Shown: one piece after another, positions 1-34,838 of the stretch | Position numbering within the stretch: position 1 is the stretch's first letter | How the letters are laid out: every line of letters starts with the position of its first letter | From: a virus | Lineage: Duplodnaviria; Caudoviricetes | Direction: 5' to 3' (one strand) | Length of the DNA stretch: 34,838 bases | IMG/VR virus record: IMGVR_UViG_3300020045_004937 | Location: 1 to 34,838 of that record | The notes under the pieces: model-generated | Told to the model about the DNA's origin: nothing | What the model saw: only the letters and a program-made list of their open reading frames with translations | Databases searched by the model: none | Position numbers and translations under genes: made by a program

Positions 1-412
1 CATATACTTATATACTATACTGTACATATACATCTATAATATGTACATACTATACACCTGCCACCTATTAGATTTAGTTGCTAGGGATATAATATTATTT
101 TTACCTATCACAGTCTCACTCCCTCTCTCTAGTAACAATATTATTTCTAAGAGGAGGAATAATAATTCTCATTATGTTTCTCATTAGAGTCTCATTAGGG
201 ATGTTTTAATAGGAAGTAAACTTTTTCTTAGAGTAGGGGAATAATATTTAGAGGATGAATTATTCTCATGGGGAGTACTCTTATTCATAGAGGTAGAAGA
301 GGAATATTTAGTAGTAAGAATTATTTTCACAGTAGATTATTATTACTCTCTCTATTTATTATTATGTACTTAGATCCGCACACCTCGTCTACGACTAAGT
401 ATACTTCTATTC
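1..412. repeat. AT-rich non-coding region with short imperfect direct repeats
   Basis: No ORF in the track. TATAC/TGTAC units at 1-57, CTCATTA x3 at 168-197, and an imperfect AATATT..AG..GAAT..TT(C/T)TCA unit at 137-171, 243-268 and 303-329. Confidence 0.7.
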
Positions 413-1855
413 ATGGACCCTGTGCAGACAGACCTTGAGCTCCGAGAAACTCTCAAGAGATTAAGACAGATAGAAGACGCCTTAGACTTCCGCAAGAAGA
501 CTCGTGCTATGGAGTTCTACACTCCTAACCCAGCACAGCTTAGGGCCCACAAGTCAGTAGCAGACATAATTCTCTTCTGTGGGGGCAACCGTTCCGGAAA
601 GTCCACCTTCGGAGCAATAGAACTAGTCTGGCATCTCACCAGGAAATATCCCTCATGGTACCCACTAAAGAGACGCTACACCCGTCCTATCAAAGCAGTC
701 GTAGTAGCCACCTCTAACCAAATTATAGAGCGAGTCATAGAGCCCAAGGTAATGTTCTACCTCCCGAAAGATTATGTGAAGGATATGCGCCGAGTAACAG
801 GAGGATTCTTAAACAGAATTATCTGCAAGGATGGAAGCACGGTAGACTTCTTAACCTCCGAACAAGACGACATGATGTTCGAGTCCCAAGACTGGGACTT
901 TTACTGGGGAGATGAGCCGCAGAAGAAGCGTAAGTTCGAAGCCATCCAGCGTGGACTCATTGACCGCAACGGAAGAATCATCCTCACCTTCACTCCTCTT
1001 GTAGAGCCCTGGATGAAAGAGGAACTCGTAGACAAAGCAGACGGAGAACACATCGAGGCTTTCATCATAGACATGATGGACAACAGGTTCGACATAGAAG
1101 GTAATCCAATTCTGACTGAAGAAACCATCAACAGGATTACTCAAGGCTGGGCAGAGGACGTTAAAGAGACCCGCCTTCACGGTAAGTTCTTCCACTTGCG
1201 TGGAACAGTCTATCCAGAGTTCTCCGAGGTTCACCAACTAGAATTCGGCTACCAATACCCCGACCCTGTCATAGCAATCCTAGACCCTCATGACAGACAG
1301 CCCCACCACGTAATCTGGGCCGTAGTAGACCGCACGGATGACCTCTACATCCACTCTGAACTCTCAGTCCACTGCACCGTGCAAGAGTTAGCCAAGACCA
1401 TCAAGTTCATAGAGAAGCAGAACGGATACAAGATGAGACGCAGACTCATAGACCCCAACTTCGGTAGGAAGCCTCTCATTACCACAGGACGCAACATGAT
1501 AGAGGAGCTTGCCCGCTCAGGATGTCCTGGCTGGTACGAAGCAGATGACCCGAAAGAGGAGGGTCGCCTAAAGGTAAAAGAATATCTGCACTACCAGAGA
1601 GACAAAGAAATCTCCCACACCAACCGTCCTAAACTATTCTTTCACAAGAAAAGAGTCCCCATGACCATCCGTTCTATCCGCAATCATCAGTACGAAGAAT
1701 GGATAGGAAAGATAGCCTCAGAGCGTGATGACAAAGAAAAAACAAAAGACAAAGACACCCACGGCGCAGACTGTGTTCGCTACCTCTGCATGAGTAATCC
1801 TACCTACAGCCGCTACGAAGAAGGAGCCTATGAACCCACTCAAGCTTATTACTAA
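413..1855 (+). CDS. terL: Terminase large subunit
   Basis: Walker A GGNRSGKST, Walker B FYWGDE, LTFTP motif III, nuclease-domain motifs LDPH and HGADCVRY; located upstream of the portal. Confidence 0.93.
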   Translation: MDPVQTDLELRETLKRLRQIEDALDFRKKTRAMEFYTPNPAQLRAHKSVADIILFCGGNRSGKSTFGAIELVWHLTRKYPSWYPLKRRYTRPIKAVVVATSNQIIERVIEPKVMFYLPKDYVKDMRRVTGGFLNRIICKDGSTVDFLTSEQDDMMFESQDWDFYWGDEPQKKRKFEAIQRGLIDRNGRIILTFTPLVEPWMKEELVDKADGEHIEAFIIDMMDNRFDIEGNPILTEETINRITQGWAEDVKETRLHGKFFHLRGTVYPEFSEVHQLEFGYQYPDPVIAILDPHDRQPHHVIWAVVDRTDDLYIHSELSVHCTVQELAKTIKFIEKQNGYKMRRRLIDPNFGRKPLITTGRNMIEELARSGCPGWYEADDPKEEGRLKVKEYLHYQRDKEISHTNRPKLFFHKKRVPMTIRSIRNHQYEEWIGKIASERDDKEKTKDKDTHGADCVRYLCMSNPTYSRYEEGAYEPTQAYY

Positions 1856-2540
1856 CCTCTTCCGTAAGAAAGAGCAAGAGGCCGAAGAACCAGAACCCCA
1901 GAACGAAGTAGTCACAGAGGCCGAGCAATACGCAGGCCCAGTAACAGGAAAAGGCTATGTCTCCAAGATAAGCAAAGATGGAAAGGAAGTCTACTCCCAC
2001 AAATACACCGAGGAACAGAAACTCTTCATCGTCACCATGATAGGCCAATGCCGCACTCCTGAAGAAGTAAAGGAAGCCTTCAAGGAAAAGTACGCCATAG
2101 AACTCCACAAACCAGGCGTCCTCATGCGTGTCTACAAGAACGCCGACAAGTGGAAACCCATCATAGAACGCATACGCTCCAAGTACCTCGAAGATATCGA
2201 GCACGTCGCAGGGTATCACAAACGTGTTAGACTTGAGAGAGCCGAGAGAGTCTATGACCGCTCAGTGAAGAAGGGAGATTTGAAATCTCAGCTCTCAGCT
2301 TTAGAGCACCAGCGTAAAGAAGTCGAGCAGGGGAACTTCACCACTCTCAGCTTGACTCTTAACCAATACAACATGATGTCTTCTGACGAACTCTTGGCCG
2401 AGAAAGAACGCCTGATGTCACGTCTAGGTAACTACGACATGAAGAAAATAATGACCATAAAAAAGGAGAACGACAATGGGGATGGCAGAATACAAAGCGA
2501 AGTTGGGGCTGAAGGAATCATCGAGGCCGAAGGACAGTAA
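1830..2540 (+). CDS. DUF2280-like HTH protein, putative terminase small subunit
   Basis: The segment EEQKLFIVTMIGQCRTPEEVKEAFKEKY...RVRLERAERVY...ALEHQRKEV resembles DUF2280 phage proteins as I recall them. SD AAGGAG upstream. Confidence 0.55.
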   Translation: MNPLKLITNLFRKKEQEAEEPEPQNEVVTEAEQYAGPVTGKGYVSKISKDGKEVYSHKYTEEQKLFIVTMIGQCRTPEEVKEAFKEKYAIELHKPGVLMRVYKNADKWKPIIERIRSKYLEDIEHVAGYHKRVRLERAERVYDRSVKKGDLKSQLSALEHQRKEVEQGNFTTLSLTLNQYNMMSSDELLAEKERLMSRLGNYDMKKIMTIKKENDNGDGRIQSEVGAEGIIEAEGQ

Positions 2541-2643
2541 CTATCCTGGTACTAAATCAGGCACTCGTGAATCACATTTCCAAACCACTTGGGAAGGCAC
2601 AACCAAAGGCAAAACCAAACACATCAAACAGGACAATGACTAA
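2476..2643 (+). CDS. Small basic hypothetical protein (55 aa, MGMAEYKAKLGLK...), not in ORF track
   Basis: AAGGAG at 2463-2468, ATG at 2476, TAA at 2641-2643; fills the gap before the portal. Confidence 0.6.
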   Translation: MGMAEYKAKLGLKESSRPKDSNYPGTKSGTRESHFQTTWEGTTKGKTKHIKQDND

Positions 2644-2645
2644 TC

Positions 2646-2771
2646 ATGCTTCCTAAAGTAGACTCCGAAGAATGGATATCCATGAGCCTGGCCCAGAAGC
2701 TAGACCTCATCAATGAAACTCTCCAATCTCTAGCCCCCAAGGAAGAACCTAAGAAAAAGAAAGAAAAATAG
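2646..2771 (+). CDS. Small hypothetical protein (41 aa, MLPKVDSEEW...KKKKEK), not in ORF track
   Basis: ATG 2 nt after the previous stop; its TAG abuts the portal ATG at 2772. Confidence 0.55.
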   Translation: MLPKVDSEEWISMSLAQKLDLINETLQSLAPKEEPKKKKEK

Positions 2772-5033
2772 ATGCCAGCCCAAGAAGTCAAGCAAGAGCT
2801 TCAGTCCCAAACAAAGACTCAAGGTGAGGAACGGCCTCAACCTTTCTCCCCTATCCAAATCCCAGTAGACAACACGCTCTCAAAGACCCTGGTAGAAGTA
2901 GTCTTGGACGACTTCGATTCTGCCCGCAACTCCAGAGAGTCCTACGACTATGGCACTAATGATAAAGGAGAGAAGCTTGGCTTCGACAAATGGATAGAGG
3001 ACTTAAAGCACCTCTACTCTGGCTGGAGAGAAGCCAAGGAAATCCCTTGGCGTTTCTGTTCCAACCGCTCCGTGAAGATAGCCGCCTCTATCCTCGAGAT
3101 GGTCGTAGCTCGCATGTTCTCCGCAGTATGGAATGAGGACTTAACTCGCTGGCGTCCAGGAGAAATCACCGACACCCCCAAGGTCGAGCGCATCTCAAAG
3201 TTCATGGACTGGTGGATTAAGGTGCAGTCCCCCATGCGTGACTTCTTTGATGACTGGGTTAAAGTTACCTCTGGCTTCGGAGACTCCTGGACAGAACTTT
3301 CCTGGGTTGTAGAAGAGCGAGACGCAGGCCCAGAGCCCACTCCAAAGATGGACCCCATGACAGGCCAGCAAGCCATAGACCCTATGACAGGACAACCTGC
3401 TATGACTCTTGGCCGCAAGATAGACCGAGACGAACGCACCCATGCAATCATCCTCCCCAAAGAAGCTGTCTACACCATGAAGGATTCTAAGGACGCTGAG
3501 AACGACCCCATCTGCATCGAGGAAGAATTCCCCTACCGCAAACTTGAAGAAATGGAGCGGGCAGGCCAACTTGTCAATGTCACCACAGAACTCTCTAAAC
3601 TAATCCACGTCAACGTCCCAAACACAGGTATCCCAGACGAAGAACTCGAACGCATCAAGGCCGTAAAACGCCGCAACGTTCCAGTCAAAATAGTCCGCTG
3701 GTACGGACACTTTGACGTAGATGGAACAGGCTTCCCTCAATCCGTCCGCATCTGGATAGCCAAGGACTTTCGCCTCTACCTCGGTGGAGTCCGCATGTCC
3801 GACATCACAAAGTCAGGTCGCCGTCCTCTAGTATTCGAACGCTACAACACCTACATCGACCGTATAGACCATCTCTTCGGCCAGGGAATCCTAGACCAAG
3901 TTCGTGAGCTTGCCAAGGAAGTAGACGCCATCTTTAACCAAATAACAGATGGCAACACACTCTCTATCCTTCGCCCAGGATTCTATGACCCATCAGGTGA
4001 CGTAGACGCCGGAGCCATCAAGCTTGCCCCGAACAAAATGATCCCCGTCACAGACCCGAATCACAACGTCATGTTCCCCAACATCGAAATAAACACGGAC
4101 AGACTTATCAACGCCATCCGCCTTGTCATGGAATACATTGAGCGTCTTACCGCCGCCTCTTCCTACGTCATGGGTCGTGAGTCTGAAATAGTCGGAGGCT
4201 CAGGTACCGCAACCCGCACCAATGCCATCATGCAGTCTGCCGAAATAAGATTCGCTCGCCCTGCCGAGAGACTTCGTGCTGGAGCCGCCAAGATACTGAC
4301 CCGACTCTTCGACATCATTCAACTCAACATCCCTCCAGGCCTAGAAGGACGAGTCTTAGGAGAAGACGGACAACCCATCTTCAAGGCCGGAGAAATCTCA
4401 GAAGAAGGTCTAGCCGGACGCTATGATGCCTACCTCCTTGACGACCCAACCATGGGCTCCAAGGAAACAGAGCGTCAAGTAACCTCCATGATGTACAGCC
4501 TCCTCATGCAAAACATGATAGTCGGCACAGACCCTGTGAAGATATATGGCGTCACCGCCAAGCTCCTTAAATCCGTAGGCTGGGACCCAGAAGAAATCCT
4601 AGGCCCCGAACCATCCATGGATGACATAGACGAGCCAGACGATGAGAATACCCTAATGATTCAAGGGGACTTTAAACGAGTCAAAGCCAACATCTATGAG
4701 AATCACTTGTTTCATATCCAGAAACACATGGAGATGATGCAGTCCCCAACTCTCCAGATGTTAGGCCAGACCAATCCAATCCTCGTCCAACAAATCATGC
4801 AGTACAACCAGAATCACATCATGGAACACCAGATGATGATGCAACAGATGATGCAGTTAATGTCCAAACAGCAAGGAGCTAAAAGTGGAGAAGCAGGAAA
4901 ATCAGACAAGGGAGGAGAACAAGCTAATCCTTTCACTGACCCAAACGGCGGGGTGGAGAATACTGGCGGACCGATGGGACAAGCAATGCAGGATAAAAGA
5001 GACGGAACTGCACAATCTTCTGCGTCGGCATGA
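2772..5033 (+). CDS. Portal protein (podovirus/P22-like)
   Basis: 753 aa, position after terminase, GQGILDQVRELAKEVD segment, GTATRTNAIMQSA, and a Q/M-rich C-terminal tail typical of this portal class. Confidence 0.85.
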   Translation: MPAQEVKQELQSQTKTQGEERPQPFSPIQIPVDNTLSKTLVEVVLDDFDSARNSRESYDYGTNDKGEKLGFDKWIEDLKHLYSGWREAKEIPWRFCSNRSVKIAASILEMVVARMFSAVWNEDLTRWRPGEITDTPKVERISKFMDWWIKVQSPMRDFFDDWVKVTSGFGDSWTELSWVVEERDAGPEPTPKMDPMTGQQAIDPMTGQPAMTLGRKIDRDERTHAIILPKEAVYTMKDSKDAENDPICIEEEFPYRKLEEMERAGQLVNVTTELSKLIHVNVPNTGIPDEELERIKAVKRRNVPVKIVRWYGHFDVDGTGFPQSVRIWIAKDFRLYLGGVRMSDITKSGRRPLVFERYNTYIDRIDHLFGQGILDQVRELAKEVDAIFNQITDGNTLSILRPGFYDPSGDVDAGAIKLAPNKMIPVTDPNHNVMFPNIEINTDRLINAIRLVMEYIERLTAASSYVMGRESEIVGGSGTATRTNAIMQSAEIRFARPAERLRAGAAKILTRLFDIIQLNIPPGLEGRVLGEDGQPIFKAGEISEEGLAGRYDAYLLDDPTMGSKETERQVTSMMYSLLMQNMIVGTDPVKIYGVTAKLLKSVGWDPEEILGPEPSMDDIDEPDDENTLMIQGDFKRVKANIYENHLFHIQKHMEMMQSPTLQMLGQTNPILVQQIMQYNQNHIMEHQMMMQQMMQLMSKQQGAKSGEAGKSDKGGEQANPFTDPNGGVENTGGPMGQAMQDKRDGTAQSSASA

Positions 5034-5127
5034 TGTGACATTCGACAGGATACGCTACGCACAAGGTATCTTGGATGGTATAGACTTACTTTTAAGACAA
5101 GTAGAAAGCACCACTAACCCTGAATAA
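4885..5127 (+). CDS. Small head-associated protein overlapping the portal 3' end
   Basis: GTG start with AAGGAG at 4873-4878; helical GW...IRYAQGILDG pattern like the small genes found between portal and scaffold; fills the 5034-5127 gap. Confidence 0.65.
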   Translation: MEKQENQTREENKLILSLTQTAGWRILADRWDKQCRIKETELHNLLRRHDVTFDRIRYAQGILDGIDLLLRQVESTTNPE

Positions 5128-5139
5128 GGAGAAGCAAGC

Positions 5140-5946
5140 ATGGCAGACGAACAGAAACCGACTGAAGTAGTAGTCGAGGATTCTAGGGTAGCTGATAATT
5201 CACAGGAGCTTGTAGAAGTCCCTGAGAAGAATCCGGCTCCAGAATCTAAGCAGGAAATAAAGTATGCAACAGTAAACGACCTAGAAGCTATCCGTAAGCA
5301 ACTTAACGGAATCTCCTATCTAGGCCGCCAGCTCCCTGAAATCTCACGCAAGATAGACTCCCTAGCTCAAGGCCGCCAAGCAATCCCCGCAAAGCCAGAA
5401 GGCGAGAAAGACGAATGGGACAAGAAAGTAGAAACCAACTGGAAAGGCACAGTCCAGGAACTAGCCGAGATACGCTTCAACGAGCTCATGGAAAAGAGAC
5501 AACGTGAGGATTACTTCCGTCAGACTGAAATCCAGAGGGAGACATCTCTTAACCAGGCCAAGCAATCCGTAATCAACCGCTACCCTGAACTTGCCGACCC
5601 TGACTCAGACACATCAATCCGCTACACCCAAGTCATGCAGGAGCACCCTGAGTGGCTCCGAAATGAACAAGGCCCACTTCTGACCATGTACGCCATGGAA
5701 GAGAAGATGAAGCAGGAAGGTGTGTTGGACAAAACAACCAGACAGGTCGTAGACAAAGAAGCCCAGAGACGGCTTCGTGTCAACTCCACCTCAATCCCGA
5801 AGGGCAACTTCAACCCTAACGGCGGCAAGATAGTCTTAACCCGTGAGGACATGGAGTTCTGCGAGCACAACGGAATAGACCCAAAAGAATACCACCGAAA
5901 TAAACAGCTCAACTCTCAGAGCCGTGAAGGAGTATCCGTCCAATGA
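5140..5946 (+). CDS. Putative capsid scaffolding protein
   Basis: Acidic N-terminus, coiled coil, C-terminal LTREDMEFCEHNGIDPKEY helix-turn motif; located between portal and capsid genes; strong SD. Confidence 0.7.
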   Translation: MADEQKPTEVVVEDSRVADNSQELVEVPEKNPAPESKQEIKYATVNDLEAIRKQLNGISYLGRQLPEISRKIDSLAQGRQAIPAKPEGEKDEWDKKVETNWKGTVQELAEIRFNELMEKRQREDYFRQTEIQRETSLNQAKQSVINRYPELADPDSDTSIRYTQVMQEHPEWLRNEQGPLLTMYAMEEKMKQEGVLDKTTRQVVDKEAQRRLRVNSTSIPKGNFNPNGGKIVLTREDMEFCEHNGIDPKEYHRNKQLNSQSREGVSVQ

Positions 5947-6650
5947 ACCGTCGCCAACAGGAAGAGCACGACAAGCTACTCCAGGAAGCAAACAAGATAA
6001 TCCAATCACGCAAACCTGAAACCGAGCCCAAGAGCTCTGAGGAACCCATGAGCAAAGAAGAGAAGAAGGAAGTAGTCCAAGAAGTCCAGAAGGAAGTAGG
6101 CTCCCCAGTAGTCCTCATCTCCGAGATGGACGCCTACATTATGGAGCGTCAGAAGTCTCAGCCCAAAACTCTCGAAGCCATCGAAACAAAGATAGAGCGG
6201 GATTGGGACAAACCCAAGCACGCCCTAGAGCTCCCCGAAGATTTCAAAGAGCACGAGAAGAAATTCGCCTTCCGCTGGCTCAACAAGAAGAAGCGTTCCA
6301 TTGACCACGCCATCGATGTCATCGGCTGGAACTTCGTCAACAGAACTCTCTTTCCATCTCTACCCAAACATCTTTTCACCGCAAACGGAAGCATCGAGCG
6401 AGGCGACGCAATCCTCTCCTTTATGCCTCTTAAGCGAGCCGAGGAACTCCGCCTTAAACCAGCGAAGCTTTCTCGTGAACGTGTACGAAATACCCCCGTG
6501 CAACGCTTAGACCGCTGGGAGCAGCGGGGAGAAAATCAGTACAAACCAGACCTAGGTTCCTCTGAGGGCGAAAGTGACGCCGAGTACGCCAAATCGAACC
6601 GTGGCATCGTCAGGGTCCCAGATACTGACATCGTAGAAGTAGAAAAATAA
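5943..6650 (+). CDS. Hypothetical head-morphogenesis protein
   Basis: ATGA overlap; FRW...GWNFV...GDAILSFMP pattern resembling genes between scaffold and capsid in related phage layouts. Confidence 0.6.
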   Translation: MNRRQQEEHDKLLQEANKIIQSRKPETEPKSSEEPMSKEEKKEVVQEVQKEVGSPVVLISEMDAYIMERQKSQPKTLEAIETKIERDWDKPKHALELPEDFKEHEKKFAFRWLNKKKRSIDHAIDVIGWNFVNRTLFPSLPKHLFTANGSIERGDAILSFMPLKRAEELRLKPAKLSRERVRNTPVQRLDRWEQRGENQYKPDLGSSEGESDAEYAKSNRGIVRVPDTDIVEVEK

Positions 6651-6664
6651 CTAGGAGAAGTTAA

Positions 6665-7288
6665 ATGGCAAATACGCAACATTCTCTTCTTGGAATGAAG
6701 CCGTTTGCTCGCCCAGGTACCCGAATCAATATCGGTTACTACACCGCAAATACTGGAGCAGATCTGTTCTTGTACCAACCTGTGGCCATGAATAATTCTG
6801 GCCAAGTTCAGGTTGCTACCGCAGCAGACCTCTCAGGTATTCTTGGTGTAATAGTCGGATTCGTTGATTCAAACCAGGCCAGTCTACCTTCCGACATGAC
6901 CGACTTAAACCAGGCTTCTTACCTTCAAAATGGTAACAACGCTCTCGTTGCAGTCGCTCACGACCCTAACCAGTTATTCACACTGGAAGAGGACACGGGT
7001 GGTACGATTCTTGGTTCTGCAAACTCGGCGGGTTGGACGGGATTATGGACTTATGACCAAACGACAGGTTCGACAGTCACGGGTATTTCTCGCACCGTTC
7101 TTGACCGTTCCACATTCGGAGCGGACACTGGCGGGTGCCTTACTCTCGTAGCCCCCTACAGAGAGTTCGTCAACCGTGATGGTACGATTAACGATGTCAC
7201 AACCAATTTCGCAAAGTGGATTGTGAAAATCAATAATCACCAGCTCGGACTTGCAAACCTGTATAACCCTGGCGTACGGCCCTCATAA
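6665..7288 (+). CDS. Putative capsid decoration/cement protein
   Basis: G/T-rich beta protein directly upstream of the major capsid gene; GMKP, GVIVG and DPNQLF motifs; strong SD. Confidence 0.6.
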   Translation: MANTQHSLLGMKPFARPGTRINIGYYTANTGADLFLYQPVAMNNSGQVQVATAADLSGILGVIVGFVDSNQASLPSDMTDLNQASYLQNGNNALVAVAHDPNQLFTLEEDTGGTILGSANSAGWTGLWTYDQTTGSTVTGISRTVLDRSTFGADTGGCLTLVAPYREFVNRDGTINDVTTNFAKWIVKINNHQLGLANLYNPGVRPS

Positions 7289-7300
7289 CGGAGACTAACC

Positions 7301-8221
7301 ATGAATAGAGCAACGTTTAATAAGTCCGTTGTCCCTGGCTTGTTCTCCTTTATGGTTGAGGCTTACAAGCCGAAATCAGGAGAGCAGCTTTGGAAGCGGC
7401 TCGCAAAAACAAAAAACAGTAAGCGTGCCTACGAGGAGTCCGCATACTGGGCAGGTCTTGGCCTCATTCCTATTAAACCTGAAGGCCAACCCATTGACTA
7501 CGATGACCCTGTTCAAGGTCCAACGAAACGTTGGAGCCATCGTACCTATGGTCTCGGCGTTCGTATCACGGAAGAGATGATTGAAGATTCTCTCTACCCT
7601 GATATCCCGACCGAGTTTGGGCAGATGACGGGCGAGCTAGGTTCTTCTTGCAATGAAACGCTTGAAGTCCTTGCGCACGACATCATCAATTCAGGTACAG
7701 GCACGTCTACTCACACTGATGGTCTTGGTGGAGCTATCTTCGCAACGGGTAAAACCCTCTTGCGTGGTGGCACTTGGGACAACTTGCTTTCGCCCGCTTC
7801 GGACTTGTCCGCAACGGCATTGCAGGCTTCCCTAGACACCTTCGAGAATCAGCGTGACGACACTGGCAAGATTCAGATCATCAGAGCCAAAGAAATCTGG
7901 GTGAACCAGGCTAACGCTTGGAAAGCCAAAGAACTCTTGAACTCTGCCTATGACCCTGAATCCGCCAACAACAGCATCAACGCTTTGAAGGAGCGCAACC
8001 TGCAACTCGTGGTTTCTCCCTTCTTGACCGATACGGATGCTTTCACTCTCATGGCAGACCCCCCGCATAACAACGGTGGTGTCATTGCCTACATGAGACG
8101 GAAAGTAACCTTTGCTCAGGATGGAGACTTCGAAACAGGCGACGCTAAGTTCAAAGTGACGTTTCGTTTCAGTATCGAGGTCAACAAGCCCAACAATATG
8201 TTTCATAGTGCGGGCGCATAA
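7301..8221 (+). CDS. Major capsid protein (HK97 fold, Mu gpT-like family)
   Basis: SKRAYEE, KPEG..IDYD, YGLGVRITEEMIED and VSPFLTDTDAF motifs; 306 aa; position. Confidence 0.88.
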   Translation: MNRATFNKSVVPGLFSFMVEAYKPKSGEQLWKRLAKTKNSKRAYEESAYWAGLGLIPIKPEGQPIDYDDPVQGPTKRWSHRTYGLGVRITEEMIEDSLYPDIPTEFGQMTGELGSSCNETLEVLAHDIINSGTGTSTHTDGLGGAIFATGKTLLRGGTWDNLLSPASDLSATALQASLDTFENQRDDTGKIQIIRAKEIWVNQANAWKAKELLNSAYDPESANNSINALKERNLQLVVSPFLTDTDAFTLMADPPHNNGGVIAYMRRKVTFAQDGDFETGDAKFKVTFRFSIEVNKPNNMFHSAGA

Positions 8222-8239
8222 CAACTAGGCAATAGCCTG

Positions 8240-8283
8240 GCCACACCCCCAGGGAGGACTTAAAATCCTCTCTGGGGCATGGC
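8240..8283 (+). other. Strong GC-rich RNA hairpin after the capsid gene
   Basis: CCCCAGGGAGGA-cttaaaa-TCCTCTCTGGGG, 12 bp stem with one G-U pair, extendable by GCCA/TGGC. No U-tract follows. Confidence 0.7.
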
Positions 8284-8301
8284 AATAAAAAGGAGAATCA
8301 C

Positions 8302-8976
8302 ATGGGTCCTACAAGATTTCCTTACGGAACAGCAAGAGGTTTCGTAAACCAATTCAATTATCGTGGCACGACTGCCGGAGACATCTCTGGTTCAGCCACA
8401 CCCAACGTAACACTTGGCGACCTTTTCTATACCAACAACGCAACTGGCACAGTCATCACGAACTTCATTCTCGATGATACCGCTAACCGTATCGCAGAGT
8501 ATCAGGGCAAGGTCATCACCGTAGTATTCCTTGATGCCAACACCCAGATAGACAACGCAGGCGCACTTCAGCTTGTTGGAACCAATAACCTCTTAGGACA
8601 AAATAACTCCATCACTCTCCGTTACGACAGAGGAAACTGGTTTGAAACAAGCCGTGCTACGCCTAACCGAACAGAAGCAGCGGCTGTTAATGTTGGCGGA
8701 ACCGCTACATCAATTAACGCAGATGGCAGGGAGTTTATTGCTCTTGTAGGTACAGGCGGAGCGGCCAATACCATTGCTTCTATCTCAGGTGGTCAAGTCG
8801 CCCAGCGTATCACTCTCAGAGTCGCCTCTGGTGGTGCAAATGTTCTTATCTCTTCTGCTGGCAACATCTGGATTGGTGGCACCAACGCAGTCACGCTTCT
8901 TTCAAGCGGAGTATACGACCTGATGAAAGTAAACTCTGCCCAGTGGTCGCTGTTTAGAGAAAACCTGTTCGTATAA
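8302..8976 (+). CDS. Virion structural protein with two tandem small beta domains
   Basis: G/T/N-rich; two internal repeats ending NWFETSR and QWSLFRE; follows the capsid gene. Confidence 0.6.
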   Translation: MGPTRFPYGTARGFVNQFNYRGTTAGDISGSATPNVTLGDLFYTNNATGTVITNFILDDTANRIAEYQGKVITVVFLDANTQIDNAGALQLVGTNNLLGQNNSITLRYDRGNWFETSRATPNRTEAAAVNVGGTATSINADGREFIALVGTGGAANTIASISGGQVAQRITLRVASGGANVLISSAGNIWIGGTNAVTLLSSGVYDLMKVNSAQWSLFRENLFV

Positions 8977-8985
8977 ACCAATGAC

Positions 8986-9537
8986 ATGGCTGACGACAGG
9001 AAGAAGCGATACAGGTTCTTAAAGTACACATCAGACCGCTCCGGCTTCGACAACTGGGCTTATGACGGTAAGACATTCCACAAGAAGTGGGAATACGTCA
9101 AGCAGAACGGCCTGACACTTCAGCCTGAAGAATATGATGTCCCTCCCCCATCTACCCGTCCTCTGGGTGGGGCAGACATCTCAGGCAACGTAAGAACCAA
9201 TTGGGACACCACCTCAGTCCCGCCTGTCTCCGCCATAAACATCCAATACATCACAGCAGCCGGAGGTATAGCCTCCGTATTCGGAGTAGACGTAGTTTAT
9301 GTCACAGGTTCAAACCAAGCCGTTGACATTACCAAAAACCCGCAAGTCTCCGCTGGCAAGCCCCAGCAAATTATGGGCATCCAATGCGTAGGCTCAAACA
9401 TAACACTACAGGACGGAAGCGGCCTTACTCTTATAGCAGGCCAACAATTTGTCATGGATTCAGGAGCAGTAATTACAATGTTTTATAACGCAACAGATTC
9501 CACATGGCACGAAACATCTCGTGGGCGTGTGTGGTAA
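8986..9537 (+). CDS. Virion structural protein
   Basis: C-terminal beta domain ending TWHETSRG, resembling the domain in the upstream gene. Confidence 0.55.
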   Translation: MADDRKKRYRFLKYTSDRSGFDNWAYDGKTFHKKWEYVKQNGLTLQPEEYDVPPPSTRPLGGADISGNVRTNWDTTSVPPVSAINIQYITAAGGIASVFGVDVVYVTGSNQAVDITKNPQVSAGKPQQIMGIQCVGSNITLQDGSGLTLIAGQQFVMDSGAVITMFYNATDSTWHETSRGRVW

Positions 9538-9547
9538 AGGAGAATAA

Positions 9548-9847
9548 ATGGCAAATAGGATAGTTGGCAACGTTCTTATCATAGATTCTGGTATGGGTAA
9601 CTCACAAGTCCTTATTGGAAACAATATCAATGATTACGTCATAAGTGGTATTGCGGTATGGGGTGTGGACACCACAGCAGCTATCGTATTAACCGAGGCC
9701 AACACGGCAACTGACCTAATCTACAAATACAATGGGAATTCATCTGTCGCCGGAGTCAACCCCCTTGTTCTTGCTTATGCAATAAAAGTCGGCGAGCTTA
9801 GAGTCCCTGTTCTTACCGCAGCTACAGGATTCGTTTATCTAGCATGA
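9548..9847 (+). CDS. Small beta-rich virion protein
   Basis: AGGAG SD, 99 aa, within the structural operon. Confidence 0.55.
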   Translation: MANRIVGNVLIIDSGMGNSQVLIGNNINDYVISGIAVWGVDTTAAIVLTEANTATDLIYKYNGNSSVAGVNPLVLAYAIKVGELRVPVLTAATGFVYLA

Positions 9848-10143
9848 CAATATATGAGCACACAACCTCATTATTGACCCAAGCAGGCTCCACCAGCACG
9901 ATAACTCTTAATGTGCGAGGCGGTCTTTGCCGTCAAATTTTAGTCCGAGCAAACACAGATACTACAGTTTTCCGAGTAGATTTGCAGGACGACCGACCCG
10001 TAACTCGACTCAACTTCGGCTTCCATACCGGCGAGCTAAACGAGGTCGGTCTTGCTTTTCCAATGGCAGGACGATACACCCTCAACATAACCAATGCTTC
10101 TCCTAACGATACCTTCCGTATCTTAATGGCGGTGCAGGAATGA
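9844..10143 (+). CDS. Small beta-rich virion protein
   Basis: ATGA overlap with the upstream gene; 99 aa. Confidence 0.55.
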   Translation: MTIYEHTTSLLTQAGSTSTITLNVRGGLCRQILVRANTDTTVFRVDLQDDRPVTRLNFGFHTGELNEVGLAFPMAGRYTLNITNASPNDTFRILMAVQE

Positions 10144-10631
10144 TAAGAGGACTTTTAAAAAGATGGAAAGAAGAATGGTGGGAGAAACAATCTGATGCTC
10201 TTGCACAAGAGTATGCCCAAAGAGAAAGAGAACTCAAGGAAGAATTTAAAGAACACCTTGAAGCTGATTCTGCCTCATTCAACCTAAAACTTGAAGAAAT
10301 GAGAAAAGAGAGCCTTGAGCTTGAAACCCGCATCCTTCGTCTCCAAGTAAAGAAAGTGGAGCTTGGAGAAATGGAACGCCGGACAGATGATAAGAAACTG
10401 GAACTATCCAATCTGAACGAAGAACTCCTAACTCAGATACGCCTCCTAGAAGCCAAAGCTTCTCCTTCAAACGTATGGCAAGACGCCTATGGTAAGGGCT
10501 TCCAAGCAGGAATGGAATGGCGTGAGAAAGTCGGCCCAAGTCTTGACGAGAAGCAAATAAGAATCATTAAAGAAACTGCTATAAATAGTACTCTGGAGCG
10601 AATGAATGGGCATCATAAGAAGAATAACTGA
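10140..10631 (+). CDS. Coiled-coil hypothetical protein
   Basis: E/K/L-rich heptads; ATGA coupling. Confidence 0.6.
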   Translation: MIRGLLKRWKEEWWEKQSDALAQEYAQRERELKEEFKEHLEADSASFNLKLEEMRKESLELETRILRLQVKKVELGEMERRTDDKKLELSNLNEELLTQIRLLEAKASPSNVWQDAYGKGFQAGMEWREKVGPSLDEKQIRIIKETAINSTLERMNGHHKKNN

Positions 10632-10917
10632 CCTTCAACTAGGTTCGGTAGGAACAACTAAAGTTTATTCTATTACAAGCTCTGAAATACTTTTTCAGAT
10701 ATCTTCTGGAAACCGAGCCTTTGAAGCCGGAAATCTAGGTAACTTCAACATCACCTATGGGCAATCAAGCTTATCAATAAACTCAGGACTTTTTATCTCC
10801 TCTGCCGGAGGAGCAAAGTTCTGGGATACCATCACAGATGACTTTCAGATGGCTTTCCGAGTAGGTTCTGGCGGGGTGTCAAGCCAGCTCATTATCCAAG
10901 AGTATAGAGGTAACTAA
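10606..10917 (+). CDS. Small beta-rich virion protein
   Basis: 103 aa, S/G-rich, TAATG-coupled to the fibre gene. Confidence 0.55.
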   Translation: MGIIRRITDLQLGSVGTTKVYSITSSEILFQISSGNRAFEAGNLGNFNITYGQSSLSINSGLFISSAGGAKFWDTITDDFQMAFRVGSGGVSSQLIIQEYRGN

Positions 10918-13157
10918 TGTCCATAGAAACCAGACTACGAGAAACAGGGCCTCGTGGTGGAGGAGGGGGAGGAAGCTCCGATTCTGGTGGTCTCATGGGC
11001 ACAGGGGGCTTTCTTGTCTCATGGAGCTCCGACCCTCTTCTTACAAATGAGAAAATCCTCTCAGCTGGTTCATCAGTAACTCTCCATACTGACGCTACCG
11101 CCATATACATCAACGCTACTACTTCTCTTTTTGCTGGCTCAGGTGGTCTTGCTTCCACAGGTGGATTCTACGCCGTATGGAGTTCTGATCCACTTCTCTC
11201 AAACGAGAAAATAATCACGGCAGGGGCAAACATTACCCTGACTACAGACGCCACCACTATCACCATAGCCGCCACAACTGGTGTGGCCGCCGCTTCAGGT
11301 GGTCTTGCTGGAACTGGCTGGTACTACATCGTAGGCAGTAATGCTTCAGGACTACCCTTCTCTAAAGTAATCACCGCTGGCTCCAGCATAACCACACATA
11401 CTGATGCCACTGCTTTCTATATTAACGCTACCACAGGAGCCTCCGCTTCCTCCGCAGGACTCGCAGGCACAGGAGTTTATTATCTAGGAACCTCTGCCAA
11501 TAGCACATGGCCAAATTGGTTAGTTATTCAGCCAGGCTCAAGTGTAACGCACCACATCACAGGAACTAATTACTACATCAATGCCATTACAGGTGCTGGG
11601 GCATCTTCAGCAGGCTTGGCAGGCACAGGGAGTTTCTATGCAGTGTGGTCTTCTGATCCTCTACTCTCCAACGAAAAGGTTATTACAGCAGGCTCTAGCG
11701 TAACTCTCCACACAGACGCCACTGCTATCTATATAAACGCCACCACTTCTGCGGGGGCTTCATCGGCAGGACTTATGGGTACTGGTAATTTTCTAGTTAC
11801 CTGGTCTTCCGACCCTCTTTTGACAAATGAAAAGATTCTAACTGCTGGCTCAAGTATTGAAATAAGAACTGATGGGACTACCATAACTATCAATGCTCTG
11901 ACGAGTGGTGGGGCTTCAAACACAAACATAGGCACAGGAGGTTTTCTAAATCTTCCTGTCCAATCAGCAAAACTCTATGCCTCAACTTCTGCTGCCAGAA
12001 TTGACGCAGGCACAGCTTTCTGGAGACTCCTATTTTCTCCAACTACTCAGCAGTATGGCATCTGGCAATTCGTTCTCCCATTCGACTATTCAGGGTCTCC
12101 TGCCTGCCAAGTCATATTCTCTTCGAATTCATCTCTTGCTGTGGCCAAGAGTATTAGCTGGATTGTAGACCAATGGGGACTCGGAAACAGTCAAAATTCT
12201 ATTTATATGGACACTTTTGGAGGAGCTAATACTACCACAGTTGCTCTCTCCGCAGGCTACTCTGCAGGCTTAGTTCAGATTCTGACTGTCCCTCTTGCTT
12301 CCACAAACTCCTTCGCCGCAGGGAACATCATACGTCTCAGAGTCTCCTCATCTGCTGGAAACGTAACAGGCAATCAGGAGCTAGTTGGACTCGGCCTCTA
12401 CTACCGTGCAGGGACTCAGACTATAGCCACAGGTTCCGCTGGCCTAGCCGGAACAGGTGAAAATTATGTAGTTTGGTCAGCAGACGCAGAACTTATTAAC
12501 GAGAAAGTTCTTACGGCTGGTGAAGGAATAAGTCTTGATACAGGAGCCACTACTATTAGCGTAGTTAGCAGAGCCAAAGACGAAAACTGGTGGAAGATGT
12601 ATTCAAGCAATACTTCCATCGCTCTAGGTCAATCCCTCTACGCTGGAGGCGGGGCAAATAACGCTACTGCTCTAGGAACTCAGGCTATGAGTATCAACAC
12701 CATGACAGCAGTCCACTTTGTAGTTACACGCTCCATGCGGGTAGACACCATGGCTATTCTCTGCACAGCAACTGGAGCAGGATGTAGAATAAGATTAGCC
12801 GTCTATACCAACAGCGCAGATAATGTTCTCCAACCATTCCAAATTGTTGGTTCTTCAGGACAGCTACTAGTTACCCCAAATGTGCTTACTCAGTTTCAAT
12901 TAAATGAAACATTAAGCTCCAACTCCCTCTATTGGTTTGTCTTAGATGTCGGTACTGCTGCGGCAACAGTAAGAAGCGTTGCTTTAGCTGGTGCTTTTCC
13001 AATCTTAGGTCTTAATAGCGGTATTGGAACTGTTTGGAAAGTAGCTATAAATAGCGGGAAATTATTTTCAAATCCGTTACCTGCCACATGGGGCGCAGGC
13101 TATGGCTATGTAACTCTGGCTAGTATTCCGGCAATCGTTGTCAGACCAAGCATATAA
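10917..13157 (+). CDS. Repeat-containing fibre protein (head or tail fibre)
   Basis: Seven ~46-52 aa repeats of consensus GLAGTG..Y.VWSSDPLL.NEK..TAGSS.T..TDAT.I.INA, plus two globular beta domains; very S/T/G/A-rich. Confidence 0.75.
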   Translation: MSIETRLRETGPRGGGGGGSSDSGGLMGTGGFLVSWSSDPLLTNEKILSAGSSVTLHTDATAIYINATTSLFAGSGGLASTGGFYAVWSSDPLLSNEKIITAGANITLTTDATTITIAATTGVAAASGGLAGTGWYYIVGSNASGLPFSKVITAGSSITTHTDATAFYINATTGASASSAGLAGTGVYYLGTSANSTWPNWLVIQPGSSVTHHITGTNYYINAITGAGASSAGLAGTGSFYAVWSSDPLLSNEKVITAGSSVTLHTDATAIYINATTSAGASSAGLMGTGNFLVTWSSDPLLTNEKILTAGSSIEIRTDGTTITINALTSGGASNTNIGTGGFLNLPVQSAKLYASTSAARIDAGTAFWRLLFSPTTQQYGIWQFVLPFDYSGSPACQVIFSSNSSLAVAKSISWIVDQWGLGNSQNSIYMDTFGGANTTTVALSAGYSAGLVQILTVPLASTNSFAAGNIIRLRVSSSAGNVTGNQELVGLGLYYRAGTQTIATGSAGLAGTGENYVVWSADAELINEKVLTAGEGISLDTGATTISVVSRAKDENWWKMYSSNTSIALGQSLYAGGGANNATALGTQAMSINTMTAVHFVVTRSMRVDTMAILCTATGAGCRIRLAVYTNSADNVLQPFQIVGSSGQLLVTPNVLTQFQLNETLSSNSLYWFVLDVGTAAATVRSVALAGAFPILGLNSGIGTVWKVAINSGKLFSNPLPATWGAGYGYVTLASIPAIVVRPSI
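10986..11901 (+). repeat. Six tandem ~156 nt coding repeats (a seventh at ~12438-12560)
   Basis: Visible in the protein and in the DNA, e.g. TCCGACCCTCTT/TCTGATCC..CT and CAGACGCCAC recur. Confidence 0.85.
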
Positions 13158-13166
13158 GGAGACTCT

Positions 13167-13433
13167 ATGTCAGTTAAAGCTCTCGTTTTAAGATATGAGG
13201 ATATTCTGCCAAATGAGGTTGGGGATGACACAAGCTACTATCTCAGGCTGGCTGTAAAGTTCACCGACTTGACCAACGGCCACCAGGAGACAGTCTTAAT
13301 TGATGCCTTTCTGGAAGCTTCGGACAACTTAGTAACAATTGAGAACAAGGTGCGGGACGCTATAGTCTCCAGGATAGGAGAGTTTGGGCACACCATTACC
13401 AGACCAGATATTATTATGATGCAGATAAAATAA
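13167..13433 (+). CDS. Hypothetical protein (possible fibre chaperone)
   Basis: AGGAG SD; 88 aa, directly after the fibre gene. Confidence 0.55.
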   Translation: MSVKALVLRYEDILPNEVGDDTSYYLRLAVKFTDLTNGHQETVLIDAFLEASDNLVTIENKVRDAIVSRIGEFGHTITRPDIIMMQIK

Positions 13434-14146
13434 TGAGTATTTTATTCAATGGTTCTAGTGGGTTTATAAATTGTGGCTCAAACTCTACATTGGCCGATAG
13501 GCAACCATTTACTGTTTCTGCTTGGATTTATCCAATTGACTTAGGAGAAGTTGACCAGGGTAATATTATCGGAAGAGGTACTGACGTAGCTGGGTCTTGG
13601 TACTTTGGTTTTAATACAACTAATAGAATTAGATTTAGCAAGAACTGGTCTGGAACAGATTTGGACTTATCTTCTGCAAATAATGTAATTACCCTTGGAG
13701 ATTGGCAACATGTAGTTGCTATTTATACAGGTGGAAGTACAGCTACAACGAGCGTGTTTCTTTATAGAAATGGTTTTCTTTTAGCACCTGGTGTTACTCA
13801 ACAGAACGCTACTGGAACAATAGAATCAGATGCCGCTTTAGGGTTTATTATTGGAAATTTTACTGATGAGAGTAGAACGTTTGATGGAATAATTTCGGAA
13901 GTGGCTTTCTGGAGTGCTCAGCTTACTGATGATGAAATAAGCCTATTAGCTAATTCAAAAATTAAAGGTATTCCTTTACAGGTTAGGCCAACAAGTTTAG
14001 TAAGTTACTGGCCATTGGATGACTTTGGGGACAGAATAACTGCTTCTGGAACAGCCTCTATAAGAGACAGGTCTTCTAATTCTAACAATGGAACTCCTTC
14101 AAACAGTCCATCATCAAGATCAGAAGAGGTATTAAGTTACCCATGA
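13433..14146 (+). CDS. LamG/concanavalin A-like lectin domain protein
   Basis: FTVSAWIYP, WQHVVAIY, FDGIISEVAFWSAQLT and LVSYWPLD motifs. Confidence 0.85.
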   Translation: MSILFNGSSGFINCGSNSTLADRQPFTVSAWIYPIDLGEVDQGNIIGRGTDVAGSWYFGFNTTNRIRFSKNWSGTDLDLSSANNVITLGDWQHVVAIYTGGSTATTSVFLYRNGFLLAPGVTQQNATGTIESDAALGFIIGNFTDESRTFDGIISEVAFWSAQLTDDEISLLANSKIKGIPLQVRPTSLVSYWPLDDFGDRITASGTASIRDRSSNSNNGTPSNSPSSRSEEVLSYP

Positions 14147-14460
14147 CCAAACCAGACTCCTTCGCTTGGGTAGACGTACTCCTAAAACGCTGGCAAATAA
14201 TTGTCATCCTTGTAGGCTCCGTAGTTTGGCTCACCACCCTCCAAGCCCAACTAAACGCCTCCACCATCGAACAGGTACGCATGGGCAAGAAAATCGAGTA
14301 TCTTAGTGATATGGGGGCAGAGTGGCCCTATCTCAAACAGAAGGTAGATAAGATGGACGTTAAACTGGACATCCTTTTAAACCGAAGAATAAACAAGGAG
14401 GAAATATGGATATCTCAGGAATCATCACATGGGTCACAGCCAATTGGGGCCAAATCATAG
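14143..14460 (+). CDS. Single-TM membrane protein with coiled coil (lysis-associated?)
   Basis: TM segment WQIIVILVGSVVWL followed by the coiled coil KVDKMDVKLDILL. Confidence 0.5.
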   Translation: MTKPDSFAWVDVLLKRWQIIVILVGSVVWLTTLQAQLNASTIEQVRMGKKIEYLSDMGAEWPYLKQKVDKMDVKLDILLNRRINKEEIWISQESSHGSQPIGAKS

Positions 14461-14612
14461 AGTTTTGGCTTAAGCTTGTCGGTATTGCTTCAATAGTCGT
14501 TCGCTTCACGCCGACACTCAAAGACGACGACGTTTTAAAGGGCGTTGTCAGGTTTGTCGGGAAGTATATTGCTCTCAACACAAATAAGGGAAGCTCAAGC
14601 CCAAACGTCTAA
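14406..14612 (+). CDS. Putative holin-like membrane protein
   Basis: 68 aa hydrophobic protein with ASIVVRFTPTLKDD motif; AGGAGG SD. Confidence 0.55.
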   Translation: MDISGIITWVTANWGQIIEFWLKLVGIASIVVRFTPTLKDDDVLKGVVRFVGKYIALNTNKGSSSPNV

Positions 14613-14872
14613 TTCAGGACTTAAAGCGACTAGAGTTCCTGATTAACGCAGTAAAGCTTGTCGCAAATACTCGTGTCGAAGTGGGTAAACTTACTTCCCC
14701 CTTCGGCACTGAGTACACAGGATTTAAGGTCACAATTGTGGGGGATAACCCGAACGTGGAACGCTCCTATGCCGATATAGATGCAATCTTTAAGTCTAAT
14801 CCAGGAGCTTACAAGGTGGAAGAAGAAAGGGAATCAGATGGAAAGTTTAAGAGCTTCAGCGTGACAACATGA
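14612..14872 (+). CDS. Hypothetical protein (possible ATT start at 14612; the track uses GTG 14681)
   Basis: Frame open from 14588; ATT overlaps the upstream TAA in TAATG-like geometry. Confidence 0.5.
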   Translation: MQDLKRLEFLINAVKLVANTRVEVGKLTSPFGTEYTGFKVTIVGDNPNVERSYADIDAIFKSNPGAYKVEEERESDGKFKSFSVTT

Positions 14873-15978
14873 GCAAAAATACCAAAGAAATCCCATTTAC
14901 AGAAATAGTCGAACGAGCCATAGAACTAGCACGCCTTCGTGAAGAAGTGCGCTCTAAAGTCCGTGGAATCGTCAACGACATATACCTCCGTGACATTCCT
15001 AAGAAAGAGGATTGGACGTTCCTTCTCTCCACTACCTCTCTTACTGTTACTCCAGAATACAAAACAGGCACAGTCACGGCCAACACAGGTGATACCTCCG
15101 TAGTATTTACAGGGGCTACCATCACCTCCGACATGACAGGTAGACGCCTCAAGATTAGCAACAACGACTATATCTACCGCACCACCTTTTCCAATGGCAC
15201 AGCCCTAGCCATAGCTCCGGCTCTCTCAGGAACTCAAAACGTATCAGGAGAAGCTTTCTCATTATTCCAAAACATCTACCCTCTTGTCGCAGACTTCGAC
15301 CGCTTCCCTAAGAACGGCGGTCTCCACATCTTCCGTGGCGGTCAACGCCAGCGCATTGAAGAAAAAGCCTACGACTACTTCACCGAGAACGCAAACTACA
15401 GCCCTAACGACAACACCGAATTCTGCCGTATCATAGGAGCAGACACCGCAGGCAACAGGCTCATGGAGCTACTTCCGCCTCCTCAAAACACAATCTCTGT
15501 AGAGTACGACTACTTCCGCCAGCTTCGCCCCCTTCGTGAAACCACAAGTGGTCTAATCTCATCTGTAATTGCAGCGGGAACAGCCATACTAGGAGACGCA
15601 AATACAAGATTCTTGGACGCAAACACAGGTGATTATTTCCGCATAGATGCTTTTGGAAAAGGTGCTGATTCAGAGTGGTATCGTATTATAGCCATTCAAG
15701 ACAACTCATCTATGTCTATCCAGTCAGCTTTTGGGAACTCAGGGGCAGCCTCAGCAAGCTATACCATCTCATCAGTACCAGAGATGCCTGTTATGCTCCA
15801 CCCTGCAATTCTCTATGGAACCATAGCTCAGATAGCCGCCGATCAGAACGACTCATTCGTCCAAGGCTACATGACTGAATACGCCGTTATTCTCTCAGAC
15901 GCCAAGCGTGTGTATAAGACCCGTATTTATCGCCAAGACATGGATACAATCGCAACGGAGTATCGCTACAGACTCTAA
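14869..15978 (+). CDS. Head-tail adaptor protein with two inserted beta domains
   Basis: N-terminal FTEIVERA...VNDIY...DWTFL and C-terminal P..LHPAILYG adaptor motifs flank two GT(V)T-type beta inserts. Confidence 0.65.
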   Translation: MSKNTKEIPFTEIVERAIELARLREEVRSKVRGIVNDIYLRDIPKKEDWTFLLSTTSLTVTPEYKTGTVTANTGDTSVVFTGATITSDMTGRRLKISNNDYIYRTTFSNGTALAIAPALSGTQNVSGEAFSLFQNIYPLVADFDRFPKNGGLHIFRGGQRQRIEEKAYDYFTENANYSPNDNTEFCRIIGADTAGNRLMELLPPPQNTISVEYDYFRQLRPLRETTSGLISSVIAAGTAILGDANTRFLDANTGDYFRIDAFGKGADSEWYRIIAIQDNSSMSIQSAFGNSGAASASYTISSVPEMPVMLHPAILYGTIAQIAADQNDSFVQGYMTEYAVILSDAKRVYKTRIYRQDMDTIATEYRYRL

Positions 15979-18866
15979 TGCTACAACGCAACATACCAAT
16001 ATCAACGCCTAAGTTTGACAAGGGTTTATTCACATTCTCAAATTTTCTCCAGAACGAGAAGGGCCACTCCCCTAATTGCATGAACATCAAGTGGAACTTT
16101 GACGACTCTATCCAGAAGCGTCTTGGTTCTACTACCCAGAACACAGTTGCCCTCGGGGGTGTTGCCAGCACAAGTTGGACAATAGACACCGACTCAGATT
16201 TATCTACACTCCTTAAAGCCTACTGGAAACTAGACGAGACAAGCGGGACTCGATTTGATGCATTTAGTTCTCATAACTTAACTCAGTTAAATGATACTCT
16301 CTACCAAACAGGAATAAGAGGAAATGCCGCCATGTTCGTAGCGGCAAACTCCAACTCTCTATTTATCAAGAATACAGCTACCCTAACAGTCTCAGGCTCA
16401 AATCCTTTTACTATTTCAGCATGGTTTTATCTTAACTCTACCTCACTTGACCTAGAACGCACCATTGTTTCAAAGATGGACCCTGTAGTTGGAAGCGACA
16501 CTCTTATTCTTTTGCATGGCTCAGGCCCACAAAACTCTACAACAATCATAGACTCTTCTATCTATGGAAATGCCATAGGTGTTACTGGCAACGCAAACAT
16601 AGACTCAGGTCAGAGCGTATTCCTAAACACTTCAATATTATTCAAAGGTTCAGGATACCTCTCATTTACAGACGCTTCGAACAGATTCAATTTTGGTTCA
16701 AATAACTTCATGATAGATTTTCGCTACCGCCCAGATAACCGCTCAGGCAGACAAGTCATCATAGCTCAGTTCGATAACGATGATAATTTCTGGATGATAG
16801 AAAAACAGTCCGACCATACTATCCGAATGATATTTGTGGTAAGTGATGTTCTCATAGCAGAATACGCCACTACCACATTCACCGTATCTAATGATAATTG
16901 GTATCACATAGTTTGTGCTAGGAACGGAATCAACGGCATTATTTGTGCTGATGGAAGCGTCAAAACAACTACAGAAGTGGCCGCATTTGGTAACAGTTCC
17001 ACAGGAGATTTTAACTCTGACGTCTATTTTGGAGGAGTAGGGTACGCTTTCAGCTTATCTGGCTGGATAGATGAAATGAGAGTCCTAAAGGGTAAGACCA
17101 TGATTACAGGTTCCTACCCTGTTCCTACAGCCCAATACGGAGCAACAAACCAAGAATATTGGCTCTGTATCGGCACAGATAATATAGTTGCTCTGAAAGT
17201 CTCATCTGACGGCCTCTCTTTCCACACTTCAATTACGGCCGCAAGTAATGGAGCCGTAGCTCTAAACACTTGGTATAACGTAGTCGCTTGGTATCAGTCT
17301 GGAGCCGCAGCTCATCTTGGAATAGCAGTCAATCAATCTGTTAATACTGCAAATTATACAGGTGGAATAAGAACAGGCTCTGCAGCATTTGTCATAGGAG
17401 CTAACTCGTCTTCAATAACCTCAGACGCCTCTTTCTTCATGGACGGTCGCATAGATGAAGTAGGATTCTGGAAACAAGCCTTATCAGCGAATGAACGCTC
17501 AGATATGTATGGAGGCGGTTCTGGGAACACATTCACTTCATTGCAGGGTCGGTTTACATGGGCAAATTATGACTTCGGGGCTTCTACTACACGCTGGGTT
17601 ACAGTAGCCGCAGGTACAGGCATTTATGCCTCTTCAAATCTATGTGTTACGTTTTTAACAGTAGCAACCAGCCGAACACAGAATTACCAATCTTTTGAAC
17701 GCTCCAAGAATGTTCTGGTAGCTTGCTCGGATGCCTACGACCAAACTCTTTATTGGGCAGGTTCTGCGGGGACATTCTTTGTAGCATTAGCTCTTAACTC
17801 GGCTCCTAAAGCCAAGTTCGCCCAGAATCATCAGGGTTTCTTAATCCTCATGAATTCTCAAGACAGTAACAACACATTGAGCAAGAGACGTTTCAGCTAT
17901 GTTGACGAGTCTCTCCAACTTACCTCTACATGGGCAGACTACTTTGACCTTCCCTCTACTGCCGATGACGAGATAACAGGCTCATTCATTCTAAACCGCA
18001 CTCTCTACGTCTCCACCAAATACCGCATCTATCGTGTCTCCTATGTCGGAGGCAACCCAGACTGGTCATACCAAGTAGTCGCCTACTGGGGCTATGTGCC
18101 TCGTACTATCCAAAGAGCTTCTATCGAGGGCGGTGAGGTAGCCATTGGTCTTGACTGGTCTCGCCGTATCAGAATATTCGACGGCGTTAAGGACACCATA
18201 GTTTCTGACAACATTGAAGATGATAACGGCCTTTGTGACTTTGCTACTGATAAAATATCTTATGCAGGATCAGGTCTTATTATCTCACATTCAATCATAG
18301 ACCCTCTCGAACAGGAATACCGCCTCAATGTAGCCATAGGAGAGAACTCAACTCAAACTACCCATGCCATTGTTCTAAACCTTCGCTCTTTGGCTATGTA
18401 CCCCTATTCTAACCAGGGCTACCAATGTATGTGCATAGCTGAATCGGCGGGCCGTCAATATCTATTAGCTGGTGATCGTTCTGGTCGTGTACATATTTTA
18501 AACACAGGAAACACAGACGTATCAACACCTATTGATGAGGTTTACGAATCACCATTCATTTTTAGTAAAGTCCCAGGATTAGTACAGAAGTCAAACAAGA
18601 TAGACATGTATTTCGTCAAGGATTCTTCTGGGACTGTTTATTTCCAAGACAGGGCAGATTTTAGCTCGGTGTGGGGTAACAAAGCTTCTCAAATAAATAT
18701 TGTTCAAACAAATTCTAATCTCCATATTATCCATTCTATCGACATACCTTCCACTCATAATATATATCAATATAAACTTATGTCTTCTTCTTCTACTGCA
18801 AATCCTTGGAGACTTACCCATACAGACTTCTTCCTTCAAACAATGGGAGTAGGAAAGGGACAATGA
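15978..18866 (+). CDS. Tail nozzle/stabilisation protein with inserted LamG domains
   Basis: N-terminal GL...SPNCMN...IQKRLG motif and C-terminal propeller-like region; LamG motifs at aa ~75-516. Confidence 0.7.
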   Translation: MLQRNIPISTPKFDKGLFTFSNFLQNEKGHSPNCMNIKWNFDDSIQKRLGSTTQNTVALGGVASTSWTIDTDSDLSTLLKAYWKLDETSGTRFDAFSSHNLTQLNDTLYQTGIRGNAAMFVAANSNSLFIKNTATLTVSGSNPFTISAWFYLNSTSLDLERTIVSKMDPVVGSDTLILLHGSGPQNSTTIIDSSIYGNAIGVTGNANIDSGQSVFLNTSILFKGSGYLSFTDASNRFNFGSNNFMIDFRYRPDNRSGRQVIIAQFDNDDNFWMIEKQSDHTIRMIFVVSDVLIAEYATTTFTVSNDNWYHIVCARNGINGIICADGSVKTTTEVAAFGNSSTGDFNSDVYFGGVGYAFSLSGWIDEMRVLKGKTMITGSYPVPTAQYGATNQEYWLCIGTDNIVALKVSSDGLSFHTSITAASNGAVALNTWYNVVAWYQSGAAAHLGIAVNQSVNTANYTGGIRTGSAAFVIGANSSSITSDASFFMDGRIDEVGFWKQALSANERSDMYGGGSGNTFTSLQGRFTWANYDFGASTTRWVTVAAGTGIYASSNLCVTFLTVATSRTQNYQSFERSKNVLVACSDAYDQTLYWAGSAGTFFVALALNSAPKAKFAQNHQGFLILMNSQDSNNTLSKRRFSYVDESLQLTSTWADYFDLPSTADDEITGSFILNRTLYVSTKYRIYRVSYVGGNPDWSYQVVAYWGYVPRTIQRASIEGGEVAIGLDWSRRIRIFDGVKDTIVSDNIEDDNGLCDFATDKISYAGSGLIISHSIIDPLEQEYRLNVAIGENSTQTTHAIVLNLRSLAMYPYSNQGYQCMCIAESAGRQYLLAGDRSGRVHILNTGNTDVSTPIDEVYESPFIFSKVPGLVQKSNKIDMYFVKDSSGTVYFQDRADFSSVWGNKASQINIVQTNSNLHIIHSIDIPSTHNIYQYKLMSSSSTANPWRLTHTDFFLQTMGVGKGQ

Positions 18867-19093
18867 GCAAGGTATCTGATTATTTCTTTACAGACCCAGA
18901 GCTAAATGCTTTCAAAGATGAGGTAAGAGATATCTTGAACTATGGCAAGTATCAGAAACAACTTCTAGCTTCTCTACCGAATTGGGCGGCAAGACCAGGC
19001 GAGGAAGTCCTATTTGTTCCTTCCTCAGGCGGGACTACAAACTACTTCTACAAAGGTTCGGCCTGGATAAGCTCATGGAGCGTGACCGTATGA
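18863..19093 (+). CDS. Small tail-associated protein (76 aa)
   Basis: ATG at 18863 in ATGA overlap with the nozzle stop; I prefer it over the longer track start at 18806. Confidence 0.6.
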   Translation: MSKVSDYFFTDPELNAFKDEVRDILNYGKYQKQLLASLPNWAARPGEEVLFVPSSGGTTNYFYKGSAWISSWSVTV

Positions 19094-19488
19094 CATTCGA
19101 CCAATTAGCCACAGTCTTTATAGCATGGGGTTATTACGTTAGACCTGAACACTATGAAGGGTTCATGACTTACACCGCCAATATGCTTAAGAAGAAACGT
19201 GTCATGCTCATCCGCTCTGAAAATGGATTAGACGCTATTATCTTCTTCTTTCTCACAAATGACTACTCCAAACTCTACAAGAAATCCCGCTGGGCTATCC
19301 CAGATGACGAGCCGGAAGGTTCCCAAGTTTACATAGACAAAATGATATGTAAGAGATGGACGCACCAGATTCGCCGTCAGGTGCAGGACTCTATTGAGTC
19401 TAATTTCCCTAACGTTATGGAGGGCTTCTACCACCGCGCCCCCTACGACAGATGTGTTAGAATTATGAGAAGGAGTGTGCATGCATGA
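19090..19488 (+). CDS. Putative GNAT/HlyC-like acyltransferase-fold protein
   Basis: ATGA-coupled start at 19090; W...DEPEGSQVYIDKMI resembles the HlyC-type G..LWIID strand; occupies the pre-ejection-gene slot often held by GNAT proteins in podoviruses. Confidence 0.4.
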   Translation: MTFDQLATVFIAWGYYVRPEHYEGFMTYTANMLKKKRVMLIRSENGLDAIIFFFLTNDYSKLYKKSRWAIPDDEPEGSQVYIDKMICKRWTHQIRRQVQDSIESNFPNVMEGFYHRAPYDRCVRIMRRSVHA

Positions 19489-19994
19489 AAAAGTATGAGA
19501 TACAGTTTCTTAACGATGATGAGTTTAATAGTCTGCCATTTAAGGCAGTAGAGCAGGCAATGGGTGTAGCCGACTCCCATAGCCAAACAGCTTATGTCCG
19601 CAAAACAGGCATAATGCCACTTGACCTTTACACAGCGGCTCACGAGCTTGAACATCTTGAAGACTCTGGCTGCTCAGACCATGAGTATTTTGGAGATGGA
19701 AGACACTACTTCTTAAAGGCCGCTTTTCCAGCTATTCTTGGGGCGGTTGGCAGCTCCCTTGTTGGTGCTGGGATGAACAAGCTATTAGCACCCAAGCCTC
19801 AACAGCAACAAGCCCAGCCTCAAGTTATGCCTACTCAGTCCGCAGCCCTTAACCAATTCGGAGGTTCTAAACCAAATATCATAGCTCCACAAGCAGCCTC
19901 TATGGGTGGCGGCAACGGGATGGTAAGCCAAAATACACCTGTCAATGAACTTCTCAAAAAGAACAAAGGCAACTACTCAGGAGGGATGATGTAA
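19485..19994 (+). CDS. HExxH-domain putative ejection protein 1
   Basis: N-terminal domain with YTAAHELEH, followed by an amphipathic A/G-rich helix and a Q/P/G/M tail. Confidence 0.7.
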   Translation: MKKYEIQFLNDDEFNSLPFKAVEQAMGVADSHSQTAYVRKTGIMPLDLYTAAHELEHLEDSGCSDHEYFGDGRHYFLKAAFPAILGAVGSSLVGAGMNKLLAPKPQQQQAQPQVMPTQSAALNQFGGSKPNIIAPQAASMGGGNGMVSQNTPVNELLKKNKGNYSGGMM

Positions 19995-20443
19995 TGAAAT
20001 ACAAACTAGAGTTCTTAGACGACCAGGCGTTTGACAGTCTCCCATACAAAGATGTCCACACCTCTCTTGGGTTGGCTGATTCCAACACTCGAACGGCTTA
20101 TGTGCGTAGGACAGGTATCAACGCCATTGACCTATTTACCGCTGCTCATGAACTTGAACACTTGGAAGAAGGCCGACATGGGGCAGATTCACACCATGAG
20201 AAGTATGCTGATGGGGTTTACTACAAAGACTTGATGGAAGTCTTCACGGGTCCAAAACAGCAACCTCAACAGCAACAAGCTCCTAGCATTCAACCATCTA
20301 TGTCTCCAATGTCTCAGAGTCCTAACGTGGTAGCGGGCGGAGGTGGTATGGGCGGTCAAGTAAGTGGAGGTCTCCCAGGCGGCGATACCATCCAGAAACT
20401 AAAAGGCTTCTTCTCTGGGCGGTCTCCTCAAGGAGGGATGTAA
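19994..20443 (+). CDS. HExxH-domain putative ejection protein 2
   Basis: Paralogous N-terminal domain FTAAHELEH; Q/G/M tail; TAATG coupling. Confidence 0.7.
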   Translation: MKYKLEFLDDQAFDSLPYKDVHTSLGLADSNTRTAYVRRTGINAIDLFTAAHELEHLEEGRHGADSHHEKYADGVYYKDLMEVFTGPKQQPQQQQAPSIQPSMSPMSQSPNVVAGGGGMGGQVSGGLPGGDTIQKLKGFFSGRSPQGGM

Positions 20444-21741
20444 TGAGATACGAGCTAACCTTCTTAGATGATAAGGAGTTTGAGTCACTACCTTATCTCG
20501 ACACCCAGACTTCTTTAGGGCTTGCCGACACCAAGAAAGGTAAAGCTTATGTCCGGCGCACAGGAGTCAAGGCCGTAGATGTATTCACGGCCATGCACGA
20601 GCTTGAGCACTTAGAAGGTGACAAGCTAGGTGAGCATGACCGCTATGGTAATGGGGTCTATTACAAAGACTTTGGATCAGCTTTGTCTGGTGCTGCAAAC
20701 TCTGCTATGGGTGGTCTTGGTTCAGCAGCTAATCTTATAGGCTCTAGTATTGGAGGAGCCGCAAAGAGCATAGGTGGGGCTGCTAATTCAGTAGGAAGTT
20801 TTATATCTAATCCACTTCAAGCTTTCCAACCAGGAAAGGCTCCTGTGTCTAGTATGGCAAATGCAGTAGCTTCTGGCAGCCAGACTCCTGGGAGTTCTTC
20901 AAGTATTTATCCTGGAGTAATGGGTTTAAGCGGAGCCTTGAATGCAACTCAACCTAATTTGTCAGGGCCATTTAGTTCAAAGCTAGGAGCTTCTGGTCTT
21001 CTCTCTTCCCCACAAATTAAATTGCCAAGTTCATCAACTTCAATGTCTCTTACACCATCAGCCTCTACTCAGACTGCCCAACCACAGGCACCTCAAGGCC
21101 AAGGCGGTCTAGGTGGTATGCTTGGTGGTGTAGGAATGGACTTACTTAAACAAGCTGGAGGTGGTTTGCTCTCTAAGTTTGTAGGTAGTTCAGGACCCCA
21201 AGGTGGTGGAGCAAGACTTCCTGATATGAGTGGTCTTGAATCAGTCCAAGCATTCAAGAACTACGACCTACGTGGTCAAATGAACCAACTTGACCCAGGA
21301 CTTGAATCTGCCATCAACCGTGACTTCGACCAGATGGACCAACAGGAGCAACATGACTTCCAGTCTCGTTGGAAGAACATCCGTCCTGGAGCTGACATCG
21401 AATCCGACTCAGTATACAAGCGTGACTATCAGAACCTCCTAGCCGAGCAACAGCAACGCCGTGCGGACGCTATGTCTAAATACCGCTTCGACTATGTTAA
21501 GACTCAGCTTGGTATCAACGAGCTAGAAGCCCAAAGGCTCCAGACTCTTGCACAGCTTGATGTTCAAACCATAGCAATTAATACAGGTCTTGAACAAGAG
21601 GAAGCCATGCAACTTAAGCAGATGTTCTCTGGAGAAACACAAGCCCAACCTCAAGGAGGTGGGATACTTGATACCCTTCTTAGACCTGCAGTTCAGACAG
21701 CAGGTCAGAGGATAGGTGGCTATGTTGGAAATATGTTTTAG
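20443..21741 (+). CDS. HExxH-domain putative ejection/DNA pilot protein 3
   Basis: Paralogous N-terminal domain FTAMHELEH; long G/S/A-rich region, then a Q-rich helical region. Confidence 0.7.
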   Translation: MRYELTFLDDKEFESLPYLDTQTSLGLADTKKGKAYVRRTGVKAVDVFTAMHELEHLEGDKLGEHDRYGNGVYYKDFGSALSGAANSAMGGLGSAANLIGSSIGGAAKSIGGAANSVGSFISNPLQAFQPGKAPVSSMANAVASGSQTPGSSSSIYPGVMGLSGALNATQPNLSGPFSSKLGASGLLSSPQIKLPSSSTSMSLTPSASTQTAQPQAPQGQGGLGGMLGGVGMDLLKQAGGGLLSKFVGSSGPQGGGARLPDMSGLESVQAFKNYDLRGQMNQLDPGLESAINRDFDQMDQQEQHDFQSRWKNIRPGADIESDSVYKRDYQNLLAEQQQRRADAMSKYRFDYVKTQLGINELEAQRLQTLAQLDVQTIAINTGLEQEEAMQLKQMFSGETQAQPQGGGILDTLLRPAVQTAGQRIGGYVGNMF

Positions 21742-21749
21742 GAGGAGAT

Positions 21750-22586
21750 ATGGCATTTAATCAATTTGATGTAGCAACTGGATTTAAGACAGGCCGTGAT
21801 GCGGCTAAGAGTTCCGGCATCTTAGATGCTTTTGAATCAGATAGGAAATATAGGGATGAACTTAGAACTTATGAAAGCAAGAAGAAGATTGATGCCCAGT
21901 ATGACCCTAAGGGGAAAGGAACAAAGGGAGTTTATTCTTACAATCCATTTACTAAGAAAGTCCAACAGGAAGGTGAAATTCCAGATAATGCTGTATTAAG
22001 AAATACACTCACTGAAGAAGATATCGCTGCAAAGTATGGGTTAAGGAATCAATTTGAAAGTCCTACACAAACAGAGGTTCAAAGTAAAATTAATGCAGAA
22101 GAACTTGTCGGTAAATCGAGAGAGCTCCAGAGAATTCTTTCGACAGATAAAGATTACTTTGGTGGAATAGGGTCTACTAAGCTTAAAGCAAAAGTTCCTT
22201 TTAATGCTTTTGATGAGAAAGCTCAAAGATATGAATTTGTTAGAAAAGATATGGTTGATAGAATTGCTAGGCTTCGTAGTGGTGCTTCAATAAACGAAGA
22301 AGAAATGAAGAGGTTGCAACAGCTTCTTCCTGTGACAGGGAGATTCGATAGAGTAGATATCCAAAATCTTCAAGACTTTGAAAGAGAATTTTCTACTTTG
22401 GCTCATAGAATTAATAATGGTGTCAAATGGGATGAAGCAAGCCAGAGTTTTGTATCCCCAATTAACCAGAACCCATTTCAGCAAGGTTCTGAAATAGAAC
22501 AATCAGCTTCTTCTGGCCAACCTCCAGTTGCAGATGACTGGAAATCTAGGGAAGAAACACTTCGTAAAAGATATTCGGGACTCTAA
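21750..22586 (+). CDS. Putative internal virion/ejection protein
   Basis: AGGAGG SD; helical, with RLRSGASINEEE motif; position; AT-richer than its neighbours. Confidence 0.55.
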   Translation: MAFNQFDVATGFKTGRDAAKSSGILDAFESDRKYRDELRTYESKKKIDAQYDPKGKGTKGVYSYNPFTKKVQQEGEIPDNAVLRNTLTEEDIAAKYGLRNQFESPTQTEVQSKINAEELVGKSRELQRILSTDKDYFGGIGSTKLKAKVPFNAFDEKAQRYEFVRKDMVDRIARLRSGASINEEEMKRLQQLLPVTGRFDRVDIQNLQDFEREFSTLAHRINNGVKWDEASQSFVSPINQNPFQQGSEIEQSASSGQPPVADDWKSREETLRKRYSGL

Positions 22587-23707
22587 TGGCTAGAATAGAT
22601 GACATTCTAAATGACCCAGACTTCAGGGCTCTTCCACCAGAAAGACAAGATGCTTTCATTGATGAGATGAGGCAGAAAGACTTCGGAAAAATCCCCCCCT
22701 CCGAAAATGTCCTCCAGAGAGCGGTAAATATTGGAGGCAAGACAGCCATGTCTACTTTAGGCCAGATGATTCCTGGACAAGACGTGCCTCTCCCATTTTT
22801 CACTAAAGCAGCTACAGGTATTGATACTCATGCTCTCCCAACCATGACTTCTGAAGCAAGACAAATGAAAGAGAAGGGTATTGAAGGACTTACTTCTGGA
22901 ATTAAAAATCCTTTTCTTAGGTTTGGAGCTTCTGTAGGACTAGACCCAGAAACTTATATTGGTGGAGGTGGTGCAGCAAAACAGAGGATTCCCCAAGAAG
23001 TTGGAGAAGCCACATCAAAAGGTTTATCATCAGTAATTAAGAAAGTTTCGTCTCTTCCAAAAACAAGCTTTTTCAAAAACCCAGAAAAAGGAAAGAAAAT
23101 AGCTGAAGAAGCAAATGCTGCAACTGATAAAGTATTTAAATCATTCGATAAAGAATACGATTCAGTTCTAAACAATTCTCCAGAAGTTAAACTTCCAGAA
23201 ACAGAAGTTTCTAAAGTTCAAGACAGGATTTTAGAACAGGCACAAGGACTTGAAGAAGGCTCTCCAGCCTACAGAGAAATAATGAAATTTGGAGAGAGCC
23301 TTTCAAACATGACTGGAAAACAATTACATAATGCAAAACAAGCTCTATTCAAAGCTTCTAAAAGATTAACAGGTGCAGATCGATATGCTATGAGAGAAAC
23401 TTATCATGCAGCCTCCGATGCTCTTAGTTCACCTGATGTTTATGGAGATGCCTATAAAGCAGTCTCTGGTAAATTTAGAAATTTTATTCAGGATGAGTTT
23501 CAGTATGTTGAAGATAATATTATAGACAAGTTTAATAAGCCTACTGAGCAATATCTTACTCAGAAAACTCCTCTCACTTTAAATGAAGAAGAAGCATTTA
23601 GAAAACTTGGAGCTAGAGAACAAAATCCTTTCGTGGAAAGAATACAAGGAATTAAAAGAGGGGAAAAGTATAAAAAAGGTATTCCTGTTGTTGGAAGGTT
23701 TTTATAA
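22586..23707 (+). CDS. Putative internal virion/ejection protein
   Basis: ILNDPDFRALPPERQ N-terminus and LDPETYIGGG motif typical of podovirus internal proteins; last gene of the virion operon. Confidence 0.55.
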   Translation: MARIDDILNDPDFRALPPERQDAFIDEMRQKDFGKIPPSENVLQRAVNIGGKTAMSTLGQMIPGQDVPLPFFTKAATGIDTHALPTMTSEARQMKEKGIEGLTSGIKNPFLRFGASVGLDPETYIGGGGAAKQRIPQEVGEATSKGLSSVIKKVSSLPKTSFFKNPEKGKKIAEEANAATDKVFKSFDKEYDSVLNNSPEVKLPETEVSKVQDRILEQAQGLEEGSPAYREIMKFGESLSNMTGKQLHNAKQALFKASKRLTGADRYAMRETYHAASDALSSPDVYGDAYKAVSGKFRNFIQDEFQYVEDNIIDKFNKPTEQYLTQKTPLTLNEEEAFRKLGAREQNPFVERIQGIKRGEKYKKGIPVVGRFL

Positions 23708-23710
23708 TAT

Positions 23711-23745
23711 GTCTTGACAAGTCAAGTCTAATATGTTAGATAGGT
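23711..23745 (+). promoter_or_regulatory. Sigma70-like promoter with overlapping palindrome
   Basis: TTGACA at 23714-23719, 17 nt spacer, TG-n-TAGATA (weak -10); perfect CTTGAC-aa-GTCAAG inverted repeat at 23713-23726. Confidence 0.6.
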
Positions 23746-23751
23746 ATTCCG

Positions 23752-25512
23752 ATGGACAACCTCCTCTCGCTCATCGGCCCGTTCCTCCCTCAACTCTATC
23801 TTAGTATTACAGTCTGGATTACTTACGGCTACATCGTCTGGCGTGGAGGCTTTGTCTCTGATGACCTAATGGGCATAGCCGAGTACGACGGTAAGCTCCA
23901 AGGCTTCGAGTACGGCATGATATCCCGCTGGGTTCGCTACCACATAGCCGGAGGGCACTTTCCATCAGGCCAACACTTCCTTAATCCTGACGGCTCCAAA
24001 GGAGCTACTATCCCCCAAGGTAAGATACCCCTACGTCACCACCTTCTATCAGTCCTAGTCCTTAACCTAGCCGTAGTATTCCTCTACCCATTCCTCTCGG
24101 TTATAGCTGGAGAGAAGGTTGCCTTCTTATCTCTAATCCTCTTCACAGTCCACCCTGTCCTAACCCAAGCAGTAGCGTGGTGCTCAGGGCTGGGCTACCC
24201 ACTATGCCTCATGTGGATGGCTCTATCATTCAACCTAGTGCTCCACTATCAGTCCATCCAAGCTCCCTCAATAGAACAAACAGTTCTCTGGTCTGGCCTA
24301 TTCCTTATTCTCCAATTCCTAGCCATCAATGCCCTCTTTGTCGGACTCATGGCGTTTCCAATCCTTCTCTTCATAGGAGCCCCATACTTCGCCATTCTCT
24401 CTGTCATAGTCTCCATAGTTTTAGGACTTCAAATTGTTAGAGACACCATCAAGTACCGCAAGAAAGCCTTTGAAGAACAGGCTATGGGCAAGTCAACATT
24501 TGTGAAGCCTCGTAAGCTGATTGTGGCTCTAAAGACCCTAGCCTACTATATCTACCTTATTATCTTCCCCTCCCGCATGGGTCTCTACCACGAATGGGGC
24601 TACCACTATGACGATAAGGCAGAGCGTGAGGATTGGAGACTCATTGTTGGAATAGCCATAGCCTCTGGAATGGCTTATATCTTCTTTGGCCCTTTCAGCC
24701 CCACCCTCAAGTTCTCAGTCCTATGGTTTAGCTCATTCCTCTTTATCTTCTTAAACTGGATAACCATTCAACAGTTTGTGACGGAACGATACGTCATGAT
24801 ACCAGTCCTGGGTTTCTGCGTAGCAGTCTGCTACTTCCTCCAAGACTACCCTGTAATCTATGCCCTCGTCATTGGTCTCTTTCTCATGCGGACTTGGACA
24901 CATCTCCCTACCTACCGCAACGAGCTAACCTTCTACCTCTCAAACGTCTGGAACTTTGGGCGTTCAGAAGTTGCTCATGGGAACCTCGGTGTTACCTACC
25001 TCCGCATAGGTCAGATAGGAAAAGCCCTAGATACTTGGCATGAGGCTATCCGCATCAACCCAGAGTACGATGTTCCCTATTACAACATCTTCTCCCATTA
25101 CCGTGGCAACGCCATGATGAAGCTTCAACACGGGGAATACCAAGAAGCTATGAGCCTCTTGAACCAAGGACTCCCCTATATCCAGAAGTGTGTCTCATGC
25201 AAGATATGCCACATGAAGGAACTCTGGACTAAGGAATACAATGAAATCAAGTCATGGGTCGAGAACCCGATGAACCTAATCCTGCAGGAAGAAAAACGCC
25301 AGATTGACCTCCAAACCAAGCTTATGAAAGAACACAATGAATCACAAGACCCGAAACGCCGTCATGACATCAACCTGTCCCTCGTTGACATAGCCAACCG
25401 TCTGAAGCACATCGGAGAAATAAAATCGCAAAACCAAAAGTCCTCATCACAGGTGGCGATGGCTTCATCGGCTCCCACCTTGCCAAACTCTTCCCCGACG
25501 CCGATATCCTAG
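23752..25512 (+). CDS. TMTC-like GT-C membrane glycosyltransferase with C-terminal TPR
   Basis: About 10 TM helices; FVSDD after TM1, LFTVHPVLTQAVAW, TERYVMIP, RNELTF; TPR AHGNLGVTY...AIRINPEY. Confidence 0.8.
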   Translation: MDNLLSLIGPFLPQLYLSITVWITYGYIVWRGGFVSDDLMGIAEYDGKLQGFEYGMISRWVRYHIAGGHFPSGQHFLNPDGSKGATIPQGKIPLRHHLLSVLVLNLAVVFLYPFLSVIAGEKVAFLSLILFTVHPVLTQAVAWCSGLGYPLCLMWMALSFNLVLHYQSIQAPSIEQTVLWSGLFLILQFLAINALFVGLMAFPILLFIGAPYFAILSVIVSIVLGLQIVRDTIKYRKKAFEEQAMGKSTFVKPRKLIVALKTLAYYIYLIIFPSRMGLYHEWGYHYDDKAEREDWRLIVGIAIASGMAYIFFGPFSPTLKFSVLWFSSFLFIFLNWITIQQFVTERYVMIPVLGFCVAVCYFLQDYPVIYALVIGLFLMRTWTHLPTYRNELTFYLSNVWNFGRSEVAHGNLGVTYLRIGQIGKALDTWHEAIRINPEYDVPYYNIFSHYRGNAMMKLQHGEYQEAMSLLNQGLPYIQKCVSCKICHMKELWTKEYNEIKSWVENPMNLILQEEKRQIDLQTKLMKEHNESQDPKRRHDINLSLVDIANRLKHIGEIKSQNQKSSSQVAMASSAPTLPNSSPTPIS

Positions 25513-26198
25513 ATTTAAAGAATGGTGATGATATCAGGGAGTCACTTCCTGATAGAGATTACACCCACATCTTCCACCTAGCCGCCAAACGATCTATTCC
25601 TCTCGGCGAGAAGTCTCCAAGAGAGTTCATTGATACAAACTGCTTTGGCACATGGAACTTGCTTAAGAAATACCCAGACTCCCGAATCATCTTCGCTTCC
25701 TCTAGCTCTGTCAACAAGCCCCAGAGCATCTACGCCTTCACTAAGAAATGGGGCGAGGACATAGGAGCCTTTCACAAGAACTGGGTCAATGTACGCTTCT
25801 ACAATGTCTTTGGAGAGAATCAACCAGAGGACTCAGGGGCTCTTGTTCCACACCTTATCATGTCTAAAATTAGGGGCGAGCAACCTACAATCTTTGGGAA
25901 CGGCCAACAGATGAGAGACTTCACCTATGTAGGGGATATAGTCGAGTGGCTTAACGAACTAGCCTTTAGACGTATCAGCGGTCTAGTCCACTTGGGCTAC
26001 GCTTTCCCTTGCTCGGTAAACGACATGGGACGCATGGTGTTTGGACAAGACTATGACCCTCATTACTACCCCAGACGTTCATTCGACATTGAACACAACG
26101 AAGCCCCTTCTTCTGACTTTCCACCTGTCTATGGGCGTAGAGAAGGTATGCAGAAAACAATAGAGTGGTATGAGAATACTTACACCCGAAACAGTTAA
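25425..26198 (+). CDS. NAD-dependent epimerase/dehydratase (extended SDR), probable ATC start
   Basis: In-frame KVLITGGDGFIGSHL and IFHLAA lie upstream of the track start; also FASSS, YAFTK, RFYNVFG and RDFTYV. Confidence 0.88.
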   Translation: MAKPKVLITGGDGFIGSHLAKLFPDADILDLKNGDDIRESLPDRDYTHIFHLAAKRSIPLGEKSPREFIDTNCFGTWNLLKKYPDSRIIFASSSSVNKPQSIYAFTKKWGEDIGAFHKNWVNVRFYNVFGENQPEDSGALVPHLIMSKIRGEQPTIFGNGQQMRDFTYVGDIVEWLNELAFRRISGLVHLGYAFPCSVNDMGRMVFGQDYDPHYYPRRSFDIEHNEAPSSDFPPVYGRREGMQKTIEWYENTYTRNS

Positions 26199-26520
26199 TA
26201 AGAACAACAAGAGAACGCTTACTCAGTTATTCACGGCTGATATTAAGCAGGTCAATACATACTCAGTCACTCGTGGGGCTATACTAGGCAACCACTACCA
26301 TAAGGAAACATACGAATACTTCTATATCACTAAAGGCAGTTTCTTAATGCAGTCAAAGGACAAGCAAGGAGTTTTGATAGAGAAGGTAATAGGCCCAGGC
26401 TCACTCTTTGTCATCGAGCCATACACTGTCCACACAATAGAATCTCTATCAAAGGATGGCCAATTCATGACATTCTTAACCAAAGAGTTTAAACAGGAGA
26501 GCCCAGATATTTATGTCTAA
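26170..26520 (+). CDS. Cupin, FdtA/WxcM-like sugar 3,4-ketoisomerase
   Basis: GNHYHKETYEYF and PYTVH cupin motifs; located within the NDP-sugar cluster. Confidence 0.7.
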   Translation: MRILTPETVNKNNKRTLTQLFTADIKQVNTYSVTRGAILGNHYHKETYEYFYITKGSFLMQSKDKQGVLIEKVIGPGSLFVIEPYTVHTIESLSKDGQFMTFLTKEFKQESPDIYV

Positions 26521-27484
26521 GAAAGCACTTGTGACTGGCTACACAGGCCAGGACGGAAGTTACATGGCTGACCTGCTTATTTCAAAAGGTTATGAAGTCT
26601 ACGGCCTAGTACGCCGTTCAGCATCCCCAAACCATTGGCGCATTAAACATCTCGAAGGAAAGGTTAATATAGTCTATGGTGATCTAAACGACCAATCCTC
26701 TCTCGACAACGCAATACGAACTATCCACCCAGATGAGGTCTATAATCTTGGCGCACAGTCCTTTGTTCAATACTCTTTCCAAGCTCCCCTTGCAACGATT
26801 GAAGCAAGTGGAGTCGGCGTTATCAAACTATTGGAGGCGGTTAAAAACAACCACAAGGAAGCCCGCATATTCCAAGCGTCCACGTCCGAAATGTTTGGAA
26901 AAGTAAGGGAGACTCCTCAGAAAGAAACCACTCACTTCTACCCACGCTCACCGTATGGCTGTGCAAAGGCTATGGCTCATTACGCCTGTGTCAACTACCG
27001 TGAAGCTTACGGTATGCACATCTCATGCGGCATTATGTTCAACCACGAGTCCCCTCGTAGAGGAGAAGAATTTGTCACACGAAAAATCACCAAAGGTATC
27101 GCAGAATTCAAAAAAAGCGGTAAAAAGCTTTCTCTTGGCAACCTCAACGCTTCAAGAGATTGGGGCCATGCCGCTTCTTACATGCTTGGGGCCTGGCTTA
27201 TGCTCCAGCAGGATAAACCAGATGACTACGTTCTATCCACTGGTGAAACTCACACTGTCAAAGAGTGGCTTGAAGCCACCTGTGAAGTTGCGGGGGTGGA
27301 TTTCTGGGAGGTCTATACCCAAAATCCAGCGTTCGAGCGTCAAGCTGAAGTAGATTACTTGAAGGGTGACTCAACCAAAGCAAGGAAAGTCTTAGGCTGG
27401 AATTCTGGCCCAAGCTTTAAAGAAATCGTTGAGGAGATGGTGAAGGCTGATGAAGCTCTCATTGGTAATCCCAGCCAAGTCTAA
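26513..27484 (+). CDS. gmd: GDP-mannose 4,6-dehydratase
   Basis: KALVTGYTGQDGSY, YNLGAQS, QASTSE, YPRSPYG..K, FNHESPRRG and RDWGHA motifs. Confidence 0.95.
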   Translation: MSKKALVTGYTGQDGSYMADLLISKGYEVYGLVRRSASPNHWRIKHLEGKVNIVYGDLNDQSSLDNAIRTIHPDEVYNLGAQSFVQYSFQAPLATIEASGVGVIKLLEAVKNNHKEARIFQASTSEMFGKVRETPQKETTHFYPRSPYGCAKAMAHYACVNYREAYGMHISCGIMFNHESPRRGEEFVTRKITKGIAEFKKSGKKLSLGNLNASRDWGHAASYMLGAWLMLQQDKPDDYVLSTGETHTVKEWLEATCEVAGVDFWEVYTQNPAFERQAEVDYLKGDSTKARKVLGWNSGPSFKEIVEEMVKADEALIGNPSQV

Positions 27485-28349
27485 AGACGACCCAAAACTA
27501 GCCGAGCTTCTTAGGTCTATAGAAGCCCAGGACTTTCCGAAGGAAGATATGGAAGTATTGGTTATCACAGAAGGGACCTCGGAGTCTGCTAAGGCTATTG
27601 GAATCCGCAAGGCTAAGGGTGAGGTGATTGGGATATTGGCGAGTGATAATGAGCTAGTCTATACTGATTTTATTTCTCAAATAATGAATCTATTTCCAGT
27701 TAATGATGCGGTATGGCCAGAGTATTATTTTCGTCATCTAGGCGATGATGCTTTGAACAGATATTTTGCTCTTATTGGTGGGAACGATTCTCTTTGTTTT
27801 TATATGGGCAAAAACGATAAAAAATCTCATCTAGATATAGTTGAAAGAAAATTTCCATTTAAAGTTAAATGTAATAAATCATATGGAGATAATGGATTCT
27901 TTATAAAAAAGGAAGTTATTTGCAGAACCGATTTAGACAATTATTACCATGTAGATAACGCAAATGAAGCTATTGCTGATAGAAGAACAGCATCTATTGG
28001 ATTTGCAATCTGGCATAAGACAGGCGGCAACATCTTCTCCTTCTTCCGTAAACGCTACCGCTACGGCCTCCAACACGCCTTTAATAAGAACCGTCGCTGG
28101 CACTTAGTAGACTTCAGACAACCTAAAGATATCGTGAGGCTAATATGGTTTGTAATATGTTCAGTCACTCTTGTCGAGCCACTAATTCTATCATTCAGAG
28201 GCTTTCTGAAGATAAGGGATGTAGCTTGGTTCTTACACCCTGTGGTTTGTTTGATGACTCTTACAACGTACAGCCTCTTAGTGATACGCCTAGGGCTATC
28301 CCGTTTGTTTCCATCGTCATCTGCACCTATGGCCGCCCAGAAAGCCTAA
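27450..28349 (+). CDS. Glycosyltransferase family 2 with C-terminal TM helices
   Basis: LSLVIP, AKAIGIRKAKGE, ASDNE (DxD variant), GDNGF; hydrophobic C-terminus. Confidence 0.75.
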   Translation: MKLSLVIPAKSKDDPKLAELLRSIEAQDFPKEDMEVLVITEGTSESAKAIGIRKAKGEVIGILASDNELVYTDFISQIMNLFPVNDAVWPEYYFRHLGDDALNRYFALIGGNDSLCFYMGKNDKKSHLDIVERKFPFKVKCNKSYGDNGFFIKKEVICRTDLDNYYHVDNANEAIADRRTASIGFAIWHKTGGNIFSFFRKRYRYGLQHAFNKNRRWHLVDFRQPKDIVRLIWFVICSVTLVEPLILSFRGFLKIRDVAWFLHPVVCLMTLTTYSLLVIRLGLSRLFPSSSAPMAAQKA

Positions 28350-29077
28350 ATGAAACACTTATCTCTCTCACAAAACAAACTTTCAAAGATTTTGAAATCC
28401 TACTCATCACTGAAAAAGGGAACCTATCGGAGCTCCGGCAACGTGGCCTTAGATGTTCAGGAGGAGATATTGTTTCATTTATTGACGATGACGTTTATTG
28501 CCCGCCAACTTGGTTGGAAGGTGTCGTTGCGGGTTTCAGGGAAGGAGTTGTAGGTGTATCGGGGCCAACTGTTGTACCGCACTCCCATCTATCTAACCGA
28601 GATATATTCCGCTGGAGACGGCTCAAGAACCTATACGATTTCCTATTCCTTGATGGGAATCAAGAAGTCCCTGGATACCTTTCAAGTTGTGGTGCGCCCT
28701 CAACGGCTTCAAATTATCCAAACGGTCGAATTACCTGTACACCGCATTACCTCGAAGCATGCAACATGTCAGTTAAAAAAAATGATGCCATTACTGTTGG
28801 AGGATTTGAAGGATGTTTTATCTCTACTTCGGAGTGGTGCGAGGTTGATTTGGCGCTCAAGCTCAGGTCAAAAGGTAAACTTGTCTACTCAAAGGATGCT
28901 TACCTCAACCATAAGCCGAGCAAGGCAGGTATCTATAAGAGCCGACTTTCAACGAAGCATAGGTGGAAGAACTTCATGTACTTCCAAAAAAAGTGGATAA
29001 AGCCAAGCCTAAAAACCTATATCTATCGGGGATTCATATGGACTTACCTAAAGATGAAAAATCTGCAAATGATATGA
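28298..29077 (+). CDS. Glycosyltransferase family 2 (probable ATC start; track start 28145)
   Basis: (M)PFVSIVICTYGR, GDIVSFIDDD, CNMSV, GGFE and EVDL motifs. Confidence 0.85.
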   Translation: MPFVSIVICTYGRPESLNETLISLTKQTFKDFEILLITEKGNLSELRQRGLRCSGGDIVSFIDDDVYCPPTWLEGVVAGFREGVVGVSGPTVVPHSHLSNRDIFRWRRLKNLYDFLFLDGNQEVPGYLSSCGAPSTASNYPNGRITCTPHYLEACNMSVKKNDAITVGGFEGCFISTSEWCEVDLALKLRSKGKLVYSKDAYLNHKPSKAGIYKSRLSTKHRWKNFMYFQKKWIKPSLKTYIYRGFIWTYLKMKNLQMI

Positions 29078-29226
29078 CCAAAAGTGGGAGGTATTGCCCG
29101 AATGACCAAGAAGAGCTCGAAAAAGTCTCAGGTGAAATCAGGTACACATGTCATTGGTGCGGAGCAGTGTACGAAATCGACGAGCATGGGAACATCGTCA
29201 TCACCCACTTTGAAGGTTTTAAATGA
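29074..29226 (+). CDS. Small zinc-ribbon protein (50 aa)
   Basis: ATGA-coupled start; CPND...CHWC. Confidence 0.55.
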   Translation: MTKSGRYCPNDQEELEKVSGEIRYTCHWCGAVYEIDEHGNIVITHFEGFK

Positions 29227-29512
29227 TAGGGTTCTTATTGAGCCTGAGAAGGACTTGAAGCTGGAGGGGGCCTCGGAGGAAGTCATTGAGGCTTTAAAGA
29301 CCGACAAGCTCTATATCCCAGACGCCTATGAGAACTTCTATCTGAAGCGTCCAACATGGGGCAAAATTGTCTCGTGGGGAGATAAGTGCAAGTACAAGTG
29401 GGAAGTAGGACAAAAGGTTGCTTTTGCTCGTGATGGGTGGGCCAAGCTAACCTTTCAGAATAAGGAATATCTAGTGTTTACAGAGAGCCAGCTTAATGCG
29501 ACTATCGGTTGA
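29210..29512 (+). CDS. groES: Co-chaperonin GroES-like protein
   Basis: TTG start giving MKVLNDRVLIEP; LYIPD, GKIVSWG, VGQKV and EYLVFTESQLNA motifs. Confidence 0.8.
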   Translation: MKVLNDRVLIEPEKDLKLEGASEEVIEALKTDKLYIPDAYENFYLKRPTWGKIVSWGDKCKYKWEVGQKVAFARDGWAKLTFQNKEYLVFTESQLNATIG

Positions 29513-29750
29513 CCCAAAGCCTCTAGGGGCTTTCATAGAGTACACCCTTAAGCCCATCCTAGACACCCTGCGGGAACTCCTTGAGAAGCTTGAGATTCAT
29601 GGCCTCAAGGCTGAGAGGTTACTAGGCTACCTCCTAGCCATCTACATCATAGACTTCTTTAAGCAACTCATCATCACCTGTATTGTCACAGGAGCAGTAT
29701 GCTACACGGCACTAAGAATACTCTCATATTACCCAAATATAGCTCAATAA
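29496..29750 (+). CDS. Small membrane protein
   Basis: Hydrophobic C-terminal half; tiles between its neighbours. Confidence 0.5.
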   Translation: MRLSVDPKPLGAFIEYTLKPILDTLRELLEKLEIHGLKAERLLGYLLAIYIIDFFKQLIITCIVTGAVCYTALRILSYYPNIAQ

Positions 29751-30256
29751 AAGAGCACGAGGGCAAAGGTAACTGGGCTCTTTGGAAATACTACGTTCCA
29801 CCTTTCTCATTTTTCTACCAGAAGAAACTTAAGATGATATTAGACCTGATGGATTCAAACCATACCTATCACAACATCCTAGACTTTGGATCAGGCCCAG
29901 GAATATTCACTCCATCACTTAAGAAGAAAGCCATCTTTGTAGTCTCTAAGGATAAGAACGACCATATCAGCGAGAAGTGGTACTTCTCAGCAATAGTGTG
30001 TGCAAGTGTGCTGGAGTTCTGTGAGTTGTCTCATACCATTAAACTTCTCCGCTCTATTACTAAGCCTCAAGGCCGATTATTCGTGGCCTCCCCAATGAAG
30101 TCGAGGTGGTCTAGCCTCTACTTTGACGCAATAGGAGATAAGAACCTCCGTAACTCTGATTCAGATATTGTTGAGGCTATCTCAAAGCACTACGTCATTG
30201 AAGAATACAAAGAATGGCGAGGATTATACTTTGCTCTGAGAGCGAGGCCGAAATGA
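29699..30256 (+). CDS. Class I SAM-dependent methyltransferase
   Basis: ILDFGSGPG motif I, IVCASVLE, KPQGRL. Confidence 0.85.
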   Translation: MLHGTKNTLILPKYSSIKEHEGKGNWALWKYYVPPFSFFYQKKLKMILDLMDSNHTYHNILDFGSGPGIFTPSLKKKAIFVVSKDKNDHISEKWYFSAIVCASVLEFCELSHTIKLLRSITKPQGRLFVASPMKSRWSSLYFDAIGDKNLRNSDSDIVEAISKHYVIEEYKEWRGLYFALRARPK

Positions 30257-30954
30257 AAGATTTGACAGTAGTAATCCCATGCTATAAAGAAAACCCAGAA
30301 ATAGTTCTAGGTTTAATATGTGAAATAAAGCTTCTAGGGGCAGAAGTCATTGTAGTTGATGATGGGGGTCATCTTGATATTCCGTATGACCTAGAACATT
30401 ACATCATAAGAAACCCTGTGAATATGGGCTATGGGTATTCCTTGAAGCGTGGGATAAGAGAAGCTTCTACTCCGTATGTTTGTACAATGGACGGAGATGG
30501 TCAACACTCTGTAGATGACGTGGTAAAACTCTACAAAACTTTTAAGCTCATAGATAACTGTTCCATGATAGTTGGTTGTAGATGGAGTATTAAGGACAGC
30601 CCGCTTAGATGGATAGCAAGAAAAGCCATCAACTTCGTGGCTTGCTTAGTAGCCAGACACTACCTTATCGACCTGAATAGCGGGATGAGGATATTTAAGC
30701 GTCAACTCGCCATAGACTATGAACCCATCCTTTGCGATACTTTCTCCTTCACCACCTCCCTAACTCTCTGCATGGTCGTAGACAGATGCAAAGTAGCCTG
30801 GTTCCCGATAGACGTAAAACCAAGAGCTTATGGAAACTCCAAAGTCAAACTTCTGCAACACGGCCTTATTACTCTTTGGTACATCATCTATATCGGGGGT
30901 GCATTACGGACACGCAGACTCAGAGCCAAGCTCAGACATATACTTGGACGATAG
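30253..30954 (+). CDS. DPM1-like GT2 (polyprenol-phosphate glycosyltransferase-like)
   Basis: VVIPCYKE, VVDDG, NMGYG, MDGDGQH, DLNSGMR and R.YGNSK motifs; ATG at 30253 in ATGA overlap. Confidence 0.85.
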   Translation: MKDLTVVIPCYKENPEIVLGLICEIKLLGAEVIVVDDGGHLDIPYDLEHYIIRNPVNMGYGYSLKRGIREASTPYVCTMDGDGQHSVDDVVKLYKTFKLIDNCSMIVGCRWSIKDSPLRWIARKAINFVACLVARHYLIDLNSGMRIFKRQLAIDYEPILCDTFSFTTSLTLCMVVDRCKVAWFPIDVKPRAYGNSKVKLLQHGLITLWYIIYIGGALRTRRLRAKLRHILGR

Positions 30955-31490
30955 ATTGTGAAAGTGACTGGGGCGGTCGTACAGAGACCACTCTAGGCGT
31001 CCAACAAGGATTACCTTTTATTCTCGAAGTATTCCGTGAGAACAAGGTAAAGGGCCTATTCTTTGTCTCAAGCGAGCTTATGAAGAATCATAGATTTGAA
31101 ATAGATATGATTAAAGACAAGGGGCATGAAATAGGCTCGCATGGGCACTTTCACTTTATCTACAAAGACCCTTGGAGGGCCAAGCAAGACAGGGAAATCT
31201 CTATGGCAGTCCTAGACAAGTACAAGCCTGTCCATTACAGAGCCCCTAAGTTCTCCTACGACGATGGCGGGGCATACGCCAACCCAAATAACCACATTGG
31301 CCTCCTTAAATCTCTCTGGACAGGTCTTAGGCCACGCCAAGACGCCATCTACTACCTCCACCCATTTGACCTTGTAGAATCCAAGAACCCTCCGAACCTC
31401 TTCTGCCGTATGTGGTATTCTAGGAGTAAGGACGCAAGGAGGCATTTTGCCAACCTTGTCCAACAATACCCTGGAAAGGTGAGATTATGA
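30903..31490 (+). CDS. Polysaccharide deacetylase (NodB/CE4-like); start uncertain
   Basis: TIDCE, LFFV, GHEIGSHGHFH, YRAP and YLHP motifs. The track start at 30732 overlaps the upstream gene by more than 200 nt. Confidence 0.8.
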   Translation: MTDTQTQSQAQTYTWTIDCESDWGGRTETTLGVQQGLPFILEVFRENKVKGLFFVSSELMKNHRFEIDMIKDKGHEIGSHGHFHFIYKDPWRAKQDREISMAVLDKYKPVHYRAPKFSYDDGGAYANPNNHIGLLKSLWTGLRPRQDAIYYLHPFDLVESKNPPNLFCRMWYSRSKDARRHFANLVQQYPGKVRL

Positions 31491-32959
31491 AGGTATGCCT
31501 AATCAACGTTCCAAACACGTTTGAATTGGTCGGAAACGACCCTGTAATCATTAAAGACCAACAGGGGGTGTACCCACCTCTTGGAATCCTCTACATTGCC
31601 GCCTGCCTCAAGGCCAAAGACTACGAAGTAAAGGTCATAGATGCACAAGCCTCCGGCCAGACTCATGCCGAAGTAGCCGAAGAAGTCGCCCAATGGAAAC
31701 CCCATGTAGTTGGGCTAACCGCAATGACCTTTACTCTCGTAGATGTAAAACTCACCATACAGGAGATTCGTAAACGTGTTTCAACCAAGATTATCATCGG
31801 TGGCCCTCATACGGCGATCTATCCAGATGAGTGCTTCGAGAAGGGTGGCCTCGATGCCGACTACGTTATCGTCGGGGAAGGGGAAATCACCCTCGACCGC
31901 CTCTGTAAAGATATCGAAATGGGCAAAGCCAAAGACCGTATCTACCGCCAAGAAGCGTTCATCCAAGACTTAAATGAGCTACCATTCCCCGCTCGTGAGC
32001 TTACGAATATTGATAAGTATTACTCTGTACTTTCTAGTGATACTCCTACTACTACTGCTTTTTCTTCTCGTGGCTGTCCTTTCTCCTGTGCTTATTGTGA
32101 CCGTCCGGCTCTTGGAAAAGGCTTCAGGGCTATGGACGCCTCCAGGGTCGCAGATGAGATGGAATGGTGTCAGACCCATGGCATCAAGGAAATCTTCTTC
32201 TATGATGACACCTTCTCAGTCTCAATGAAGCGTGTGCAGTCTATCTGTGATGAGGTAAAGAGACGCCAGATTAAGATTAAGTGGGATGTCAGAACTCGTG
32301 TCAATGTTGTGAATGAGGAGCTTCTTAAGTCCATGAAGGAAGCGGGATGTGAACGCATCCACTTTGGCGTGGAAACAGGTAATCCAAGAGTCGTAAAGGA
32401 GCTCCAGAAGGGAACCTCCATCGAGCAGGTCGAGCGAGCCTTCGACCTCTGTAAGAAATACAAGATTAAGACTCTTGCCTATTTCATGATGGGGAATCCT
32501 ACTGAGACAATGGAGGATGTAAAGGATACCTTGAGGCTCTCTCAGCGCATTAAGCCTGACTTCATGCAGATGACCATTCTTTCTCCTTTTCCGGCCACTC
32601 AGATATACCTGAGAGCTTTGCAGGAGGGAGTTGTGACAGGAGACCCATGGAGAGACTACGCTAGGCGTATTAATGACGACTTCAGGCCACCTTTGTGGGA
32701 CGACATTTATTCCCGCCCAGAACTTGAGAAGCATCTTCGGTGGTTCTATGGCAAGTTCTACCTTCAACCAAAGTTCGTGTTTGACCGAGTAAAAGAGGTG
32801 AGAAACTTTGGGCAGTTTAAGCGGTATGCTTCGGCTGGTGTGTCACTGCTTAAGATGACGATGATTCCAGAAAGTAAAATGCAAGACTCTTGGAGAACAA
32901 GAACTGAAACAGGAGTGGCTTCAAGTGCTTTACCTGAGACTGCTGTTAATATAAATTAG
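31487..32959 (+). CDS. Cobalamin-binding radical SAM protein
   Basis: PPLGILYIAA, GGPH, GEGE, SRGCPFSCAYC, FYDDTF and FGVETG motifs. Confidence 0.92.
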   Translation: MKVCLINVPNTFELVGNDPVIIKDQQGVYPPLGILYIAACLKAKDYEVKVIDAQASGQTHAEVAEEVAQWKPHVVGLTAMTFTLVDVKLTIQEIRKRVSTKIIIGGPHTAIYPDECFEKGGLDADYVIVGEGEITLDRLCKDIEMGKAKDRIYRQEAFIQDLNELPFPARELTNIDKYYSVLSSDTPTTTAFSSRGCPFSCAYCDRPALGKGFRAMDASRVADEMEWCQTHGIKEIFFYDDTFSVSMKRVQSICDEVKRRQIKIKWDVRTRVNVVNEELLKSMKEAGCERIHFGVETGNPRVVKELQKGTSIEQVERAFDLCKKYKIKTLAYFMMGNPTETMEDVKDTLRLSQRIKPDFMQMTILSPFPATQIYLRALQEGVVTGDPWRDYARRINDDFRPPLWDDIYSRPELEKHLRWFYGKFYLQPKFVFDRVKEVRNFGQFKRYASAGVSLLKMTMIPESKMQDSWRTRTETGVASSALPETAVNIN

Positions 32960-32968
32960 GAGATTAAA

Positions 32969-33466
32969 TTGCATATAAATAGCAAAGGTAAAATTAGTTA
33001 CTATAATCCTGATTATGCTAAAAATTATTATTTAGTAAATAGAGAAAGATTTAGGACTTATTACAAAGCCAGATATAAAGATTCTGAATATTCAAATAAG
33101 ATTAAGACTACACGAGAATTAGCAATTAAAGAATTAAAAGATTTTATATTCAAAACTTTAGGAAGAAAATGTTGTTATTGTGGTTTTGAAGATGAAAGAG
33201 CTTTACAAATAGACCATATAAATAGTGATGGTTACTTAGAAAAAAGAGCACATGGAAGAAGACCAACTAATTACTATAAAATAGCAAAATCTATAAAAAA
33301 TAAAGAAGATAAGTTTCAAATCCTATGTGCCAATTGTAATTGGATTAAAAGAGTTAAAAATATTGAATATAAAAAGAGGTCAATAGATGATAACAAAATA
33401 TGCATCAAAGATAAGCCGGAACTTACCTACTTTAGTATTCAAAATGGGGAGCCAAGCGTACATTGA
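32969..33466 (+). CDS. HNH endonuclease (probable homing element)
   Basis: CCYCG, LQIDHI and LCANCN motifs; sharply AT-rich; AGGAG plus TTG start. Confidence 0.85.
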   Translation: MHINSKGKISYYNPDYAKNYYLVNRERFRTYYKARYKDSEYSNKIKTTRELAIKELKDFIFKTLGRKCCYCGFEDERALQIDHINSDGYLEKRAHGRRPTNYYKIAKSIKNKEDKFQILCANCNWIKRVKNIEYKKRSIDDNKICIKDKPELTYFSIQNGEPSVH

Positions 33467-34268
33467 CAAAACATTCCCACGCCACATTTTTATCGAAACG
33501 ACAGCAAACTGCCAGCTCTCCTGTTCGTATTGTCCCAGGGAAAAACGCCAAGACAACATGGATTTTTCCCTCTTCAAGTCTATCGTGGACGAATGTAACG
33601 AACACGGGCCAAGAAGTTTCTCACTTCACCTATTCGGCGAACCACTCTTGTACCCCGACATCTTGGAAGCAATCGGATATATTAAGAAGAAAGACAAGCG
33701 ACATACAGTCCTTCTTACAACGAATGGAATCTTACTTAACAAGTTCGCAGACTCCCTTGTGGCACTCGGAGTGGACAGAATCATATGGAGCTACAGGAAG
33801 AACAACTTTAACGATAACACTAGACGGGTACTCAAGAAGGTCGGACTCATCAGACTGCTCGTTGAAGAGACGCCGAAAGATGAGTTCGAGAAGTGGAAAA
33901 CCTTCCCAAGGGTGGAAATAAAGCATCTGCATAACTATGGAGGAGCAATTGACACGTCAAAATGGGGATTGGATAACTCGAATGAAATGGTGGCAAGTAG
34001 TGCTCGTTACCCCTGTTATCACTTGTGGCTTGCTCCTGCTATCCGCTGGAATGGTGATATTACTATCTGTTGCAACGACCCTTCTGGAAGGGAGACCATT
34101 GGTAACTGCTTTCGTGGTGATAGGATTTATGACGTTTGGAACTCTAGCGTTTTGGAAAGCATTCGACTTTCACACCTAAAAGGTGAATACAAAGGTCTCT
34201 GTAAAGACTGTAACGTGTGGAAGACTTACCCCAACATGTTCTTCGGCTGGCAATGTAAACATGTGTAA
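33387..34268 (+). CDS. Radical SAM protein with SPASM/twitch domain
   Basis: CQLSCSYC, FGEPLL, TTNG; C-terminal C...CC...CKDC. Confidence 0.9.
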   Translation: MITKYASKISRNLPTLVFKMGSQAYIDKTFPRHIFIETTANCQLSCSYCPREKRQDNMDFSLFKSIVDECNEHGPRSFSLHLFGEPLLYPDILEAIGYIKKKDKRHTVLLTTNGILLNKFADSLVALGVDRIIWSYRKNNFNDNTRRVLKKVGLIRLLVEETPKDEFEKWKTFPRVEIKHLHNYGGAIDTSKWGLDNSNEMVASSARYPCYHLWLAPAIRWNGDITICCNDPSGRETIGNCFRGDRIYDVWNSSVLESIRLSHLKGEYKGLCKDCNVWKTYPNMFFGWQCKHV

Positions 34269-34422
34269 AAAGCATTGTTGGTGGAAAATAAGTTCTGGAT
34301 GGATAAAAATGGTATGTCGAAACAAACATCACCATACACGCTTTTACGGTCTCGATACTACATTAATTGGTAAAACTATATGTGTAAAATGTGGACATGA
34401 AAAAGAAGCTGCTAGGAATTAG
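34261..34422 (+). CDS. Small Cys/His-rich protein (53 aa)
   Basis: ATG at 34261; CKKH...CVKC. Confidence 0.45.
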   Translation: MCKKHCWWKISSGWIKMVCRNKHHHTRFYGLDTTLIGKTICVKCGHEKEAARN

Positions 34423-34546
34423 TCTCTTAATCCTCGGAGTAATCGGAATAGTCACTCCTTTTACTCCATGGGGGATTCCTTGTCTCCTAGGCGCAGCCTC
34501 AATATTCGGATGGAAATGGAAAAAGAAGTCACAATCCTCATCTTAG
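34397..34546 (+). CDS. Small membrane hairpin protein (49 aa), not in ORF track
   Basis: MKKKLLGISLLILGVIGIVTPFTPWGIPCLLGAASIFG; PGPGW/YbaN-like pattern. Confidence 0.55.
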   Translation: MKKKLLGISLLILGVIGIVTPFTPWGIPCLLGAASIFGWKWKKKSQSSS

Positions 34547-34838
34547 CTCACTTCCTCTTTTTCTGGCGAACCTACTTTAAGCCTATGGACTTCGCTAGAT
34601 CAGAATTACTCTCAACCTTCTTTCCCTCTTGGATATGGCAAGGGCGTCAGATAAGACAGTTTAAATCATGGAAGTATGACCCATACTACTGGCTCAACTT
34701 TCACTCTCACCCGGTGCTGTCCTCCTATTACCCTATCCATGTTCTCTCAGCGTGGATAGGGTCCTTCCTAAGCCTGGACAATGCTTTTAAACTGCTTCTC
34801 TGGTCGGTGAGACTCCACCACCTTGTTACCTCAATAGC
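34510..34838 (+). CDS. Partial membrane protein, YfhO-like GT-C glycosyltransferase (runs off the window)
   Basis: Open frame to the window end: TM1, then SELLSTFFP...WKYDPYY...SSYYP...H, resembling the YfhO-type N-terminal loop. Confidence 0.55.
   Translation, partial: MEMEKEVTILILAHFLFFWRTYFKPMDFARSELLSTFFPSWIWQGRQIRQFKSWKYDPYYWLNFHSHPVLSSYYPIHVLSAWIGSFLSLDNAFKLLLWSVRLHHLVTSI

What the first reader, a model, noticed from the sequence alone, without database searches (positions are those of the whole stretch)
19485..21741. Three tandem ejection-region proteins share an N-terminal HExxH zinc-peptidase-like domain: candidate self-processing or injected protease system
Seen: three consecutive TAATG-coupled genes begin with the same ~78 aa domain (Y.L.FL.D..F.SLP......G.AD.....AYVR.TG....D.(F/Y)TA.HELEHLE...H(E/D)...G.(Y/H)Y). 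Each then switches abruptly to G/S/A/Q/M-rich cargo. Known: (F/Y)TAxHELEH resembles the FTLAHELGH motif of ImmA/IrrE-type zincins; the slot after the nozzle gene encodes ejection proteins in podoviruses; P22 gp7 is N-terminally processed. Inference: the module is a reusable autoproteolytic prodomain or capsid-loading tag that releases a membrane-active N-terminus such as FLKAAFPAILGAVGSSL, or a protease injected with the DNA. I do not recognise this architecture from characterised phages.
Basis: partly seen in the sequence, partly recalled or inferred. Interest (0 to 1): 0.88.

Follow-up and report, generated by a model that had tools for sequence, protein, structure and literature searches.

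The report
Self-cleaving caps on phage injection proteins
Three neighbouring genes of an uncultured phage begin with the same tiny zinc-protease-like cap, which likely cuts itself off to free the membrane-seeking ends of what are likely DNA-injection proteins, and the gene beside them resembles toxin-activating enzymes and may add a fatty acid.

Summary
Observation confirmed. The ~76-residue domain defines an unannotated family (399 clusters; no Pfam, PHROG or cultured-phage match) at the N-terminus of genes in the podovirus ejection slot. It is predicted to be a minimal zincin. His and Glu are invariant (168/168), but the second ligand is His or Glu (HExxH/HExxE), and a third ligand 12 residues on keeps two His in all but one short-loop sequence. 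The domain ends in a conserved Lys (196/202), followed by an amphipathic, uncharged segment. Orthologues without the domain exist and start within about six residues of that Lys. Coevolution puts the last strand against a metzincin-like L-G-x-A edge strand with Lys in S1', so I infer a self-cut at Tyr|Lys. That would give the N-terminal Lys that P22 gp7 gets from host OpdA. New here: the upstream gene (19090-19488) is predicted to be an HlyC/TAAT-like acyltransferase and occurs in 22 of 23 domain-bearing genomes, suggesting cut-then-lipidate maturation. Nothing is shown biochemically; fold scores are weak, ORF1 lacks the Lys at that position, and the TAAT His is absent. Self-cleaving prodomain 0.6; with lipidation 0.3.

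The parts
19090..19488 (+). HlyC/TAAT-like (GNAT-fold) acyltransferase, 132 aa from the ATG at 19090 (the ORF caller starts it at TTG 18982); conserved acidic residue D83, no conserved His
   Evidence: start from GGAG and homologue starts
19485..19994 (+). ORF1, 169 aa: domain residues 1-76 (19485-19712), then hydrophobic G/A-rich segment and Q/P-rich tail. Divergent copy: Phe at the Lys position, Lys two residues later
19641..19655 (+). HELEH motif of ORF1
   Evidence: sequence
19994..20443 (+). ORF2, 149 aa: domain residues 1-78 ending in YYK (Lys78 at 20225-20227), long-loop form; short Q/P/G-rich cargo
20147..20161 (+). HELEH motif of ORF2
   Evidence: sequence
20443..21741 (+). ORF3, 432 aa: domain residues 1-75 (His52, Glu53, His56, Glu64/His65, Lys75 at 20665-20667), amphipathic G/A/S-rich region, conserved C-terminal region shared with domain-less orthologues
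20596..20610 (+). HELEH motif of ORF3
   Evidence: sequence
21750..23707 (+). Two further genes (278 and 373 aa) without the domain, likely the remaining ejection proteins; in relative L005 the second gene after the domain gene matches an internal virion protein family
   Evidence: phrog_6651, E 6e-26
14869..19093 (+). Context: likely head-tail adaptor (14869-15978), likely nozzle with LamG inserts (15978-18866), small conserved gene (18863-19093)
   Evidence: adaptor and nozzle names are inferred from gene order and weak PHROG hits

Best explanation
The shared domain is a detachable N-terminal module, predicted to be a minimal zinc peptidase, that likely cuts itself off just before its conserved terminal Lys and so would uncover the amphipathic, likely membrane-inserting start of a likely DNA-ejection protein. 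Shown: family conservation, N-terminal position, sharp boundary, domain-less orthologues starting at that boundary, gene order. Predicted: zincin fold; metal site His52, His/Glu56 and the residue 12 after His52, with Glu53 as general base; last strand (VYYK) lying antiparallel on the L25-G26-x-A28 edge strand. Inferred: cut at Tyr74|Lys75 in cis before or during head assembly; the cap keeps a membrane-active end masked and makes an N-terminal Lys that Met removal cannot make (established knowledge of MetAP specificity, recalled). More speculative add-on (0.3 overall): the adjacent TAAT-like enzyme acylates that Lys from acyl-ACP to anchor the ejected channel in the host envelope.
For: His52, Glu53, Gly26 and Leu16 in 168 of 168; Lys75 in 164 of 168. 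Aromatic/His-Lys end in 196 of 202. Third-ligand position +12: His in 66 of 66 HExxE; Glu 53, Asp 4, His 10, Ser 1 in 68 short HExxH; none has two carboxylates with one His. AF2 model pLDDT above 90 over residues 1-60, with a strand at 72-76. The top five Foldseek PDB rows and 15 of the top 16 VIA rows are zincin-type proteins by their titles (selecase, abylysin, CapP, YbeY, collagenases). Coevolution diagonal D29-V72 rank 11, L27-Y74 rank 42, G26-K75 rank 69 of 2775 pairs. In mirolysin the P1' Lys nitrogen binds Gly182 O of the Leu-Gly-Tyr-Ala upper-rim strand (PMC6949598, passages). Hydrophobic moment of the 11 residues after Lys is 0.365 against 0.242 +/- 0.008 in 200 shuffles, and acidic residues fall from 20-31% to 1-6%. 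ORF3 orthologue L009:9843-10691 (E 6e-22) has no domain and starts Met plus amphipathic helix. Four domain-less orthologues with strong alignments put Met 5-6 residues before the Lys, two weaker ones 1-2 before. Mature P22 gp7 starts Lys-Gly-Gly-Lys-Gly after the host OpdA cut (PMC8402733, passages); the commonest two residues after Lys here are KG 33, GF 31, DF 16, SG 13 of 196.
Against: No biochemical or virion data. Fold scores are weak: Foldseek best E 0.65 in PDB and 0.02 in BFVD, VIA best Z 5.3, and that best hit (YbeY) is a nuclease. The coevolution signal rests on Meff 158, two pairs on the diagonal rank poorly (A28-Y73 2296, L25-D76 722), and the HExxE subset alone gives A28-V72 instead. 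The ligand swap has only 3 independent supported pairs and is not significant. Three full-length copies lack the terminal Lys, among them this window's ORF1, whose domain has drifted more than its cargo (57% vs 78% to P0011). The four best boundary cases are one clade; 9 of 15 domain-less genes gave no clear or consistent offset. N4 vRNAP carries an HExxH domain yet is packaged unprocessed (PMC5512222).
Confidence: 0.6

Rival explanations
1. The domain binds metal but stays attached, its own last strand blocking the cleft. It acts as a solubility chaperone or head-loading tag for a membrane-active cargo.
For: Always N-terminal and spread over paralogues. T4 internal proteins are loaded through an N-terminal signal (PMC8402733). 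N4 vRNAP needs its HExxH region for encapsidation without being processed (PMC5512222).
Against: A tag would not need an invariant general-base Glu plus an intact edge strand. In 7 genomes (L009, L013, L015, L021, L050, L054, L083) one cargo has the domain and its neighbour does not, so loading does not depend on it. The P22 gp7 leader is dispensable for loading.
Confidence: 0.17
2. The domain is chiefly a recognition leader for the neighbouring acyltransferase or for a host protease, like a RiPP leader; any cut is made in trans by a paralogue or a host enzyme.
For: The acyltransferase family occurs only next to the domain (22 of 22 genomes; 11 of 11 separately found contigs). ORF1 here looks partly degenerate and could be cut by a paralogue.
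Against: L021 has the domain without the acyltransferase gene in view. Catalytic residues are kept in all 38 copies from adaptor-anchored genomes.
Confidence: 0.13
3. It is a trans-acting protease ejected with the DNA to cut host envelope or defence proteins.
For: Structural neighbours include IrrE/CapP, SprT and polyvalent metallopeptidases. A metallopeptidase in the phi24B ejection protein was proposed to degrade peptidoglycan (10.64898/2026.04.10.717836, passage).
Against: Very small domain with no substrate-binding extensions; the cleft is predicted to hold its own last strand. Up to three copies per genome, and loss exactly at the cargo boundary. A domain freed by self-cleavage could still act in trans, so this is not excluded.
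Confidence: 0.08

Closest known systems
P22 gp7 leader removed by host oligopeptidase OpdA (PMC8402733, passages)
   Same: First ejection protein after the tail genes; an N-terminal piece is removed and the mature end begins with Lys, often Lys-Gly or Lys-Lys-Gly here.
   Different: P22 has a 20-residue passive leader cut by a host enzyme on one protein. Here the leader is a folded ~76-residue domain with its own predicted active site, on up to three proteins. No sequence link to gp7 was tested.
MPTase zincin domains of phage polyvalent proteins (P1 DdrB, N4 vRNAP; PMC5512222, PMC13434306, passages)
   Same: HExxH zincin inside a virion-packaged, ejected protein, with autoproteolysis proposed.
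   Different: Those sit in large multi-domain effectors at any position and use a Glu on a second helix. This one is always N-terminal, has its third ligand on a loop in the model, has an HExxE form, and caps low-complexity channel-type cargo.
Minimal zincins selecase, proabylysin, projannalysin; YbeY; CapP/IrrE
   Same: Nearest folds.
   Different: Chains of 104-109 residues or more against ~76 here; low scores; no family HMM match.
Toxin-activating acyltransferases HlyC/ApxC and CdiC (PMC8510554, passages)
   Same: The upstream gene's model has ApxC (4WHN) as best Foldseek hit and HlyC clusters in the ESM Atlas; the catalytic Asp region is kept; the gene sits directly beside a Lys-bearing, membrane-directed cargo as cdiC sits beside cdiA.
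   Different: No conserved catalytic His, no Pfam HlyC match, 10-14% identity; VIA ties ApxC with polyketide GNAT-like decarboxylases. The substrate would be a virion protein, not a secreted toxin.

Membership tests
Zincin metallopeptidase superfamily | Small beta-sheet plus active-site helix carrying HExxH | tested here: met
   AF2 model with three strands and helix 43-57 holding His52-Glu53-His56; top structural rows are zincins, though weak. About a third of homologues have HExxE.
Zincin metallopeptidase superfamily | Third metal ligand downstream of the motif | tested here: met
   His, Glu or Asp at +12 in 133 of 134 short-loop sequences; the 62 long-loop ones were defined by His at +16. 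Sequence evidence only; geometry not measured.
Zincin metallopeptidase superfamily | Metal-dependent peptide hydrolysis | not testable with these tools
   Needs purified protein.
Metzincins | HExxHxxGxxH motif and Met-turn | tested here: not met
   Third ligand lies at +12 or +16, not +10, and no conserved Met follows. Only the L-G-x-A edge strand is shared.
Gluzincin-type MPTase of polyvalent proteins | Glu ligand on a second C-terminal helix; multi-domain effector context | tested here: not met
   Residues 58-71 are coil in the model; the cargo is low-complexity with no effector domains found. Definition from PMC5512222.
ImmA/IrrE (Peptidase_M78) | Match to the family profile | tested here: inconclusive
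   No Pfam hit at E up to 10; phrog_87 metallo-protease in 3 of 148 members, best E 0.001; Atlas score 0.84, a lead only.
TAAT / HlyC acyltransferases (upstream gene) | TAAT-type GNAT fold | tested here: met
   Foldseek rank 1 ApxC, E 1.3e-3, TM 0.59; VIA Z 8.6, rmsd 3.9, 124 aligned, close to SxtA 9.7, GphF 9.3, CurA 9.0; Atlas 0.96 to clusters with HlyC on 23% and 38% of members, TM 0.69 to a 94% HlyC cluster.
TAAT / HlyC acyltransferases (upstream gene) | His/Asp catalytic dyad | tested here: not met
   Asp83 is Asp in 20 and Glu in 2 of 22, but no His is conserved and half the family lacks the N-terminal helices. Equivalence of Asp83 to the TAAT Asp is inferred from motif position. His mutants of CdiC and ApxC keep some activity (PMC8510554).
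TAAT / HlyC acyltransferases (upstream gene) | Transfers an acyl chain from acyl-ACP to a Lys of the neighbouring gene's product | not testable with these tools
   Needs co-expression and mass spectrometry.
Podovirus ejection (internal virion) proteins | Encoded after the tail genes as a cluster with a membrane-active first member and larger following members | tested here: met
   Gene order in 28 genomes; internal virion protein hit two genes downstream in L005; amphipathic starts.
Podovirus ejection (internal virion) proteins | Packaged in the head and ejected on infection | not testable with these tools
   No cultured relative in 50,697 phage records.

The most novel reading that the evidence does not exclude
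These podoviruses mature their DNA-ejection proteins the way bacteria arm pore-forming toxins: a built-in ~76-residue zinc peptidase, perhaps the smallest working zincin, cuts itself off at Tyr|Lys, and a dedicated HlyC-like enzyme fatty-acylates the freed Lys so that a lipopeptide end inserts into the host membrane. This would be a tailed-phage counterpart of the cleaved, myristoylated entry peptides of non-enveloped animal viruses (recalled), and would point to the role of the small GNAT-like genes beside ejection genes in T7- and P22-like phages (recalled, not tested).
Probability: 0.3. Interest if true: 0.92.

Novelty: new variant of a known kind. Interest (0 to 1): 0.8.

Why it matters
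How ejection proteins are kept harmless in the producing cell and then insert into the next host's envelope is open. A modular self-removing cap, and possibly lipidation, gives a concrete answer that can be tested with single small recombinant proteins and needs no cultured phage. The family also offers a natural His/Glu ligand swap in a minimal zincin and, if confirmed, a compact self-cleaving tag that leaves an N-terminal Lys. I found no description of this domain or of the zincin-plus-acyltransferase pairing in five full-text searches (0 papers for the two most specific) or in earlier scan notes. The library lacks most subscription journals, and HlyC has been annotated in a pelagiphage genome figure without a proposed virion role in the passage I saw.

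Tried and rejected
Pfam, PHROGs and NCBIfam scans of the three ORFs: no family. PDB sequence search: only summed weak hits to designed propeller repeats, rejected as artefact. P0081 (3322 aa, 9 stretches) is a PKD-repeat false positive and was dropped; P0192 matched on low-complexity cargo only. Locus scan with the three-sequence profile found nothing; two scans could not build patterns from broad alignments. No relative in GTDB genomes or INPHARED phages, so no host is known. Complex prediction of domain plus acyltransferase with Zn: no answer, score 0.00, not evidence either way. The first motif parse mis-picked the domain end and was replaced. Ligand swap by independent pairs: not significant. 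Profile comparison of the different small gene in L028/L079 with the acyltransferase family: probability 15%, unresolved. Sequence searches for the acyltransferase family against Pfam and PDB gave no HlyC hit. The adaptor tree is the quick version. Only the best 150 of 399 clusters were seen, so stand-alone or internal copies among the weaker 249 are not excluded. No supplements were consulted; those of PMC5512222 list MPTase families and could bear on novelty.
Full report
Observation. The window is a linear virus record, 56% complete by CheckV, with terminase, SU10-like portal and capsid genes followed by tail genes. ORF1 (19485-19994), ORF2 (19994-20443) and ORF3 (20443-21741) share their first 75-78 residues at 44-63% identity, with 30 invariant columns. 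No Pfam, PHROG or NCBIfam family matches them. Two joints are TAATG; the first is ATGA.

The family. A profile of the three domains finds 399 clusters at 50% identity, 183 at E below 1e-10; I saw the best 150. One was a false positive; in all others the match starts within the first 14 residues of proteins of 60-780 aa. In 168 aligned sequences Leu16, Gly26, His52 and Glu53 are invariant, Arg38 is in 167 and Lys75 in 164, and position 56 is His in 124 and Glu in 44. In an enlarged set of 202 non-redundant sequences, 196 end in Tyr/His/Trp-Lys 19-27 residues after the first His. The six exceptions are three apparent fragments, ORF1 of this window, L004's second copy and P0074. The residue 12 after the first His is His in 66 of 66 HExxE sequences, and Glu 53, Asp 4, His 10 or Ser 1 in 68 short-loop HExxH sequences; 62 long-loop sequences, like ORF2, have His at +16 by definition, 37 of them after Asp. 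So the ligand set keeps two or three His, as a metal site would. On a tree the two positions change 7 and 6 times, but only 3 supported independent pairs exist and the test is not significant. Homologues were found with a profile holding the motif, which favours conservation; the 38 copies in genomes reached through the adaptor gene all keep HExx(H/E) as well, though they too were picked by the domain profile.

Fold. AF2 on 148 sequences gives pLDDT 91-97 over residues 1-60, about 80 over 61-80, and the order strand 4-8, helix 10-14, strands 24-29 and 34-38, helix 43-57, coil, strand 72-76, helix 77-87. No search reaches significance, but the lists are dominated by zincins. Foldseek PDB: selecase E 0.65, abylysin, CapP. 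BFVD: phage peptidases and IrrE-like domains from E 0.02. VIA: YbeY Z 5.3 (rmsd 3.2, 71 aligned), CapP 4.7, collagenases, archaemetzincin. The tool's notes warn that Z under 8 may be a common arrangement; the motif and the consistency of hits carry the assignment.

Where it would cut. I had no coordinates, so I used mean-field coevolution on 196 sequences (Meff 158). It recovers plausible core contacts (A28-A35, A28-L57, F7-A50) and gives an antiparallel diagonal between strands 24-29 and 72-76: D29-V72 rank 11, L27-Y74 rank 42, G26-K75 rank 69 of 2775, with A28-Y73 and L25-D76 unsupported. Strand 25-28 reads L-G-x-A. In mirolysin the upper-rim strand is Leu181-Gly182-Tyr183-Ala184, and the P1' residue's nitrogen binds Gly182 O and its carbonyl Leu181 N (PMC6949598, passages). 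Mapping Gly26 to Gly182 puts Lys75 in S1' and the scissile bond at Tyr74|Lys75. This is inference from a shallow alignment and an analogy. It agrees with an independent fact: mature P22 gp7 begins Lys-Gly-Gly-Lys-Gly after the host OpdA cut, and removing its 20-residue leader leaves 60% of the burst (PMC8402733, passages).

What is released. The 11 residues after the Lys have a mean hydrophobic moment of 0.365 against 0.242 +/- 0.008 for 200 shuffles; hydrophobicity peaks 11-22 residues on; acidic residues drop to 1-6%.

The domain is detachable. I anchored on the adaptor gene, independently of the domain, and got 24 viral and 64 metagenome loci. After removing duplicates (L012, L014, L016, L020, L024, L027, L031, L034, L042, L051, L060, L065, L082), loci with under 3 kb downstream, and four that do not reach the slot (L010, L033, L043, L044), 28 genomes remain including the window. 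The domain is on three genes in one genome, on one or two in 22, and on none in five (L017, L028, L076, L079, L080). In seven genomes one cargo has it and the next does not. L009:9843-10691 is an ORF3 orthologue (E 6e-22) that starts with Met and an amphipathic helix. Of 15 domain-less genes aligned to domain-bearing ones, four (L021, L028, L076, L079, one clade) score at least twice the shuffled maximum and place Met 5-6 residues before the Lys; L015 and L054 score less and place it 2 and 1 before; nine are unclear. ORF3's domain is closer to its paralogue ORF2 (63%) than to four ORF3 orthologues (48-53%), which suggests exchange between paralogues. The slot is the ejection slot: in L005 the second gene downstream matches an internal virion protein family at E 6e-26, and the gp14/15/16 order is described in PMC8954989 (passages).

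The neighbour. Its best Foldseek hit is the toxin-activating acyltransferase ApxC (E 1.3e-3, TM 0.59). VIA groups ApxC (Z 8.6) with the polyketide GNAT-like domains SxtA, GphF and CurA (9.0-9.7), and the ESM Atlas gives HlyC clusters by features and by structure. An acidic residue at 83 is kept in 22 of 22; no His is conserved. This family is present in 22 of the 23 domain-bearing genomes and in none of the five without the domain; two of those five carry another small gene of unresolved kinship. Eleven contigs found by scanning for the gene itself are all among the domain-bearing ones. The six absences fall in about three lineages, and L017 has lost the first cargo gene too, so the correlation is suggestive only. 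L021 has a domain and a Lys but no acyltransferase in view. CdiC shows that such enzymes acylate a Lys of the neighbouring gene's product to anchor it in the target envelope, and that the His is partly dispensable (PMC8510554, passages).

Mechanism and odds. Self-removing zincin cap that frees an N-terminal Lys and an amphipathic helix: 0.6. Attached metal-binding chaperone or tag: 0.17. Leader recognised or cut in trans: 0.13. Injected anti-host protease: 0.08. Lipidation on top of self-cleavage: 0.3 overall. The timing (assembly or ejection) is not resolved.

Comparison and novelty. It works like the P22 gp7 leader with the protease built in, and like the autoprocessing proposed for MPTase domains of polyvalent proteins (PMC5512222, passages; N4 vRNAP HExxH, PMC13434306, passage), but it fails the metzincin and MPTase definitions and matches no family profile. 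It has no relative among 50,697 phage records or in two GTDB scans. Five literature searches and two look-ups of earlier findings showed no description. PMC8953716 was seen in passages and not used. Verdict: real, a new variant of known maturation logic, easy to test; interest 0.8.

Noticed in passing
window 23752-34268: Directly after the ejection genes lies a large modification cluster: TPR-bearing membrane protein, epimerase, cupin, GDP-mannose dehydratase, three GT2 glycosyltransferases, GroES-like gene, methyltransferase, polysaccharide deacetylase, B12 radical SAM and SPASM radical SAM. A 510-600 aa gene holds the same position in L005, L008, L009, L013, L015, L017, L045, L062. Possibly virion or DNA glycosylation.
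   Followed up: no
L028:14878-16553; L079:9170-10938: A different 129-131 aa small gene precedes a domain-less first cargo that starts with a very short His-Tyr-Val-Lys leader resembling the domain's last strand. Kinship to the acyltransferase family unresolved.
   Followed up: partly
L021:12888-14261: Most divergent domain copy (HEAGE) in a genome with no acyltransferase gene in view; a counter-example to strict coupling.
   Followed up: partly
window 19485-19712: ORF1's domain has drifted more than its cargo relative to P0011 (57% vs 78%) and has Phe where orthologues have the terminal Lys; perhaps relaxed or cut in trans.
   Followed up: partly
window 15978-18866: The likely nozzle carries two LamG inserts (962 aa against about 490-610 aa in several relatives); gain and loss across the clade.
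   Followed up: no
window 21750-23707 against L004:12346-17517, L007:11563-16518: This clade's last ejection-slot gene is only 360-530 aa, while other clades have 900-1700 aa; a short ejectosome might point to a host with an unusual envelope.
   Followed up: no
L045:14590-16621; L015:14567-15169; L062:4524-6080: His/Glu switches at the second ligand outside the main HExxE clade, candidates for independent ligand swaps.
   Followed up: partly
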